Shown: positions 1 to 64,000, numbered from the stretch's first letter. The stretch is DNA of 64,000 nucleotides from Acidobacteriia bacterium AH_259_A11_L15 (GCA_027717655.1 JALLOH010000005.1:284-64283); one strand, 5' to 3'. Made by a program: numbers and translations. Notes: a model not told the origin generated them from the sequence alone.

Positions 1-395
1 CGGCGAAACAGCTCCTCCACCTCCGCATCGGGCAGCCTCACCGGCAGGATGCTGTTCTTGAAGCAGTTGCTGTAGAAGATGTCAGCGAAGCTGGGGGCGA
101 TGACCGCCCGGAAGCCGTAGTCATGCACCGCCCAGGCGGCGTGCTCGCGGCTGGAGCCGCAGCCCAGGTTGGCCCGCGTCAGGAGAATCGAGGCTCCCCG
201 GTAGCGCGGCCGGTTGAGCACGAACTCCGGGTCGGGCACGTCGCCGTCCTGGTAGCGCCAATCGTAGAAAAGGAACTTGCCGTAGCCTTCGCGGGTCAGC
301 AGCTTGCAGAACTGCTTGGGGACCATCTGGTCGGTGTCCACGTTCACCCGGTCCAGCGGCGCCACCAGCCCCGTGTGTTTGACGAACGGCTTCAT
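1..395 (-). CDS. leuD: 3-isopropylmalate dehydratase small subunit (C-terminus cut by window edge)
   Basis: Own minus-strand translation from the ATG at 395-393: [48 protein letters not shown]...[21 protein letters not shown]. These are typical LeuD motifs. The gene lies directly downstream of leuC. It is absent from the ORF track because it runs off the window. Confidence 0.85.
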
Positions 396-427
396 CCCGG
401 CCTCTTCCTCTCCCCCAGCGGCAGGAG

Positions 428-447
428 CCCTTCGGCTTCGCTCAGGA
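428..447. repeat. REP-like unit (CCCTTCGG-N-GCTCAGG family) in the leuC-leuD spacer
   Basis: cccttcggcttcgctcagga. The same core, in either orientation, recurs near 5903, 26077, 37446, 37611 and 57523. Confidence 0.5.
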
Positions 448-481
448 CAAGCCGCGGGGTTGAACTGCGCTGCTCACCAGG

Positions 482-1909
482 TTATTCACTTCCATCGACA
501 TCCCACTCGCGGATGTCCACGAAGTGACCTTCCAGCGCCGCGGCGGCCGCCATCAGCGGGCTCACCAGGTGCGTGCGCCCCCCTTTGCCCTGGCGGCCTT
601 CGAAGTTGCGGTTCGAGGTGGAGGCGCAGCGCTCGCCGCTGGGCAGGATGTCGTCGTTCATCCCGATGCACATCGAGCAGCCCGCGTCCCGCCACTCGAA
701 CCCGGCCTCGAGGAAAATCTTCTCCAACCCTTCCTTCTCCGCCTGCGCTTTCACTTGCATCGAGCCGGGCACCACCAGCGCCTGCTTCAGCGATTTGGCT
801 ACCTTCTTGCCGGCCACGACCCGCGCCGCCGCCCGCAGGTCCTCAAGGCGCGAGTTGGTGCAGGAGCCGATGAAGACGCGGTCGAGCGGGAGGTCCATCA
901 GCCGCGTCCCCGGCGTCAGCCCCATGTAGTCGAGCGCCCGCTCCACCCCCCGGCGCTCGACCCCGTCAGCGAACTGGCTGGGGTCGGGAACTTTCCCGGT
1001 TACCTCGGTGACCATCCCGGGGTTCGTCCCCCAGGTGACCTGCGGGGCGATTGCCTCCGCCCGCAGCTCCACCACCCGGTCGTAGGTCGCTCCCGGGTCG
1101 CTCGCCCACGTCTTCCACCGCTCCACGGCTTCCTGGAAATCCTGGCCCCGGGGCACGAACGGCCGGCCTTCGAGATAGGCGAACGTCTTCTCATCCGGCG
1201 CCACCATCCCGGCGCGCGCGCCCCCCTCAATCGACATGTTGCAGACGGTCATCCGCCCTTCCATCGACAGGGCGCCGATGGTCTCTCCGGCGTATTCGAT
1301 CACGTGCCCGTTGCCCCCGGAGACGCCGATGGTCCCGATGATGGCCAGGATGACGTCCTTCGCGGTCGTGCCCTTGCCCCGTCTGCCGTTCACCCGAATC
1401 AACAGCGTCTTGGACTTGAACTGTTGCAGGCACTGGGTGGCCAGCACGTGCTCGACATCGCTGGTGCCGATGCCAAAGGCCAGGGTGCCGAAGGCCCCGT
1501 GCGTCGAGGTGTGGCTGTCGCCGCAGACGATGGTCTGCCCCGGCTGGGTGATGCCCAGCTCCGGCCCGATGATATGCACGATGCCCTGGTTGTGGCTGTG
1601 CAGGTCGAACAGCCGCACGCGGGTCTCCCGGCAATTCCGCGCCAGGGCCTCGAACTGCCCGGCGGCGTCCTGGTCGAGAATCGGGAGGTGCCGGTTCTTG
1701 GTCGGCACCGAGTGGTCCATCACCGCGAAGGTCAGGTCCGGCCGGCGCACCTTGCGGCCCGCCGCCTTCAGGCCGGCGAAGGCCTGTGGCGAGGTGCCTT
1801 CGTGGATGAGGTGGCGATCGATGTAGATCAGCGAGGGCCCGGGCTGCTCCTGGACGAGGTGCGCATCCCAGATTTTTTCATACATTGTCCGTGCTGGCAT
1901 CGCCCTCAT
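482..1909 (-). CDS. leuC: 3-isopropylmalate dehydratase large subunit
   Basis: 475-aa ORF containing [11 protein letters not shown]..., [21 protein letters not shown] and [11 protein letters not shown] (aconitase-family Fe-S ligand motifs). Three in-frame ATGs (1909, 1900, 1885); the true start is uncertain. Confidence 0.95.
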
Positions 1910-2047
1910 AGACCGCCCGCTGGAAGCATAAATACGGACGTGAATTTTTATTATACCGCGCCGGCGCGGGCGCGGCCAGCCTCAGGAAAGCCCTGTCATG
2001 CTAAACAGAGCGAAGCCTCGCAGCGGAGATTCTTGGCTCCGCCCGCC

Positions 2048-2860
2048 TCAGCCCAGGATTTCCAGCACCGCCTGGTTCCACCCCGCGGGGCCGGGTGCCG
2101 CGCGGCGCGCCTGGGGAAGGTTCTCCAGCAGCTCGGGGTGGTGGCGGCCGTTAGGTCTGGCCACCACCACGGGGACGTCCACCACTTTCAAAAAGTCCAC
2201 GTCATTGGGGCCGTCGCCCAACCCCACGCTGCGCACCTGGGTGTAGTGCTGGCGGTAAAGATCCAGCAGGCGGGCCACCGCCGCGCCCTTGTCGTTCGTC
2301 CCCATCAAATGGAAAAAGCGCCCGCCCTGCCGCCAGCTCAGGCCGCGCTCGCGCAGCCAGGTGAAGAACCTCTCCTTCTGCTGCGGCGTGCCTTTCTCCA
2401 CCAGGAAAGGCTCGTCGAACTCGCGGTGCCGGGCGAGCTTCGCCGCCGCCAAGGAGAGCCCACAGAGCTTGGCCACTTCTCTATCCTTCATCTGGTTGAA
2501 GCCGCGCACGCTGGCGCCGCTGGTCTTGGCGGCTTCGTCGAGCGCCCGCACCAGCTTCCGGTAATCGAGGCCCAGCTCCAGCACGTGGAACTCCGCCTCC
2601 GTCCGCGCGTTGGACAGCGGAAAGGGGAAGTAGTTGCGAGGGACGTAGACGGCGCCGCCGTTCTCCGCCACGAAGGGATGAACGTTGCCCAACTCCTCTC
2701 GCAGCGGCAGGATTTCCGCCCGGGTCTTGCTGGTGCAGAACACCAGCGGAATCCTGCGCCGCCGCAACTCCTCCAGGGCCGGACGGGCCGGCCGGTAGGA
2801 ATAGGTCTTGTGATCGAGTAGGGTGGCGTCGAGGTCGGTGAAAACGATTAGGTGGCCCAT
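2048..2860 (-). CDS. HAD-IIB mannosyl/glucosyl-3-phosphoglycerate phosphatase (MpgP/YedP family)
   Basis: LIVFTDLDATLLD (DxDxT motif), CTSKT, GLGDGPNDVDFL. Overall resemblance to E. coli YedP/MpgP from memory. Adjacent to a GpgS-like glycosyltransferase. Confidence 0.75.
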   Translation of the reverse strand: MGHLIVFTDLDATLLDHKTYSYRPARPALEELRRRRIPLVFCTSKTRAEILPLREELGNVHPFVAENGGAVYVPRNYFPFPLSNARTEAEFHVLELGLDYRKLVRALDEAAKTSGASVRGFNQMKDREVAKLCGLSLAAAKLARHREFDEPFLVEKGTPQQKERFFTWLRERGLSWRQGGRFFHLMGTNDKGAAVARLLDLYRQHYTQVRSVGLGDGPNDVDFLKVVDVPVVVARPNGRHHPELLENLPQARRAAPGPAGWNQAVLEILG

Positions 2861-2911
2861 GGCTCCCTAGAGGTGCCGCACCCCGGTTTGGGTCTCGGGC
2901 ATGGCCGGGAC

Positions 2912-4120
2912 TCAGGCGTTGTCTTCCTCCACGGCGAGGGCCAACTGCGCAAGGAAATCCGGCACCGCGGCCACCACGCGGTTCCAGTTCGGAATCAGCG
3001 GCGCGCCCAGAGGGTCCTTCAAGAATTCCTCCGCCGCCAGGGCGATGGCCCGGGCGAAGGCCTGGACGGCCACCTCCTCCTCATGGCGGTCGAATTCCAG
3101 CCCGTTGATCATGGCATCGGCGTGGTAGCGCGTGATGGTGTCTTCGGCCGTGCGCACATACTTGGTCTGCACCGTCCGGAAGCTGCCTTCCGAGAGAACC
3201 GCCCCTTCGGCGGCCACCATGCGCAAGAGGGTCTTGGCGATGTCCACGGTCATCCGCATCAACCCTTTCTGGGCGTCGCCGGCGGAAAGCGCCTGGTGCT
3301 TGTGCTCGTAGTTCTCCGCCAGGTCCACCTGGCAGATGCGCTTCAAGGAGCAGTTGCGGTAGATCTCGGCCAGTACTCCCACCTCCAGGCCCCAGTCGGC
3401 GGGGATGCGGTTCACCCGCGCTAGCTCCGCCTCCATGGCGAACTCCCCCGCCAGCGGGTAGCGGAAGCTGTCCAGGTACACCAGGAAGGGGAGGTGGCCG
3501 TAAATCTCCTTCAAGGAGCGCACGAAGGGGGTGACGAACAGCCGGGTCACCCGACCGTGCAGCTTGGTGGTGTAGCGGGCGTAGAAGCCCTTGCAGAATT
3601 CGAAGTCCACGTTGGGGTTGGCGATGGGGTGGTAGAGCCGGGCCAGCAGCTCCCGGGTGTAGTTGACGATGTCGCAGTCGTGCAGCGCGATTTTCTTCGC
3701 CTGCCCGCTGGCCAGCACGTACCCGTAGGCGATCCAGCAGGCCCGGCCCTTCCCCGGCGGCCCCGGGGTCAGGTCGTTCTCCTCCAGCGTCTTGAACAGG
3801 CGCTGCACCCGCTCTCCGTCGTTCCAAATCACGCGCACGTTCCGGTGAATGCCGCTCAGGCGCTCCTTGACCTCCGCGCACTGTTTCTCGTCCGCACTCC
3901 CCAGCGTGAGGACGATTTGCTTCAGGTAGGGCACCTTGGAGAGTTCCCGCAAGATCACCGTCATGGCTTCCGTCTCAAACTCCGCGTAAAGCGCCGGCAA
4001 GACCAGGGCCATGGGCGCGGTGCGGGCAAAGCGGACCAACTCGCCCTCGATCTCCTCGATCCGCCGGCTGCCCAAGCGGTGCAGGGTGGCCACCATGCCG
4101 CTCTGGAAGAAATCGGACAT
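2912..4120 (-). CDS. Glucosyl-(or mannosyl-)3-phosphoglycerate synthase-like glycosyltransferase (GT81/GpgS-like)
   Basis: 402 aa. PGKGRACW...IALHDCDI...KGFYAR...HGRVTRLFVTPF...YPLAGEFA...DWGLEVG follows the GpgS (Rv1208-type) motif order as remembered. Sugar specificity cannot be determined from sequence. Confidence 0.65.
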   Translation of the reverse strand: MSDFFQSGMVATLHRLGSRRIEEIEGELVRFARTAPMALVLPALYAEFETEAMTVILRELSKVPYLKQIVLTLGSADEKQCAEVKERLSGIHRNVRVIWNDGERVQRLFKTLEENDLTPGPPGKGRACWIAYGYVLASGQAKKIALHDCDIVNYTRELLARLYHPIANPNVDFEFCKGFYARYTTKLHGRVTRLFVTPFVRSLKEIYGHLPFLVYLDSFRYPLAGEFAMEAELARVNRIPADWGLEVGVLAEIYRNCSLKRICQVDLAENYEHKHQALSAGDAQKGLMRMTVDIAKTLLRMVAAEGAVLSEGSFRTVQTKYVRTAEDTITRYHADAMINGLEFDRHEEEVAVQAFARAIALAAEEFLKDPLGAPLIPNWNRVVAAVPDFLAQLALAVEEDNA

Positions 4121-4263
4121 CTAAGCGTTCGCCCTCCGTGGCTCCGTTGCCACTACCCGCCGGGCGTTGAAGTTCACTCCAGGGAGGTAGCAGGTGGGCA
4201 ACTCAAGACCGAAGAGCGATTGTAGACGCGCCCGCGCGGACAAGTCAAACCTTTCCTCCGCCT

Positions 4264-4827
4264 TCATGCTTTGGGGGGAATGTCCGGCAGCACCTTGCCG
4301 GTGCGCCAGGCGTAGTGGATGCCGGAGGCTAGGGTGATCGCCACCGTCAGCCCGATCAGCACGTCCTTGGCCCAGACCACCGCCCCGTGCGGCCACACCC
4401 TGGCCAGGACCACCACACCCACGGTCAGCACCTGGGTCACCGTGCTGATCTTGCCGTAAACGCTGGACGCGAACGGCCGCCACCCGGCCCCGATGATGAT
4501 GGCCAAGGCCACGGCTAGGATGAGCACGTCCCGCCCCAGCACCAGGACGCTCACCGTCCAGGGAACGTCGCCCTGGACTGCCAGGATGACGAAGGCGGTC
4601 GAAAGCAGCAACTTGTCGGTGATGGGGTCGAGATAGGCGCCCAGGGGCGTGCGCTGCTTCAGCGCCCGCGCCAGCAGCCCGTCCAAGGCGTCGCTCAAGC
4701 CCGCGGCCAGCAGCACCGCCAATCCCCAGCCATAGCGCTGGTTAAGAACCGCAATGACGAAGAAAGGAATCAGCGCCAGCCGCACCAGCGTGAGCTGGTT
4801 GGCCAGGGTGAAGAACTGCCGGCTCAT
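4264..4827 (-). CDS. pgsA: CDP-alcohol phosphatidyltransferase (PgsA-like)
   Basis: 187-aa multi-TM protein. DALDGLLARALKQRTPLGAYLDPITDKLL matches D-x2-DG-x2-AR-x8-G-x3-D-x3-D. Confidence 0.8.
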   Translation of the reverse strand: MSRQFFTLANQLTLVRLALIPFFVIAVLNQRYGWGLAVLLAAGLSDALDGLLARALKQRTPLGAYLDPITDKLLLSTAFVILAVQGDVPWTVSVLVLGRDVLILAVALAIIIGAGWRPFASSVYGKISTVTQVLTVGVVVLARVWPHGAVVWAKDVLIGLTVAITLASGIHYAWRTGKVLPDIPPKA

Positions 4828-4855
4828 CGGAGGGGCGGCCCGCCGGGGCGGCGGC

Positions 4856-5176
4856 TTAGGGCTCGGCCTCGGTCATCGCGGCCAGGTACTCCAGCAGGCT
4901 GCGACCCACCTGGCGCTCGAAGGTTTGCGACAGCGAGGGGATCGACCCCTGGGGCTCGTCCAGGGCGATGCGCTCCAGCCGCTGCATGGGATAAAAAATC
5001 GTGGCCAGCCCCACCAGGTCTTCGGCGTCCCTCTTCACCTGGCGGACGAAGTCGTCGAAGGAGTTGAGGTCAATCCCGCGCACGGTCACCCCCGCCTGGG
5101 TCAGCGCCACCAACTGGCCCCACACCCGTTCCTTGGGCTCGTGCAAACTGACGACGACAATGGAATTCAACTCCAT
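4856..5176 (-). CDS. Hypothetical protein
   Basis: 106-aa ORF with normal-looking composition, packed between pgsA and scoB on the same strand. No recognisable motif. Confidence 0.5.
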   Translation of the reverse strand: MELNSIVVVSLHEPKERVWGQLVALTQAGVTVRGIDLNSFDDFVRQVKRDAEDLVGLATIFYPMQRLERIALDEPQGSIPSLSQTFERQVGRSLLEYLAAMTEAEP

Positions 5177-5197
5177 CGGCCTGCCTACATTTTCCCC

Positions 5198-5866
5198 CTA
5201 CACCTGCGTTTCCTTCAAGTCCTTTGCCACTTTCAACGTCGGCTCGGTCACTTCCTGGACTTTCTCCGGCGTGGCGCCCGGGGCCACTTCTTTCAGCAGC
5301 AGGCCCGCCCGGGTCACTTCGATCACCGCCAGCTCGGTCACGATCAGGTCCACCACCCCGACGCCGGTCAGGGGCAGCGTACACTGCTTGAGGATTTTGG
5401 GCTTGCCCTTGGCGGTGTGCTCCATGGCGATGATCACCCGCTTGGCCCCGGCCACCAGGTCCATCGCCCCGCCCATCCCCTTGACCATCTTGCCGGGGAT
5501 CATCCAGTTGGCCAGGTTCCCTTTCTCGTCCACCTGCAAGGCGCCCAGGATGGAGAGGTCAATGTGCCCGCCGCGGATCATCCCAAAGGAGTCGGCGCTG
5601 GAAAAGAACGCCGCCCCGGGAATCTCCGTCACTGTCTCTTTGCCGGCGTTGATCAGGTCGGCGTCCTCTTCACCCTGGTAGGGATACGGCCCGATGCCCA
5701 GCAGCCCGTTCTCGGATTGCAGGATTACGTCCATCCCTTTGGGGATGTAGTTCGCCACCAGGGTGGGCAGGCCGATGCCCAGGTTGACGTAGTAGCCGTC
5801 GCGCAGCTCCTGCGCCACCCGCTTGGCAATCCGCTCCCGAATCCCCTCGCCACTCTTCTGTGCCAT
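5198..5866 (-). CDS. scoB: 3-oxoacid CoA-transferase subunit B
   Basis: [17 protein letters not shown] (catalytic Glu motif), GGAMDLV. Confidence 0.9.
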
Positions 5867-6026
5867 CTTTCCCCTCTGTGTTGTCTCTGTGTCCTCTGCT
5901 TGCCCTCAGCGAAGTCGAAGGGCGCCTCTGCGGTGAAAATTCCTTTTCCTCTACTCCTTTGCCTCTTGTGCTTCCTTTGCCCCCTCTATTTCCTGCCTCC
6001 GTGCCTCTCTCCCTGGCTGCCTCCTG
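5867..6026. repeat. 160-bp CT-rich / REP-containing spacer inside the scoA-scoB operon
   Basis: Contains ccctcagcgaagtcgaaggg (5903-5922, REP core) followed by ctcctttgcctcttgtgcttcctttgcc, which closely resembles ctcctttgcttcctctgcttcctctgcc inside tyrA (about 7620-7650). Confidence 0.55.
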
Positions 6027-6728
6027 CTAGGCCGCGCGCTGGCGCGTGGTGCGCCGCTCGATGCGCTTCTCGTAGTCTTTCCCCTGAAAAATGGCATCCA
6101 CGAAGATGCCCGGGGTGTGGACGAAATCCGGGTCGAGCTCCCCCACGTCCACCAGCTCCTCGACTTCGGCGATCACAGTGTCGGCCGCGGTGGCCATCAC
6201 CGGATTAAAGTTCCGCGCCGTCTTTCGGTAGATAAGATTTCCCCACCGGTCCCCCTTCCAGGCCTTGATGAAAGCATACTGAGCCCGCAGCGGCTTCTCC
6301 AGCACGTACATCTTGCCGCCGATCTCCCGCGTCTCCTTGCCTTCGCCCACCGGGGTGCCGTAGCCGGTGGGGGTGAAGAACCCGCCGAGGCCCGCCCCGG
6401 CCGCCCGCATGCGCTCGGCCAGCGTGCCCTGGGGATTCAACTCCACTTCCAGCTCCCCGCTCAGCACCTGCTGCTCGAACAGCTTGTTCTCCCCCACGTA
6501 AGTGGCGATCATCTTTTTCACTTGCTTGGTCTGCAGCAGCAGCCCGATCCCGAAGTCATCCACCCCGGCGTTGTTCGATATGACCGTCAGGTTCTTGACG
6601 CCTTTCCGCCGCACCGCCGCGATCAGGTTCTCCGGGATGCCGCACAGCCCGAAGCCGCCCATCATGATGGTGGCCCCGTCCTGAATCGCCTTGATGGCTT
6701 CCTCCGCGTTCGCCACCCGCTTGTTCAT
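6027..6728 (-). CDS. scoA: 3-oxoacid CoA-transferase subunit A
   Basis: [44 protein letters not shown]. Confidence 0.9.
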
Positions 6729-6741
6729 CGCTCTACTCCAT

Positions 6742-7179
6742 TCAGCTCGCTAATCCCTTACCACCGAGCTCCACCAGCATGGCATTCATCGCCTGCAAAT
6801 ACTTCTCCACCAAATCCTTTTGCTCCTCAATCTTCATCGGACGTTCGAGAACCTTAAAGTCGCCCATCCCTTCAATGAGGTCTGTGATCTTTGCACGTGC
6901 TTCCTTCCGAAAGAGCGAAGCCACAAAGACGAGCTCAAGTCGAAGAGGCGCTGCACCTCTAGTATTTGGCGGCTCCGAGGTCACAGCATCCAACCACTCC
7001 AAGAAAAGACCCTGCAGTCTCTCATAGGCCTTCAGCTGTAGCTCGTACCTCTTACTCCTAAGTTGCCACCTTGCTGTCAACCAAGTGGCGAGAATGCCCC
7101 CGAGCACGGCAATCACTATGGGGCTATTCAGCACGTGCCATATCTGCGACCACAAGTTCGGCCAGTCAACGTTTTGCAT
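6742..7179 (-). CDS. Hypothetical membrane-anchored protein (lower-GC patch)
   Basis: 145 aa with one N-terminal TM segment ([14 protein letters not shown]). Overlaps the tyrA stop by 14 nt. Visibly AT-richer than its neighbours. Confidence 0.5.
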
Positions 7180-8092
7180 TTTCTCTCAGCTGGCGCGTTA
7201 ATTCTTGGCCTTTCTCAAACTCGTCTGCCAGCTCCTTCGAGCGCAGCCGGGTGCGCAGCCGCTGCAGGCGCGCCTCCAGCCGCTCCAGCGCCCGCTCCAG
7301 GTTTTCGCTGTTGGTCAAGCAGATGTCCCGCCAGAGGTCGTAAGGGCTCGCGGCCAGCCGGGTCATATCGCGGAAGCCGGTCCCGGCCAGGCTGAGCGGC
7401 AGGCCGTCCTCGTCGGTCTCGTCCCAGACCGCGCTGGCCAGCGCGGTCGAAAGCAACTGCGGCGCCTGCGACACCAAGGCCACCGCCCAGTCGTGCGTCT
7501 CCGCATCCAGCTCCACCGGCTCCGCCCCCAGCCGCCGCACCCAATCCAAGAACTCCTCCGCCGCCTCTGTCATCCCGAGTCCCGACCCCGAACCTTCGGG
7601 GCGGGACGAGGAATCTGCTTTCTCCTTTGCTTCCTCTGCTTCCTCTGCCTCCTTGACCACAACGTACTTGGAACCCATAAAAAGATCGGCGTCCGCATTC
7701 TCGATCCCCGACACTTCTTTCCCCGCCATCGGGTGGCCGCCCAAAAAGGTTAGCGTCTCCGGCAAAACCTGTTTCGCCATCCGGCAAACTCGCACCTTGG
7801 TGCTGCCCGCGTCGGTGACCAGCGCCCCGGCTTTGGCGTGCCGGCCCACTTGCGGCAGCAAGTCCAGGATGACTACCACCGGCGCGGCCAGATAAATCAG
7901 CTCGGCGCCCTCCACCGCCGTCGCACCATCCTCCGTTCCCCGGTCAATGGCTCCCCGCTCTTGCGCCTTTTGCAGGACATCCTCTTTGTCCCAACCGATG
8001 ATCTTACCGGCGTAGCCACGCTTCTTCAGCCCCAGCGCGAACGACCCCCCGATCAACCCACAACCCAAGACGGCAATTTTCTGGAAAGCCAT
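7166..8092 (-). CDS. tyrA: Prephenate dehydrogenase
   Basis: IAVLGCGLIGGSFALGL Rossmann motif, GGHPMAG, THDWAVALVSQAPQLL. Carries an acidic/Gly-Ser insertion at aa 147-173. Confidence 0.9.
   Translation of the reverse strand: MAFQKIAVLGCGLIGGSFALGLKKRGYAGKIIGWDKEDVLQKAQERGAIDRGTEDGATAVEGAELIYLAAPVVVILDLLPQVGRHAKAGALVTDAGSTKVRVCRMAKQVLPETLTFLGGHPMAGKEVSGIENADADLFMGSKYVVVKEAEEAEEAKEKADSSSRPEGSGSGLGMTEAAEEFLDWVRRLGAEPVELDAETHDWAVALVSQAPQLLSTALASAVWDETDEDGLPLSLAGTGFRDMTRLAASPYDLWRDICLTNSENLERALERLEARLQRLRTRLRSKELADEFEKGQELTRQLRENAKR
7574..7654 (-). repeat. In-frame repeat-derived insertion within tyrA
   Basis: Encodes KEAEEAEEAKEKADSSSRPEGSGSGLG. The DNA contains ccccgaaccttcgggg (7586-7601), identical to 9238-9253, followed by ggacgaggaatctg (compare gcgacgaagaatctc at about 9190) and the CT-rich motif shared with 5950-5990. 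Confidence 0.6.
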
Positions 8093-8095
8093 CAG

Positions 8096-9115
8096 CTAGC
8101 CAATGGTGCGTTCAACCGCCGGGGCGATGATGCGGAGCTGCTGCATCAGCCGGGCGAATTGCTCCGGGTAGAGCGACTGCGCCCCGTCGCTCAGCGCCTT
8201 CTCCGGCTCGTTGTGCACTTCAATCAGCAGGCCGTCGGCGCCCGCCGCCACCGCGGCCCGGGCCATGGGCGGCACTTTGTCCCGCCGCCCCGTCCCCTGC
8301 GAGGGGTCCACCACCACCGGCAGGTGGGAAAGTTTCTTCACCACCGGGATGGCCGCCAGGTCGAGCGTGTTGCGGGTGTAGGTCTCGAAGGTGCGGATGC
8401 CTCGTTCACAGAGAATCACGTTGTAGTTCCCGCCCTGCATCAGGTACTCGGCCGAGAGCAACCACTCCTCGATGGTGGCCGAAAGCCCGCGCTTGAGCAG
8501 GATCGGCTTTTTCGTCTTGCCCAGCTCCTTCAGCAGCACATAGTTCTGCATATTGCGGGCGCCCACCTGGAAGATGTCCACCAGCTCCTGCATCATCTGC
8601 ACCTGAGTATGGTCCACGATTTCGCTCACCACCAGCAGGCTGTTCGCCTCGGCCGCCTCCCGCATCATCTTCAGCCCGTCGGGGCCCAGCCCCTGGAAGC
8701 TGTACGGCGAGGTGCGCGGCTTGAAGGCGCCGCCCCGCAGCACCTTCGCCCCGTGCTCCCGAACCAGCTTGGCGATGGCCTGGATCTGCTCCGGATTTTC
8801 CACTGAGCACGGCCCGGCCATCATAATCACTTCCCGGCCGCCCACCTGCACGCCCCGGCCGACCTCCACCACCGTGCCTTCCGGTCGGAAGCTGCGGCTG
8901 GCCAGCTTGTAAGGGGCGCTGATGCGCACCACTTCGCGCACGCCCTCAAGCAGCTCGATGTCCCGGGTGTCGAAGTCCAGCCGCGCCCCCACCGCCCCCA
9001 GCACCGTGTGCCGGACGCCGGTGGAGCGGTGGACGCCGAACCCCATCCCCACCAGGCGCTCGATGACGTGCTGGATCTGCTCCTCAGTGGCTCCCTCGTG
9101 CATCACCACGACCAT
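8096..9115 (-). CDS. 3-deoxy-7-phosphoheptulonate (DAHP) synthase, type I-beta with an N-terminal ferredoxin-like regulatory domain
   Basis: 339 aa. N-terminal MVVVMHEGATEEQIQHVIERL (ACT/FL-like), then GPCSVEN, LRGGAFKPRTSPYSFQGLG, VDPSQG. Confidence 0.9.
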   Translation of the reverse strand: MVVVMHEGATEEQIQHVIERLVGMGFGVHRSTGVRHTVLGAVGARLDFDTRDIELLEGVREVVRISAPYKLASRSFRPEGTVVEVGRGVQVGGREVIMMAGPCSVENPEQIQAIAKLVREHGAKVLRGGAFKPRTSPYSFQGLGPDGLKMMREAAEANSLLVVSEIVDHTQVQMMQELVDIFQVGARNMQNYVLLKELGKTKKPILLKRGLSATIEEWLLSAEYLMQGGNYNVILCERGIRTFETYTRNTLDLAAIPVVKKLSHLPVVVDPSQGTGRRDKVPPMARAAVAAGADGLLIEVHNEPEKALSDGAQSLYPEQFARLMQQLRIIAPAVERTIG

Positions 9116-9147
9116 AGCCGACCGCCTCTCCTAGGTGCCCCGCCTTT

Positions 9148-9264
9148 GTCATTCTGAGGAGCCCTGCCTGCCGCAGGCAGGCCGAAGGGCGACGAAGAAT
9201 CTCAGCCGTGCCTCAAGCAATCGGTTGAGATTCTTCGCCCCGAACCTTCGGGGCTCAGAATGAC
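9148..9264. repeat. Nested palindromic REP/MITE-like element
   Basis: Outer arms gtcattctgag (9148-58) / ctcagaatgac (9254-64). Inner arms gaagaatctca / tgagattcttc. Internal hairpins tgcctgc-c-gcaggca and ccccgaa-cc-ttcgggg. Lies between DAHP synthase and chorismate mutase. Confidence 0.7.
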
Positions 9265-9290
9265 AAGCTAAAGCTCCTATTTTTCATCGC

Positions 9291-9566
9291 CTAAGATTTT
9301 TCCTTGTAGGTCTCCTGTTCCACCGCGCGCGCCTCGTCCAGGATGCGCTCGAACAGCCGCTTCAGGGCGTCGTTGCCCAACGGCCCGCCGTTCATCCGCT
9401 GCACCCGCTCCAGGATCTCTCGCTCGCGCTCGGGCTGATACACCGCTTGGCCGGCTTGCCGTTTCAGCTTGCCTGCCTCGGCGGCGCAGCGCGAGCGCTC
9501 GTTGAGCAGCTTCACCAACTGCTCGTCCAGCTCGTCAATCCGCTTCCGCCAATCCTTGATGTCCAT
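9291..9566 (-). CDS. Chorismate mutase (AroQ class)
   Basis: MDIKDWRKRIDELDEQLVKLLNERSRCAAEAGKLK...ILERV is the typical AroQ helix pattern. The ORF could extend to a TTG at 9605; the ATG at 9566 was chosen from N-terminal homology. Confidence 0.8.
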   Translation of the reverse strand: MDIKDWRKRIDELDEQLVKLLNERSRCAAEAGKLKRQAGQAVYQPEREREILERVQRMNGGPLGNDALKRLFERILDEARAVEQETYKEKS

Positions 9567-9617
9567 ACTGGATCGCCGGGCTCGCTCCTTACCCGATTCA
9601 ACCAATCAACGATTCAA

Positions 9618-10493
9618 CTATCCGACTGCTTTGAGTTCCCGCACCAACTGCGCCGCCGCTTCCAGCCCCGCCTCCCCGTGCCCGGCCTTCTCGCAACATT
9701 CTATCAAGGCGCTGCCCACCACCACCCCGTCGGCAATCCGTTCCAAGGCCGCCACCTGCTCGCGCCGGGCGATGCCAAAGCCCACCGCCACCGGCAGACG
9801 CGTCAGCCGCCGCAGCCGCTTGACCTGCGCCCGGATTTCTCCGCTCACCTCCGTCCGCGCTCCCGTGATGCCCCGCCGGGCGATTAGATAGATGAAGCCG
9901 CGCGAGAGCCGCGCGAGCGCCCGCAACCGCTGCTTGGTCGAAGTCGGCGCCGCCAGGAACACCGTGTCCAGCCCCTGCCGCCTGGCCGCGCCCACAAACG
10001 GCCGCGCTTCCTCCGGGGTCAAATCGGTGATCAACACCCCGTTGATGCCCGCGGCGGCAGCGCGCTCGGCGAAGCGCTCCGCCCCCATCTGCAGCACCGG
10101 GTTGTAGTAGCTGAAGAGCACCAGCGGGACGGGAGTCTTCCGCCGCAGCCGCCGCGCCAGCTTCAGCACCTCGGACAACGTTGTCCCGGCTTTCAGCGCC
10201 CGCTCGCTCGCCCGCTGGATGACCGGGCCGTCGGCGATGGGGTCGGAGAAGGGCACGCCCAGCTCGATCACGTCTGCCCCTGCTTCGGCCAGCCGCACCA
10301 CCAAGTGCTCGGTGAACTTCAGGTCGGGGTCGCCCGCCGTTACGTAGGCCACCAGCGGCAAGGGCTGGCGCCGCCGGCGGCGAAACGCCGCCCGCAGCCG
10401 CCCCCGGGTTGGGGCGCGCTCGTTTGTCCTCGCCGCCCGGCGAGCGCGGCTGGCGCGCTTCCCTCGCTTCCGGGGTTTCTTCTTTCGGGCCAT
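9618..10493 (-). CDS. trpA: Tryptophan synthase alpha chain (with a polybasic N-terminal extension)
   Basis: YVTAGDPD, ELGVPFSDPIADGPVIQ, GFGI. The first 30 or so aa are MARKKKPRKRGKRASRARRAAR. Confidence 0.9.
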   Translation of the reverse strand: MARKKKPRKRGKRASRARRAARTNERAPTRGRLRAAFRRRRRQPLPLVAYVTAGDPDLKFTEHLVVRLAEAGADVIELGVPFSDPIADGPVIQRASERALKAGTTLSEVLKLARRLRRKTPVPLVLFSYYNPVLQMGAERFAERAAAAGINGVLITDLTPEEARPFVGAARRQGLDTVFLAAPTSTKQRLRALARLSRGFIYLIARRGITGARTEVSGEIRAQVKRLRRLTRLPVAVGFGIARREQVAALERIADGVVVGSALIECCEKAGHGEAGLEAAAQLVRELKAVG

Positions 10494-10497
10494 AACC

Positions 10498-11781
10498 TCA
10501 CGCTTGCCCGGCTTGACCGCCGCGGCCCGGCGGAAGCGTCTTGGCCAGGATGTCCATATCCTTGTCGCCGCGGCCCGACAGGTTCACCACTACGATTTCC
10601 TTCGGGCGCATCTTCGGAGCCCGCTTGAGCAGCTCGGCCAGGGCGTGCGCCGGCTCGAGCGCCGGGATGATGCCTTCCTGCCGGGCCAGCACCCGCGCTG
10701 CTTCCAGGGCTTCTTCGTCGCTCACCGCGGTGTACTCGACCCGGCCCCGCTCGCGCAGGTAGGCATGCTCGGGACCCACGGCCGGGTAGTCCAGACCTGC
10801 GGAGACGGAATGGGTGGTCGAGATCTGCCCGTGCTTGTCCTGAAGGACGTAGGTATAGGTCCCGTGCAGCACGCCGGGCCGGGCCCGCCCGCCGGAGCCT
10901 TGGCGTAGGCGGGAACCGTCGCCCGATCCGGGTGAGCTCAACCGCGCCGCGTGCTGGCCCAGCTCGGGGCCGCGCCCGCCCGCTTCCACCGCGATCATCT
11001 TTACTCTGCGGTCGCGCAAGAAGTCGTAGAACAGCCCGATGGCATTCGAGCCCCCGCCCACGCAGGCGAAGAGAGAATCCGGCAGGCGCTTCTCGGCGCG
11101 CAGGATTTGCTGCCGCGTCTCCCAGCCGATGACCGACTGGAAGTTGCGCACCATCATCGGGTAGGGATGGGCCCCGCAGACCGAGCCCAGCAGGTAGTGG
11201 GTGCTCTCGACGTTCGTCACCCAGTCGCGCATGGCCTCGTTGATGGCGTCTTTCAACGTCCGGCTGCCGGAAGCCACCGGAACCACTTCGGCGCCCAGCA
11301 ACTGCATTCGAAAAACGTTCAGGCGCTGCCGGGCCATGTCTTTTTCCCCCATATACACCGTGCAGACCAAGCCGAGGTGCGCCGCCACCGTGGCGGTGGC
11401 CACGCCGTGCTGCCCCGCCCCGGTCTCGGCGATCAGCCGCCGCTTGCCCATCCGCACTGCCAGCAAACCCTGGCCCAGGCAGTTGTTGATCTTGTGCGCG
11501 CCGGTGTGCAGCAGGTCTTCGCGCTTCAAGTAGATGCGCGCTCCGCCCAGGTGGCGAGTCAACCCCTCGGCGAAGTAGAGCGGCGTGGGCCGCCCGGCAA
11601 AGTCCCGCAGCAACCCCACCAGCGCCCGGCGGAAGCCGCGGTCGCTGCGCGCCCGCCGGTAGGCGCGCTCCAGTTCCTCCAGCGGCGCCATCAGCGTCTC
11701 GGGCACGAACCGGCCCCCGTAGGCGCCGAAGTGCCCGCGGGCATCGGGGAGAGTGGCTCCGGCCAGCCGCGCCATCCTCAC
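10498..11781 (-). CDS. trpB: Tryptophan synthase beta chain
   Basis: [32 protein letters not shown]. Has a Gly/Ser/Arg-rich insertion of about 15 aa ([19 protein letters not shown]) and a short C-terminal tail. Confidence 0.95.
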
Positions 11782-12209
11782 TCGCTCCCCTCGGGCGCGC
11801 GCCCCAGCCAGCGCAGGTAGTTCACCACGTCCCAGCGCTGGTGCTCGCTCAATTGCTTCTCGAATGCGGGCATTTGCTCTCGACCTCTGCTGATCTTCCA
11901 GAAAATCTCTCCGTCGCTCATCCCGCGCATCTTCTCCGGGTCGGTCAGGTCGGAGGGCGTCTCGGGCAGTTGCTCCACCCAGGGGCCGTCGCCGTGGCCC
12001 TCCGGGCCGTGGCAGAGGTAGCAGTTGCCCCGGTAGAGCATCCGCCCGCGCTCGACCGAACTCTCGCTGGCCTCCACCGGGTTCTGGCGGCTCCTCGCCT
12101 CCGGCGGGGCTGACCAGGAATCTTTCGGCTCCTCCGTGGTTCCCTGCCCCGACATACAGGCGCTCGCCAGAAGAAAGACCGCCAGCACCGGCAGCGCCGC
12201 CCGCCTCAA
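11778..12209 (-). CDS. Class I c-type cytochrome (secreted or lipoprotein)
   Basis: 143 aa with a signal/lipobox-like N-terminus (LLASACMSG) and a single CYLCHG haem-binding motif with a downstream Met. 4-nt overlaps with both trpF and trpB. Confidence 0.75.
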
Positions 12210-12836
12210 GCCCGAACTCCTTTGGCCCGACGGATGAACGCCCGCAGGCGGTCGTGGTTCTTGACTCCCGGCTTCTCTTCCACCCCGGTGCAGACGTCCA
12301 CTCCGTAGGGGCGGCCCTGGCGAATGGCCTCGACCACGTTCTCCGCGGTCAGTCCGCCGGCCAGCAGGATGGGCGCGTAGCGCCCGGCCCGTTGCGCCAC
12401 TCGCCAGTCGAAACTCTGCCCCGTGCCGCCCTGCCGGCCTTTGACTGAGGCGTCGAGGAGGAACACCTGCGCTCCGGCATACTCACGGAGCAAGCGGGGC
12501 TGGAAGCCCCGCCCCACGCGAACCGCCTTGAGCACGGTAAAGCCCGCGGCGGCCAGCGCCGCCACCGCGTCCGGGGTTTCGTCGCCATGCAACTGCACCG
12601 CTCCCACGCCCCCCCCGGCGCGCCCGCCGCTCCACTCCGGGGGGCGCTTCGTTCACGAACACCCCTACCGGGGTGACGAAGGGCGGCAGGTGGGCGACAA
12701 TTTCGGCCGCCCGCTGCGGCTCGATGTAGCGGGAGCTGCCCGGCCAGAAGTTGAACCCCAGCGCGTCGGCCCCGGCCGTCACCGCCACCAGCGCATCTTC
12801 CAGGTTAGTGAGGCCGCAGACCTTGACGCGGACCAT
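12206..12836 (-). pseudogene. trpF: Phosphoribosylanthranilate isomerase, interrupted by a +1 frameshift in a G8 run
   Basis: N-terminal part [10 protein letters not shown]...VGVFVNE (ORF 12483-12836) and C-terminal part VQLHGDE...GGLTAENV...GVDVCTGVE (ORF 12206-12607) lie in different frames. They join at a C8 run on the plus strand (12609-12616). Removing one base restores ...[14 protein letters not shown]. Confidence 0.85.
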
Positions 12837-13646
12837 CTACGCCTCTCGCGCCAGCAGCCGCGCCAGCGCCTGGGCGGGCTCGGGTGACTCCATCAGGAAT
12901 TCGCCCACCAGGAAGGCATCAAACCCCGCCGCTCGCAGCCGCCGGAGCTCTTCCGCCGAGCGCAAGCCGCTCTCGCTGACCGCCACCCGGTCGTCGGGAA
13001 TGCGCTCGATCAACTCGAGCGAGGTCTCCAGGCGCACCTCAAATGTCTTCAGGTTGCGGTTGTTGACCCCGAAGAGCTCCGCTCCGGCCGCCAGCGCCCG
13101 CTCCAGCTCTTCGGCGGTGTGCACTTCCACCAGCGCCGCCATGCCCAGCTCTCGGCCGAACCGGACCAGCGCGCGCAGGTCCTCCCCGGAGAGGATGGCC
13201 GCGATGAGCAGAAAGGCATCGGCGCCGGCGGCGCGGGCTTCGAGCACTTGATAGCGGTCGAAGAGAAAATCCTTGCGCAACACGGGCAGGCCCGTGACCT
13301 GGCGCGCCACTTGCAGCTCCTCCAACCCCCCCTGGAAAAACTCCGGCTCGGTCAGCACCGAAAGCGCCGCCGCCCCGGCGGCTTCCAGCTCCGGGGCCAG
13401 CGCGGCCGGGTTGTAGGCCTGCCGCAAGAGGCCGCGGGACGGCGAGGCCTTTTTCAGCTCGGCGATGACGTTGATGGCGTCCCGCTCCAGCGCAGCGCGG
13501 AAGTCGCGCACGGGCGGCGCCGCCGCGGCGCGCTCTTCCAGCTGGCTGAGCGGCGTGGCCTGCCGGGCCTGCTCGAGCGACCGACGACGAGCGACCACGA
13601 TGCGCTCCAGAAGGTCGGCGGTCCTGGCTTGGGATGGAGTAGGCAC
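12837..13646 (-). CDS. trpC: Indole-3-glycerol-phosphate synthase
   Basis: IAELKKASPS, LSVLTEPEFFQG, LRKDF, GVNNRNL. The ORF extends to a TTG at 13706, but a GTG at 13646 with an upstream GGGGAAG fits TrpC N-termini better. Confidence 0.9.
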   Translation of the reverse strand: MPTPSQARTADLLERIVVARRRSLEQARQATPLSQLEERAAAAPPVRDFRAALERDAINVIAELKKASPSRGLLRQAYNPAALAPELEAAGAAALSVLTEPEFFQGGLEELQVARQVTGLPVLRKDFLFDRYQVLEARAAGADAFLLIAAILSGEDLRALVRFGRELGMAALVEVHTAEELERALAAGAELFGVNNRNLKTFEVRLETSLELIERIPDDRVAVSESGLRSAEELRRLRAAGFDAFLVGEFLMESPEPAQALARLLAREA

Positions 13647-13712
13647 AGTCGCTTCCCCGCTAAAAAGACAAACTCGTATGCTATCGGCAGCCTGCGGGCA
13701 AGTCAACGCAGC

Positions 13713-13742
13713 TTGACCCCCGGCGGCAAGCTACGCTATAAA
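13713..13742 (+). promoter_or_regulatory. Putative sigma70-type promoter for tRNA-Glu
   Basis: TTGACC (13713-18), 18-nt spacer, TATAAA (13737-42), about 45 nt upstream of the tRNA. Confidence 0.4.
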
Positions 13743-13788
13743 AGAAACGCCGTAACAGGGCAGCTCCCGGAAGCTGTCTTCTTTTTTA

Positions 13789-13863
13789 GGCGGTATCGTC
13801 TAGGGGTTAGGACGCCAGATTCTCAATCTGGAAACCCGGGTTCGATTCCCGGTACCGCTACCA
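13789..13863 (+). tRNA. tRNA-Glu (anticodon CUC)
   Basis: Hand-folded cloverleaf. Acceptor GGCGGTA/TACCGCT (G1-U72 wobble), D arm GTCT..GGAC, anticodon stem CCAGA/TCTGG with loop TTCTCAA, T arm CCGGG-TTCGATT-CCCGG, discriminator A and an encoded CCA. Confidence 0.9.
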
Positions 13864-13879
13864 CGACTTTCCCTTCGCG

Positions 13880-14259
13880 ATGAGGGACTCGGATTGGCGG
13901 CCGGAACGGCTCTATGAGGTCCGGTTTGGCCCGGCCGAACGCAAGCACAAGGAAGCCCTGTGGAAGGTTCTCTGCTCCCGCTTCCTCCAGGAATACGTCT
14001 CGCGGGAAACGATGGTGGCCACGCTACTGGCGAATACTGGGACTATTTCGACCACTACCTCGCCCTCAGCCACCGGAGCATGGAAGAAATCCTCCGCGCC
14101 ACAGGGTTCCGAATCCTCCGGCTGATCCCCCGCTTTCTCCCCTATTCGACCCGGAGTCGGCTGGCGAGCTACCCGTTTCTCTTGCACCTCTACCTATCGC
14201 TTCCCTTTCTTCGCTACCTCTTTGGCAAACAAATGTTCGTGCTGGCCGAGAAATTGTAG
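13880..14259 (+). pseudogene. Remnant of a class I SAM-dependent methyltransferase (internal deletion plus frame change)
   Basis: An N-terminal-like piece (ERKHKEALWKVLCSRFLQEYV) in one frame and a C-terminal-like piece (EYWDYFDHYLALSHRSMEEILRATGFRI...PRFLPYSTRS...GKQMFVLAEKL) in another frame lie only about 30 nt apart. The roughly 130-aa SAM-binding core is missing. Confidence 0.6.
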
Positions 14260-14265
14260 AACGGC

Positions 14266-15021
14266 TCATTCCCGTGCTCCGGCACGCCGCGGCCGCCGGC
14301 CGAACCAGCGATGCCACACGGCGTACAAATACCAGCGGAGGTAATGCGGAATCCAGCCCAGCAGGCGAAAGCGGGACCTCCCCGCCGTGCGCTCCCGCCA
14401 CACGCAGGGCACCTCGCTAATCCGATAGCCAGCCAGAAAAGCCTTCACGCAAAGCTCCAGGCTGATCTCAAATCCCGCCCGGCTCTCAATCGGAAGCGAA
14501 CGCAAAAGAGACGCGCGGTACATCTTGAAGGAATTGGTCGCATCCCGGGTGGGGAGGCCGCTCAAGTAATGAAGGCTGATCCCCGCCACCCGGGAAAGCC
14601 ACTTCTTCAGGACCGGGCCGCCGATCTGCTGGCCGCCGGGCGAGTAGCGAGAACCGCAGACCAGGTCGCTCCCGGCGCAGAAGTGTTCGTACATTCGCGG
14701 CAGCACGGAAAGGTCGTCGGAACCATCGCCCATCAACACCACCACCCCGTCCCCCCGGGCCTCGGCAAAACCCGTCCGCAGGGCGTTGAGCGCTCCAGAG
14801 CCGAATTGATTCTTGACCGCTCGCAGGCGGGAAAACTTCCCGGCAAGCTCTTGCACCACCGGGAGAGTATCGTCCTCCTCGAAGTCATAGACGACGAGCA
14901 CTTCGAAAGGAAACTTCGCGGCGGCCACTACCGCCTCCAGCAACCGCCGGAAACTCGCGCCTTCGTTGTAGACAGGGATGACCACAGACAGGGAGGGAAG
15001 CGGGGAGGCAGCTGCGTCCAC
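14266..15021 (-). CDS. Family 2 glycosyltransferase (polyprenol-phosphate sugar transferase-like)
   Basis: LSVVIPVYNEG, DDTLPV, MGDGSDD (DxD-type motif). Confidence 0.8.
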   Translation of the reverse strand: MDAAASPLPSLSVVIPVYNEGASFRRLLEAVVAAAKFPFEVLVVYDFEEDDTLPVVQELAGKFSRLRAVKNQFGSGALNALRTGFAEARGDGVVVLMGDGSDDLSVLPRMYEHFCAGSDLVCGSRYSPGGQQIGGPVLKKWLSRVAGISLHYLSGLPTRDATNSFKMYRASLLRSLPIESRAGFEISLELCVKAFLAGYRISEVPCVWRERTAGRSRFRLLGWIPHYLRWYLYAVWHRWFGRRPRRAGARE

Positions 15022-15287
15022 TGGGGGGCGTCCGCTATTCGGTTTCCTTCAGCACATAGATCAGCTTGCCGACGCCAAAAAGATTCCAGATGTCGCACAC
15101 GAAAGCATCCGCGGCGACCAACACAAGGCCGCTGGCGGTTAGGGTGCGCAGGTTCGAAGAGCGGAACACCGGCTTGGCGGAGTCGCAGCCTAGCAGAGCC
15201 GCCCGCCCCAATCAATAGGAGGCGCTTCCCGGCCGGCACCTTGGGCGGCCGCGCTCGGCTTCGCCGGGAGGGAGGCTCGGAAGCGAG

Positions 15288-15788
15288 TTACATCGTGCGC
15301 TTGGGGAGGGGGCCGCTGCCGCCGCCGCTCTTAGGCAGGGTCACCAGCTGGCTCACCCAGGAAGACATCTGCTGTTCGTTGCGCACCAGGTCCTTGAGGG
15401 TGATCTTGTCGAGCACCTGGTCGAGGGCGACCTGCATCACCCGCCAGACGGAGCGGATGGAGCAGTCGACCGAGTGGGTGCAGATGATCTCCTCGCCCGG
15501 GTAGCGGTCGCAGAAGTCCGACTCGTACAGGCGGCCGCCCAGCCAGGCGAGCACTGGCCCGAGCACGATCTCTTCCGGGGGCCGCGAGATCGTGTAGCCG
15601 CCCACCTTGCCCCGCAGACTCTGCACGAAGCCGCCGCGGCGCAGCAGGCGAAGGAGCTTGGCCGCGTAGGCCTCCGAGATGCGCTCCGCCTGGCTGATTT
15701 CGGGGATGGTTCGGCTGCCGGCCTCGCCCGCGCGAGCGATGCGTAACAGGCAACGCAACCCGTATTCTTCCTGGGCGCTAAGTTTCAT
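15288..15788 (-). CDS. Rrf2-family transcriptional regulator (IscR/SufR-like, Cys-containing)
   Basis: MKLSAQEEYGLRCLLRIA...ISQAERISEAYAAKLLRLLRRGGFVQSLRGKVGGY is the Rrf2 winged-HTH pattern. Cys cluster C-x9-C-x5-C (CDRYPGEEIICTHSVDC). Last gene of the suf operon. Confidence 0.85.
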   Translation of the reverse strand: MKLSAQEEYGLRCLLRIARAGEAGSRTIPEISQAERISEAYAAKLLRLLRRGGFVQSLRGKVGGYTISRPPEEIVLGPVLAWLGGRLYESDFCDRYPGEEIICTHSVDCSIRSVWRVMQVALDQVLDKITLKDLVRNEQQMSSWVSQLVTLPKSGGGSGPLPKRTM

Positions 15789-15837
15789 GGCTGTCCTCTC
15801 CGGCCCTTCTCCTTCCGCTTGGGGGGTGGGCTGCCGC

Positions 15838-16176
15838 CTACATCAACCCGAGCTGGAGCTTGGCCGCCTCCGACATTTTCTCCGGCCTCCAGGGCGGGTC
15901 CCAGACGACCTCTACCTTGGCGTTGGTCACCTCATTAATCATTCTCACACTGGACTCGACTTCTCCCGGTAAAGAACCGGCCGCCGGGCAATTCGGCGTG
16001 GTGAGTGTCATCTGGATGTTCACCTCGCCCGAAGGGTCGATCTTGATCTCATAGATCAAGCCGAGCTCATAAATGTTCACCGGGATCTCGGGGTCATAAC
16101 ACGCCTGCAGGGCCTCAATGACCTTCGCTTCCAGGGCCAGGCGCTCGACTTCGGTCATAGTTTTGTTTTCAGTCAT
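15838..16176 (-). CDS. SUF-associated DUF59/SufT-like Fe-S assembly protein
   Basis: 112 aa. CYDPEIPVNIYELGLIY...LTTPNCPAAG is the typical DUF59 (MIP18) pattern. Confidence 0.8.
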   Translation of the reverse strand: MTENKTMTEVERLALEAKVIEALQACYDPEIPVNIYELGLIYEIKIDPSGEVNIQMTLTTPNCPAAGSLPGEVESSVRMINEVTNAKVEVVWDPPWRPEKMSEAAKLQLGLM

Positions 16177-16230
16177 CGTCGTCTAAATGCAGCTTCCTCT
16201 CCCCTAGTCGCGGGATTGGAATGACAATCG

Positions 16231-16680
16231 CTACTCGGTGGAGACCACCTCCCGGTAGCCTTTCAGGGCGGCCTTCAGGGTATGCCAGGCCAGGGTGGCG
16301 CACTTGACGCGAATCGGGTAGTCGCGCACCCCGCCGAGGGCGGTCAGCTTGCCCAACTCGGGCGCGGCGGCATCTTCGTTCTCGCCGGTGACCAATCGGT
16401 GGAACTTCTCGAAGAGGGCTTGCGCTTGGGCCAGGGTCTTCCCTTTCAGGGTCTCGGTCATCAGGGAGGCGGAGGCGGTGGAGATGGCGCAGCCGGAGCC
16501 CTGGAAGCTGATGTCGCGCACGGTGTCGTCGTCGAGCTTCAGGTAGACGGTCACCTTGTCGCCGCAGAGCGGGTTGAAGCCCTGGGCGTCGTGGTCGGCG
16601 TCGGCCAAGGCGCGGAAGTTGCGCGGGCGCCGGCCGTGGTCGATGATCATCTCCTGGTAGAGCTCCCGCAAATCATTCAT
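16231..16680 (-). CDS. sufU: SufU/IscU-type sulfur-transfer scaffold protein
   Basis: MNDLRELYQEMIIDHGRRPRNF..NPLCGD..GSGCAIS..VKCATLAW. ATGA overlap with the sufS stop. This is only the last 149 aa of the 591-aa track ORF. Confidence 0.9.
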   Translation of the reverse strand: MNDLRELYQEMIIDHGRRPRNFRALADADHDAQGFNPLCGDKVTVYLKLDDDTVRDISFQGSGCAISTASASLMTETLKGKTLAQAQALFEKFHRLVTGENEDAAAPELGKLTALGGVRDYPIRVKCATLAWHTLKAALKGYREVVSTE

Positions 16681-17945
16681 CGGCCAAAAATCTCCGTGAC
16701 CTTGCGCAGACCGGCGGCCAGAGCGTCGAGCTCCTCGCGGGTGTTGTAGACGCCCAGCGAGGCGCGCGAGGTGGCCGGCACGCCGAAACGGTCCATCACC
16801 GGCTGGGCGCAATGGTGGCCGGTGCGCACGGCGATGCCTTCGCGGTCCAGGATGGTGCCCACGTCGTGCGGGTGGACGCCGGGCAGGTCGAAGGAAAGCA
16901 CCGCCGCCTTTTCCCTCGCCGTCCCGATCATCCGCAGACCGGGCACGCGGGAGAGCGCCCGGGTGCCGTAGTCCAGCAGTTCCTGCTCGTAGGCGGCGAT
17001 GTTCTCCCGCCCAAGCTCCTCCAGGTAATCCATCGCCGCCCCCAGGCCGATGGTGCCGGCGATGTTGGGGGTGCCGGCTTCGAACTTGAAGGGGAGCTCG
17101 TTGTAGAGGGTCTTCTCGAAAGTGACCGAGCGGATCATGTCGCCGCCCCCCTGGTAGGGCGGCATCTCCTCGAGCAGCTCGGCCTTGCCGTAGAGCACCC
17201 CGATGCCCGTGGGCGCGTACATCTTGTGTCCGGAGAGGGTAAAGAAGTCGCAGTCCAACTCCTGGACGTCGACCTTCAGGTGGGGGGCCGCCTGGGCGCC
17301 GTCGAGGACCACCGGGACGTTCCGGGCGTGGGCCATTCGGACCAGCTCCCGCACCGGATTGATGGTGCCCAGGGCGTTCGAGACGTAGGCCAGCGAGACC
17401 ACGCGGGTGCGAGGCCCCAGCAGCTTCTCGAACTCCTCCACGATCAATTCCCCGGCGTCGTTGATGGGCGCCACCCGCAGCCGGGCGCCGGTCTCCTGGC
17501 AAAGAATCTGCCAGGGGACAATGTTGGAGTGGTGCTCCATGTGGGTGATGAGCACTTCGTCGCCGGAGCGCAAGCGGGGGCGGGCGAAGCTGTGGGCCAC
17601 CAGGTTCAGGGCTTCGGTGGTGCCGCGTACGAAGAGTATCTCGCGGTTCTGGCGGGCGTTGAGGAAGCGGCGGGCTTTGCTGCGGGTGGCCTCGTAGTCC
17701 TCGGTGGCCTGCTGGCTCAGGTAATGGACGCCGCGGTGGATGTTGGAGCACTCCTCGAGGTAGAAGCGCTGCAGGGCGTCCATAACAGCCTGGGGCTTCT
17801 GGGTAGTGGCGGCGTTGTCGAGATAGATGAGCGGATGCCCGTGCACCTGCTGGCGGAGGGCCGGGAAGTCCCGGCGCACTCGTTCGACGTCGTAGGCCGC
17901 CGCGGTCGCCGGCGTGGTGGCGTTGCGCGCAATTCCCGTGCTCAT
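16677..17945 (-). CDS. sufS: Cysteine desulfurase, SufS subfamily
   Basis: IYLDNAATTQKP, HRGVH, SGHKMYAPTGIG (PLP Lys), RTGHHCAQP (catalytic Cys). Confidence 0.95.
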   Translation of the reverse strand: MSTGIARNATTPATAAAYDVERVRRDFPALRQQVHGHPLIYLDNAATTQKPQAVMDALQRFYLEECSNIHRGVHYLSQQATEDYEATRSKARRFLNARQNREILFVRGTTEALNLVAHSFARPRLRSGDEVLITHMEHHSNIVPWQILCQETGARLRVAPINDAGELIVEEFEKLLGPRTRVVSLAYVSNALGTINPVRELVRMAHARNVPVVLDGAQAAPHLKVDVQELDCDFFTLSGHKMYAPTGIGVLYGKAELLEEMPPYQGGGDMIRSVTFEKTLYNELPFKFEAGTPNIAGTIGLGAAMDYLEELGRENIAAYEQELLDYGTRALSRVPGLRMIGTAREKAAVLSFDLPGVHPHDVGTILDREGIAVRTGHHCAQPVMDRFGVPATSRASLGVYNTREELDALAAGLRKVTEIFGR

Positions 17946-19291
17946 CGGCCCTCCCCAAACCGCTGGCTGCCCGAGAGGCGGGCGAAGAGCAACTCTTCCA
18001 GCTCAACTCTCAGGGCTTCCACTTTCATTCGTTCGAGGATGGTCTGGGCGAAGCCGCGGATCAGCAGGTTGCGGGCGGCCGGGTAGGGCAGGCCGCGGCT
18101 GCGCAGGTAGAAGAGAGCGTCGGGGTCGAGCTGACCGACCGTGGCCCCGTGGGTGCACCGGACGTCGTCGGCGAAGATTTCCAGCTGGGGCTTGGTATTG
18201 ATGGTGGCGCCTTCGGAGAGCAGCAAGTTCTTGTTGTGCTGGATGGCGTCGGTCTTCTGGGCGTTGGCGCGGACGATGATGGCGCCGTTGAAGACCCCGG
18301 CGGCGCTGCCGTCCAGCACCCCCTGGTAGAGCTCGTGGCTGGTACAGTGGGGCTTGGCGTGGTCGGCCAGGGTGTGGTTGTCGACGTGCTGCCGCCCCCG
18401 GGCCACGAACAAGCCGTTCAGGGCGCTCTCGCTGCCTTCGCCATCGAGCACCACGTTCACGTCGTTGCGCACCAGGCGGCCCCCCAGCGAGACATTGTGG
18501 GAAGTGAAGCGGGCGTCGCGGGCCTGGCGGGCCTGAAGGGTGGCCACGTGGAAGGCGTCCTCGCTCTCCAGTTGGAACTTGTAATGGTCCACGATGGTGT
18601 TCTCGGCCGCCACGATTTCCGTCACCGCGTTGGTGAAGTAGGGGCCATCGCCCAGCCCCAGGTAGGTTTCGAGCAGAGCCACCTGGGCGCCGGCGCCGAC
18701 CAGGATTAGATTGCGCGGCTGGGAGAAGACGGGTTGGGCCTCGGACACGGAAACAAACACCAGGTGAATCGGCTTCTCCAGCAGGGCGCCCTGGGGGATT
18801 TCAAGGAAAGCCCCATCGTTCAGGAACGCCGTGTTCAGGGCCACGAAAGCTCGATCGGGCGGCTGGTAGGCCGCGTAGCGGCCCAGGTGCTCTTCCAACC
18901 GCGCGTTCCCCTCTTCCAGAGCGGCGGCCAGGCTGCCGACCCGGGCGCCCTTGGGCAGGCCCTCGAAGGAAGAGAGTTCGGCCGCGAAGCGGCCGTTGAC
19001 GAACACCAAGCGGGCCGCGTCCAATCGGCCTAGGGGCAACCGCCCCAGCTTCTCTCGGGTCAAGCCGTCGAGCTTCGGCGCGGCCGGCTGGAACGCGGTG
19101 CGGGTGAGGGGCAGCACGTTGGTGAACTTCCAGTTCTCCAGCCGCGTGGTGGGGAAGCCGGCCTCGGCGAAGCGCTCGATGGCTTCCTGGCGGAGGCGGT
19201 CGAGCCAGGCTTGGCCGCCGCCGGGGAACTGCGGGCGCTGCCGGGCGAAGTGGGAGAGGAAGAGGTCGTGCCGGGTGGCTGTGGTCGCCAT
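17942..19291 (-). CDS. sufD: Fe-S cluster assembly protein SufD
   Basis: NTKPQLEIFADDVRCTHGATVGQLD, FYLRSRGL. Start taken at the ATG at 19291 (MATTATRH), preceded by GAGGGAAGGGA. Confidence 0.9.
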   Translation of the reverse strand: MATTATRHDLFLSHFARQRPQFPGGGQAWLDRLRQEAIERFAEAGFPTTRLENWKFTNVLPLTRTAFQPAAPKLDGLTREKLGRLPLGRLDAARLVFVNGRFAAELSSFEGLPKGARVGSLAAALEEGNARLEEHLGRYAAYQPPDRAFVALNTAFLNDGAFLEIPQGALLEKPIHLVFVSVSEAQPVFSQPRNLILVGAGAQVALLETYLGLGDGPYFTNAVTEIVAAENTIVDHYKFQLESEDAFHVATLQARQARDARFTSHNVSLGGRLVRNDVNVVLDGEGSESALNGLFVARGRQHVDNHTLADHAKPHCTSHELYQGVLDGSAAGVFNGAIIVRANAQKTDAIQHNKNLLLSEGATINTKPQLEIFADDVRCTHGATVGQLDPDALFYLRSRGLPYPAARNLLIRGFAQTILERMKVEALRVELEELLFARLSGSQRFGEGR

Positions 19292-19307
19292 CACCGTTTC
19301 CCTTCCC

Positions 19308-20081
19308 TCAGGAGCCTGCCACTTGTGGGCGCTCGGGGGCCTGCCCCTCAACCCAAGCGTAACCCTGCTCTTCGAGATGCAGAGCCAGGTTCTTGTCGCC
19401 GGAGCGGGCGATGCGCCCGTTGTAGAGCACGTGGACGTAGTCAGGAGTGACGTAGTTCAGTACCCGCTGGTAGTGGGTGATGAGCAGGATGGCGCGGTCA
19501 GGGTGGCGCAGAGCGTTGACGCCATTGGCCACGATTTTCAGGGCGTCGATGTCCAGCCCGGAGTCGGTCTCGTCCAGGATGGCCAGCCGGGGCTCGAGCA
19601 CCGCCATTTGGTAGACCTCGTTGCGTTTCTTCTCGCCGCCGGAGAAGCCCTGGTTGACGGAGCGCTTCAGCAGGCTCTCATCCAGGCCGAACTCCCTGGC
19701 TTTCTGCTTGGCGATGTGCAGAAAGTCCATGGCGTCGAGCTCGGGCTGGCCGCGGGCCTTGCGGAGGGAGTTGAGGGCCGAGCGCAGGAAGTAAAGATTG
19801 CTGACGCCGGGAATCTCCACCGGGTATTGGAAGGCCATGAAGAGGCCGGCGTGGGCGCGCTCCTCGGGGGTCATCTCCAGCAGGTTGCGCCCATCGTAGA
19901 GCACTTCGCCCTGGCTCACCTCGTAGACGTCGCGCCCGGCGAGCACCTGGGCCAGGGTGCTCTTCCCGGAGCCGTTGGGGCCCATGAGGGCGTGGACTTC
20001 GCCCTTCCTGATTTCGAGGTCGACCCCTCGCAGGATGCCCTTGCCTTCGGCGCGGGCGTGCAGGTTCTTGATGGTCAGCAT
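19308..20081 (-). CDS. sufC: Fe-S cluster assembly ATPase SufC
   Basis: MLTIKNLHA...GPNGSGKSTL, NQGFSGGEKKRNE, LAILDETDSGLD. RBS AAGGAGACAGGAGAA upstream of 20081. Confidence 0.95.
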   Translation of the reverse strand: MLTIKNLHARAEGKGILRGVDLEIRKGEVHALMGPNGSGKSTLAQVLAGRDVYEVSQGEVLYDGRNLLEMTPEERAHAGLFMAFQYPVEIPGVSNLYFLRSALNSLRKARGQPELDAMDFLHIAKQKAREFGLDESLLKRSVNQGFSGGEKKRNEVYQMAVLEPRLAILDETDSGLDIDALKIVANGVNALRHPDRAILLITHYQRVLNYVTPDYVHVLYNGRIARSGDKNLALHLEEQGYAWVEGQAPERPQVAGS

Positions 20082-20115
20082 GCGTGTGTGCGTTCTCCTG
20101 TCTCCTTGTGGGTGA

Positions 20116-21564
<1,449 letters not shown>

Positions 21565-21602
21565 GCTGCCTCCAGGATGAGCGCCTGGCTCCCAAATCAA
21601 CC

Positions 21603-21623
21603 GCTTACCCTTAGAGGGTAAGC
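21603..21623. promoter_or_regulatory. Perfect 9-3-9 inverted repeat, candidate operator in the sufB leader
   Basis: GCTTACCCT-TAG-AGGGTAAGC, about 40 nt upstream of the sufB ATG. On the coding strand it lies immediately downstream of a TATAGA -10-like box (plus strand 21626-21631) in a low-GC spacer. Two ATCTTGAC direct repeats lie further upstream. Confidence 0.45.
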
Positions 21624-21735
21624 AATCTATACTCCTAAGTCAAGATAAGAGATACAAAAAGGTCAAGATTAGCATTGACTGGTTGTTTTCAGGTGGTTAG
21701 CGGGAATTCTCGGAGGTTGAACGGAAAGGGCGATC

Positions 21736-22062
21736 CTAGGCCGAAAACGAAGCCCCGCAACTGCAACTCTTTTTGGCGTTGGGGTTTTCGAAGACGAATT
21801 GCTGGTTGAAGACGTCGCCTTTGAAGTCGAAGACGGTGCCGTCCAAGTAGAGCAGGCTCTTGGGGTCGACGAAGACGCGGGCGCCCTCGACCTCCAGAAC
21901 CGCGTCTTTTTCTCTGGGCCGGGGGTCGAGGCGGATGACGTAGGACATTCCCGAGCAGCCGCCCCCCTGCACGCCCAGGCGCAGGCCGGCGCTGGGCGGC
22001 ATTTGCTCCTTGGCCAGGAGCTGTTTGATTCGTTGGGCCGCTCGTTCGGTAACCTGAATCAT
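21736..22062 (-). CDS. HesB/IscA-family Fe-S carrier (SufA/ErpA-like)
   Basis: MIQVTERAAQRIKQLL...GGGCSGMSY...CSCGASF is the A-type carrier Cys pattern. Confidence 0.9.
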   Translation of the reverse strand: MIQVTERAAQRIKQLLAKEQMPPSAGLRLGVQGGGCSGMSYVIRLDPRPREKDAVLEVEGARVFVDPKSLLYLDGTVFDFKGDVFNQQFVFENPNAKKSCSCGASFSA

Positions 22063-22080
22063 CCTCAACCTCCTGCCTGA

Positions 22081-22086
22081 ATTATA
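22081..22086 (-). promoter_or_regulatory. Perfect TATAAT -10 box upstream of the iscA-like gene
   Basis: The minus strand reads GGGTATAATtcaggcaGGAGGttgaggATG. There are 18 nt between the box and the ATG at 22062, including the SD. Confidence 0.35.
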
Positions 22087-22276
22087 CCCGCCGCCGGCCA
22101 GCGCGTCCACTGCTACTCCGCTTCCCGGCTGAGCGCAAGCGTCTTGGGCCGAACGGTGCCCGGCGGGGCCTGGCGGCGGATTTGGACGGCGTCAATGGCT
22201 TCCGGCGCCGAAAGGAGGTAGACCTTCTGGAACCCTTCCCGCTCCAGCGTAGGGCATCGGGCCTCCCGGGTGCGGC

Positions 22277-22531
22277 TTAGTGGACCTCGCGGCGGGTGTA
22301 GGTCTCCGGAGGGAGGACTTTGACGATGTTGGTGGACTGCACGATGTAGACGGGGTTGCCCTGGGGGTCGCGCTCGCCGGTCTTCAGGATGCTGGAGACC
22401 ACCAGCTTGATGCGGACGGTGAAGCCGTCTTCGACCTGATATTCGCTCCAGTCCTCTCGGACGGAGTTGAACTCCATGTCTTCGGCCTCGATGCTGCGTT
22501 CGCCGATGTTGATGCGGGTTTTGCGGGCCAC
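22277..22531 (-). CDS. Small hypothetical protein
   Basis: 84 aa from the GTG at 22531, preceded by AAGGAGG with 5-nt spacing. VARKTRINIGERSIEAEDMEF... has no recognised family. Confidence 0.55.
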   Translation of the reverse strand: MARKTRINIGERSIEAEDMEFNSVREDWSEYQVEDGFTVRIKLVVSSILKTGERDPQGNPVYIVQSTNIVKVLPPETYTRREVH

Positions 22532-22612
22532 AGAAACCTCCTTGGGGCCGCGGTGGGCCCGGGAATGGCACGCCTCGTGCTGAGCTAGTAGGCCGAGGCA
22601 GATTATAGGAGC

Positions 22613-23932
22613 TTGGGGGCGGTGCGCCAAGCCGGTGACCGGTGCGGGGGCAAGACCTTGGAGCCCGGGAGGCCCCTAGAAGTTCGTCGGGTCCCTCGCC
22701 GGGGCCGTTTCCTTCCCTATTTGGCACTGCTCCTGGCTCCCCTGTCCGTGGCCGCCCAATCGGCCCCCGCCCAGCGGGCGGAAGCGATGGAGCGGGCGCG
22801 AGCGCACGTGGAAGCGCAGGAATACGGGGCGGCGCTGCACATCTACCGCGAGTTGGCGGCGGAGAATCCGCGGGACTTCGAGGCGCGCATCTGGGTGGCG
22901 CGGCTGCAGAGCTGGCAGGGAAACTACCGGGAAGCGGAACAAGGCTACCGCCAGGTCTTGCGCGACGCCCCGGGGAACTTCGAAGCCGAGCTGGGTCTGG
23001 TGGACGTCCTGAGCTGGCAGGGCCGCTATGGGGAAGCCGAAGAGCGCTTGCTGGGACTGGAAGCCGAGTATCCGGAGGACACCGAAGTCCTTCTGCGCCG
23101 GGCCCGGCTGCATCGCTGGCGGGGCCGGCGGAAGCAAGCACTCGCCACTTACGAGCGGCTGTTGGCTCTGGAGCCCGGCAACCAGGAAGCGCAGGAAGCC
23201 CTCGCCGCCCTGCGCTCGGAGACCCGCTACCAACTGGCGGCGGGCTACTTCTTCGAGGAATTCGACTTCGCCGGGGAAACCAACGGGCAGTTCGTCGAAC
23301 TGCTCTACCACGACCTCGACCGCGTCTGGCTGCTGGGCCGCTTCCAGTTCCAGAACAAGTTCGACGAGAACAACACCCGCTACACCCTGGGGGGGTCCTA
23401 CCGCTTTTTTCGCCGCACCTGGGTGCGCGCCGAAGCCAGCCTGGCGCCGCCGAACGACCGGGTGATCGCCAACCAGGACTACACCCTCGAAATCACCCAG
23501 GGGCTGCACCCGCGGCTGGCCGCCGGGGGCAGCTATCGCTTCCTGAACTTCCGCGACGCCGACGTGCAGGTGGTGACCGCGCTGGTCAACTGGACGCTGC
23601 GGCGGGACCTGCGGCTGTACGTGCGCTACTCGCCGGCGCGTACTATGTTCGATTCCACCGGCCAGAGCGTCTGGAACCAGAACGGCTTCGCCCGCCTGGA
23701 GTGGGACGCCCACCGCAAGGTCAGTCCCTACGTCTTGTTCGCCGTCGGTTCGGAGAGCTTCGCCGGGCTGACGGCCGAGCAGTTGGGCCGCTTCGCCGCG
23801 CAAACCTGGGGCGTGGGCGCCGAAGTCCGGGTGACCAACTTGCAGGGCTTCCGCGTCGGCTACTATTTCCAGAGCCGCACCCGCAACAACCGCCAGCAGG
23901 GCTTCAGCGTCTCCTACTTCCTGCGGTTCTAA
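22613..23932 (+). CDS. TPR-repeat protein fused to a YaiO-like outer-membrane beta-barrel
   Basis: Signal peptide (LALLLAPLSVAAQ), at least 4 TPR-like repeats (ARLQSWQGNYREAEQGYRQVL...), then alternating beta-strand sequence ending in YFLRF (terminal Phe). Start uncertain (possible TTG at 22658). Confidence 0.7.
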   Translation: MGAVRQAGDRCGGKTLEPGRPLEVRRVPRRGRFLPYLALLLAPLSVAAQSAPAQRAEAMERARAHVEAQEYGAALHIYRELAAENPRDFEARIWVARLQSWQGNYREAEQGYRQVLRDAPGNFEAELGLVDVLSWQGRYGEAEERLLGLEAEYPEDTEVLLRRARLHRWRGRRKQALATYERLLALEPGNQEAQEALAALRSETRYQLAAGYFFEEFDFAGETNGQFVELLYHDLDRVWLLGRFQFQNKFDENNTRYTLGGSYRFFRRTWVRAEASLAPPNDRVIANQDYTLEITQGLHPRLAAGGSYRFLNFRDADVQVVTALVNWTLRRDLRLYVRYSPARTMFDSTGQSVWNQNGFARLEWDAHRKVSPYVLFAVGSESFAGLTAEQLGRFAAQTWGVGAEVRVTNLQGFRVGYYFQSRTRNNRQQGFSVSYFLRF

Positions 23933-24037
23933 CCGGCCGCGGTAGCCCCTTTCAGCGTTTCAAAAACAAATGGTTTTGATCCAACAACTAGCGTACGCGT
24001 ACGTTGATTAGAAAGCCGACCGACCTACGAAGGACGG

Positions 24038-24379
24038 CTACTTGTTCCTGCGAGGGGGCAACCGCAGGGGAACGTCCGGGTTGTTCTTGTTAAAAGCGGC
24101 CACGATTTTGGGGGGGGTGGTCTTCTTCGGATTGTAAGTCACCTTGATGCCGTGCGTCTCGGGGTCCACCCGAGCGTCCTCGACGCCCTCCACCCGCAGC
24201 AAGCCCTGCTCAATGATGCCGTGGCTCGCGGAGCACCCTTCCGGGAGTTCCCCTTTGGCCAATTGCACGATGAGGGTAGCGAAGGGTTCTTCGGACTCCT
24301 TGCTTTTCTCCTGGCCCAGCGCGGGGCTGGGCGAGCCGAGCAAGAGTGCGCTCAATGCTAGTAGACCTAGTTCCCTCAT
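24038..24379 (-). CDS. Secreted small protein with an HMA-like (ferredoxin-fold) domain lacking CxxC
   Basis: Signal peptide, then ATLIVQLAKGELPEGCSASHGIIEQGLLRVEGVEDARVDPETHGIKVTY resembles the heavy-metal-associated fold pattern but has a single Cys plus His. Confidence 0.5.
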   Translation of the reverse strand: MRELGLLALSALLLGSPSPALGQEKSKESEEPFATLIVQLAKGELPEGCSASHGIIEQGLLRVEGVEDARVDPETHGIKVTYNPKKTTPPKIVAAFNKNNPDVPLRLPPRRNK

Positions 24380-24414
24380 GGCCTGTCCTCCTCCGGCTGG
24401 TTCGCTGCCGGAAG

Positions 24415-25290
24415 CTAGAGGGGCATCTTTTCCCCTCGGCGGAGCCGGTCCAGGAACTCCTGCACTCCATACACCGGACGCCCTTTAAGTTCCGAGTGGT
24501 GTTCCAGCCATTTGTGCACTTCCTCTTCGGAACTGAAGAGGTTGTTGATTCCTCACCCGCCACCCAGGAAGACCTTGGTGGTGGCTGGGTCGAGTTCCTT
24601 CACCCGCCCGTTCTCGAACACCAGGTGTATGCGCTCGCCGCTGTACTGCGAGGCATCTTCAACGGTAACTTCCTTGTCATTCCATTTCGCGTTGACCAAC
24701 GCGATGAAGTCCATCGCTCAATAAGTGTCGAGTTTCTTCACCCCCTGCACATTCACCCGGTGGTACATGAAGGTGATTCGCATCCCGCCTTCCCAGTTCA
24801 CGTAGCGAGGCTTCGCCATCCGGTAGCCGACCCCGCCGGCGAGCCCGTCCGGGTGGATAATCCCGAAGCGCTCCAGGGTCGCCAGACCGGCGGTGATTGC
24901 CTCCGGGGACACCTGGACGGCTGGGGCCAGCTCGGCCAACGAAGGTGCCGGACGTTGCTCGCGCTCGGCCGAGCTCAGGTGGCGCGCAATCAGCTTCTCG
25001 GTGGGGGTCAGCGAAACTGTCTCCCAGCCAAAGATGCGAATCACGCGATGGACTTCGGGATGTTCGCGGATGTAGTCGCCCAGGGCGTAGCGGTCTTCCA
25101 AGGTGTAATCGCCGCCGAGGATCTCCATGGCCAGGTCGATGCCGGTCACGGCGGTGTCTTGGCCCCAGTTGGCCACCAAATAGTCGAGCACCTCTTGTTG
25201 CTTGGCGGTGAGCGAGCCGGCCCGGGTAGCCGCCACTACCGCCAGAGCCAACACCACCGTCGCCAGTGTGGCCAGGATTCGTCTGCGCAT
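24415..25290 (-). CDS. MerB-family (alkylmercury-lyase-like) secreted protein with two in-frame UGA codons; candidate selenoprotein
   Basis: ORF 24718-25290 ends in TGA (24720-24718). The same frame stays open through ...DTY-U-AMDFIALVNAKWNDKEVTVEDASQYSGERIHLVFENGRVKELDPATTKVFLGGG-U-GINNLFSSEEEVHKWLEHHSELKGRPVYGVQEFLDRLRRGEKMPL-TAG (stop at 24417-24415). The second TGA is at 24555-24553. U-A-M-D parallels MerB C96-A-L-D99, the second U parallels C159, and NLFSS..W parallels HFFAS..W. Both UGAs are followed by hairpins. Confidence 0.7.
24522..24541 (-). other. Hairpin 11 nt downstream of the second UGA (candidate bacterial SECIS)
   Basis: The RNA reads UGA-GGAAUCAACAA-CCUCUUC-AGUUCC-GAAGAGG: a 7-bp perfect stem with GU in the loop. 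Confidence 0.5.
24691..24717 (-). other. Hairpins immediately downstream of the first UGA (candidate bacterial SECIS)
   Basis: The RNA reads UGA-GCGAUG-GACUU-CAUCGC, overlapping CGCGUU-GGUC-AACGCG. The GGUC apical loop is like the one in the E. coli fdhF SECIS. The loop lies about 20 nt from the UGA. Confidence 0.5.
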
Positions 25291-25298
25291 GGTCCCTC

Positions 25299-25898
25299 CT
25301 ACTCCTTCTGCCAGAGTAGCTTCTCGATGTCCGCTTCGATCTCAGCCCGTCGCTTCGGGTATTGCCCAGTGTACTTCTGGTAGATTTTGCCGTCGCGGGT
25401 GACTAGGAAAGCGGTGGGGAAACCCTCGACCCCGAAGGCCTCTTCAATCTCTTCGTTGCCGACGACAACCGGGTACTCGATTTTGAAATCGTATTTCTCA
25501 ATCTCTTCTTGGATGTCGCTCACCCAGCCCGATTGCACCGTGATGCCGAGGACGGTGAACCCTTGCTGGTGGTAGCGCTGCTGCAACCTGTTCCAGTGAG
25601 GGATGTCTTCCACACAAGGTTTGCACCAGGTGGCCCAGAGGTCGATCAGCACCACCTTGCCGGCTAGCGACTGGGAGGAAAAGCCGCTGCCGTCCAGCAT
25701 CTTAAGCTCAAAGCTCGGCAGGGGCGGCAGCCGCGCCGGTTCGGCGGAGAATAGTCCCTCAGCCGATGCAGCCAGCCCCACAGCTACTAGCACTGAGAGG
25801 GCAGCGAAGAGCGGCTTCGACCGTGTGCAGCCTAGCATCATGCTCTTCATTAGACGTTTGCGTTGTCTATGCGTGAGCGGGGGCGCTTTGTCAAGCAC
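25299..25898 (-). CDS. TlpA/ResA-like periplasmic thiol:disulfide oxidoreductase
   Basis: LIDLWATWCKPCVEDIP (WCxxC thioredoxin motif) with an N-terminal anchor or signal sequence. The start may be the internal Met at 25850. Confidence 0.85.
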   Translation of the reverse strand: MLDKAPPLTHRQRKRLMKSMMLGCTRSKPLFAALSVLVAVGLAASAEGLFSAEPARLPPLPSFELKMLDGSGFSSQSLAGKVVLIDLWATWCKPCVEDIPHWNRLQQRYHQQGFTVLGITVQSGWVSDIQEEIEKYDFKIEYPVVVGNEEIEEAFGVEGFPTAFLVTRDGKIYQKYTGQYPKRRAEIEADIEKLLWQKE

Positions 25899-26057
25899 TT
25901 TTGCGGGTCAGCCGTGGAGTCGGGCCGTGCCGAAATCATCTGTTTTGTGGCTGGGAAAACAGGCAGCCGGCCCGGGTAGGGCAAGGCTTTACGCCTTGCC
26001 GTTGGTAGGGAAGCTTTCTTTGGGGGTGAAACGAAGCGGCAGGGGATGGTTCGACTT

Positions 26058-26096
26058 CGCTCCCTTCGGCTGCGCTCCCTTCGGCTGCGCTCAGGG
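26058..26096. repeat. REP-like tandem (15-nt unit x2 plus REP core)
   Basis: cgctcccttcggctg repeated at 26058-72 and 26073-87, ending in cccttcggctgcgctcaggg (26077-96). Confidence 0.6.
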
Positions 26097-26256
26097 TCTT
26101 CGCTGCGCTTCGACAGGGCAGGCACCACAAGTAAACCCCTCCCCTACAATCCTTCCAGAACCACACCCGCTCGAACCGCGAGCAGGGCTTCGGGATTTCT
26201 TACTTTTTCCGCTTCTAGTGGGGACGCCTACTCAGAAAGAGCGCCAGCTTCTTGCG

Positions 26257-28041
26257 CTATCTTTCCTGGTTCGGGGAGGGCAAAGAGAGAAAGAGGCGGT
26301 CGCCCTCCAGGCGCGTTCTGACCGAGAGGGGCACCCCCGCAGCATCCAAAACCAGTGGTGACGGACTGTTGGGCAAGTGTTCCAGCACAAGAGTTTGTCC
26401 GGGAGGAATTTCTTGCCGCTCCAAGTTCAACACGATGGTCGTGCCCTCGCCGCTCCCTGTCCGCAGCGTGGGTCTCAGCCGGGCACGGTGCCGCCAGAAA
26501 CGGGCCAGACTGCCGACGTCTCCAATCCAGATGTCCTTTCCGCGATGGGCCATGATGAGTCGTCGTTCGGTCTCCAGCTTGTGGGTAACGTCCGTCGGAT
26601 GAATCAGCAAGCACGTTGAAGCACCATTCTCCGCATTGGCTTCTATGATCTCAGCCCAGGTGCGCAAGACTTGCTCTTCCCTCCCCGGGGTCAGAAAGTC
26701 GCGGGAGTCATCCAAGGTAACGGGAACGACCACGATGCGGCTTTGCTCGGCCCCCAATTTTCTTTCACGAAATCCAAAGTAGGGGAAATTCGTCAATACC
26801 CACTGCGCGGAGACGCTGGAATCGTAGGTGTAGCCGGTCTCTTCGAGCACGCGCAGGAGGGCACTCGGATAGCGCAGGTAGCCAGCTCGGAAGCCTGCGG
26901 TCTCTTGACCCAAGTCCCGGTCCAGCAGTTGTTTGCTCACTAGCACTTCGCCGAAGAGGGTGGGGGTGGCGGGCTCATAGCTCGAGGGATCGGCGGGTGC
27001 GGAGCCGACCGGGAATTCGTCGAAGGTCAGGGAGTGGCTGACGGAGTGGGATTCAACAGCAAAGCCCAACTCTTTCACTCGCCGCAGCCAGGCGATGCGT
27101 CCGGGCGTGTAGTAGCCAATGTCGGTTTCATCCCGGAAATACTTGGTGGTAACGAAAAAGGTACTGCGTACGCCGAGCGACGCCTCCATCTGGGCGAAGA
27201 GGAATGAATTGCGAAAGGACTCCCGGGCGTCCACGTCGTGAGAAAGCACCAGAGCCGTCCGGTGCCCTTCGGGAACTGTGTGCACCAGCAGGAAAGGATG
27301 CACGTTGTCTTCATAGAGCCCGCGCAGAATCAAACGGAAGACGTCCCCGGAGGGCTCAAAGGAGTTGATCCAGCGACGGGCGGCCTGGAAGCTGCGCGCC
27401 AGCTGAGGCAGCAGAGTTGTTTCTTTGAATCCTATGCCCAGGGCATAGGCGAGTCCGCGGCCATAGGGATGGACCGTGAAGGCGACGGCGCCGTTCTCAT
27501 ATCGGGCGAGCACTTTCGTGCGCCGGCCAGGAACGTATTCGGTGGACCAGACAGTCTCCGAATACAACGCCGGGTCGCCCAGCGAGACCGTGCGTTCCTG
27601 GGGGCGGTTGAGATAGCGCAAAGCCGGGTCCGCAGCCGGGGCGAAGCGGACGCGGAAGTTCGTGCGGCTGGTCGTGGCCCCCTCCAGCCCGAATAGCGGA
27701 AAGAAGTTGCTCCCTTGCACCTGGGTGGCAAGCAACACGCCGCCCCGCTCCACGTAGGCATAGAGCGCCTCTTGCTCGGCCGGGGTCACTTCGGTGTTGA
27801 ACAGGATTCCGCCAACCAGCACGAGCGGATAGCGCGTGGCTACTTCCACTTCGGCAGTGGTCCGAAACGGGATTCCCAGCAGCTCCAGACAGTTGCGAAC
27901 TGCCAATTGTTCTTGAAGGGCGTCGCGGCTGGAGCCGATCTCCAGGACCGCCACGCCCCAGTCGAAATCTGCGGGAGCGGCATGGAGACCGGAGACCCCC
28001 AGAAACAGCCAGACGAAAATAGCCGCGAGCTTGCGTGTCAT
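26257..28041 (-). CDS. Secreted polysaccharide deacetylase (CE4/NodB-like) with an N-terminal accessory domain
   Basis: Start at MTRKLAAIFVWLF (signal peptide) with an ATGA overlap on the upstream gene. LSHDVDA...ESHSVSH...LIHP follows the NodB motif order. Confidence 0.7.
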   Translation of the reverse strand: MTRKLAAIFVWLFLGVSGLHAAPADFDWGVAVLEIGSSRDALQEQLAVRNCLELLGIPFRTTAEVEVATRYPLVLVGGILFNTEVTPAEQEALYAYVERGGVLLATQVQGSNFFPLFGLEGATTSRTNFRVRFAPAADPALRYLNRPQERTVSLGDPALYSETVWSTEYVPGRRTKVLARYENGAVAFTVHPYGRGLAYALGIGFKETTLLPQLARSFQAARRWINSFEPSGDVFRLILRGLYEDNVHPFLLVHTVPEGHRTALVLSHDVDARESFRNSFLFAQMEASLGVRSTFFVTTKYFRDETDIGYYTPGRIAWLRRVKELGFAVESHSVSHSLTFDEFPVGSAPADPSSYEPATPTLFGEVLVSKQLLDRDLGQETAGFRAGYLRYPSALLRVLEETGYTYDSSVSAQWVLTNFPYFGFRERKLGAEQSRIVVVPVTLDDSRDFLTPGREEQVLRTWAEIIEANAENGASTCLLIHPTDVTHKLETERRLIMAHRGKDIWIGDVGSLARFWRHRARLRPTLRTGSGEGTTIVLNLERQEIPPGQTLVLEHLPNSPSPLVLDAAGVPLSVRTRLEGDRLFLSLPSPNQER

Positions 28042-29384
28042 CGCCAAAATTGCTCTGCCAGCGGGTTGCCCTTCCACGCCTCCGTCACCAAGACGAACCA
28101 GGCGGAAGCGGCCACGCTGGGCACATCCGCCATCTCGTACGGGACGGCCCGCGACGCGTACCGCAAGCCGCTGCCCTCTACCTGAAGCGGCTGCAGCCCG
28201 GCCAGCACTTCCCGCGCCCGCTCCCGGTCTCGCCCTCGCAGATAGACCAAGGCCACGCCCGCGGTTCCTTCCGACCAGACCAGCGGGAATTGGCGCCACT
28301 GCTTGCGGGAGTCCTCGGGGAAAAAGAAGCGGCCCACCGCCGGTTGCTTGTAGATGGGGTGGTCGAAGTAAGGCCGGTAGCCCACTGCCAAGCCGTCGTG
28401 TGCAGGGTAATAGCGCTCAAGGGCCCGCAGAGCCTGCTCCGCCTTTTCCCGTTCGCCGACGGCCAGCAGGAACAACACACCCCAGGAGGCGCAGTCGAGA
28501 GCCTTGACCGGATCCGGCGCGCCCCAGGGACGGAAGCCTCGATTGAACTGGCCCAGCTCTTCATTCCAGGCGCTTCGCAAGAGCCCCGCGCGAAGGCGGT
28601 CGGCCGCCTCACTCCAACGGGTGTCCTCCGTCAAGGCAGCCAGTTGGCGTAGAAAGAACCAAACGCTGATGTTGTTTTCCGTGCTAATCCCCAGGGCAGG
28701 CTTATCCTCGTATAGTTCGATCACGTCGTTGGTTTCAGGTTGATAGGCAAGTTCAATCTCGCCCCGGCCCAGCCGCACCAGTCCATCGCGCGGGTCGCCC
28801 GGGTCGTCGACTTGAAGGGAAAGAAGATAGTCACCCAAACGGGTAGCTGTCGCTCGAAAGAAAGCTTGCTCACGGGCGCAACCGCGGTCGTTGGCTGAAC
28901 ACGGCGGCGCGTGGGATAAGTAGAAGGTGAAAGCGTACCCGACCCACCCCAGGGCGCCCGCGCGAACCAGGGCACTTTCGTGATACTTCTCGTCGGGCCA
29001 GGTGTTGGCGGTGTTGTAGCTGAACCACAGGCTCCCATCGGCTCGTTGCAGCCGCGCCAGCGCGTGCAAAGTGAAGGCAGCGGCGTCGGTCTCTCCGGTG
29101 ATCACGAACACGAGCGCCGCGAGAGCATTGTCATAGGTGGCGGAGCGGTGATAGCCCTGGGGGAAAGCCTCAGGTGCGATGTCGTAGCTGACCACTAGGC
29201 GCCGGCGGGAAGGCGCCGGGGCCGGCACAATGGCATTGGGGGTCACCTGCCCGCGCAACCACTCCAAGTTGGTGGCGCCCCAGGGGCGGAACTCTTCCGG
29301 CGGGGAGGCTCCGGGGAAGCTTCCCGGCGGTTGGGCCAGCAGCAGGCCCACCGCCAGAACTCGGACGAGGATGCGCCGCGGCAC
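28038..29384 (-). CDS. Secreted hypothetical protein, possibly an (alpha/alpha)6-barrel glycoside-hydrolase-like protein
   Basis: 448 aa with a signal peptide, Trp/Tyr-rich helical repeats (YDNALAALVF, GALGWVGYAF, ENNISVWFF, CASWGVLFLL). The fold assignment is a guess. Confidence 0.4.
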   Translation of the reverse strand: MPRRILVRVLAVGLLLAQPPGSFPGASPPEEFRPWGATNLEWLRGQVTPNAIVPAPAPSRRRLVVSYDIAPEAFPQGYHRSATYDNALAALVFVITGETDAAAFTLHALARLQRADGSLWFSYNTANTWPDEKYHESALVRAGALGWVGYAFTFYLSHAPPCSANDRGCAREQAFFRATATRLGDYLLSLQVDDPGDPRDGLVRLGRGEIELAYQPETNDVIELYEDKPALGISTENNISVWFFLRQLAALTEDTRWSEAADRLRAGLLRSAWNEELGQFNRGFRPWGAPDPVKALDCASWGVLFLLAVGEREKAEQALRALERYYPAHDGLAVGYRPYFDHPIYKQPAVGRFFFPEDSRKQWRQFPLVWSEGTAGVALVYLRGRDRERAREVLAGLQPLQVEGSGLRYASRAVPYEMADVPSVAASAWFVLVTEAWKGNPLAEQFWR

Positions 29385-29445
29385 GTAAATATCCTTGATA
29401 GCTGGCCGGGCGGAAATTGCCCGCTTGCGGGTCTCGGCCTCCCAG

Positions 29446-30747
29446 CTACCGAGAGTGGGGCGGGCCTGCGGTGCGAGCCGTGATTATAGCCAGCAAGGCG
29501 ACGAAGAGCAAGGCGTTGGCGGGGATGCGCAGGGGGAAGTCCACCAGGCTGTGGAGCAGGACCAGCCCGCAACCGGTGAGCGCCGCCACCACGTAGCGGC
29601 GCTGGGGCCCGTGGGGTGAGAGCCGCAGCTGCTCGGCTGCCGTCCGCGCCAGCGTGACCAGGAACCACAGCGCCAGGGCCGCGCCCACCAGGCCGGTCTC
29701 GGCCAACCATTGCAGGTAGTCGTTGTGGGCCTGGTGCCACTCCAGGCGGGAGTAGAAGCTGCGGTAGGCGTCCGAGATTTCGCCGTAGGTCTCCAGCCCC
29801 GACCCCACCCAGAGGTGGTCGCGAATCATCGCCAGAGTGTCCTGCCAGATTTGCCAGCGGTACTCATCGACGGCCTGCGGCCGGCTGAACAACTCACCCA
29901 GGGTCTGCCAGCGGGAGAGCAGCGTGCCGGTATCGAGCGCCAGGGTGAGGCCGACCGCCACCACCACCACCGCCAAGCCCACCGCCAGCGACCAGCGCCG
30001 GGAACGGCGGCCGCTGCGGCTCAGCAACCAGTAGAGAGGAAAGGCCAGGACGAACAGGATCAAGCCCGCGCGGGAGAGCGACAGCAGCACGGAAACGCCC
30101 AGCGCCAGCACTGCCAGACCCCAAAAGACCTGCGGCTCGAGCCGCCGCCGCCACTGGGCGAACTTGACCCAGGCCAGGGGGAGCAGCATCAGCGCCCAGG
30201 CGGCGTAGTGGTTGCGGTTGATGAAGGGCCCGAAGGGCGAGCTGCCCTCGGGGGCCTGCCAGAACCAGTAGATTTTCCCCTCGAAGCGCAACCCTTGCAG
30301 AATGGCGAACACGGCCAGGGCGAAGGCGAAGACCAGCAACCCGGTGAGGAAGCGCTCCAAGCGGCCCGGGCGGGCCAACTGGTTGTAGAGAAGGAAGAAG
30401 AAGCCGCCCACGGCCAGCAGCTCCCAGACTTGCTCCCGGGTGGCGGGCGGATAGACCGAGAGGGAGGCGAAAGCCTGGAGGGCGACGAAGAGGAAGATGG
30501 CCAGCATGGGATAGAACAAGGCCGGCACGCGGAAGCTGAGCTGGCCGCGCCAGACCGCGGCCAGCCACCACACCCCCAGCAGGCCCAGCACGGCCAGCTC
30601 CATCCCGGCCCGAGCCCAAGCCGGCGTGGCCCCGAAGGTGAGGGCGGCGAAGGCGAGCACTAGGCCGGCGCCGGGCAATAGGAGCAGCTCCAGGCGCTGC
30701 GGGACCCCGGCCGGCAGCCGGGCGCTCCTTCGGGGAGCCGGGCTCAC
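29446..30747 (-). CDS. O-antigen ligase / Wzy-like polymerase family membrane protein
   Basis: About 11 TM segments. NRNHYAAWALMLLPLA...LSLSRAGLILFVL is the Wzy_C signature region. Confidence 0.75.
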   Translation of the reverse strand: MSPAPRRSARLPAGVPQRLELLLLPGAGLVLAFAALTFGATPAWARAGMELAVLGLLGVWWLAAVWRGQLSFRVPALFYPMLAIFLFVALQAFASLSVYPPATREQVWELLAVGGFFFLLYNQLARPGRLERFLTGLLVFAFALAVFAILQGLRFEGKIYWFWQAPEGSSPFGPFINRNHYAAWALMLLPLAWVKFAQWRRRLEPQVFWGLAVLALGVSVLLSLSRAGLILFVLAFPLYWLLSRSGRRSRRWSLAVGLAVVVVAVGLTLALDTGTLLSRWQTLGELFSRPQAVDEYRWQIWQDTLAMIRDHLWVGSGLETYGEISDAYRSFYSRLEWHQAHNDYLQWLAETGLVGAALALWFLVTLARTAAEQLRLSPHGPQRRYVVAALTGCGLVLLHSLVDFPLRIPANALLFVALLAIITARTAGPPHSR

Positions 30748-32030
30748 GAACCCCGCTCCAGCCGGCGGAGGCTGAACTCGCTGACTCGCACCGTGCCGCG
30801 AATCCGGTTGCTGACCCGGCGGCTGCGCAGGCGCACGATGCCCACCCGCAACAGGCGGGTCTGCGGCCCGGTGGTCAACTCCACCTGCTCCAAGAACCAG
30901 CCGTTGCTGCCCACCAGGCCGGGCGAGCGCTCCACGCCACCCCCCGGGCCCACCTCGGCCACCTCCAGCCGGGGGCCGCTCTCGGTGGTGATTTCCTCGG
31001 TGCTCATCCAGGCCTGGAAGCGGTAGCGCCGGTTGGGCTCCACCAGCACGTACTGGAAAAAGTGGCGGTACTCGAGGTTCTTCTCTCCCAGGAAGAGAAT
31101 CACCAGCGCCGGCGTCTGCGAGCCGGAGCGGGCCGGGCCCCGGTTGAGGTTCACGTTCGCCACCACCACCGCCCGCCAGCCGAACCCGCCGTTCACGATG
31201 GGCTGGCGCAAGTCGGGATTGTGCAGCAGCTCACCGTCCCCGGAGGACGAGTCGGCGTCCACCAAGCCTAAGCGCTTCAAGTCGTTCCAGACTTTTTCCG
31301 CTTGCGGAGCTTGCCGGTGGCGGATCAAGAAGTCCAGGTAGAGGAGCCCCTGGCGCAGTTGGAAAGACCCGCCCTGCTCCATCAACCGGTCCCACACCCG
31401 GGCGGCGGCCGCGTTGTCTTTGATGGTGAGCAGGTAGCGAAGGTAGACGAGGAAGAAGCGGGGCTGGGCGGGCAAGGCCTGGCGCAAAACGAGGTCGGGG
31501 TTGCCCAGCAGGCGATGGGAGACCTGTACCACCAGCGGGGCCAGGCTGGGCTGGGCCGCCAGGGCGCGGTGAAAGTAAGGGTAGGCGCGGGCGGGCTCGC
31601 CGGCGCGCAGCCAGAAGTTGCCCGCCCGCCACAGCGTCTCCGGGGTGCGGGGGTCGACCTGAAGCGCCTGGGCCACGGCGTCCGCGGCGCCCCCCCCGTC
31701 TCCCGCCAGCAGGAGAGCATCGGCCAGGTCCAACCAGTAGAGGCTTTCGTGGGGATTGAGTTGGGCGGCGCGGCGGTAGTGCAGGAGGGCGCGGTCGGAG
31801 CTCCCGCCTTGCAGGGAGAACTGCTCCCACTGGGCCAAGAGATGGTGGAGGGCGGCGTCATCGTCGGCCAGGCGCAGAGCGCGCTCCAGGAGGGCGCGGT
31901 CCTGGCTGGTGCGGGCGCGGGCCACGAGGGCCCCGCGCAGGCTGCCCCGCGCGGCCGCCGCCAGCAGCACCAGGCCCAGCAGCAGGGCTCCGGCGCGCCG
32001 CCAGCGGCTGCGAAACGACCAATCAGGCAC
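30744..32030 (-). CDS. Membrane-anchored TPR protein with a C-terminal beta-sandwich (CBM-like) domain
   Basis: N-terminal TM segment, TPR-like helices (YRRAAQLNPHESLYWLDLADALL...), and a beta-rich C-terminal 150 aa. 4-nt overlap with the Wzy-like gene. Confidence 0.6.
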   Translation of the reverse strand: MPDWSFRSRWRRAGALLLGLVLLAAAARGSLRGALVARARTSQDRALLERALRLADDDAALHHLLAQWEQFSLQGGSSDRALLHYRRAAQLNPHESLYWLDLADALLLAGDGGGAADAVAQALQVDPRTPETLWRAGNFWLRAGEPARAYPYFHRALAAQPSLAPLVVQVSHRLLGNPDLVLRQALPAQPRFFLVYLRYLLTIKDNAAAARVWDRLMEQGGSFQLRQGLLYLDFLIRHRQAPQAEKVWNDLKRLGLVDADSSSGDGELLHNPDLRQPIVNGGFGWRAVVVANVNLNRGPARSGSQTPALVILFLGEKNLEYRHFFQYVLVEPNRRYRFQAWMSTEEITTESGPRLEVAEVGPGGGVERSPGLVGSNGWFLEQVELTTGPQTRLLRVGIVRLRSRRVSNRIRGTVRVSEFSLRRLERGS

Positions 32031-32072
32031 GGGGAATTCCCCTCGTAGACGGGCAAACCACGGGGAGCGAGT

Positions 32073-34304
32073 TCAGCCGGAGTGGCCGGCGCGGTAACCG
32101 TAACCGTAGTACTTGTAGTAGTAATAGTTGTAGTCCACCGAGCGCATGTCCACCCCATTCAAGACCACGCCCAGCAGGCGAGCGTTGACGTTCAAGAACA
32201 ACTGCCGGGTGTGCCGCAGGGCTTCCCGAGTCGTCTTCCCGGAACGCACCACCAGGATCACCCCGTCCACCAGCACCGAGAGTACGGTGGCGTCGGTGAC
32301 CGAAAGCACGGGGGGCGAATCCAGGACTACGTGGTCGTACTCCCGCGCCAACTGCTCCAGCAGCTCCTTCATCCGGATGCTGGAGAGCAGTTCCGCCGGG
32401 TTGGGCGGGACCGGGCCGGCCGGCAGCAGGAACAAGTCCGGGACGGGTGTGGGCAGGACCAGGTTGTTGCTCGGCTGGGCGCCGGAGAGGTACAGGCTGA
32501 GGCCGCCGTGGCCGTTCGTCTCCAGGAACTTGTGGGCGGAGGGCTTGCGCAAGTCGGCGTCCACCAGCAGGATTTTCCCGCCCCGCTGCGCCAGAGCCAC
32601 CGCCAGGTTGATGGAGGTGGCGGTCTTGCCGTCCACCGGCTGGCCGCTGGTCACCAGCAGCAGTTGCGGCGGCCGGTCAGGAAACGACAGCAAGATGGAG
32701 GTGCGCAGGGCGCGGAAGGCCTCCGCCATGGTGGACTGGGGCCGGCGATAAGTGACCAGGGCGATCTGGGAGGACTCTTCTGCCGCTGAGGAAGCGTTGG
32801 CCACGGAGCGGTCCTCCAGGGTGCTGGCCAGCGGCACGGTGGCCAGGGTGGGCAGCGAGCTGTAGTGCTCCACCTCGTCCGGAGTCTTCACCGTGTTGTC
32901 CAAGTACTCCCGGAAGAACGCCAGGGCGATCCCCACCGGGATGCTCAGCAGGAAAGCCAGGAGCACATTCAGGATGACCTTGGGACTGCTGGGAGCGGCG
33001 GGGATGCGCGCCGGGTCCAACACGCGGATGTTGCTGGAGCGCAGGCCGGCGCTGATGCCGGCGGCTTCCAACCGCTGCAGGAGGCCGTCGTAGAGCTGCT
33101 TGTTGGTGGCGGCCTCTCGCTTGAGGATGTTGTAGCGGATCAGGCGCTGGTTCAGCCGGTTCACCTCCTGCTTCTGCCGGTTCACCAGCTCGCGCAGGAG
33201 CTGCTCGCGTCGCACCGCCGCTCCATAGTCGGCCTGGAGGCTGGCCAGGATAGCCTGGCGCTGGCCGGCGAGTTGCTGCTCGAGGTCGGCCATCTGCTCC
33301 TCCAGGCGTTGCATCCGGGGGTGCTGCGGCCCGAACTGCGGCCGGGCTTCGGCGTGCTGGGTGCGCAGGTCGGCCAGGCGCCCCTCTAGCTGGTTCACCA
33401 GGGGATCGCGCAGCTCGCTCAGGTCGCCGGATTCCGCCTGACGGAGTTGCGACTCCGTGGCCACCCGGGAGGCCTCCACCACCGAGAGCTCGTGGTTCAA
33501 GTCGGCCAGGCGTTGGGTGAGGATGTTCTGCCGGTCGTCGATGGAGACCAGGTTGTAGCGGCGCTCAAAAGCCAGCAGCTCCTCTTCCGCCTGCTCCACC
33601 CTGCCGCGCAGCTCCCGCAACTGGTCGCTCAGCCACTCCGAGGCCCGCATGGTCGCCTCATAGCGGGTGCGGAAGTTGTGCTCGATGAAGTTGTCGACGT
33701 GGGCGTTGGCCACCCGGGCGGCCAGCTCCGGGTCGGTGCTCCGGAAGCGGATATCGACCACCCAACTGTTGGCCACCGGCCTCACGTCGAGCCTCCCCAA
33801 GAACCGCCCAATCAAGCGCGACTCGCTGGCCGACTCCAGCGGCACTTCGGCCGGCAGCGGGCCGGCCCCTTCGGCGTCGGCAGGCGGGCCGGCAAAATCC
33901 GGCTCCTGGTCGAGGCGGAGCATACGGATAGTTTTGCCCGCCAGGGTCTCGCTCTCCAGCAGCCGGATTTGAGTCTGGAGGTACTCCTGGTAACTCCAGG
34001 GGTCGAGCGAGACGGTGTATTCCGCCTGCAGCTCGCTGGCGCTTTCCTTGTCGATGGCCAGCCGCACCACCGCTTCGTATTGCTTGGGCAGGCGCAGAGA
34101 GACCACCGCTACGGTGAGCACGGTGAAAAAAACGAACAAGAGAATGGTGAGCCGGTACTTGTGCAGCACGCGCAGGTAGTCGCGCACGTGCGTCTCTTGG
34201 CCGCCGGGCAAACCGGTGTAGGGACCCGGCGAGCCGGGGGTCAGCCGCCCCGGGGCCTGCAGCGGCTGCCCGGGCGAGCGTACTAGCTTGTCTTCCCGTT
34301 CCAT
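32073..34304 (-). CDS. Polysaccharide co-polymerase / BY-kinase (Wzc/GumC-type chain-length determinant plus tyrosine autokinase)
   Basis: Wzz-like N-terminus with a long coiled coil, Walker A (SGQPVDGKTAT), Walker B-like LVDAD, and a C-terminal Tyr cluster (DYNYYYYKYYGYGY). Confidence 0.9.
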   Translation of the reverse strand: MEREDKLVRSPGQPLQAPGRLTPGSPGPYTGLPGGQETHVRDYLRVLHKYRLTILLFVFFTVLTVAVVSLRLPKQYEAVVRLAIDKESASELQAEYTVSLDPWSYQEYLQTQIRLLESETLAGKTIRMLRLDQEPDFAGPPADAEGAGPLPAEVPLESASESRLIGRFLGRLDVRPVANSWVVDIRFRSTDPELAARVANAHVDNFIEHNFRTRYEATMRASEWLSDQLRELRGRVEQAEEELLAFERRYNLVSIDDRQNILTQRLADLNHELSVVEASRVATESQLRQAESGDLSELRDPLVNQLEGRLADLRTQHAEARPQFGPQHPRMQRLEEQMADLEQQLAGQRQAILASLQADYGAAVRREQLLRELVNRQKQEVNRLNQRLIRYNILKREAATNKQLYDGLLQRLEAAGISAGLRSSNIRVLDPARIPAAPSSPKVILNVLLAFLLSIPVGIALAFFREYLDNTVKTPDEVEHYSSLPTLATVPLASTLEDRSVANASSAAEESSQIALVTYRRPQSTMAEAFRALRTSILLSFPDRPPQLLLVTSGQPVDGKTATSINLAVALAQRGGKILLVDADLRKPSAHKFLETNGHGGLSLYLSGAQPSNNLVLPTPVPDLFLLPAGPVPPNPAELLSSIRMKELLEQLAREYDHVVLDSPPVLSVTDATVLSVLVDGVILVVRSGKTTREALRHTRQLFLNVNARLLGVVLNGVDMRSVDYNYYYYKYYGYGYRAGHSG

Positions 34305-35796
34305 CTAGACCACCTCTTTTCCGGAGGAAACCCAGGCGGCGGCCGGTGAGGCTGCCTCCGCGACCCCCGGGCGCAAAGATTCCCTTTTTTCCAGCCGCGC
34401 CAGCGCCTCGTCCAAACCGGCGCGCAACTCCTCCCCCACCAGCTCGAAGGGCAAGTCGACCCACCCGCTCCCCGGGCGGCGCGCCAGCACCAGCACCCCG
34501 CCCGAACCCAAAGGCAGGGTCAAGCGCCAGAGGTTGTCCTCCCCCACCGGCTCCTCGCCGAGAAGCCGCAGCCGCTGGCGCCGGGCCGGGTCCAGTCGGA
34601 GCGTCACCCGCTCCAGTTCCAATGAGTGGGCCGCCCCTTGCAGCCACTCCCGCAACTCCGGCCCGCTAGCCACGGCCCGCAGCCCTTCCAGCAACTCTTG
34701 CAGGCGCAGCCGGGCACGCACCCGCCGGCGGGAGAAGGCCCAGCCGAACTCGATGAATTCCGGATACGCCAGGCGACGCACTCCCACCCAGCAGGCGCCC
34801 ATGAACAGCAACAACACCATTCCGGTGATCAGCCGCGGGCCGCGGGCGACGAAGATGCTGGCCAGGGCAGCCAGGGCGGAAAAGCCGTAGAGCAGCAGCA
34901 CCACCTGGCGCGGTGTCAGCCCCAGGGCGACCAAGCGATGGTGGATGTGCTGGCGGTCGGAGGCGAACCAGTGTTGCCCCCGCAGGGTCCGCCGCACCAC
35001 CGCCAGCGTGGTATCGGCGACCGGCAGCGCGAAGGCCAGCAGGGGAGCAGCCACCGCCACCGCCGTGGTGGCCTTCTGATGCCAAACGACGGCGCTGGCC
35101 GCCAGGACAAACCCCACGAACATGCTGCCCGAATCCCCCAGGAAGATGCTGGCGGGGGCGAAGTTGTGCCGCAGGAAGCCGAGCAGGGCGCCGGCCAGGG
35201 CCAGGCTGACGACGACCACCATCTTCGCGTCCAGCATCATGGCGGTCACGGCGATGGCGCCGGCGGAGAGAAAGCCCACGCCCGCCGCCAGCCCGTCGAG
35301 GCCGTCAATCAAGTTGAAGGCGTTGGTCAGGGCCACGACCCAGAGCAGGGTGGCGCCGGCCGATAACCAACCCAGCTCCACCCGCCCCCCCCCAGGGTAG
35401 AGAAAGGTGCGTGATTTGGATACCCACGGAGACCAACCACAGCCCGGCGGCCACCTGGGCGGAGAACTTGACCCAAGCGTTCATCCCCCAAATGTCATCC
35501 GCTACTCCCAGCAGGAGAATGAAGGTGGCCGGGCCCCAGAGCAGCCAAAAGGTGGGCAACTCCTGGCGGAATTGCTCGGTGATCACATTGGAGGGAAAGA
35601 AGAGCGCCAGCAGGGCCCCGCCCAGCGCCAGGTAGATGATGACCCCGCCCAGCCGGGGTACGTGACGGCGTTGATGCGTCCCTGCGGTGATGGCCGAATC
35701 CAACAGACCCAAACGCGTACACACGCGCCGCAGAATGGGCGTGCCGATGAGAGTGGCCAGGAAGGCGAAGGCAAAGAGAACCGTATAGGTATTCAT
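34305..35796 (-). pseudogene. WecA/MraY-family polyprenol-phosphate sugar-1-phosphate transferase with a C-terminal cytoplasmic extension; +1 frameshift in a G9 run
   Basis: N-terminal part MNTYTVLFAF...VADDIWGM (ORF 35305-35901) and C-terminal part ...ALTNAFNLIDGLDGLAAG...FLGDSGSMF...HIHHRL (ORF 34305-35381) are joined by a C9 run on the plus strand (35385-35393). Deleting one base gives ...LPWGGRVELGWLS. Confidence 0.85.
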
Positions 35797-35946
35797 TCCC
35801 CCGCGGTCTGTCCTTTCCCGCCCCCTCCCAATAGGGTCAGGAAAAACCCCTAGAAAGAAACTGCGTGCTTGCAGTCTACGAGCGGCGGGGGGTGGTGTCA
35901 AGCCAAGAGGCAGAAGTTCGGCGGCGCGATGGCGGGAGGCGTGAGG

Positions 35947-35952
35947 TATAAT
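35947..35952 (+). promoter_or_regulatory. Perfect TATAAT box 5 nt upstream of a GTG start (possible leaderless transcript)
   Basis: gaggTATAATccggcGTG, with the GTG at 35958. Confidence 0.3.
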
Positions 35953-35957
35953 CCGGC

Positions 35958-36236
35958 GTGTTTGCGCGCCGGTTGAGGGTGGAGGTTGAGGTTGAAGGCC
36001 AGCGCCGCCCCTGTCCCCTGGAGTGGCTGGACAGCTTCTGCATGCGGCGTTTCACCGGCGAGGCGGCCTTCGACGACACCCTGCCCCGGGCCGAGGGGCT
36101 GCTGGAAGCGGGCTTCGGCGTGGATACCCAGCGCCTGAGCCGGGAAATGAGCGACTGGCTGAGCAAAAAGAAGGGCCAGGGCAAGCGCGTGGAAATCCGC
36201 ATCACAGAAAGCGATTCGCAGAAAGCGAGCCGATGA
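35958..36236 (+). CDS. Small hypothetical protein
   Basis: 92-aa ORF whose TGA overlaps the ATG of the downstream aminotransferase (ATGA). No family recognised, and coding status is uncertain in GC-rich DNA. Confidence 0.4.
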   Translation: MFARRLRVEVEVEGQRRPCPLEWLDSFCMRRFTGEAAFDDTLPRAEGLLEAGFGVDTQRLSREMSDWLSKKKGQGKRVEIRITESDSQKASR

Positions 36237-37402
36237 AGTCGCCTGTGGGCGAAGTGAATCCCCCGCCCCGCATCCTGCTGGGCCCAGGGCCGAGTTGCGT
36301 GGACGCGCGCGTCTACCGCGCCCTGCTGGCGCCCATGCTCGGCCACCTCGACCCTGACTTCCTCCGCATCATGGAGGAGACCCAAGTGCTGCTGCGGCGG
36401 CTCTTCGGCACTGAGAACCGGCTCACCTTCCCCGTCTCCGGCACCGGCAGCGCCGGGATGGAGACGGCCATGATGAACTGCCTGGAGGCGGGCGAGACCG
36501 CGGTGATCACGGTGGCGGGGTTTTTCGGAACCCGGCTGGCCGACATGGCCCGGCGGGTGGGCGCCGAGGTAATCGAGCTGAAGGCGCCGGCGGGGTTGCC
36601 GGTTGACCCGCAGCAGGCCCGGGAAGCCGCGCGCGGGAAAAAAATCAAAGTGCTCGGGGTCACGCACGGCGAGACCTCGACCGGCGCCCTGCATGACCTG
36701 GACGCCTTTCGCCAGGTGGCCGACGAATGCGGCGCCCTGCTGGTGGTGGATGCGGTGGCGACGGCGGGCGGGATTCCGCTGCGAGTGGACGCGCAGCGGC
36801 TCGATGTCTGCTTCACCGGCTCGCAGAAGTGCCTGAGCGCCCCGCCGGGCCTGGCGCCCTTCACCGCCAACCCGCGGGTGGAGGAAGCCATCCGCCAGCG
36901 GAGGACCCGCCCGCCCAGCTGGTACTTCGACCTGACTCATATAATGAAGTACTGGGGCGGGGAGCGGACGTATCACCACACTGCGCCCATCTCCATGGTC
37001 TACGCCTTGCGGGAGGCGCTGCGGGTGGTGGACGAAGAAGGCTTGGAGGCGCGCTGGGAGCGCCACCGGCGGAACACCCAGGCGCTGGTGACCGGCCTGG
37101 AAGCGATGGGATTGGAAATGCTCACGCCCCCGCCGCAGCGGATGATTACCGTCACCGGGGTCAAGGCGCCGCCGGGAATTGACGCCGGGAAGATTCGCCG
37201 GCGGCTGCTGGAGGAGTTCAACATCGAGATTGCCGGGGGGCTGGGCGAGTTGAAAGGGAAAATCTGGCGCATCGGGTTGATGGGGGCCTCCTGCACGCAG
37301 AACAACGTTTTGCTGCTGCTGGCCGCGCTGGAGAAGTGTTTGGCCGAAGAAGGCTTCAAGCTCTCGCCCGGCGCCGGCGTCGCCGCTGTCGCCAGACCCT
37401 GA
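36233..37402 (+). CDS. Class V aminotransferase (alanine-glyoxylate / serine-pyruvate type)
   Basis: ILLGPGPSCVDARV...GHLDPDF, VTHGETSTG, FTGSQKCLSAPPG (PLP Lys). Confidence 0.85.
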   Translation: MKSPVGEVNPPPRILLGPGPSCVDARVYRALLAPMLGHLDPDFLRIMEETQVLLRRLFGTENRLTFPVSGTGSAGMETAMMNCLEAGETAVITVAGFFGTRLADMARRVGAEVIELKAPAGLPVDPQQAREAARGKKIKVLGVTHGETSTGALHDLDAFRQVADECGALLVVDAVATAGGIPLRVDAQRLDVCFTGSQKCLSAPPGLAPFTANPRVEEAIRQRRTRPPSWYFDLTHIMKYWGGERTYHHTAPISMVYALREALRVVDEEGLEARWERHRRNTQALVTGLEAMGLEMLTPPPQRMITVTGVKAPPGIDAGKIRRRLLEEFNIEIAGGLGELKGKIWRIGLMGASCTQNNVLLLLAALEKCLAEEGFKLSPGAGVAAVARP

Positions 37403-37635
37403 GCGGAGCGAAAGAGAGCCAGCCCTGTCGGAGCGAAGCGTAGACCCTGAGCCTGCCGAAGGGAGCGAAGCCGAAGGGCCACTCAGGCCTACCAGCACTC
37501 CCCCGCCGCGCCGTGAGCTCCCGGCGAGCGGGAACATTGCGGGGAGCCGCCCACTGCGGGTTCAGCTTGATTGGAATTAGTGGGTCGGTAGGACAGACAT
37601 TCCTGCTTGTCCTGAGCCTGCCGAAGGGTCTGTCC
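37397..37635. repeat. REP cluster (BIME-like) between the aminotransferase and the RAYT gene
   Basis: cctgagcctgccgaaggg occurs twice (37446-63, 37611-28), plus degenerate copies starting at the aminotransferase stop. Terminal hairpin GGACAGAC(37591-98)...GTCTGTCC(37628-35) lies 13 nt from the RAYT stop. Confidence 0.65.
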
Positions 37636-37647
37636 AATCCTCTGCTG

Positions 37648-38136
37648 CTACTTCCTCTTTATGAACCAGCCCGGGTATGAATCCGGATCGTCGGTGAGTC
37701 CCGCCTTCACCGGGTTCAGAAACATGTAGTTCAGCTTCTCTTCGAGCTCCGCTTGGTCGCGCACAATCCGGTCGAGAGACTCATCTTGCCATACCCTTCC
37801 GTGACTCCCCCGTCGTTGATTGAGGCGGCGGGCTGTTGCCCCTTTTATGCCTTTCATAGCTCGGCTCAGAGAAACACCTTGATTCGGTCGGAGCAGAAGA
37901 TGGACATGATCAGGAAGGACTACAGCCGCAAGCAGTTCATATAATTCGGGGTCGCCAGAGATGATTTGATCTCGTACCGACAGAATTTCCTCGGTTGTTA
38001 ACTGGCTTGTGGCTATGCGAAAAGTCACAAAATAAGTTGCCCCTTCCAAAGTCCAATGGGGTAAGCGCCGCCTTGTTATCTGGAGTTTCGGCTCATCCAC
38101 TGTCCTGATCGCCCTCATAATTAGTGGGGCAGGCAC
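37648..38136 (-). mobile_element. REP-associated tyrosine transposase (RAYT, IS200/IS605 Y1 HUH family)
   Basis: RRRLPHW...TYFVTFR, LPDHVHLLL (HUH), YMFLNPVKAGL (catalytic Tyr region). Low-GC gene flanked on both sides by CAGAC/GTCTG-stem hairpins. The start may be the ATG at 38118. Confidence 0.85.
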
Positions 38137-38168
38137 TCTTGCCTGCCCGCGCAGACAGGAGTGTCTGC
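38128..38168. repeat. Two REP-type hairpins on the 5' side of the RAYT gene
   Basis: GGCAGGCA-ctct-TGCCTGCC (38128-47) and GCAGACA-ggag-TGTCTGC (38151-68). Confidence 0.6.
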
Positions 38169-38343
38169 GCCACTAGTCTCCAGCCATCAGCCAAGTGCGA
38201 ACCCAACTCGCCACAAGCAAAAACACAACAAAACCAATGGCACTTACCTTCACTTTGAACGAGCGCTCGTTGTCGGGCAGACTCAGCCATTCGTAGGCGC
38301 CGAAGAAGGACCCGATTCCGAAAAGTATGGCGCCCTACACGGC

Positions 38344-38604
38344 CTAGGCCAGCCAAGTATCTGCCTCACCGACCACCGGTGAAAAAAACCAATCTAGTAG
38401 GGGGACCAAAAAAATAAACCCACCAAAGAAAACGCAAACAGCAATGATGCTGCTGAAAACAAAGGCCCTGGCGAGTTTGTCCTGAATTCTTGGATTCAAT
38501 CCCCGCCAGATGTCGCGAAAGAACGCCTGTATTGCTGCGAAGAGAAGCACCAACACCAGCAGAGCTACAAGCACAAAGCCGAAATCTGCGAAGGCTAACT
38601 GCAT
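38344..38604 (-). CDS. Small membrane protein (low-GC patch)
   Basis: 86 aa from the ATG at 38604 with two clear TM segments (FGFVLVALLVLVLLFAAI; SSIIAVCVFFGGFIFLVPLL). The same frame continues past two TAG codons into another TM-like segment (38173-38334). Confidence 0.5.
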   Translation of the reverse strand: MQLAFADFGFVLVALLVLVLLFAAIQAFFRDIWRGLNPRIQDKLARAFVFSSIIAVCVFFGGFIFLVPLLDWFFSPVVGEADTWLA

Positions 38605-38612
38605 TCTTAAGC

Positions 38613-39533
38613 CTAGCCGCCGAGGAGGAGGGACTTGACGACGAAGGCGAGGTTGGCAGGGCGCTCGGCGAGGCGACGCATGAAGTAGGGGAGCCACTCG
38701 CCGCCGAAGGGGATGTAGACCCGCATCTTGTAGCCTTCCTGCACCAGCGCCTCCTGGCGGTCGCGGCGGACGCCGAGGATCATCTGGAACTCCCAGCGGT
38801 CGGGGGCCACCTGCCGCTCGCGGACGATCCGCTTGGCCTCCTCGAGCATCTTCTCATCGTGGGTAGCCACGGCCACCCGGAAGCCGTTGGAGAAGAGGAA
38901 GTGCAGCAGGGCGCGGTAGTTTTCGTCCACTTGCTTCTTCTTGGGGAAGGCCACCGAGCGCGGCTCCCGATAGGCGCCCTTGACCAAGCGGATCTTGGGC
39001 TGCAGCGGCTGCAAGCGCTCCAGGTCGGTCCGGCTGCGATAGAGGTAGGCCTGGATGGCCAAGCCCACGTTGGAGTGCTGGCGGCGGACCGCCTCGAAGA
39101 GGGAAACCGTCGCTTCCGTGGTGGACGAATCTTCCATATCGATTTCCACGAAGTTGTTGAGGGCGGCGGCTTCTTCGACAATGCGCAGGGTGAGCTCCCG
39201 GCAGAGGTCGGGGGCGAAGGTGAGGCCGAGCTGGGTGGGCTTGATGGAGATGCCGCCGGTGATGTTTTTCTCCGCCAGCTCCCGAAGAATCCGCCGGTAG
39301 TTCTGGCAGGTGTCCTCGGCCTCGGAGCGGGCGGTGACGAACTCGCCCAGCTTGTTCATATTGGCCTGCAGGCCCCGGGCGTTCAGCTCCCGGGCCACCC
39401 GCAGCCCGTCCTCCAGGGTCTCGCCGGCGACGAAGCGCCGGGCGAACCCCAGGCGCATCCCCGTGCGCGCAATGGGGCGGGTGAAGGTTTTTTTCTTGGA
39501 GAGCCAGAAGACGAAGTCGCGCAGCAACGGCAT
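38613..39533 (-). CDS. Proline dehydrogenase (monofunctional PRODH)
   Basis: 306 aa. FVAGETLEDGL, ISIKPTQLG, IRLVKGAY, ATHD, PFG..WLPYFMRRLAERPAN. Confidence 0.85.
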   Translation of the reverse strand: MPLLRDFVFWLSKKKTFTRPIARTGMRLGFARRFVAGETLEDGLRVARELNARGLQANMNKLGEFVTARSEAEDTCQNYRRILRELAEKNITGGISIKPTQLGLTFAPDLCRELTLRIVEEAAALNNFVEIDMEDSSTTEATVSLFEAVRRQHSNVGLAIQAYLYRSRTDLERLQPLQPKIRLVKGAYREPRSVAFPKKKQVDENYRALLHFLFSNGFRVAVATHDEKMLEEAKRIVRERQVAPDRWEFQMILGVRRDRQEALVQEGYKMRVYIPFGGEWLPYFMRRLAERPANLAFVVKSLLLGG

Positions 39534-39582
39534 AGGTCAGGACGCTGAAGGGCCGCCGCCCACGGGTTTTCCTCGCCGGCGG

Positions 39583-39933
39583 CTAGCGGCCCGGGAAGCT
39601 TTTGACGGCGGCGGCTTCGTCGTCGAACACTTTGAGCACGTCGGTCAGGCGCGTCAACTCCAGCACTTCCCGCACCCGAGGTGACAGCCGCAGCAGCTTC
39701 AACTGGCCGCCCCGCTTCTCCAGCGAGGTGTAGCCGGAAACCAACGACTTGATCCCCTGGCTGTCGATGCTCGCCACCCGGGAGCAGTCCAGCAGCAGGG
39801 CGCGCTCGCCGCCCTCGATCAGCCGCCGCACGATGGCATCGAGCTTGTCCGAGCCTTCCCCCCAAGTCAGCCGGCCTTCCAACTCCAGCACCACCACGGG
39901 TCCGTTCCGCCGCTCTCTGACCGCGAATGCCAT
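39583..39933 (-). CDS. STAS-domain anti-sigma-factor antagonist
   Basis: VVVLELEGRLT...LLLDCSRVASIDSQGIKSLV...LKLLRLSPRVREVLELTRL is the SpoIIAA pattern with a phosphorylatable Ser. Confidence 0.8.
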   Translation of the reverse strand: MAFAVRERRNGPVVVLELEGRLTWGEGSDKLDAIVRRLIEGGERALLLDCSRVASIDSQGIKSLVSGYTSLEKRGGQLKLLRLSPRVREVLELTRLTDVLKVFDDEAAAVKSFPGR

Positions 39934-39949
39934 TCCCTCTCCCGGTACC

Positions 39950-40423
39950 CTACGCGCGACTTCCGCCCTCCAGAGGGAAACCCCCTGGCCAATCCCGCCT
40001 GATTATACCCCGACCCGGCGACGTTTCCGAGCGCCCGGGGAGCGGCGCCCGGTAGCGCGCCTCCACCGTGGTGCGCAACCCGCCGCGGGGGGCGAACTCG
40101 CCCCGCACCACCGCCCAGACCGGCCGGCAAGCGGCGACCACGTCGCGGAGAATCCGGTTCACCACATTCTCGTAAAAAATCCCCAGGTTGCGATACGCCA
40201 GGAGGTAGTTCTTCAGCGACTTCAGCTCCAGGCACTTCCGGCGGGGCTGGTAGCGGATGACGATGGTGCCGAAGTCCGGCAGCCCCGTCTTCGGGCAGAG
40301 CGAGGTGTATTCGGGGATGGCGGTCGTAATCTCGTAGCCGGGAAACTGGTTCTCCCAGGTCTCGATGGCCGGCAGCTTTGCGCTCACTCCGGCGCGCGCG
40401 TGCTTGCGGGTGTAGTCCGGCAT
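39950..40423 (-). CDS. queF: NADPH-dependent 7-cyano-7-deazaguanine reductase
   Basis: EYTSLCPKTGLPDFGTIVIRY (catalytic Cys), ELKSLKNYLLAYRN, FYENV. Start chosen at MPDYT (40423), downstream of a TG-n-TAAGAT extended -10 box. About 30 aa of C-terminal extension. Confidence 0.85.
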   Translation of the reverse strand: MPDYTRKHARAGVSAKLPAIETWENQFPGYEITTAIPEYTSLCPKTGLPDFGTIVIRYQPRRKCLELKSLKNYLLAYRNLGIFYENVVNRILRDVVAACRPVWAVVRGEFAPRGGLRTTVEARYRAPLPGRSETSPGRGIIRRDWPGGFPLEGGSRA

Positions 40424-40485
40424 ATTTTTTGGCCTCAGCGCGGCGGCCATCTTAGCACAGGCGCCCGGGAGGGTTTCTTGACAGC

Positions 40486-43155
40486 TTGGCCGACTCCCCA
40501 TTACTCTGGTGCGTTTGGAACCGGGCAGGACGACGCGCCGAACGAAGGTCCGCGGCATCCGGCGCTAGCAATCCGCCATCTAACAGGAGTGCACCCAAAG
40601 AACCGGCGCAGGAAACCTTGACCCCGCCCCGACCCCAACTCATTCTCTTCTGCCTGCTGGCGGCGCTGCTGCTGGCGCCGAGCTTGAGCGCCCAGCAGAG
40701 CGGCCAGGTCTACGGTCACGTGCGCACGCTGGACGCCGAGGGCCAACTGCTCCGTCTCCGCGGCGTCCAACTGGTCTTGACTTCCACGGCCGACCCCAGC
40801 CTCCGCTTCCAGACCCAGAGCGACGACACCGGCGCTTACAGCTTCACCGGCCTCCCGCCCGGCACCTATACGCTGAAGGCTACCCTGGAAGGCTACGACG
40901 AAAAGACGCAGGAAGTAGTGGTGGAAGCCGGAGCGCTGCTGGAAGTCACAATCGAACTGGTGCTGGAGGCCCTCCGGGAACGGGTAACCGTGGAGGCGGA
41001 ACCGGAAGGCATCCAGCCGGAGGAAACCACCACCCGGGAGCGGATTCAGAGCCAGACCCTGAGAAACGCCCCCTTGACCGCCGAGCGCTTCGTGGAAGCG
41101 CTGCCACTGGTGCCGGGGGTGGTGCGGGGGCCGGACGGGCTGATCAACATCAAGGGAGCCAGCTCGACCGAGACCGGCTGGCTGGTCAACAGCGCCAACG
41201 TGACCGACCCGGTCACCGGCGACAAAGCCATCGCTCTGCCCATTGAGGTCATCCAGACGGTGGAAGTCCTCCCGAATCCCTACGACGCCCAGTACGGGAA
41301 GTTCGCCGGGGCGGTCACCACCGTGGAAACCAAACCCTCGGCCGACAAGTTCACCTTCAAGATCGATAACTTCCTGCCCCGCCTGCGCCGCCGCAACGAC
41401 GCCATTCGCGGAATCGAGTCCGCCACTCCGCGGGTGACTTTCAGCGGGCCCATCGTCCAAGGCCGCTTCGCCTTCCTGCAATCCTTCGAGTACCGGCTGA
41501 ACCGGGCGCCCACCACCAGCCTCCCGGAGCTGGTGCAGGACACCACCATCGAGAGCTTCGACTCCTTCACCCAGTTCGACGTCACCTTCACTCCCACCCA
41601 CCGGCTCACCCCCGTGTTCAGCGTCTACCCGGAGAAACAACAATTCGCCACCCTGGACACTTTCAATCCCCAGCCAGCCACCGCCAACTATCGCCAGCGG
41701 GGCTGGATGGGCGGGGGGCGAGACCAGTACATCTTCTCCAACGGCTCGCTGCTCGAATCCCAGTTCAGCGTGAAGGAATTCGACGCCGACATCTTCCCGG
41801 CCGGGCTGGGAGAAGAGTTCCTGCGCCCGCCGGTCTGCGACATCGGCGCCTTTCCGGCCAACACCCTGCTGACCTTCGTCCTCCGCCCCGAGTGCAACCT
41901 GGGCAGCTTCTTCAACATCCAGAACCGCACCAGCCGCCGCTACGAATGGCTGGAACAATACAACTTCGCCCCTATGCAGGGCCGCGGCCAGCACCAGGTC
42001 AAGGTTGGCTTCGCCTTCTCGCGCGCCACCTTCCGCGGGTTCCACTTCGGCCAGCCGGTGGAAGTGCGCCGGAACGACGGCACGGTCTCGGAGCGCATCG
42101 AGTTCGTGGGCAATCCGGAAATCGACCGCGACATCACCGAGTACACCCTCTTCCTCCACGACAAGTGGAACGTGCACCCGCGGCTGACCCTCGACCTAGG
42201 CCTCCGCTACGACTACGACACCATCGCCAACGAGAGCAACCTCGCCCCGCGCCTGGCCTTCGCCTACGTGCTCACCTCCGATAACAAGACCCTGCTGCGC
42301 GCCGGCGTGGGGCTGTTCTACGACAAGGTGCCCCTGAACGTAGGCTACTTCCCCCAGTTGCAGCGGCGAGTGGTTACGCTGTTTGACCCGGCGGGCAACC
42401 CCCTGGGGCCGCCGCGACGCTTCGTGAACCGGCTGGAGGACCCGGAGAACCCGCGCAACCTCGCCTTCAGCCTGGAGCTCGACCGCGAACTCCGCCCGGG
42501 CCTGCTCCTGCGCCTCGCCTATATGCAGCGGGAGGGGCGGGACGAATACATCGTGGAGCCTTTCGACAACCTTTTCGGCGTCCCCACCCTGCAAGCCGCT
42601 TCCCGCGGCCGCAGCCGCTACCGCGAGTTCCAGGTGACCACCAACTGGCGCTTCCAGGAGGATAGCTTCCTGAACATCTCCTACGTGCACTCGGAATCGG
42701 CGGGCGACCTGAACACCTTCCCGCAGTTCTTCGGCAACTTCGAGAACCCCATCATCCGGCCCAACGAGCGCTCCCGGTCCAACGTGGACGTGCCCGACCG
42801 GCTGCTGGTCTGGGGGGAGATCGAGCTGCCCTACGGGGTGCGCTGGTCGCCGGTCCTCGACTGGCGCAGCGGCTTCCCCTTCTCCCTGCTGGACGAAACC
42901 CAAAACTTCGTCGGGGCCCGCAACCAGGGCGGGCGCTTCCCGCAGTTCGCCTCCTTCGACTTCCAGCTCTTCAAGGATTTCCGCGTGAAGGCCTACGGCA
43001 AGGTGCGCCGGATCCGTGTGGGCTTCAAGGTGTTCAACGTCTTCGACCACTTCAACCCCCGCGACATCCAGAACAACATCGATGCCTTCACCGGGCTGGG
43101 GTTGTTCAACTCCCGCGGGCGGATCTTCCGCGGCAAATTCGGCATCGAGTTCTAG
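40486..43155 (+). CDS. TonB-dependent receptor-like outer-membrane protein with an N-terminal CarboxypepD_reg domain (Oar-like)
   Basis: Signal peptide, YGHVRT...DTGAYSFTGLPPGTYTLKA, plug region (LPLVPGVV...NIKGAS...VEVLPNPYDAQYG), and a C-terminal ...FGIEF. A likely later start is the TTG at 40618 (TPPRPQLILFCLL). Confidence 0.85.
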   Translation: MADSPLLWCVWNRAGRRAERRSAASGASNPPSNRSAPKEPAQETLTPPRPQLILFCLLAALLLAPSLSAQQSGQVYGHVRTLDAEGQLLRLRGVQLVLTSTADPSLRFQTQSDDTGAYSFTGLPPGTYTLKATLEGYDEKTQEVVVEAGALLEVTIELVLEALRERVTVEAEPEGIQPEETTTRERIQSQTLRNAPLTAERFVEALPLVPGVVRGPDGLINIKGASSTETGWLVNSANVTDPVTGDKAIALPIEVIQTVEVLPNPYDAQYGKFAGAVTTVETKPSADKFTFKIDNFLPRLRRRNDAIRGIESATPRVTFSGPIVQGRFAFLQSFEYRLNRAPTTSLPELVQDTTIESFDSFTQFDVTFTPTHRLTPVFSVYPEKQQFATLDTFNPQPATANYRQRGWMGGGRDQYIFSNGSLLESQFSVKEFDADIFPAGLGEEFLRPPVCDIGAFPANTLLTFVLRPECNLGSFFNIQNRTSRRYEWLEQYNFAPMQGRGQHQVKVGFAFSRATFRGFHFGQPVEVRRNDGTVSERIEFVGNPEIDRDITEYTLFLHDKWNVHPRLTLDLGLRYDYDTIANESNLAPRLAFAYVLTSDNKTLLRAGVGLFYDKVPLNVGYFPQLQRRVVTLFDPAGNPLGPPRRFVNRLEDPENPRNLAFSLELDRELRPGLLLRLAYMQREGRDEYIVEPFDNLFGVPTLQAASRGRSRYREFQVTTNWRFQEDSFLNISYVHSESAGDLNTFPQFFGNFENPIIRPNERSRSNVDVPDRLLVWGEIELPYGVRWSPVLDWRSGFPFSLLDETQNFVGARNQGGRFPQFASFDFQLFKDFRVKAYGKVRRIRVGFKVFNVFDHFNPRDIQNNIDAFTGLGLFNSRGRIFRGKFGIEF

Positions 43156-43177
43156 CCCGGCCGTGTCCGTCGGCTTC

Positions 43178-43927
43178 ATGCGCCTTCGTCCTGCCCGGTT
43201 CCTGGCCAGCCTGGTGGTAACGGGACTGCTGCTGCCGGCCGCGGCCAGCCCGCCGCCGCCGCCCTTGTCGCAGTCCACCCCGGCCGAGAGCCTGAGGACC
43301 GAAGCCATCGTCGAGCGGCTGATGGCCGCCAACCGCCAGCGGGACGAACTCCTGGCCGGCTGGCAGGTGCGGCGCCGCTACCACCTCACCAACGAAATCT
43401 ACGAGAAAGAAGTCGAGCGCATCGTCGATGTTACCTTCCGCGCCCCCCATGAGCTGAGCTTCGAAATGGTTCGAGAGCAAGGCTCCGGCTTCGTGGCCAA
43501 GCGCGTCTTCGACCGCATGATGGAAGGCGAGCAAGAGGCCCTGGAGCCGGAGAACAAGCGCCGCAGCGCCATGACCCCGCAGAACTACGACTTCCGCCTG
43601 CTCGGCCAGGAGACGCTCGAGGGCCGCCCGGCCTACCAGTTGGAAGTGACCCCCCGGCGCGAAGACACCTTCCTCTTCCAGGGAACCATCTGGGTGGACA
43701 CGGAAGACTTCGCGGTGGTGCGCGCCCAAGGCAAGCCGGCCAAGCGCCCCTCCTTCTGGACCCGGGACATTGACTTCCTCCGCACCTTCAAGAAGGTGGG
43801 GCCGTTCTGGCTGCCCGCCCGCACCGAGAGCGTCACCGAGGTCCTCCTGTTCGGCACCACCTGGACCACCATCGAAAACGGCGACTACAAGGTTCGGCTG
43901 AACTCCTCGGCCGGCGGGCGGCCGTGA
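43178..43927 (+). CDS. LolA-like outer-membrane lipoprotein-sorting-fold protein
   Basis: Signal peptide MRLRPARFLASLVVTGLLLPAAA, then YQLEVTPRRED.FLFQGTIWVDTEDFAVVR. Family assigned from memory of LolA_like proteins. Confidence 0.55.
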   Translation: MRLRPARFLASLVVTGLLLPAAASPPPPPLSQSTPAESLRTEAIVERLMAANRQRDELLAGWQVRRRYHLTNEIYEKEVERIVDVTFRAPHELSFEMVREQGSGFVAKRVFDRMMEGEQEALEPENKRRSAMTPQNYDFRLLGQETLEGRPAYQLEVTPRREDTFLFQGTIWVDTEDFAVVRAQGKPAKRPSFWTRDIDFLRTFKKVGPFWLPARTESVTEVLLFGTTWTTIENGDYKVRLNSSAGGRP

Positions 43928-43955
43928 AAAAATTCTTCTTGCCCGTCCCGCGACG

Positions 43956-44786
43956 ATGCGACAGAATCCCCTGATGCCTGCTACGGCGATCATCCTGGCG
44001 GCGGGCCGTGGCCGCCGGTTGGGCGAGCTGACCGACCAGCGCCCCAAGTGCCTCCTCCGGGTGGGGCGCCTGAGCCTGATCGAGCATCAGTTGGAGGCCC
44101 TGCGCACCTGCGGGGTCGAGCGGGTGGCAGTGGTAGTGGGCTACCACGGCGAAGCGGTGGAAGCTTGCCTGCGGGGCCGGGCCTGCTTCCTCACCAATCC
44201 CCGCCCCCAGAGCACCAACAGCCTGTACTCGCTGTGGCTGGCCCGCGAGCACGCCCGGGAGGGGTTCCTGCTGCTGAACGCCGACGTGCTCTTCGACCCG
44301 GAAATCCTCCGCCGCGTCTCGGACTCCCCCTACCCGGCCGCGCTGGCGGTGGAGCGGCGGGAGCGCTTCGACGCGGAAGAGATGAAGGTGGAACTCGAGG
44401 GGGACCGCATCCGGGCGATGGGCAAGGCGCTGGAGCCGGGGTGCGCCCACGCGGAAAACGTGGGGGTGCTGAAGTTCTCGACCGAAGGCGCCCGGGTGCT
44501 CTTCGACCGTATGGAAGAGCTGCTGGCTGCCGGGGCGGAGAAGGAGTTCGTCCCCTACGCCTTCAACGCCCTCGCCGCTGACTACCCGCTGCACGCCGTC
44601 TGCATCGAAGGCCTGCCCTGGATCGAGATTGACTTTCCCGAGGACTTGCGGCGGGCCCGCGAGGAAGTCTGGCCCGCCATCCTGGCCCGCAGCCCAGCGC
44701 CCGCCGGCGTGGGCCCGCCTGCCGGTCGGGCAGGCCTGGCGTCCGCGGACCGGGCGGCAAACCCTTCCTCGGTTCCGGGCAACTAA
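43956..44786 (+). CDS. LicC/PntC-like nucleotidyl(cytidylyl)transferase
   Basis: AIILAAGRGRRLG...RPKCLL, LNADVLFD, WIEIDFPEDL. Low-complexity C-terminal tail. Confidence 0.75.
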   Translation: MRQNPLMPATAIILAAGRGRRLGELTDQRPKCLLRVGRLSLIEHQLEALRTCGVERVAVVVGYHGEAVEACLRGRACFLTNPRPQSTNSLYSLWLAREHAREGFLLLNADVLFDPEILRRVSDSPYPAALAVERRERFDAEEMKVELEGDRIRAMGKALEPGCAHAENVGVLKFSTEGARVLFDRMEELLAAGAEKEFVPYAFNALAADYPLHAVCIEGLPWIEIDFPEDLRRAREEVWPAILARSPAPAGVGPPAGRAGLASADRAANPSSVPGN

Positions 44787-44822
44787 AGGAGCAAGAGCAG
44801 GCGAACACGGGCAGCACAGGAG

Positions 44823-47168
44823 ATGCCAACCACGCAGGCGACCGGCAGCACGGCGCGGCGGCTGACGGCCCTCAGCCTGGGGGGTCTCCTTCTCTTCCCT
44901 CTCCCCGCCGCCGCCCAGCCTCCCCAGCACCAGCCCATACTCGGCCGGCTGCTTGAGCCGGGAACTACCCGGGTGGTGGTTCAGGCGGAGTTCTGCCGCT
45001 GCGGCCCGCCCGCCGCCTTCCAGGCCGCCCTGCCCGGAGGCGACGTTCTCCTGCTGACCATCGGCACCGAGAGCGGGAGCGAGGACCAGCTCCACTTCCA
45101 CCCCCTGGCCAGCCTCGCCTTTGACCGCACACTCAGCCAAGAAGGAACCGGCCAGTGGATGGCGCTGTGGGTCTACGGCCCCTCGCCCGCCGGTTGGCGA
45201 CGCACTCTGCGGGCTGTGCTCCCGCTGCCGGCCGGGGCCCCCCAAGCCTCCGAAAAGGATCTCGCGCGGCTGGACGACTGGCTTGGGGAGATTCGCCGCG
45301 CGCCCGAGGACGCTGCCTTGCCGGTGCCCGACCCGGTGGTGCAACTCATCAACCTGGGCCGCGCCTCCCGCAGCCAGGGCATCCTGGGGGGGCTGCGGCG
45401 AGGGCTGGTGTGGGCGAACCTGGTCAACCCGGCGCAGTACCTCTTCCGCACCTATCTCTCCCGGCGCAAGGACCGCCGGGAGCGCAACTTCCAGCGCGCT
45501 TACCTGGCCCTGCAATGGCTGCTCGATGTGGCCTACACGGGCGAGCAGGAGGCCGACTGGCTGGCGAGCGTGAACGAGCTCCGCTTCCACCTGCTGCGGA
45601 ACCGGTCGTTCTTCGGCCGCTGGGTGCTGCACGCCGACGCCCTGGAGTTGATCTACAACTATGAGAGCAGCATGCGGGTGAAGGTGGGCAAGGCCTCCTC
45701 TTGGTTGCAAAGCGCCGCCAACGAACACTCCCTCCGCTACCAGCCCTTCTACCGCTTCACCGAGAATGGGGCCGCCTTCCCCATCGGCGGCGTGCTCTAC
45801 TACGACCCCCGCCTGGGGGCGGCGCCCGACGCCGACTGGTGGGGGGTCGCCAACCCCTTCGACCTCCCCTACAACCCGCACACGCACCCCGAGGTGCAGC
45901 GGCTGGCGCGCGAGCATCCGGACGAGCTGATCCCGCTGAGCGTCTACACCTTCCAGACCGACTTGGCCCTGCGGCCCATCATCGCCATCGACTTTTTCGC
46001 CCCCGGCAACCCCGGCAGCCGCGAGAGCAGCCAGCAGATGATGGTGCTGGTCAAGAACTGGCTGGCCATCACCACGGGGTCGCTCTCGGTGGAGCGCATC
46101 CCCTACCGGCTCATCGCCTGGGCCGCCAACAAGAAAGGCTTCACCCGCCTGGTGGACAAAAGCTCCCGCCTGGGCATCGAAGAGCTGCGCCTGGCCCTGG
46201 AGGCCGAACTCTACTTCGACCCGCAGCTCCGCCCCCTGCTGCAGCAGCGCGCCGACCAGCGGGTGCTCAACCCCCTGATCAAGCCCGGCCCGGTAGAGGA
46301 GCGCCTGGCCCATATCCAGTACGAAAGCCTGCTGGCCCTCGATGGCCGCGCGCTCTGCCGCACCCTGGCCCGGGTGCGGGAAGAGATGAACCAGCGGCTG
46401 GAAGTTCCCGACGGGTTGCCTCCGGCCGAGCAACGCCGCGAGCTGGCCCGGCGGCTGGTGGCCTGGAACCAGCAGCTCCGCCTGGAGGATTTCCTGGCGC
46501 AGCCGATGGGAGACTTCGGCTCTCTCGCCGCCCTGAGAGACCCCCTGGAGTTCTTCCTGCAAGCCGACCCGCCGGACAGGGAAGAGCTGGAGGACGTGCT
46601 GGGCGAGCTGTACGCCAAGCTTTACATCCAGCAGCTCCGCCTGCCCTCCGGCCACAGCGTCCCCGAGCTGGAAGCCGCCCTGGAGTTGACCCGGCGCGTC
46701 TGGGAGCGAGTGGCGATCGAGCGAGACTTCGCCGCCCGCCAGGCCAAAGTGGAACAACACGCCCGGCGGCGCGAAGAAAAGGAGCAGCGCGAGCGCGAGA
46801 AACGACGACGCCGCGCCCTGCGCGAGTTCGTCGAGAGCTGCCACCAGCAACTCAAGCAAGCCCGCCGCGCCGGCTGCGGCGCTGCCACCGACGCCCCCGC
46901 CCAGCTCGACGCCCACCTGGTGCTGCTCTGGGAAGTGCTGCTGGCGGCCCAGGCCGACGAGAACCTGCGCGCCGAGTTCCAGCGCCACGCCCCCCGCCTG
47001 CGCCGCGACTTGATTCGCCTGGAAGACGCCCTGCGCGGCTGCCCGGCGGGGACCGACTCCTGGGTGGCCGACCGGACAAATTCTTATTTGCACCTGGTCC
47101 GCGCCCTGCAAGCCGAACTGGAGCGCGCCTCCAGCAACACCGGGGCGCAGGCCGCCGGAGGAGGCTAG
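44823..47168 (+). CDS. Large secreted hypothetical protein
   Basis: 781 aa with a signal peptide (LLLFPLPAAAQ) and a C-terminal coiled coil (EQHARRREEKEQREREKRRRR). No recognisable catalytic motif. Confidence 0.6.
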   Translation: MPTTQATGSTARRLTALSLGGLLLFPLPAAAQPPQHQPILGRLLEPGTTRVVVQAEFCRCGPPAAFQAALPGGDVLLLTIGTESGSEDQLHFHPLASLAFDRTLSQEGTGQWMALWVYGPSPAGWRRTLRAVLPLPAGAPQASEKDLARLDDWLGEIRRAPEDAALPVPDPVVQLINLGRASRSQGILGGLRRGLVWANLVNPAQYLFRTYLSRRKDRRERNFQRAYLALQWLLDVAYTGEQEADWLASVNELRFHLLRNRSFFGRWVLHADALELIYNYESSMRVKVGKASSWLQSAANEHSLRYQPFYRFTENGAAFPIGGVLYYDPRLGAAPDADWWGVANPFDLPYNPHTHPEVQRLAREHPDELIPLSVYTFQTDLALRPIIAIDFFAPGNPGSRESSQQMMVLVKNWLAITTGSLSVERIPYRLIAWAANKKGFTRLVDKSSRLGIEELRLALEAELYFDPQLRPLLQQRADQRVLNPLIKPGPVEERLAHIQYESLLALDGRALCRTLARVREEMNQRLEVPDGLPPAEQRRELARRLVAWNQQLRLEDFLAQPMGDFGSLAALRDPLEFFLQADPPDREELEDVLGELYAKLYIQQLRLPSGHSVPELEAALELTRRVWERVAIERDFAARQAKVEQHARRREEKEQREREKRRRRALREFVESCHQQLKQARRAGCGAATDAPAQLDAHLVLLWEVLLAAQADENLRAEFQRHAPRLRRDLIRLEDALRGCPAGTDSWVADRTNSYLHLVRALQAELERASSNTGAQAAGGG

Positions 47169-47173
47169 CCGGT

Positions 47174-49888
47174 ATGGGAGACCGCAGGCATTTTCGTGGC
47201 GGCGGGCGACTCCTGCTGGTCCTGGCCCTGCTGGCCGGCACGCTTCCCCTGCCCGCGCGCGCCCAGGAGGCGGGGGGCTTGGCCCAGCCGGGGAGCAAGC
47301 CCGGGGGGCGGCCGCGGCTGATCCAAATCAAGGTCGACGGCCTCAGCCCCTTCCTGCTCGAGGCCCTCATCGACCCGGAAAAGCTCGCCCGCTTGCCCGA
47401 CCCGGAGGGTTTCCGCCGCGCCATCACCCTCTTCCGCCAGCAGACCGGGCAGGAGGACTTGGTGCCGAACATCCGCCGCTACTTCTACCAGCAGGGGGTG
47501 CGGGCGGAGCGGATGCTTTCGGCCACGGTGACGCTGTCGGCTATCGCCTGGGGAGTGATCGACACCGGGCAGCCCAGCGTCGTCAAGCGCCACATGACCT
47601 TCAGCCGCCAGACCGGCTACCTGCGCTCCCACTTGGACGGCTTCCGCGACACCCTGGAGTTCGTGCTGCGCAAGGGCGGCAAGACCAACGCGCTGTGGCA
47701 GCTCGACCAGGCCGGGGTCAGCCTCTTCGCGGACGCCTTCAACCCCCTGCGCCGCTATGAAATCCCCCAAATCTACTATCGCGTCACCCCGCGCGACTAC
47801 CTGACCGGCCTGGCCACCAACTACCTCTTCGCCGGGCAAAGCCCGCGCCACCCCTTGAAGGTGCTGCAAGCCCACCTGGCGCGGCGGGCCGAGGGCATCG
47901 ATTACGTGGACTTCGGCATTGACTTTGCCACCGACCTGGTGGCGAAAAAGATTCTCGAGCCCGACTTGGTGGCAGGGGAGCGCTACGACTACTTGGGCAC
48001 GTTTTTCACCCTTGACCACCAGCAGCACGTCGACCCCAACCCGGAGAACCTAGTTCGGCGCATGGTGCAGTTGGACCGGCGCATCGGCCGCATCCTGCGG
48101 GCGGTCGAGCGCAGCCAGCGCCGCGACACCACCCTGGTGGTGCTGGTGAGCGATCACGGCTCCGAGTACCAGCCCGGGGCCATCAACCTGGCCTGGCCCA
48201 TCACCCGCGTGTTCCGCACCCGGCGCTTCGGCGGCCACACCGTCGCCACCGTGATGGCCGAGGATGCCGGCCGGGCCCTCACCAACCCCTTTCCCGGCGT
48301 CGACTTCCCCCGCGTGTACGAAAACCCCTACTCGCCCTACGGGGCGGCCGCCGAGGCCGAGGGGCATAGCAACTACGTCACCGCGGTGATCGACAACTTC
48401 GGCAACGCCCGCGCCGAACTCCACCTGCGCAACAACGACCTCAACCGGTTGCACCTGCTCTTGCAGGCGCGCCCCCGCGAATTGGACGAAGAGGGCCGCG
48501 CCCGCCTGCGGCAACTCCTTCGCGAGACCCTGGCGTCAGTCCGCGAGTGGCTGGAGCCGGAGCTGGCCGATTATCTCGCCTACTACCGGGGGGTGCGCGG
48601 CTGGCTGCCGGAGCTGGAACACCGCAGCGACCCCTACTGGCGGGACGCCGCCATCCGCCTGCGGGAGGAGAACCAGCGCGACGCCGCCCAGCTCCGCCTC
48701 TTGCAGCGCCTGGCCGAGCTTTGCCAGGCCGACCACCCCTTGCTGTGGCTGGAAGAGCACCAGCCCAAGATCCCCCAACTCATCCCCAAGAAGTACTTCG
48801 GCCCGCGCAACTCCCTCTACCAGCTCACCCACTACACCGTGGGCCTGGACGAAAATTTGAACTGGGTCGAAACCAGCCTGGACCGCCAGGGGCGCCCCCG
48901 GCCGATGAACTACCTGGAGATTCTCTCCACCTACGAAGCGCCCAACCCGCCCCTAAGCCGCGAGCCCAACCCCACCGACCTGATCGTGCGCTCGCTCGGG
49001 GTCGAACCGCTGCGGGCGGCGCTGGTGGAGCGCGGGTGGCTGGAGCCCACCGTCCGCCTGCGGCGGGTGGTGTGGGTGGTCTCGACCGCGCGGCACAACC
49101 TGCGCCGGGGCGACCAGGCGCTGGTGCTGGAAGCCACCGATGGCCGCGTGCGCTACCTCCCCCTCCGCAACCTAGAAGAGGACGCGGACGGCCGCTTCAC
49201 TTTCCAGGCGCACAATGAGCTCGACCCCCTCGGCCTCTTCTACGACCCCAAGTTCAACTCCCCCACCGGCGAGCCCGCTTTCCTCTGGCTGGAGCGGTTC
49301 CACACCCGCCAGGAGTGGCTCCAGGCCGCCTACGACACCCGCTACACCATCGCCCCGCTGGTGTTCTTCGACATCGCCGGCGTGCATACCGACCGCTTCC
49401 TGAACAACCCGGGATTCCTGCGCGCGCTGGCCGGGTTCCCCTCCGAGGAGGCCAAGCAGAGTTACCTGCGCGGCTTGCACTGGAAGTACGGGGCCCAGCA
49501 GCCTGACCTGCTGCTGTGGTCGAACTACCTCTGGAACTACTCTTCGAAGAGCCACACTTCCGGGGGCAGCCACGGCGGGCTTTCGCCGCTGGTGGCCCGC
49601 ACGGTGTTTCTGCTCTGGGGCGGGCGCGCCTTCGAGCTGCCCGGCGGCAGCGTGATGGCCGAGGCGGCCACCACCATGGATATCGTCCCCACCGTCGCCC
49701 ACCTGCTGGGCATGCTCGACCCCGAAGGGCAAGTCATCCGGCAGGCCGGCGCCGTCCGCGAGCGCCCCTTCCTGCCCCTCCCCGGCCGGGTGCTGCTACC
49801 GGCGGAGCCGCTGGAATGGGCCGGCCCCCGCGGGCGCCACTGGCCCCCGGGGCGGCCCTCGCCCCCGCTGGCCAACCCCACCGATTGA
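47174..49888 (+). CDS. Large secreted alkaline-phosphatase-superfamily protein (nucleotide pyrophosphatase/phosphodiesterase-like)
   Basis: Start at MGDRRHF with a signal peptide. IKVDGLSP (metal Asp), VLVSDHGSEY, GGSHGGLSP are motifs of the NPP/PglZ-type AP superfamily. 904 aa. Confidence 0.65.
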   Translation: MGDRRHFRGGGRLLLVLALLAGTLPLPARAQEAGGLAQPGSKPGGRPRLIQIKVDGLSPFLLEALIDPEKLARLPDPEGFRRAITLFRQQTGQEDLVPNIRRYFYQQGVRAERMLSATVTLSAIAWGVIDTGQPSVVKRHMTFSRQTGYLRSHLDGFRDTLEFVLRKGGKTNALWQLDQAGVSLFADAFNPLRRYEIPQIYYRVTPRDYLTGLATNYLFAGQSPRHPLKVLQAHLARRAEGIDYVDFGIDFATDLVAKKILEPDLVAGERYDYLGTFFTLDHQQHVDPNPENLVRRMVQLDRRIGRILRAVERSQRRDTTLVVLVSDHGSEYQPGAINLAWPITRVFRTRRFGGHTVATVMAEDAGRALTNPFPGVDFPRVYENPYSPYGAAAEAEGHSNYVTAVIDNFGNARAELHLRNNDLNRLHLLLQARPRELDEEGRARLRQLLRETLASVREWLEPELADYLAYYRGVRGWLPELEHRSDPYWRDAAIRLREENQRDAAQLRLLQRLAELCQADHPLLWLEEHQPKIPQLIPKKYFGPRNSLYQLTHYTVGLDENLNWVETSLDRQGRPRPMNYLEILSTYEAPNPPLSREPNPTDLIVRSLGVEPLRAALVERGWLEPTVRLRRVVWVVSTARHNLRRGDQALVLEATDGRVRYLPLRNLEEDADGRFTFQAHNELDPLGLFYDPKFNSPTGEPAFLWLERFHTRQEWLQAAYDTRYTIAPLVFFDIAGVHTDRFLNNPGFLRALAGFPSEEAKQSYLRGLHWKYGAQQPDLLLWSNYLWNYSSKSHTSGGSHGGLSPLVARTVFLLWGGRAFELPGGSVMAEAATTMDIVPTVAHLLGMLDPEGQVIRQAGAVRERPFLPLPGRVLLPAEPLEWAGPRGRHWPPGRPSPPLANPTD

Positions 49889-50051
49889 GGCCCGCTTTCC
49901 GTTTGCCGGCCCGGAAAACTGGGGTAGGCTGGTGCCGTTCCAACTTTGAGAGCAGTGGTAGTTTTCCGGAGGGCTCGCGGTTTCGCGCAACTTGAACGGT
50001 ACGAGCGCGTGTGCGCGCCCGCGGAAGACAACCCGCTGGTCCCCGCTCCCT

Positions 50052-51026
50052 ATGCGAAAGCTCGAGTGGATATTCCTGGTGCTCGGCCTGGCTCTCTTCA
50101 TCGTCCTGCTCGACCGGGTGGGCTGGGAGGAGATTCTTCGCCGCCTGCTGACTCTCGGCTGGGCCTTCCTCTTGGTCCTGGGCGTCTCCGGCTGCCGCTA
50201 CCTCTGCCGGGCCGCCGCCTGGCGATGCGCGTTCGCCGGCCGCCAGGACACGCCCTCTTTCCGCGACATGTTCCAAATGCGCTTGGCGGGGGAGGCCATC
50301 GCCTACCTGACCGTGGCCGGCCCCCTATTGGGGGAGCCCGCCAAGGCTACCCTGCTCCGCCGACGAATGCCGATGCTGGTCGGCCTGGGGGTCACCCTGA
50401 TCGAAGCCGGCATCTACGGCCTCACCTCCATCTTGGTGATTCTCGTCGGCCTGGTCCTCGGCCTGCTCCGGGTGACGATGGACGAGAAGATGCAGCGTGC
50501 CGGCTGGGTCGGGGCGCTGCTGCTGGCGCTGTTCCTGCTGGCGGTCGCCTGGCTGCTGCGGCGGCGGGTACGCTTCCTCTCGGCCGCGGTGAACTGGCTG
50601 GCTCGCGGGCGCATGGGCCGCTGGCTGGCCCCTCACCGTCCCCGACTGACCGAGCTGGAAGACCACCTGCTGCGCTTCTACGGCGAGCACGCCCGCGACT
50701 TCCGCGCCCTCTTCCTCTGGAACTGCCTAGCGCAGGCCTTCGCCATGTTCGAAATCTATATCATCCTCGGGGCGCTGGGGCTGCGGGCCACCTGGGAAGA
50801 CCTGCTCATCCTGGAAGGAATGAGCAAGGTGTTTAAGACGCTCTTCTTCTTCATTCCCGCCCGCGTCGGCACCGACGAAGCCGGCATGGCCGCGGTCTTC
50901 CAGGTACTGGGCCTGGGCTTCAGCCAGGGCGTCAGCCTGGCCCTGGTCCGCCGCCTGCGGGCGCTGGTCTGGTCAGGCGCCGGCCTGGTCTTTCTCTCCC
51001 GGTACGCCCTGCGGAGAAACCAGTAG
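50052..51026 (+). CDS. LPG_synthase_TM / UPF0104 flippase-like membrane protein
   Basis: About 8 TM segments. MRKLEWIFLVLGLALFIVLL... and a C-terminal ...ARVGTDEAG...ALVRRL typical of the lysyl-PG-synthase TM (flippase-like) family. Confidence 0.6.
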   Translation: MRKLEWIFLVLGLALFIVLLDRVGWEEILRRLLTLGWAFLLVLGVSGCRYLCRAAAWRCAFAGRQDTPSFRDMFQMRLAGEAIAYLTVAGPLLGEPAKATLLRRRMPMLVGLGVTLIEAGIYGLTSILVILVGLVLGLLRVTMDEKMQRAGWVGALLLALFLLAVAWLLRRRVRFLSAAVNWLARGRMGRWLAPHRPRLTELEDHLLRFYGEHARDFRALFLWNCLAQAFAMFEIYIILGALGLRATWEDLLILEGMSKVFKTLFFFIPARVGTDEAGMAAVFQVLGLGFSQGVSLALVRRLRALVWSGAGLVFLSRYALRRNQ

Positions 51027-51132
51027 CTTGGGATTGCTCTCTCACAGGCGCTGTGAGAAACTCGCAGCTACGGCAAGCAGTTGTCCGACAGGTCGGCTGG
51101 TCGCCGGGCAATCCGCTTGAGGGTCAGTTCCT

Positions 51133-52956
51133 ATGTGTGGCATCTGCGGCTTCGCGGGCCTCCGGGATCAAGCGCTGCTCGAGCGTATGACCGCCATCCT
51201 GGCCCACCGCGGGCCCGACAGCGTGGGCTTCTTCTCCTCGCCGCAAGCCAGCCTGGGCTTCCGCCGCCTCAGCCTCATCGACCTCACAACCGGCGACCAG
51301 CCCTTGGCCAATGAGGACGGCTCCGTCCGCCTGGTCCTGAACGGCGAGATCTATAACTACCGCGAACTCCGCGCCGAGCTAGCGCGCCGCCACCGCTTTG
51401 CCACTCACAGCGACGCCGAGGTGGTGGTCCACCTCTATGAGGAAGCGGGCGAAGCCCTGCTGGAACGGCTCCAGGGGATGTTCGCCTTCGCCCTCTGGGA
51501 TGCCAGCCGGAACCGCCTGCTGCTGGCCCGCGACCGCCTGGGCATCAAGCCCCTCTACTACGCCCCCCACCAAGGCGCCCTCTACTTTGCCTCGGAGGCC
51601 AAAGCCATCCTGGCCAATCCCGAGCTCCCTCGCCGCCTCAACCCCCGGGCGGTCACCCGGCTGCTCACCTACCTCTATCTCCCCGGCCCCGAAACGCTGG
51701 TCGAAGGGGTCCACCGTCTCCCGCCCGGCTGCTGGCTGAGCTGGCAGGATGGTCAGACCTGCCTGGGGCGCTACTGGAGCCTCCGGGCCCACGCTCCCCG
51801 GCGCATCTCGGAGGAAGAAGCCATCGCCGAGTTCCGCCGCCTCTTTGAAGACGCGGTGGCCAGCCACCTGGTCAGCGATGTTCCCGTGGGGGCCCTTCTC
51901 TCCGGAGGGCTGGATTCGGCCGGCGTGGTGGCCCTGATGGCCCGGCTGCTCGACCATCCCCCCAAGACCTTCACCGTGGGCTTCGCCGGCACCGCCGACG
52001 AGCGCCCTCTGGCTCGTTCCTTGGCCGAGGAGCTGGGCACCGAACACCATGAGTTCGAGCTCCAGCCGGACCACTTCCTGCGCGACCTCCCCCGCATGGT
52101 CTGGCATTTGGAGGAACCCACCCCGATTTCCTTCCTTCCCCTCTTCTACTTGTCCGAGTTCGCCCGGCACCAGGTCAAGGCCGTGCTGCTGGGCGAAGGA
52201 GCCGACGAGCTCTTTGCTGGCTACCGCCGCCTGTTGCCCTTTTCCCCTACGCTGCGCTTCCTCCCCTCCGGGCTCCAGCGGCGTCTCTATTTGATGAGCC
52301 TCCACTCGTTGGGCGACCGCCACCGGATGAGCGCCAACGGCCAGGCCAGCGACTCCGGGGACCCGCTACATTCGGTTTTCCAGCAGGGCGGCCGCACCGG
52401 CCTGGGCGCTATCCTCAACTTCGAGCAGTCCTACCCGCTGCCGGACTACCAACTCCACCGGGTCGACCGCATGACCATGGCCTGGGGGCTGGAAGCCCGC
52501 GTCCCCTACCTGGACCATCGCCTGGTCGAGTTCGTGAACTCGCTGCCCGACGCCCTCAAGCTCCGCAGCTTCCGGCCAAAGCACCTGCTGCGGCAGGCCC
52601 TGAAAGGTCTGGTGCCCGACGACATCCTGGAGGGGCGGAAACGCGGATTCGGCGCCCCCTTCCGCCTCTGGTACTCGGCCGACTTCCTGGACGCGGCCCG
52701 CACTTACGTGAACGAAGATTCCATGCGCCAGCGGGGATGGATTCGCCCCGGCTTCCTCCGCGAGCTCTACCGCCCCCATACCTGGGGCTGGTTGCAGGGT
52801 CGCCGTGGAAGCCAGCTCTTCTTGCTCCTGGCCCTGGAGCTCTACTGCCGCCTCTTCCTCGACCCGGCAGCCCCCGAATTCCCTACCCTGCCCCCGGGCG
52901 TTCCCGAGTCTCCGGCGCTGGTCGAGCCCCGCCTCCCGGTCAGTTCCCTCGCCTGA
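51133..52956 (+). CDS. Asparagine synthetase B-type glutamine amidotransferase
   Basis: MCGICGF (Ntn Cys2), LNGEIYNY, LSGGLDS (PP-loop). Confidence 0.85.
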   Translation: MCGICGFAGLRDQALLERMTAILAHRGPDSVGFFSSPQASLGFRRLSLIDLTTGDQPLANEDGSVRLVLNGEIYNYRELRAELARRHRFATHSDAEVVVHLYEEAGEALLERLQGMFAFALWDASRNRLLLARDRLGIKPLYYAPHQGALYFASEAKAILANPELPRRLNPRAVTRLLTYLYLPGPETLVEGVHRLPPGCWLSWQDGQTCLGRYWSLRAHAPRRISEEEAIAEFRRLFEDAVASHLVSDVPVGALLSGGLDSAGVVALMARLLDHPPKTFTVGFAGTADERPLARSLAEELGTEHHEFELQPDHFLRDLPRMVWHLEEPTPISFLPLFYLSEFARHQVKAVLLGEGADELFAGYRRLLPFSPTLRFLPSGLQRRLYLMSLHSLGDRHRMSANGQASDSGDPLHSVFQQGGRTGLGAILNFEQSYPLPDYQLHRVDRMTMAWGLEARVPYLDHRLVEFVNSLPDALKLRSFRPKHLLRQALKGLVPDDILEGRKRGFGAPFRLWYSADFLDAARTYVNEDSMRQRGWIRPGFLRELYRPHTWGWLQGRRGSQLFLLLALELYCRLFLDPAAPEFPTLPPGVPESPALVEPRLPVSSLA

Positions 52957-52991
52957 AAGCAGCTTCCTGCTCGCCCCGCGGCCTGACGGTG

Positions 52992-52997
52992 TATAAT
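52992..52997 (+). promoter_or_regulatory. TATAAT box 12 nt upstream of the TagF-like gene start
   Basis: ggtgTATAATcttcgtctagagATG. Possible internal promoter with a very short leader. Confidence 0.25.
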
Positions 52998-53009
52998 CTT
53001 CGTCTAGAG

Positions 53010-54095
53010 ATGCCGGCCAACGGAGACAAGCGAATCATCTTCCACGCGGCCCTGCCGCACCACTTCGTCTTCTTCCAGTCCGTCTACGACCGCCTGGCCG
53101 CCGACGCGCGCCTGCACTGGTTCTGGTCGTCAAACTTCCTCGGCTGGCAGTTGAAGAAGCACCTCTTCGATCTCTTTCCCGTCCAGGGAAAAAAGATCAG
53201 CTCCCTGGCCGCCCCGGTGCGCCGCTACGACCTGCTGCTCTCGCCCGTCTACCTGAAGTTCGACGTGGCCCCGCGCGCCCGCCAGCGCGTGCAGATCTTC
53301 CACGGCGTGGCCATCACCAACTGCTTCCTCAAACCGCAAATCCACGACTACACCCGCTTCTTCATGATCGGCCCCTATATGGTGAAGCGGTTCGTGCAGA
53401 AGGGCCTGCTGCGCCAGGACGACCCCCGCATTGAGATGATCGGCATGCCCAAGCTCGACCCGCTGATGAACGGCCGGATTGATACCGAGAAAATCAAGCG
53501 GGAGCTGGAGCTTGACCCCTCCCTCCCCATCGTCCTCTACGCCCCCAGCGGCTCCTACTCGTCCATCGAGGGCGAAGGCCTGGAGGTCATCGAGCGCCTG
53601 CGCGCGATGCCCATCAACCTCCTGGTCAAGCTCCACGACAAGAGCCGCGACTTCCGGCGCACCCCCGACTGGCTGCGCAAGGTGAAGAACCTCGAGGGGG
53701 GGCGGCGGCGCGTCCACCTCATCGAGGGCTTCGACATCGTGCCCTACCTGGCCCTCGCCGATGTTCTCATTTCCGATTTCAGCTCCGCCGCCAACGAGTT
53801 CCTGCTGCGCGACCGCCCCATCCTTTTCCTGGATACCCCTGAAAAATATGAGATCAACAAGGAGCGCTGGGACACCGAGGTCTGGGGCCAGCGGATCGGC
53901 GTCACGGTGAAAACGGCTGACGAACTGGTGCGCGCCCTGGAAGACGCCCTGGCCGACCCCGGCCAGCTCAGCGACCTCCGCCGGCAGGCCGCCGCCGACA
54001 TCTTCTACCGGCCCGGCACCGCCACCGACCGGGCCGTGGCCAAGATTTATGAGCTGCTGGAGCTGGCGCCCGCGACCTCCGCCGCCGCCGACTGA
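53010..54095 (+). CDS. CDP-glycerol glycerophosphotransferase (TagB/TagF) family protein
   Basis: 361 aa. IFHG..., VLYAPS, LVKLHD, ADVLISDFSSAANEFLLRDRPILF follows the TagF-family C-terminal motif order. Confidence 0.65.
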   Translation: MPANGDKRIIFHAALPHHFVFFQSVYDRLAADARLHWFWSSNFLGWQLKKHLFDLFPVQGKKISSLAAPVRRYDLLLSPVYLKFDVAPRARQRVQIFHGVAITNCFLKPQIHDYTRFFMIGPYMVKRFVQKGLLRQDDPRIEMIGMPKLDPLMNGRIDTEKIKRELELDPSLPIVLYAPSGSYSSIEGEGLEVIERLRAMPINLLVKLHDKSRDFRRTPDWLRKVKNLEGGRRRVHLIEGFDIVPYLALADVLISDFSSAANEFLLRDRPILFLDTPEKYEINKERWDTEVWGQRIGVTVKTADELVRALEDALADPGQLSDLRRQAAADIFYRPGTATDRAVAKIYELLELAPATSAAAD

Positions 54096-54120
54096 ATCCT
54101 TGGACGCATGAAAATCATCT

Positions 54121-55509
54121 TTGACTGAAGGGATTCCTCCGTTGCCCGTAAGCAAAGGCATACTGCTGAACCTGAAAGACGCGGCCGCGCCGCGGGCGCC
54201 GCGGCTGGCCGGCCTCCCGCTGTTGCTGCGCGCCGTGCTCACCGCCCAGCGCGCGGGCCTTGAGGAGCTGTTCATCGTCGGCGGCCACCACCCCGGGGGC
54301 TTGCTCACCCGCGACCCCCGGGGCAAGCTCCAGTGGCACTGGTTCCCGGTGGAGGAAGAGCCCGACGAGCTGGCCGCCTTGCGCGCCGTCGGCCACCGCT
54401 TGAACGAGCCTTTCGTCTTGCTGTTCGCCGACTCCATCATCGGCCCCGGGGCCCTCGAGGCCCTCCTGCACGCCGAACTCAACGCCAAGCTCGCCCGCAT
54501 CGCCATCCACGCCGGCACCGCCGAGCAACTGGACGGAGCCAGCCCCGCCAGCGGCGGGGTCAGCCTCTACCTCTGCAGCGCGCAGCTATTGAAGCTGGCG
54601 GAAGAAGCGCCGAAAGAATTGAAGCGGGTGGATGAATTCATCCAATGGCTGGAGGGAGGAAAAGCAGATCCCTCGCTGACGCCCGGGATGACAACGGGAG
54701 GCACGGCGCGGGTGGACAGGGTGGAAGTCGAAGGCAAGCTCTGGCCGCGCACCTCCGACAAGCAGGCGCTGCGGCGGATCGAGCGCGAGTTCGCCCACTT
54801 CAACCTCAAGCCCTCCGACGGCATCTTCGCCCGGTTCAATAAGCTGGTGGTGGCCGAATCGCTCATCCGCCTGGCAGTGCGCACCCCGGCCACGCCCAAC
54901 TTCATCACCGCTCTGGGGTTGTTGTTCGCGCTCTTCTCCGGCTGGGCCTTCGCCGAGGGCAGCTACGCTTGGAGCCTCGCCGGCGCCTTCCTGGCCTACG
55001 TTTCCGCCATCATGGACCACATCGACGGCATGGTGGCCCGGCTGAAGTTCCTGGAGTCGGAGTTCGGGGTGTGGTTCGAGTCGGCGGTCGACTACTTGAG
55101 CTACTTCTGCATCTTCGTGGGCATGGCCATCGGGCTCTACCGGGAGACCGGCTTCGCCCCTCATCTGGTGGTGGGGGGCCTGTTTTTGTTCGGGTGGGTG
55201 CTGAGCTTCGTCCTCCAGAGCCGCCAGCGTATGCTCATCAGCGGCGACAACCCCACCGACTATCCCAACCGCATCCACACCGCTCTAGAGAAGCACAACC
55301 AGAACCTCTTGCACTGGTTCACCCGCCGGGTCTACTTCCTGGTTCGCCGCGCCGTGCTCCCCTACTTCATTCTATTGTTCTGCCTGCTCGACCTGCGCGT
55401 GCTCCTGCTCGGCTTTGTGACCCTGGGCGCCAACATGGTCTGGTTGATGATCTTCTACAACAACCGCCTCTTCCGCCAGCGCGAGCACCGCCCCGCCGAA
55501 GCCGACTAG
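54121..55509 (+). CDS. Fusion: degenerate nucleotidyltransferase-like N-domain plus CDP-alcohol phosphatidyltransferase membrane domain (IPCT/DIPPS-like architecture)
   Basis: The C-terminal half has MDHIDGMVARLKFLESEFGVWFESAVD (D-x2-DG-x2-AR-x8-G-x3-E-x3-D) and about 6 TM segments. The N-terminal roughly 200 aa is NTP_transferase-like (LFADSII...) but lacks the GxGxR loop (GILLNLKD). Confidence 0.65.
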   Translation: MTEGIPPLPVSKGILLNLKDAAAPRAPRLAGLPLLLRAVLTAQRAGLEELFIVGGHHPGGLLTRDPRGKLQWHWFPVEEEPDELAALRAVGHRLNEPFVLLFADSIIGPGALEALLHAELNAKLARIAIHAGTAEQLDGASPASGGVSLYLCSAQLLKLAEEAPKELKRVDEFIQWLEGGKADPSLTPGMTTGGTARVDRVEVEGKLWPRTSDKQALRRIEREFAHFNLKPSDGIFARFNKLVVAESLIRLAVRTPATPNFITALGLLFALFSGWAFAEGSYAWSLAGAFLAYVSAIMDHIDGMVARLKFLESEFGVWFESAVDYLSYFCIFVGMAIGLYRETGFAPHLVVGGLFLFGWVLSFVLQSRQRMLISGDNPTDYPNRIHTALEKHNQNLLHWFTRRVYFLVRRAVLPYFILLFCLLDLRVLLLGFVTLGANMVWLMIFYNNRLFRQREHRPAEAD

Positions 55510-55625
55510 TGTCGCAAGTCGTTAGGTTGCGTTCTCTGGGTTAGTTTGGTAAGAATTGCGCTAAGTTTTCGGGAGCTTGAGGCTCAAAATTGCCAGACCC
55601 GTCAGAGGTCAAAGGAGGTGGCCAA

Positions 55626-57023
55626 TTGGCCAAACCTCGATTCGAATTTCGTTGGCAGAACTTCCGTAGCTTTTACGACACCGGCTGGATTGGCGTAAAG
55701 CCAATAACTGTCTTGCTAGGGGCTAATAATACAGGTAAGACCAGTCTCATGCTTCCGCTTCTAGTCCTTAGACAAACATTAGACTCTGCAGACCCGAACG
55801 TAGCACTCAAGACTACGGGTCCTATGGTGTCAATCGGCACATATCGCGACATGGTTTACCGCCACCGGGTGAATGAGCCGGTTTCATTTCATTTGCGGTT
55901 TGCCTATCCGCGCAAAGAACAAGACAAGGGAAAGAAGAGGCTGAAAAGAGTGGGTCCATATCCACCGGGCATACTGACACTGCAATTCGTTGCTGGTGAG
56001 ACAGAAAGCGAAGTCAAGTTGGGGCGGTATCAAATTCGTGACGTTTACAACAGGCCCTATGTAACCCGTAAACTTCGCCCTAACAACAAATATTCGCTGG
56101 AATTCCCTCAACAACTTCCTCAAAGGTTTCTTGAATCTGTAAACAGAGGTAAACCTGAACATTTTTTCTTCTCTGCTTCAAGCGTTATTAACGAATTCCT
56201 CAGGAAACAAATCGGGAAAACGGGGATCAAAGAACGGAAGAAGAAGCGCGGCGTGATATTGCAAAAACTAAACATTGCGGGACCAATTACACACTATTGG
56301 ATGGTTTCCGCTTCTGCGGAAGGCGATGTATCGCGCCTAATTTCGCATTTGAGCTACGTTGGCCCCTTGCGGGAACGGCCTAAGCGTTCATACGAGAGCT
56401 CTGAAGAAACTCCAGAGTCGGTGGGGGTGCGTGGAGAAAATGCTCCACTAATTCTTTTCCACAGAAAAGAATCGGATTTTCAAAAACGAATTAGAGATTG
56501 GTTACGAGAATTTGAACTAGCTGACAAAGTCGAATGTAATGAGCTGGGTCGCGGCATCTTCACCGTAGAAATACTAGGCAGAAAAAAAGGGTGGCGAGTC
56601 GATTTCGTAGATACTGGCTTCGGCCTTTCACAACTCTTACCACTTATCGTTGAAGGATTCCATTCCAAGGCAGGAGACATGATATTCGTTGAACAACCGG
56701 AAATCCATCTAAATCCAAGGCTACAATGCAAGCTCGCCAATTTATTTGCGACGCTCGCGAGGGAAGAGCGGTCGATAATCGTGGAAACACACAGTGAGCA
56801 TTTCATTTTGAGATTGCGAAGCCTTATCGCGGAAAAGAAGATTCGAGCCGACGACGTAGCTTTGTATTTTGTTGAGAAGAGGAGGGGAGAGTCTTCTGTT
56901 CGCGCCATACGAATACAAGAGGACGGCCATATTGAGCCAGATGAGTGGCCCCAAGGGTTCTTTGAAGATTCTATCGGTGAGGCACTTCGGCTTGCGAGGG
57001 CGCTCGATCAATCTGCAAGTTAG
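55626..57023 (+). CDS. ABC/AAA_21-type ATPase (DUF3696-like C-terminus), low-GC island
   Basis: Walker A LLGANNTGKTS, signature-like GFGLSQLLP, Walker B DMIFVEQPEIHLNP, H-loop ETHSEH, C-terminal DEWPQGFFEDS. TTG at 55626 is preceded by AAAGGAGGTG (the ORF also opens at a TTG at 55590). Confidence 0.8.
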   Translation: MAKPRFEFRWQNFRSFYDTGWIGVKPITVLLGANNTGKTSLMLPLLVLRQTLDSADPNVALKTTGPMVSIGTYRDMVYRHRVNEPVSFHLRFAYPRKEQDKGKKRLKRVGPYPPGILTLQFVAGETESEVKLGRYQIRDVYNRPYVTRKLRPNNKYSLEFPQQLPQRFLESVNRGKPEHFFFSASSVINEFLRKQIGKTGIKERKKKRGVILQKLNIAGPITHYWMVSASAEGDVSRLISHLSYVGPLRERPKRSYESSEETPESVGVRGENAPLILFHRKESDFQKRIRDWLREFELADKVECNELGRGIFTVEILGRKKGWRVDFVDTGFGLSQLLPLIVEGFHSKAGDMIFVEQPEIHLNPRLQCKLANLFATLAREERSIIVETHSEHFILRLRSLIAEKKIRADDVALYFVEKRRGESSVRAIRIQEDGHIEPDEWPQGFFEDSIGEALRLARALDQSAS

Positions 57024-57026
57024 GTC

Positions 57027-57506
57027 GTGGTCTTAATGCTTTTGGATATTGTTATCGATACTAATGTCTTCCAGCATTCCTACGACCCTCGCCAACAATC
57101 TCGTTTTTCCGCGAGGCAATTTCTAGAGCGATTACTTCGAAGTCAGACAGAGCTGTGTGTAGACGAAGGTTTTACTCTAGATCGCGCTACAAATCGTAGC
57201 ATCATAGGACACGAATATTTTGAAAACATCCGCTTTGTGAATCCAGCGTTCCAGATAATTGTTGCTCTTGGGCGAAGAGGTCGCATTCGGCAGTTCAGCA
57301 GAAAAGTCGATAGAGGGTTCGGCCGAAGGGTGGATCGGTGGGTGGCAAAGACTGATAGAGTGTTTATCAAGGTTACATACAAATCCCGGTCCCGAACATT
57401 CGTTTCGCACGATTTCGTGGATTTCCCGGATAGGAAACGAGAACAATTTCGAGCCGACTTTGGAATTTCAATTGTTGTTTCTGACTGGGCTGAACGTGCG
57501 CTCTAA
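57027..57506 (+). CDS. PIN-like nuclease domain protein (partner of the ATPase)
   Basis: Starts 3 nt after the ATPase stop. LLDIVIDTNVFQHS (PIN first acidic motif), CVDEG, SHDFVDF (distal acidic motif). 159 aa, low GC. Confidence 0.6.
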   Translation: MVLMLLDIVIDTNVFQHSYDPRQQSRFSARQFLERLLRSQTELCVDEGFTLDRATNRSIIGHEYFENIRFVNPAFQIIVALGRRGRIRQFSRKVDRGFGRRVDRWVAKTDRVFIKVTYKSRSRTFVSHDFVDFPDRKREQFRADFGISIVVSDWAERAL

Positions 57507-57522
57507 GCTCTTGCATTAGGCA

Positions 57523-57624
57523 CCCTTCGAGTTCGCTCAGGGTGGACAAACCCTTGCCCTACCCAGCCTTCGGCTGGAGTGGCTCTCCCATGCGTTCGAA
57601 TGCATTCAGAACGCAGAACGCATG
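57523..57624. repeat. REP copy plus palindromes on the right flank of the low-GC island
   Basis: cccttcgagttcgctcaggg (57523-42). Inverted repeat CATGCGTTC (57589-97) / GAACGCATG (57616-24). A further GGCGGC-tttag-GCCGCC lies near 57672. Confidence 0.55.
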
Positions 57625-57766
57625 CGGGGTGGAGGGGGAGTAGCGGGGCGCCCCTGCCGTGATTGTAGAGGCGGCTTTAGGCCGCCAACCTGGCGGGGTG
57701 AACCCGCCGCTACACGAAAGAATGCGCTATACTGCGGGGTTGCCGAGAGAGCAGGGCGCCGAGTGA

Positions 57767-59443
57767 ATGAGCAAGGCCGCGAAACTCCGGGAATTGTTGG
57801 GGAGGACGCAGCCCACGCTGCTGGTGGGGGCGCACAACGGGCTGACGGCGAAGCTGGCCGAAGAGGCCGGCTTTGACGGGGTCTGGGCCAGCGGCTTCGA
57901 GATCAACGCCGCCCGCGCCCTGCCCGACGCCTCCATCCTCTCCATGTCCGAGCACCTGGCGGTCTGCGGCGAAATCAACGACGCCACCGCGCTGCCCGTG
58001 GTGGCCGACTGCGACAACGGCTTCGGCAACGCCATCAACGTCATGCGCCTGGTGCGCGAGTGCGAGAAGGCCGGCCTGGCCGGCATCTCCATCGAGGACA
58101 ACGTCTTCCCCAAGCGCTGCTCGTTCTACGCCTCGGTGAAGCGCGAGCTGGAATCCATCGAAGAGTTCAGCGGCAAGATTCGCGCCGCCAAGAACACCCA
58201 ACGCTCGCCGGACTTCGTGGTCATCGCCCGCACCGAGGCCTTCATTGCCGGCTGGGGGCTGGAAGAAGCGCTCAAGCGCGCCCGCGCCTACGCCGACGCC
58301 GGCGCCGACCTCCTTCTGGTCCACTCAAAGAAAAACACCCCGGAGGAAATCCAGGCCTTCGCCCGGCGCTGGGACCGCCCTGTGCCCCTGGCCGCCGTCC
58401 CCACCATCTACAAGCAGACCACCGCGCAGGAACTCTACGAGCTGGGCTGCCGGCTGGTCATCTTCGCCAACCAGGGCATCCGCGCCTCGGTGAAAGCGGT
58501 CCGCGAAGCCCTGACCGAGCTCCGGGAAAAGCAGTTCGCCGCCGCCGTCGACCCCCGCATCGCCCCGCTGGAGGAAATCTACCGGCTCGTGGGCGTCTCT
58601 GAACTCCGTGACCAGGAAGCCCAGTTCCTCCCCGCGCCGGAGAAGACCACCGCCGTCATCGTCGCTGCCGGGGTGGGCTTCGAGCGCGAGCTGATGCCGC
58701 TCATCAAGGACCGTCCCAAGGCAATGTGGGAGGTGGGCGGCAAGACGATTCTCGAGCGGCAGGTCGAGCGCCTCCGCGCCCACGCCATCAAGGAGATCGT
58801 CGTCGTCCGCGGCTACAAGAAGGAAGCCTTCCCGGCGCTCGACACCGTCCGCTACGTCGACAACGACCGCTACGCCCAGACCCACAACCTGGCTTCGCTG
58901 TTCTGCGCCGAGCCGGCGCTGGAGGGCCGCGTGCTCGTCCTCTACGGCGACATCCTCTTCGACTCCAGCATCCTCGACCGCCTGCTGCGCGCCCAAGCCG
59001 ACGTCGCCCTGGTGGTCGACCACGCCTGGCAGGAGAGCTACCAGCGCGGCCAGCTCCACCCGGTCAGCCACCCCGAGCTGGTGCAAACGCAGAACTCGCC
59101 CCTCTACAAGAACCGCTTCCTCCCCGCCGCCGACGGCAACCGCGTCACCCGCATCGGGCGGACCATCGAACCCGCCCAGGCCCAGGCGGAGTTCATCGGC
59201 ATGGCGCTGTTTTCCCCGCGCGGCACGAAAATCCTTCGCGACACCTACCACCGCCTGACCAAGGTCGCCGACCAGCTCCCCTTCCACGAAGCCGCCGGCT
59301 TCCAAAAGGCCAGCCTCTCGGACATCCTCCAAGAGCTGCTCGACCAGGGCCTGCCCGTCGCCGCGGTCGATATCTACAAGGGCTGGATGGAAGTCGACAC
59401 CTTCGAAGACTACGTCAAGGTATGCGAGCAGATACAGCTCTGA
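57767..59443 (+). CDS. PEP-mutase-family protein (non-canonical signature) fused to a C-terminal nucleotidyltransferase domain
   Basis: The N-terminal roughly 290 aa is collinear with PepM (GAHNGL, DCDNGFGN, ARTEAFIAGWGLEEALKRARAYADAGADLLLVHSKK), but the signature reads IEDNVFPKRCSF (58094-58126) instead of EDK-x5-NS. The C-terminal half is NTP_transferase-like: VIVAAGVGFE...RPKAM...YGDILFD...WMEVDTFEDY. Confidence 0.8.
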   Translation: MSKAAKLRELLGRTQPTLLVGAHNGLTAKLAEEAGFDGVWASGFEINAARALPDASILSMSEHLAVCGEINDATALPVVADCDNGFGNAINVMRLVRECEKAGLAGISIEDNVFPKRCSFYASVKRELESIEEFSGKIRAAKNTQRSPDFVVIARTEAFIAGWGLEEALKRARAYADAGADLLLVHSKKNTPEEIQAFARRWDRPVPLAAVPTIYKQTTAQELYELGCRLVIFANQGIRASVKAVREALTELREKQFAAAVDPRIAPLEEIYRLVGVSELRDQEAQFLPAPEKTTAVIVAAGVGFERELMPLIKDRPKAMWEVGGKTILERQVERLRAHAIKEIVVVRGYKKEAFPALDTVRYVDNDRYAQTHNLASLFCAEPALEGRVLVLYGDILFDSSILDRLLRAQADVALVVDHAWQESYQRGQLHPVSHPELVQTQNSPLYKNRFLPAADGNRVTRIGRTIEPAQAQAEFIGMALFSPRGTKILRDTYHRLTKVADQLPFHEAAGFQKASLSDILQELLDQGLPVAAVDIYKGWMEVDTFEDYVKVCEQIQL

Positions 59444-59844
59444 CCTCCAGCGTCGGGCTCTACCATCAATTTCGGGAACAGGGCTACGACTTCTTCGTCG
59501 GCGTCCCCTGCTCGGGGCTGTCCGCCTTCATCAACGACCTGCAGGCGGACAAACGGTCGCCCTTCATCCCCGCGCCCCGCGAAGACGTAGCCCTGGCGAT
59601 GGCCGCCGGCGCCGCCATGGGCGGCAAGAAGCCCCTAGTCTATCTGCAAAGCTCCGGCCTCGGTCACCTGGTCAATCCCATCGCCTCCCTGCTCAAGCCC
59701 TACGGCCTTTCCGTGCATTTACTCATCAGCCTGCGGAGGAAACCGTTCGAGCATTTCTTCATGCACAAAATCACCGTGCCGCTGCTCGACCTGCTCGAAT
59801 ACGACGACTACACCATCGTCGAGGAGCCCAAGTGCGACGCCTAG
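59422..59844 (+). CDS. ThDP-dependent (phosphono/sulfo)pyruvate decarboxylase, alpha (PYR-domain) subunit
   Basis: MRADTAL...GYDFFVGVPCSGL...REDVALAMAAGAAMGGKKPLVYLQSSGLG is the Ppd/ComD N-terminal pattern. ATG at 59422 overlaps the upstream gene by 22 nt. Short (140 aa). Confidence 0.65.
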   Translation: MRADTALTSSVGLYHQFREQGYDFFVGVPCSGLSAFINDLQADKRSPFIPAPREDVALAMAAGAAMGGKKPLVYLQSSGLGHLVNPIASLLKPYGLSVHLLISLRRKPFEHFFMHKITVPLLDLLEYDDYTIVEEPKCDA

Positions 59845-60311
59845 AAGCCATCCGGCAACTGGCGGCCGAGTGGACCGACGAGCTCATCGTCGCCACCACC
59901 GGCATGATCAGCCGCGAGCTCTACGTCGTCCGCGACCGCGCGGAGAACTTCTATATGTGCGGCTCTATGGGCTGCGCCCTCCCCATCGGCCTCGGCCTGT
60001 CCCTGGCCCACCCCGAACGCAAAGTGGTGGTGCTCGACGGCGACGGCGCCGCCCTGATGAGCCTGGGCTCACTGGCCCTGGCCCGCCACTTGCGCCTCCC
60101 CAACCTGGTGCACATCATCCTCGACAACGCTACCTATGCCTCCACGGGGGACCAACCCACCTGCTCCGCCGCGCTCAACTTCGAAGAGGTCGGCTTCCAG
60201 GTGCGCCACCTCCGCGTCGAGCCCGGTAACCAGCCCGACACCCCCCGCATCCCCTACGACCCCCTCGAGATGCGCCGGCGCTTCGAGCGCGCCGTCCGCC
60301 GCTCTGCCTGA
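59832..60311 (+). CDS. ThDP-dependent (phosphono/sulfo)pyruvate decarboxylase, beta (PP-domain) subunit
   Basis: GSMGCALPIGLGL, VLDGDGAALMSLGSL...ILDNATYASTG (GDG-x26-N ThDP motif). Confidence 0.75.
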   Translation: MRRLEAIRQLAAEWTDELIVATTGMISRELYVVRDRAENFYMCGSMGCALPIGLGLSLAHPERKVVVLDGDGAALMSLGSLALARHLRLPNLVHIILDNATYASTGDQPTCSAALNFEEVGFQVRHLRVEPGNQPDTPRIPYDPLEMRRRFERAVRRSA

Positions 60312-61078
60312 TGCCCGCCGACACCCTGGCTGTTCTGCTCGCCGCCGGACCCGGCACCCGCTTGCGGCCGCTCACCCAGGACCGACCCAAGTGCCTGCTG
60401 GAGCTCGCCGGGCGTACGCTGCTCGACTACCAGCTCGCCGCCCTGGCCGCCCACGGCATTGAAGACGTCCTGGTGGTGACTGGTCACTGCGCCGACCAGA
60501 TCGTCTCCCGCTACCCCCGCCGCATCCGCACCCTCCACGACCCCGACTACGCTGCCACCAACAATCTGCACTCGCTTTGGACCGCGCGCCACGAGCTGGC
60601 CGGGCGCGACACCCTTTGTCTGCACACCGATCTGCTCTTCCACCCGGCCATCCTCCGCCCCTGCCTGGAGCACCCGGCGGACGTCTGCGTAGCCCTCGAC
60701 ACTGAGCTGGTCGAAGAAACCATGAAAGCCCGGGTGGAGAACCACCGCGTCGTCGAAATCAGCAAGAACATTCCCCCCGACAAAATGTTCGCCACCTTCC
60801 CCGGCATCGCCCGCTTCTCCCCCCGCGCCTCCGCGTTGCTGCCAGCGGTTCTGGACTCGCTGCTGAAAGAGGAAGTAAATCGCCACGCCTATTTCACCGC
60901 CTGCCTGCCGCCCCTCACCGCCCGCGGCTGCCAAGTGGGCTATTCCTTGACCCGGGCACTCCCTTGGATTGAAATCGATTCCCCGGCCGACTTGGAGCGA
61001 GCCCAAAAGGAAACCCTACCCTCCCTCCTCCCCGTTTTCGCAAAACTCCCCAGCCTCCATTTCGGGGAAAACCGTTAG
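60311..61078 (+). CDS. LicC/PntC-like nucleotidyl(cytidylyl)transferase (second stand-alone copy)
   Basis: AVLLAAGPGTRLRPLTQDRPKCLL, HTDLLF, WIEIDSPADL. TGATG overlap with the decarboxylase beta gene. Confidence 0.75.
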   Translation: MPADTLAVLLAAGPGTRLRPLTQDRPKCLLELAGRTLLDYQLAALAAHGIEDVLVVTGHCADQIVSRYPRRIRTLHDPDYAATNNLHSLWTARHELAGRDTLCLHTDLLFHPAILRPCLEHPADVCVALDTELVEETMKARVENHRVVEISKNIPPDKMFATFPGIARFSPRASALLPAVLDSLLKEEVNRHAYFTACLPPLTARGCQVGYSLTRALPWIEIDSPADLERAQKETLPSLLPVFAKLPSLHFGENR

Positions 61079-61317
61079 TCCTTTTTTATTCAATAACTTA
61101 CGTTCGCCACCGGGCACTTCAACCGAGGTGGGAGGGGGGTCCTAGACTCCGACTTTCGGCTCTTCCATCTTAGTCCCCCTATGTCATTGACCCTTCTTCA
61201 CCCTTCGATAGAGAATGGGCCGGGTTCGGGGGATTCGCGCGGTGGAATTCTGCTGGTCGCCAGGGCGCGACTCCCCTACCCAAACTGCGACTCCGAAGCG
61301 AAGAGAGGTAGAAGCCA

Positions 61318-61683
61318 ATGCTAGCAGGCGAAAACCGCAGAAAGGCACAGCGCTTCCCGTTGCCCCTGCCCCTGGAAATCAAGTTCCAGGAGAGCAGCGG
61401 CGAGGTGCAGCAACCAGCCACAATCCGGGACATCAGCGCCACGGGAATCTATTTCCTCTTCGACCGCGACCTGCCGCCCGACAGCAAGGTTGAGTTCTAC
61501 GTGCGGCTGGAGGTGGAAGGGGCTCCCGGCGGCAGCGTGCTGCTCCACTGCGTGGGCAGCATCGTGCGCATCGAGCACCCCGACGCGGAAGGCCGCGTCG
61601 GCGTGGGAGCGCGCATTGACCGCTATCGCTTCCTCCGGCCCGGCGAAGGGCCCGAAGCCGATCGCGGGGAAACCAAGCACTAG
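61318..61683 (+). CDS. PilZ-domain protein
   Basis: NRRKAQR (RxxxR) and IRDISATGIYF (DxSxxG), the c-di-GMP-binding motifs. Confidence 0.8.
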   Translation: MLAGENRRKAQRFPLPLPLEIKFQESSGEVQQPATIRDISATGIYFLFDRDLPPDSKVEFYVRLEVEGAPGGSVLLHCVGSIVRIEHPDAEGRVGVGARIDRYRFLRPGEGPEADRGETKH

Positions 61684-61715
61684 TCCGGCGTTTCCTCCGG
61701 AGGCCAACAAACGCC

Positions 61716-64000
61716 ATGCGCCGCGGAAGAAAAATACGGCCCCGGCCAGCGCCGGGCGCCCAGCGCCGGTCGACGCTGGCGGCTCTCTGCCTCTGCGCCC
61801 TGGCGGCCCTGGCGGTGGTTACCTCCCTCACCGCCCAGAACCCCGCCCCCGCCGCCGGCAAAATCAGCGCCCTCATCCCCACCGACTTCATCCTGCGCGG
61901 CCAAGACACGTTCGAAGCCACCAAGGGCGCCGCCGTCTTCTGGAAAGACACCATCCGCACCGAGCGCGGCGGCCGCGTCCGGGTGGCCCTGACCGACGGC
62001 TCCATCCTCAACATCGGCTCCCAGACCGAGCTGCGCATTGTCCGGCAGGACGCCGCCTCTGAGCAGACGGAACTGGAGCTGATCTACGGCCGCGTGCGCG
62101 CCGACGTGGTCAAGCGCACCCGGCCCGGCGGTCAGTTCAACGTCCGCACTCAGCAGGCGGTCGCCGGTGTCATCGGCACGGGAGAGTACATCGGCGCTAC
62201 CCCCACCAACACCACCGTCCTGGCCCTGAATGGCCTGGTGATCGTCAGCTCCGCCGACCCCAACATCCCGGGGTCGGTCACCCTGCAGGCGGGCCAGTTG
62301 ACCATCGTCCGCACCGGCGAACCTCCCGACCCGCCCCGCAGCGCCACTGCCCAAGAGACTAAGATTGCTCACCAAGAAACCTCCAGCGTCCCCCAAGTGA
62401 GCATCGAGCCCGGCACCACGGCGCCGGGCACCGTCCTCGACGCCGTCCTCAGCGGCACCGACTTGACCGGGGCCACCGCGGTCAACTTCGTTCACCCAGG
62501 CATCACCACCGCCCTGGCCCAGAACACAGGCGACACCCTGACGGTTACCTTGACCGTGCAGGCCGATGTCCCGCCCGGGACCTACCCCTTCTCCGTCCTC
62601 CTGCCGGACGACAACCTGGCCGAAGGACAATTGGTCGTCGAAGCAGAACTGGCGGTGGTGGGCGGCGGCGGTCCCGCCACCACAGGCGAATGGTATTACG
62701 ACTCCCAGCAGCCCCCTGAACTGGTTACCGGCTTCCAAGTGGCCGTAGCGCAGGGCTCGTACGTTCGCCTGTTCGGGGCTGATTTCGTTGTTGCTGGGGG
62801 CCATCCAATTAGCCGCTATGAATGGAGGGTCGCCAACACCCAACTGCGCAGCGACGCCGCCACCTTTGAGATCGACACTTGGCTACTCGAGCCCGGGACC
62901 TACACTGTCACTCTAAGCGTCTACGATGCCGATGGCCACAGTGCCCAGGCCCAGTACGAGCTGACCGTTCAGGAGTTGCCCAACTCAGACGACGTCATCC
63001 CCAATTGCCTGGTGGCCGGCTACGAGGCCCTCAATGTCAACCTCTTTATGAGCTGTTTCAGCCCGGAGCAATTCCGCGGCTACTCCGTGCTGGAGGAAAC
63101 CATCCGCAATTTCTTGCAGGGGGCCAGCGAAGTCCGCGTCTACCACCGCATTGATAACAAGCAGGAACAGCGGGGCGAGGTTACCTACCAGGTGACTTTC
63201 GAGATCACCTTCACGCCCCAGGACAACCCCAATGCCGTCCAGCAGCAAACCGAATCCATCACCCTGCGCATGCAGCTTTTCCGCTACCGTGACTTCGAAG
63301 AATGGCTCATCATCGACTTCTCCAGCCGCGTGGCCCGCACCGGCGCATCCAGTGAAGGCCTCGTAAGCCCCGAATTCGGCCTTGCGCTGGACCCGGATAC
63401 CCTCAGCTTGACCGCCGGCGGCGACTCGGCCCAGACCACGGTCACGGTCGAGGCCTTTAGCGGCTTCAGCGACACCGTGCAGCTCAGCACTACTGGGCTG
63501 CCCGCTGGGGTGACCGCCAGCTTCGCCAGTACCAACGTCGCCGGCGGCAGTTCCACTACCCTGACCCTCTCCGCCTCGCCCAGTGCCGCGCTGGGAACCT
63601 TCACGGGCGATTCGGCCCTCAACGTTGTCGGCCGCAGCGGCACCCTGGAACATTCCCAGACACTCGCGCTCCAGATTCAGGCCGGAGGCGCCCCGGCTAT
63701 CAGCGTCAGCCCGACTTCCATCGACTTCGAAGAAGTCCTGGTCGGGACCTCGAGCGCCGCTCAGCCGGTCACCATCACCAACACCGGCACCGCTGCCCTC
63801 ACCGTCAGCAACATCGCCCTCTCCGGCAGCAGCGACTTCGCCCTCTCCGGGGCGCCTGCTTTGCCCGTCGTCCTCGCCCCGGGGGCCACCGCCAGCTTCG
63901 ACGCCAGCTTCTCGCCCAGCGCCACCGGCCTGGCCAGCGCCACCGTAACGGTGACGAGCGATGCCGGCTCGCCTACCGTCGCGCTCTCGGGCACCGGCGT
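61716..64000 (+). CDS. Large secreted FecR-domain / PKD / NTF2-like / choice-of-anchor-D (Ig-like) repeat protein (3' end outside the window)
   Basis: Own translation: open frame from the ATG at 61716 to the window end. Signal peptide; FecR-like VFWKDTIRTERGGRVRVALTDGSILNIGSQTEL; PKD-like YEWRV...PGTYTVTLSVYDADGHS; C-terminal ISVSPTSIDFEEVLVGTSSAAQPVTITNTGTAALTVSNIALSG. Not in the ORF track because no stop lies within the window. Confidence 0.75.
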   Translation, partial: MRRGRKIRPRPAPGAQRRSTLAALCLCALAALAVVTSLTAQNPAPAAGKISALIPTDFILRGQDTFEATKGAAVFWKDTIRTERGGRVRVALTDGSILNIGSQTELRIVRQDAASEQTELELIYGRVRADVVKRTRPGGQFNVRTQQAVAGVIGTGEYIGATPTNTTVLALNGLVIVSSADPNIPGSVTLQAGQLTIVRTGEPPDPPRSATAQETKIAHQETSSVPQVSIEPGTTAPGTVLDAVLSGTDLTGATAVNFVHPGITTALAQNTGDTLTVTLTVQADVPPGTYPFSVLLPDDNLAEGQLVVEAELAVVGGGGPATTGEWYYDSQQPPELVTGFQVAVAQGSYVRLFGADFVVAGGHPISRYEWRVANTQLRSDAATFEIDTWLLEPGTYTVTLSVYDADGHSAQAQYELTVQELPNSDDVIPNCLVAGYEALNVNLFMSCFSPEQFRGYSVLEETIRNFLQGASEVRVYHRIDNKQEQRGEVTYQVTFEITFTPQDNPNAVQQQTESITLRMQLFRYRDFEEWLIIDFSSRVARTGASSEGLVSPEFGLALDPDTLSLTAGGDSAQTTVTVEAFSGFSDTVQLSTTGLPAGVTASFASTNVAGGSSTTLTLSASPSAALGTFTGDSALNVVGRSGTLEHSQTLALQIQAGGAPAISVSPTSIDFEEVLVGTSSAAQPVTITNTGTAALTVSNIALSGSSDFALSGAPALPVVLAPGATASFDASFSPSATGLASATVTVTSDAGSPTVALSGTG

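Follow-up and report, generated by a model that had tools for sequence, protein, structure and literature searches.

What is a low-GC pair of genes, encoding an ABC-type ATPase and a small PIN-fold protein, doing in the middle of a phosphonate biosynthesis cluster? Such a pair lies in the 64,000-nucleotide stretch of Acidobacteriia bacterium AH_259_A11_L15 that was analysed here in its entirety (the window). Its surroundings there are the biosynthetic cluster and not a defence island, and an earlier note, made from the DNA alone, had put it forward as a candidate defence or toxin module. In our reading, to which we give a probability of roughly 0.62, the segment would be a horizontally acquired two-gene anti-phage cassette, of abortive-infection type and of the same kind as the HEC-03 system. 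The segment and its flanks are as follows.

54121..55509, + strand: left flank, CDP-alcohol phosphatidyltransferase fusion gene (Pfam CDP-OH_P_transf, 7.2e-10)
55508..57722, no strand: inserted or variable low-GC segment with the whole module inside (DNA similarity to contig L020, GC, GC3)
57507..57722, no strand: right-hand end of the variable segment, GC-rich, non-coding and holding several short hairpins (fold, Rfam and copy search)
57723..59443, + strand: right flank, PepM upstream region (contains CTATACTGC) and PepM gene (similarity to L020 from 57723)

Base composition falls sharply within the biosynthetic cluster, between the flanking genes that the earlier note had described, and measurement bears out the contrast. 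Segment 55508-57722 has a GC content of 0.47 compared with 0.66 over the remaining window, running at 0.42-0.50 from about 55550 to about 57500 between flanks of 0.60-0.73, and GC3 is 0.46 in the ATPase gene and 0.42 in the PIN gene compared with 0.82-0.92 in six flanking genes. The edges were defined by comparing syntenic loci, as had been advised: in the syntenic contig L020, DNA similarity ends at window position 55507 and restarts at 57723, nearly the limits first proposed (55510-57766), and the pair is absent from the syntenic metagenomic cluster L020/L021. The slot that holds the pair in the window thus varies between related genomes. Its insertion point is the 3′ end of the CDP-alcohol phosphatidyltransferase fusion gene; on the other side the upstream region of PepM is conserved, followed by PepM itself, a PEP mutase/nucleotidyltransferase fusion gene on the + strand (57767-59443; Pfam PEP_mutase 4.5e-58, NTP_transf_3 8.9e-14). 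Judged by composition and synteny, 55508-57722 is a foreign segment, a horizontally acquired accessory module.

The means of its arrival have left little trace in the window. As had been claimed, there is no integrase in the 64 kb (tblastn), and a search of the window for a direct repeat flanking the pair found none, with no right-hand repeat. These absences would suit a pair that no longer has any function and is left over from an old insertion, as would the decayed copies seen elsewhere, with the ATPase gene split in L009 and L013 and a PIN fragment standing alone in L017. In the window, however, neither open reading frame is broken and no family-invariant motif is missing, and we consider a relic highly improbable.

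The right end of the segment had been described as a cluster of REP elements or palindromes (57523-57700). Short hairpins do occur there, but the fold z-score is only -2.05, region 57507-57766 has no Rfam match, and the hairpin region is not repeated elsewhere in the window or at related loci; a REP element or structured RNA at 57507-57766 was rejected on these grounds. Scans for sigma-70 promoters and terminators performed no better than on shuffled sequence.

The first gene of the pair carries these features.

55611..55620, + strand: Shine-Dalgarno-like AAAGGAGGTG, read from the sequence, 5 nt before the likely ATPase start
55626..57023, + strand: DUF3696-tailed ABC (OLD/AAA_15-type) ATPase, 465 aa (Pfam, PADLOC, BLASTP)
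55719..55745, + strand: Walker A GANNTGKTS, with a G.N..GK core invariant in 11 homologues and HEC-03
56610..56642, + strand: signature-like DTGFGLSQLLP, GxG replacing LSGGQ; GFG.SQ..P invariant across the family and HEC-03
56679..56717, + strand: variant Walker B MIFVEQPEIHLNP, EQ replacing the DE dyad; EQPEIHL.P invariant across the family and HEC-03
56781..56801, + strand: H-loop VETHSEH; E.HSEH invariant
56841..56990, + strand: DUF3696 C-terminal tail WPQGFFED...EALRLA (Pfam DUF3696), a motif found in all homologues

The longest reading frame of this gene opens at a TTG at 55590 and encodes 477 aa (55590-57023). The true start is likely the TTG at 55626, near which the homologue alignments begin and ahead of which, by 7 nt, the GGAGG core of AAAGGAGGTG ends. 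The protein had been assigned to the AAA_21/DUF3696 ATPases, and all the Pfam families in question match (AAA_15 2.4e-18, AAA_21 2.9e-14, DUF3696 3.3e-10 over residues 418-467); the motifs GANNTGKTS, FVEQPEIHLNP, ETHSEH and WPQGFFED were likewise found as quoted. Among PADLOC models it matches HEC-03B (1.6e-59, 200.1 bits), PDC-M55A (1.8e-58, 196.5 bits) and, over residues 21-461, the Menshen ATPase NsnB (1.1e-57, 194.4 bits). By sequence, the nearest solved structure is 6p74, an OLD-family DNA nuclease (E 7e-4). With EQ in Walker B, ATP hydrolysis may be slow or absent. By analogy with the AlphaFold 3 models of NsnB-NsnC (PMC12065111), we infer that the DUF3696 tail would serve as the docking site for the PIN partner.

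The second gene encodes that partner.

57036..57506, + strand: single-domain PIN-fold protein, 156 aa (AlphaFold2, Foldseek, Pfam PIN_3 in relatives, hhalign to the HEC-03 PIN)
57057..57065, + strand: D11-T12-N13, first of the PIN acidic residues, where strand 1 ends (modelled at residues 7-10)
57162..57167, + strand: D46-E47, second acidic position, where strand 2 ends (residues 42-46)
57354..57356, + strand: D110, third acidic residue; in the HEC-03 PIN the aligned residue is the D of SDRKF
57405..57413, + strand: S127-H128-D129, fourth acidic residue, after strand 4 (residues 124-126)

Here too the longest frame (57027-57506, 159 aa) has an alternative opening, a GTG, and the ATG at 57036 is the likely start because homologues open with ML.D. 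The two genes had been reported to lie 3 nt apart; this is correct for the longest frame, and from the likely ATG the gap is 12 nt. Direct scanning of the window protein returned no Pfam, PADLOC or NCBIfam model. Pfam PIN_3 is matched by 7 of 11 close relatives (best E 5.3e-6), and AlphaFold2, supplied with a 134-sequence alignment, returned a model with a pLDDT of 97.6 and a pTM of 0.91; the larger alignment was needed, since that of 11 sequences gave an unusable model (pLDDT 54). The model has a predicted Rossmann-like alpha/beta/alpha fold with a parallel sheet, of the size and topology of the compact VapC type. Its best Foldseek match is the VapC 7vwo_A (E 8.5e-4, probability 1.0), followed among others by 5x3t_B, 3zvk_C, VapC20 5wzf_B and the archaeal PIN proteins 1w8i, 2fe1 and 1v8o; the top matches are all VapC or PIN proteins, at TM values of only about 0.45-0.58. 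Two family profiles (A1 and A2), searched against PDB sequences, found no relevant solved structure.

The motifs IVIDTNVF and SHDFVDF, on which the first assignment to the PIN class was based, are present as quoted, and conservation agrees with it. A profile search gave 462 representatives of the PIN family at E ≤ 1e-3; over 134 representatives, clustered at 50%, D11, S58, E63 and D110 are invariant, and conservation of T12, N13, D46, S127, H128 and D129 reaches 90% or more. Each of D11, D46, D110 and D129 is placed at or just after a predicted strand end or at a helix start. The protein keeps the acidic residues, of D-E-D-D type, expected of a metal-dependent PIN nuclease, and the claim of a PIN-like second protein now has both a confidently predicted VapC-like fold and an acidic set kept in 134 representatives behind it.

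What such a nuclease would cut is a separate matter. In an otherwise identical architecture the PIN protein could act on DNA, as enzymes of FEN or Mut7-C type do, and restrict incoming DNA with no shutdown of translation. The ATPase's closest solved relative, as noted above, is a DNA nuclease of the OLD family, and Gabija and Septu, ABC ATPase systems related to it, work through DNA nucleases. The PIN protein itself points elsewhere: its structural neighbours are VapC RNases and an rRNA-processing PIN protein of the SSU processome, with no FEN-type enzymes among them, and its size and topology fit the compact VapC type. We therefore regard action on DNA as distinctly unlikely.

Whether the two genes belong together was addressed with related loci gathered by a profile search with the 11-sequence PIN alignment. 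At every locus having upstream sequence (15/15), the gene directly preceding the PIN homologue encodes an ATPase homologue, and these loci span at least four phyla (Terriglobia; Gamma-, Beta- and unclassified Pseudomonadota; Bdellovibrionales; Bacteroidota). Across them there is no third conserved gene and no small conserved ORF beside the pair, the identities of ATPase and PIN protein to those of the window co-vary (r = 0.85), and the GC of the pair is below that of its flanks in the window and in 12 of 12 loci tested. The pair moves between phyla as one unit. The earlier note had made conservation of the pair in other genomes a point to be checked, and the pairing holds throughout, in defence and mobile-element contexts. 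A tblastn search of plasmid and phage collections with the PIN protein found no match.

One related locus retains marks of insertion. In L004, from a Terriglobia MAG (contig JBHHYS010000046.1), a direct repeat of 123 nt, 97% identical, brackets the pair, and pair and repeat adjoin a tyrosine recombinase gene. The gene directly upstream is 61% identical to the CDP-alcohol phosphatidyltransferase fusion gene of the window, and it is the 3′ end of this gene that is duplicated around the pair. Such a repeat was seen in L004 only. Elsewhere, one copy of the pair (L007) has a conjugative-element context, with a TrwC relaxase and a TrwB coupling protein, and another (L002) sits among BrnT and ParE toxin-antitoxin genes.

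The earlier note knew of no named system that joins this type of ATPase to a PIN effector, and called the module undescribed. Neither statement stands. HEC-03 (Hma-embedded candidate 03; PADLOC models PDLC04147 and PDLC04148) consists, in P. cichorii, of two overlapping genes, the first for a DUF3696 ATPase of 461 aa and the second for a VapC-like PIN protein of 157 aa; in E. coli it lowers phage plating efficiency, for which both genes are needed, and it is toxic on induction (Payne et al., bioRxiv 10.1101/2024.01.29.577857). Thus a DUF3696 ABC ATPase paired with a PIN protein has been validated against phages and has PADLOC models. The window pair has the same two genes in the same order and tightly coupled, for an ATPase of about 460 aa and a PIN protein that has one domain and about 157 aa. 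In their ATPases both systems have the motifs G.N..GK, Y.GP.R, GFG.SQ, EQPEIHL.P and E.HSEH, and the PIN motifs (D/E)TNV, D(D/E).G, EY, DR.F and the terminal Asp align in register. By BLASTP the ATPases are 29% identical (E 2e-43, residues 20-421), and hhalign of the PIN family profile to the HEC-03 PIN gives a probability of 90% (E 1.6e-6, 113 columns, about 22% identity).

The relationship is nonetheless distant. A bona fide HEC-03 ATPase scores 444.6 bits on HEC-03B, 192.7 on PDC-M55A and 198.6 on NsnB, whereas that of the window does no better on HEC-03B than on NsnB or PDC-M55A; near-equal scores on three models, set against some 445 bits for a true member, do not support orthology to HEC-03. 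The PIN model PDLC04147 has no match to the window PIN at E ≤ 1 and is matched by 18 of the 134 family members (best E 3.5e-5). The first acidic residue, Asp in the window, is Glu in the HEC-03 protein that was tested, the window pair lies outside any Hma system, and phage protection is known only for the P. cichorii system, expressed in E. coli. A match to a named system, which the earlier note had listed among the outcomes that would refute it, is found in architecture and remote homology, and not at the level of the PADLOC PIN model. On these comparisons the window pair is a distant relative of HEC-03, in a deep clade separate from it, and a new example of an already known kind of system. 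The models of PADLOC v2 would miss the locus, because its PIN gene falls below what they detect.

Menshen (NsnA-NsnB-NsnC), reportedly from Millman et al. in 2022, is the other system with which the pair has to be compared. The window ATPase is of NsnB type, an OLD-ABC protein that combines the DUF3696 tail with a non-canonical Walker B and a GxG signature, and its downstream partner has a PIN-type fold. NsnB is itself a DUF3696 ATPase with the same GxG substitution, and of 24 systems modelled with AlphaFold 3, 23 have the NsnC PIN-fold domain enclosed by two NsnB DUF3696 tails (PMC12065111), a predicted clamp. In contrast to Menshen, the window has no NsnA (ParB-DUF262 plus ParBDB), the upstream gene being the CDP-OH transferase; no ParB-DUF262 gene lies beside the pair in the window or at the 15 loci, and the DGxQR motif is absent from the six-frame translation of the 64-kb window. 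The window partner has one domain and 156 aa, where NsnC joins an inactive PIN-like N-terminal part to a C-terminal nuclease domain. All 35 Menshen inPIN families are described as lacking catalytic residues (PMC12065111), unlike the window family, which keeps them. Menshen membership was accordingly rejected on the predicted features of the pair, namely no NsnA, a single-domain partner and an apparently intact active site.

A weaker form of this relationship would make the pair a minimal or degenerate Menshen, that is, an NsnB with a truncated NsnC left with its PIN-like adaptor and no nuclease of its own, NsnA or the effector being elsewhere or lost. The NsnB match already given (1.1e-57, residues 21-461) is compatible with this, NsnC has PIN-like N-terminal domains that are modelled as binding the DUF3696 tail, and sporadic domain loss does occur in Menshen (PMC12065111). 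It is difficult to reconcile, however, with the absence of ParB-DUF262 and DGxQR just described, with models of NsnC that match 0 of 134 PIN family members, and with retention over 134 representatives of D11, D46, D110 and D129, residues of the kind that the 35 inPIN families lack. Moreover, the length of the PIN protein is uniform at about 157 aa among the 150 representatives listed, which argues that it is not a truncation. A degenerate Menshen is, in our view, very unlikely.

Other known systems share parts of the design. PDC-M55, a PADLOC candidate, has a DUF3696 ATPase of similar length and an overlapping downstream partner gene; that partner, however, is 362 aa long and matches PDC-M55B, and is not a PIN protein of about 157 aa. 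PARIS, Gabija and Septu likewise place a nuclease under the control of an OLD/AAA_15-type ABC ATPase, but their effectors are, respectively, AriB with Toprim/DUF4435, the Toprim fused into GajA as its C-terminal domain, and the HNH protein PtuB, where that of the window is PIN, and none of them has a DUF3696 tail or a PIN partner; the window ATPase matches the AriA (9.4e-22), GajA and PtuA models only weakly and partially. As for VapBC, the fold and acidic quartet of the window effector are most like VapC, a similarity that HMMs do not detect at the sequence level; the window has no small upstream VapB-type DNA-binding antitoxin, the partner being an upstream ABC ATPase of 465 aa.

Likeness to VapC also raises the question of whether the pair is immune machinery at all. 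As a toxin-antitoxin or addiction module, it would combine a VapC-like PIN toxin with the ATPase as protein antitoxin, and loss of the pair would kill the cell and so stabilise mobile DNA or the host cluster. The PIN fold is nearest to VapC toxins, induced HEC-03 is toxic, Pfam AAA_21 is named after a type IV toxin-antitoxin toxin family, and the settings of the L002 and L007 copies would suit such a role. However, phage protection by HEC-03 requires both genes, and an ABC ATPase of 465 aa with conserved nucleotide-binding motifs far exceeds what neutralisation needs. We consider a pure addiction module unlikely; since many toxin-antitoxin modules are also defence systems, it overlaps with the anti-phage explanation.

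Under the preferred reading, that of an anti-phage cassette, the ATPase would form ATP-dependent dimers or tetramers whose paired DUF3696 tails hold the PIN protein inactive. A phage cue sensed by the ATPase would change its nucleotide state and release or activate the PIN protein, which could then cleave RNA (tRNA, rRNA or mRNA, as VapC toxins do) and so bring translation to a halt in infected cells. In this scheme we infer the contact between ATPase and PIN protein, the trigger and the RNA target. The tested relative, HEC-03, is remote from the window clade (29% identity in the ATPase, about 22% in the PIN protein).

A wider reading can be offered tentatively, and we would hold it with less than even confidence. 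The pair may stand for a widespread immune branch of DUF3696 ATPases, comprising at least 462 clusters at 50% identity and lying outside current models, beside HEC-03, PDC-M55 and Menshen, in which an intact PIN protein takes the place of Menshen's inactive adaptor. The DUF3696-PIN clamp would then be ancestral and inPIN derived from an active effector, and the 2-kb mini-island, itself without an integrase, would target a conserved gene at its 3′ end, a behaviour suggested by the 123-nt repeat on either side of the pair in L004. Such a clade would bridge the HEC-03 preprint, with its active PIN effector, and the Menshen analysis, with its inactive PIN adaptor clamped by DUF3696; taken together, the two suggest one shared and testable ATPase-PIN interface. 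Checked in that direction, the Menshen paper mentions neither HEC-03 nor Payne (PMC12065111).

In practical terms, a profile built from the 134 representatives would make HEC-03-type systems detectable in Acidobacteriota and further soil phyla as well, and a putative immune cassette set amid the genes of a phosphonate biosynthetic cluster bears on how the boundaries of such clusters are called. The overall picture should hold little surprise for a specialist in the field. At one related locus, an LmuB/Lamassu-like gene neighbours the pair.

The low-GC ATPase-PIN pair of the window is a new, divergent pair of the HEC-03 type, a type that is itself already known. GC content is 0.42-0.50 across approximately 55550-57500 versus 0.60-0.73 either side, with a sharp change, and third-position GC is 0.46 in the ATPase gene and 0.42 in the PIN gene versus 0.82-0.92 in six flanking genes. 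These figures agree with the sharp compositional drop described in the earlier note, every one of whose listed motifs was also found in the window ORFs.

55590-57023, + strand: ORF 1, longest form, 477 aa, TTG start
57027-57506, + strand: ORF 2, longest form, 159 aa, GTG start
55611-55620, + strand: Shine-Dalgarno-like AAAGGAGGTG, preceding the likely ATPase start
Immediate flanks: CDP-alcohol phosphatidyltransferase fusion gene and PEP mutase / nucleotidyltransferase fusion gene

Homologue alignments, together with this Shine-Dalgarno-like element, point to TTG 55626 as the likely ATPase start (465 aa). For the PIN gene, the likely start is ATG 57036 (156 aa), because homologues of the second protein begin "ML.D". 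The host locus (50100-61078) is a phosphonate cluster whose farther genes encode asparagine synthase, a CDP-glycerol glycerophosphotransferase-family protein, phosphonopyruvate decarboxylase-like ORFs and another nucleotidyltransferase; its product is probably a phosphonate-decorated lipid or glycan. The locus also encodes an LPG_synthase_TM-like membrane protein, and the phosphonopyruvate decarboxylase-like enzyme lies in two ORFs (~59443-59841 and ~59832-60311). The longest glycerophosphotransferase-family ORF (start 52737) runs 220 nt into the end of asnB (52737-52956); its true start is probably later, because homology starts near 53052.

The ATPase-PIN segment is an insertion. Two syntenic metagenomic contigs (L020 and L021) share the cluster at 50-84% amino-acid identity and in the same order (TM protein, AsnB, glycerophosphotransferase, CDP-OH transferase, PepM, two Ppd ORFs, nucleotidyltransferase), and neither ATPase nor PIN is present in their cluster. 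In both contigs the CDP-OH transferase gene is separated from PepM by a slot of 1580 nt (7298-8877) with native GC, which carries on the opposite (-) strand a gene (7546-8376) for a coiled-coil membrane protein of 276 aa; the N-terminus of this protein bears a hydrophobic segment, and the window holds no homologue of it. The slot varies among relatives. DNA similarity of the window to L020 ends at 55507 and restarts at 57723, and the variable segment is therefore 55508-57722, so that the comparison with syntenic loci proposed in the earlier note now bounds the insert.

The nearest relative of the pair, in a Terriglobia MAG (L004; ATPase 58% and PIN 53% identical), lies directly 3′ of the orthologous CDP-OH transferase gene, which is itself 61% identical. 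That pair stands between two copies of a 123-nt direct repeat (97% identical; 4360-4482 and 6533-6655), made up of the final ~104 nt of the CDP-OH transferase gene plus ~19 nt past its stop; 180 nt beyond the right copy lies a tyrosine recombinase gene (6835-8085, - strand; Phage_integrase 3.1e-40). The arrangement looks like an att-type duplication, possibly arisen from tandem islands. The window contains neither a right-hand repeat copy nor a recombinase gene like that of L004. The two positions may reflect one old insertion, or site-specific insertion may have recurred at the 3′ end of the CDP-OH transferase gene.

At the right flank (57507-57766), the proposed REP cluster did not hold up: folding gave several short hairpins and scored just 2 sd better than shuffled sequence, Rfam returned no match, and there is no second copy in the 64-kb window or any related locus. 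The final 44 nt (57723-57766) are kept in the syntenic contig (L020 8878-8918) and are probably part of the PepM upstream region. They contain CTATACTGC, a candidate -10-like promoter element that may let PepM be transcribed from a promoter of its own, 3′ of the insert.

The two genes are one unit. An ATPase homologue stands directly upstream of the PIN homologue in all 15 loci having upstream sequence, a survey that covered three metagenomic contigs, Terriglobia MAGs, Acidipila, Terriglobus, Polaromonas, other Gamma-, Beta- and unclassified Pseudomonadota, Bdellovibrionales and Bacteroidota, and that bears out the co-occurrence the earlier note had wished to see surveyed. Across loci, identity to the window ATPase and identity to the window PIN protein are correlated (r = 0.85). 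In the window, as in 12/12 loci tested, the pair lies 4-19 GC points below its flanks. All-against-all BLAST of the neighbours revealed no third conserved gene. Individual neighbours include an LmuB (Lamassu-like) ATPase (L006), a TrwC relaxase, TrwB coupling protein and DnaE2-like polymerase (L007), and BrnT and ParE toxin-antitoxin genes (L002). Decayed copies also occur: Polaromonas sp. CF318 (L009 4556-6008) and a gammaproteobacterial MAG (L013 1612-2993) have their ATPase broken into two ORFs, and a Caldimonas MAG retains a C-terminal PIN fragment alone (L017 6001-6129, residues 108-150).

The window ATPase carries the Pfam domains AAA_15 (2.4e-18), AAA_21 (2.9e-14) and DUF3696 (3.3e-10), with no NCBIfam match over cut-offs; its nearest solved structure by sequence is the OLD-family nuclease 6p74 (E 7e-4). 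When the window protein was aligned to the HEC-03 ATPase that has been tested and to ten homologues, the invariant motifs were G.N..GK (Walker A), Y.GP.R...R.Y, E.HSEH, GFG.SQ..P where LSGGQ would be expected, and EQPEIHL.P as Walker B, with EQ for DE. The tail WP..FF.D...E.L.LA is common to 10/10 homologues, while the HEC-03 sequence aligned ends before it. Across the family and HEC-03, Walker B (56679-56717) reads EQPE, not the usual DEPE. Since exchange of E for Q at this position normally stops hydrolysis in ABC ATPases, the protein may be a binding switch.

For the PIN protein itself, Pfam, PADLOC and NCBIfam scans gave no match, and by sequence all solved PIN proteins are distant from it. 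With its ten metagenomic homologues (37-56% identity) it makes a set of 11 sequences, of which 7 match Pfam PIN_3 (best 5.3e-6). When 1.84 billion cluster representatives were searched with a profile, 462 relatives came up at E <= 1e-3 (361 at E <= 1e-10), with a length of 145-175 aa in nearly all of the best 150 of the 462. Among 134 aligned sequences D11, S58, E63 and D110 are invariant, and conservation reaches at least 90% at T12, N13, H17, D46, N56, I60, Y64, R86, F113, S127, H128, D129 and R138. AlphaFold2 with this alignment yielded a model with pLDDT 97.6 and pTM 0.91 (pLDDT 54 with the 11-sequence alignment). Foldseek against the PDB placed VapC toxins at the top (7vwo_A, E 8.5e-4, prob 1.0; 5x3t_B; 3zvk_C; VapC20 5wzf_B), followed by the PIN proteins 1w8i, 2fe1, 1y82 and 1v8o, the Cas9 partner PcrIIC1 and an SSU-processome PIN protein, at TM-scores of 0.45-0.58. 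In the model D11 is placed at the end of strand 1 and D46/E47 at that of strand 2, D110 stands at the start of a helix past strand 3 and D129 lies past strand 4. The conserved acids are thus predicted to occupy PIN catalytic-residue positions, which supports the PIN call at the level of fold and motif, as the earlier reading of the second protein had it.

The claim that this ATPase type and a PIN protein are paired in no named system is wrong: HEC-03 is such a pair. It consists of an ABC ATPase and a VapC-like PIN protein, and in E. coli it lowered phage plaquing, needed both genes and was toxic on induction (Payne et al., bioRxiv 10.1101/2024.01.29.577857, Figs S3, S6). The tested Pseudomonas cichorii system encodes a "DUF3696 domain-containing protein" (322707-324092) and then a 157-aa hypothetical protein (324079-324552; Table S2 of the same preprint), so that the window pair shares its architecture, gene order and size. 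We consider it unlikely that the window pair is a toxin-antitoxin or addiction module. The window and HEC-03 ATPases are 29% identical (E 2e-43), and the 134-sequence PIN profile aligned with the HEC-03 PIN protein over 113 columns (probability 90%, E 1.6e-6), with (D/E)TNV, D(D/E).G, EY, DR.F..VA and the last Asp in register; with another HEC-03 PIN protein, encoded on an Aeromonas plasmid, the probability was 79%. Nevertheless, the window ATPase is equidistant from three PADLOC models, HEC-03B (1.6e-59, 200 bits), PDC-M55A (1.8e-58, 197) and NsnB (1.1e-57, 194), with AriA, GajA, AbiLi and Old far lower. For a bona fide HEC-03 ATPase, taken from an Aeromonas pAsa9-like plasmid, the scores were 445 bits against HEC-03B, 199 against NsnB and 193 against PDC-M55A, its partner matching the HEC-03 PIN model at 3.1e-23, and a Bacillus PDC-M55 ATPase scored 267 bits against its own model. 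The HEC-03 PIN model matches only 18/134 relatives and not the window PIN protein. Because of this equidistance and this missing match, the pair lies outside the modelled HEC-03 family, as a separate, deep clade with HEC-03 architecture. Of the earlier interpretation, the parts and the defence-type logic stand, and "undescribed" does not, HEC-03 being already named. PADLOC v2 would miss the window pair, which is useful for extending detection models. The labels themselves differ between sources: in PADLOC-DB v2.0.0 (PDLC04147, PDLC04148) A is the PIN protein and B the ATPase, and the preprint has the opposite.

The pair also links HEC-03 with Menshen, a system of three proteins: NsnA, a ParB-DUF262 protein; NsnB, an ABC ATPase with DUF3696 tail, non-canonical Walker B and GxG signature; and NsnC, with an N-terminal inactive PIN-like (inPIN) domain and a C-terminal nuclease domain (PMC12065111). 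That paper, which does not mention HEC-03, reports AlphaFold 3 models in which, for 23/24 Menshen systems, the inPIN domain is enclosed by two DUF3696 tails, and loss of the catalytic acidic residues in 35/35 inPIN families. In contrast, the window pair lacks NsnA, and its partner is a single domain with conserved acidic residues; on these grounds we rejected identity with Menshen, and a reduced Menshen system is very unlikely. The Menshen models remain the best available hypothesis for how ATPase and PIN protein might touch.

The window pair has identified domains, conserved motifs, strict pairing and a foreign origin, and its locus is a clean case of a biosynthetic cluster that has taken up a putative immune cassette. 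From HEC-03 genetics, Menshen models and VapC biochemistry we infer a mechanism in which an ATPase oligomer would hold the PIN protein via its DUF3696 tails and a phage cue would alter the nucleotide state of the ATPase; the EQ Walker B would suggest a nucleotide-dependent switch more than a fast motor. The PIN protein, freed or activated, would then cut RNA and stop translation, leading to abortive infection or growth arrest. DNA as the target of the PIN effector is quite unlikely, and that the window pair is a relic is most improbable.

Two plasmids add further observations. On the Aeromonas salmonicida pAsa9-like conjugative plasmid NZ_CP038104.1, the HEC-03 pair (43260-45183) adjoins genes for AbiEii and Hok/Gef and has an RNA ligase family gene after it; such a ligase beside a PIN RNase could be a sign of RNA repair or of counter-defence. 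On the Bacillus paranthracis plasmid CP041980.1, the PDC-M55 pair (200716-203207) comprises a DUF3696 ATPase and an overlapping 362-aa partner, without an NsnA gene. Outside Menshen, therefore, the partners of DUF3696 ATPases are of at least three types.
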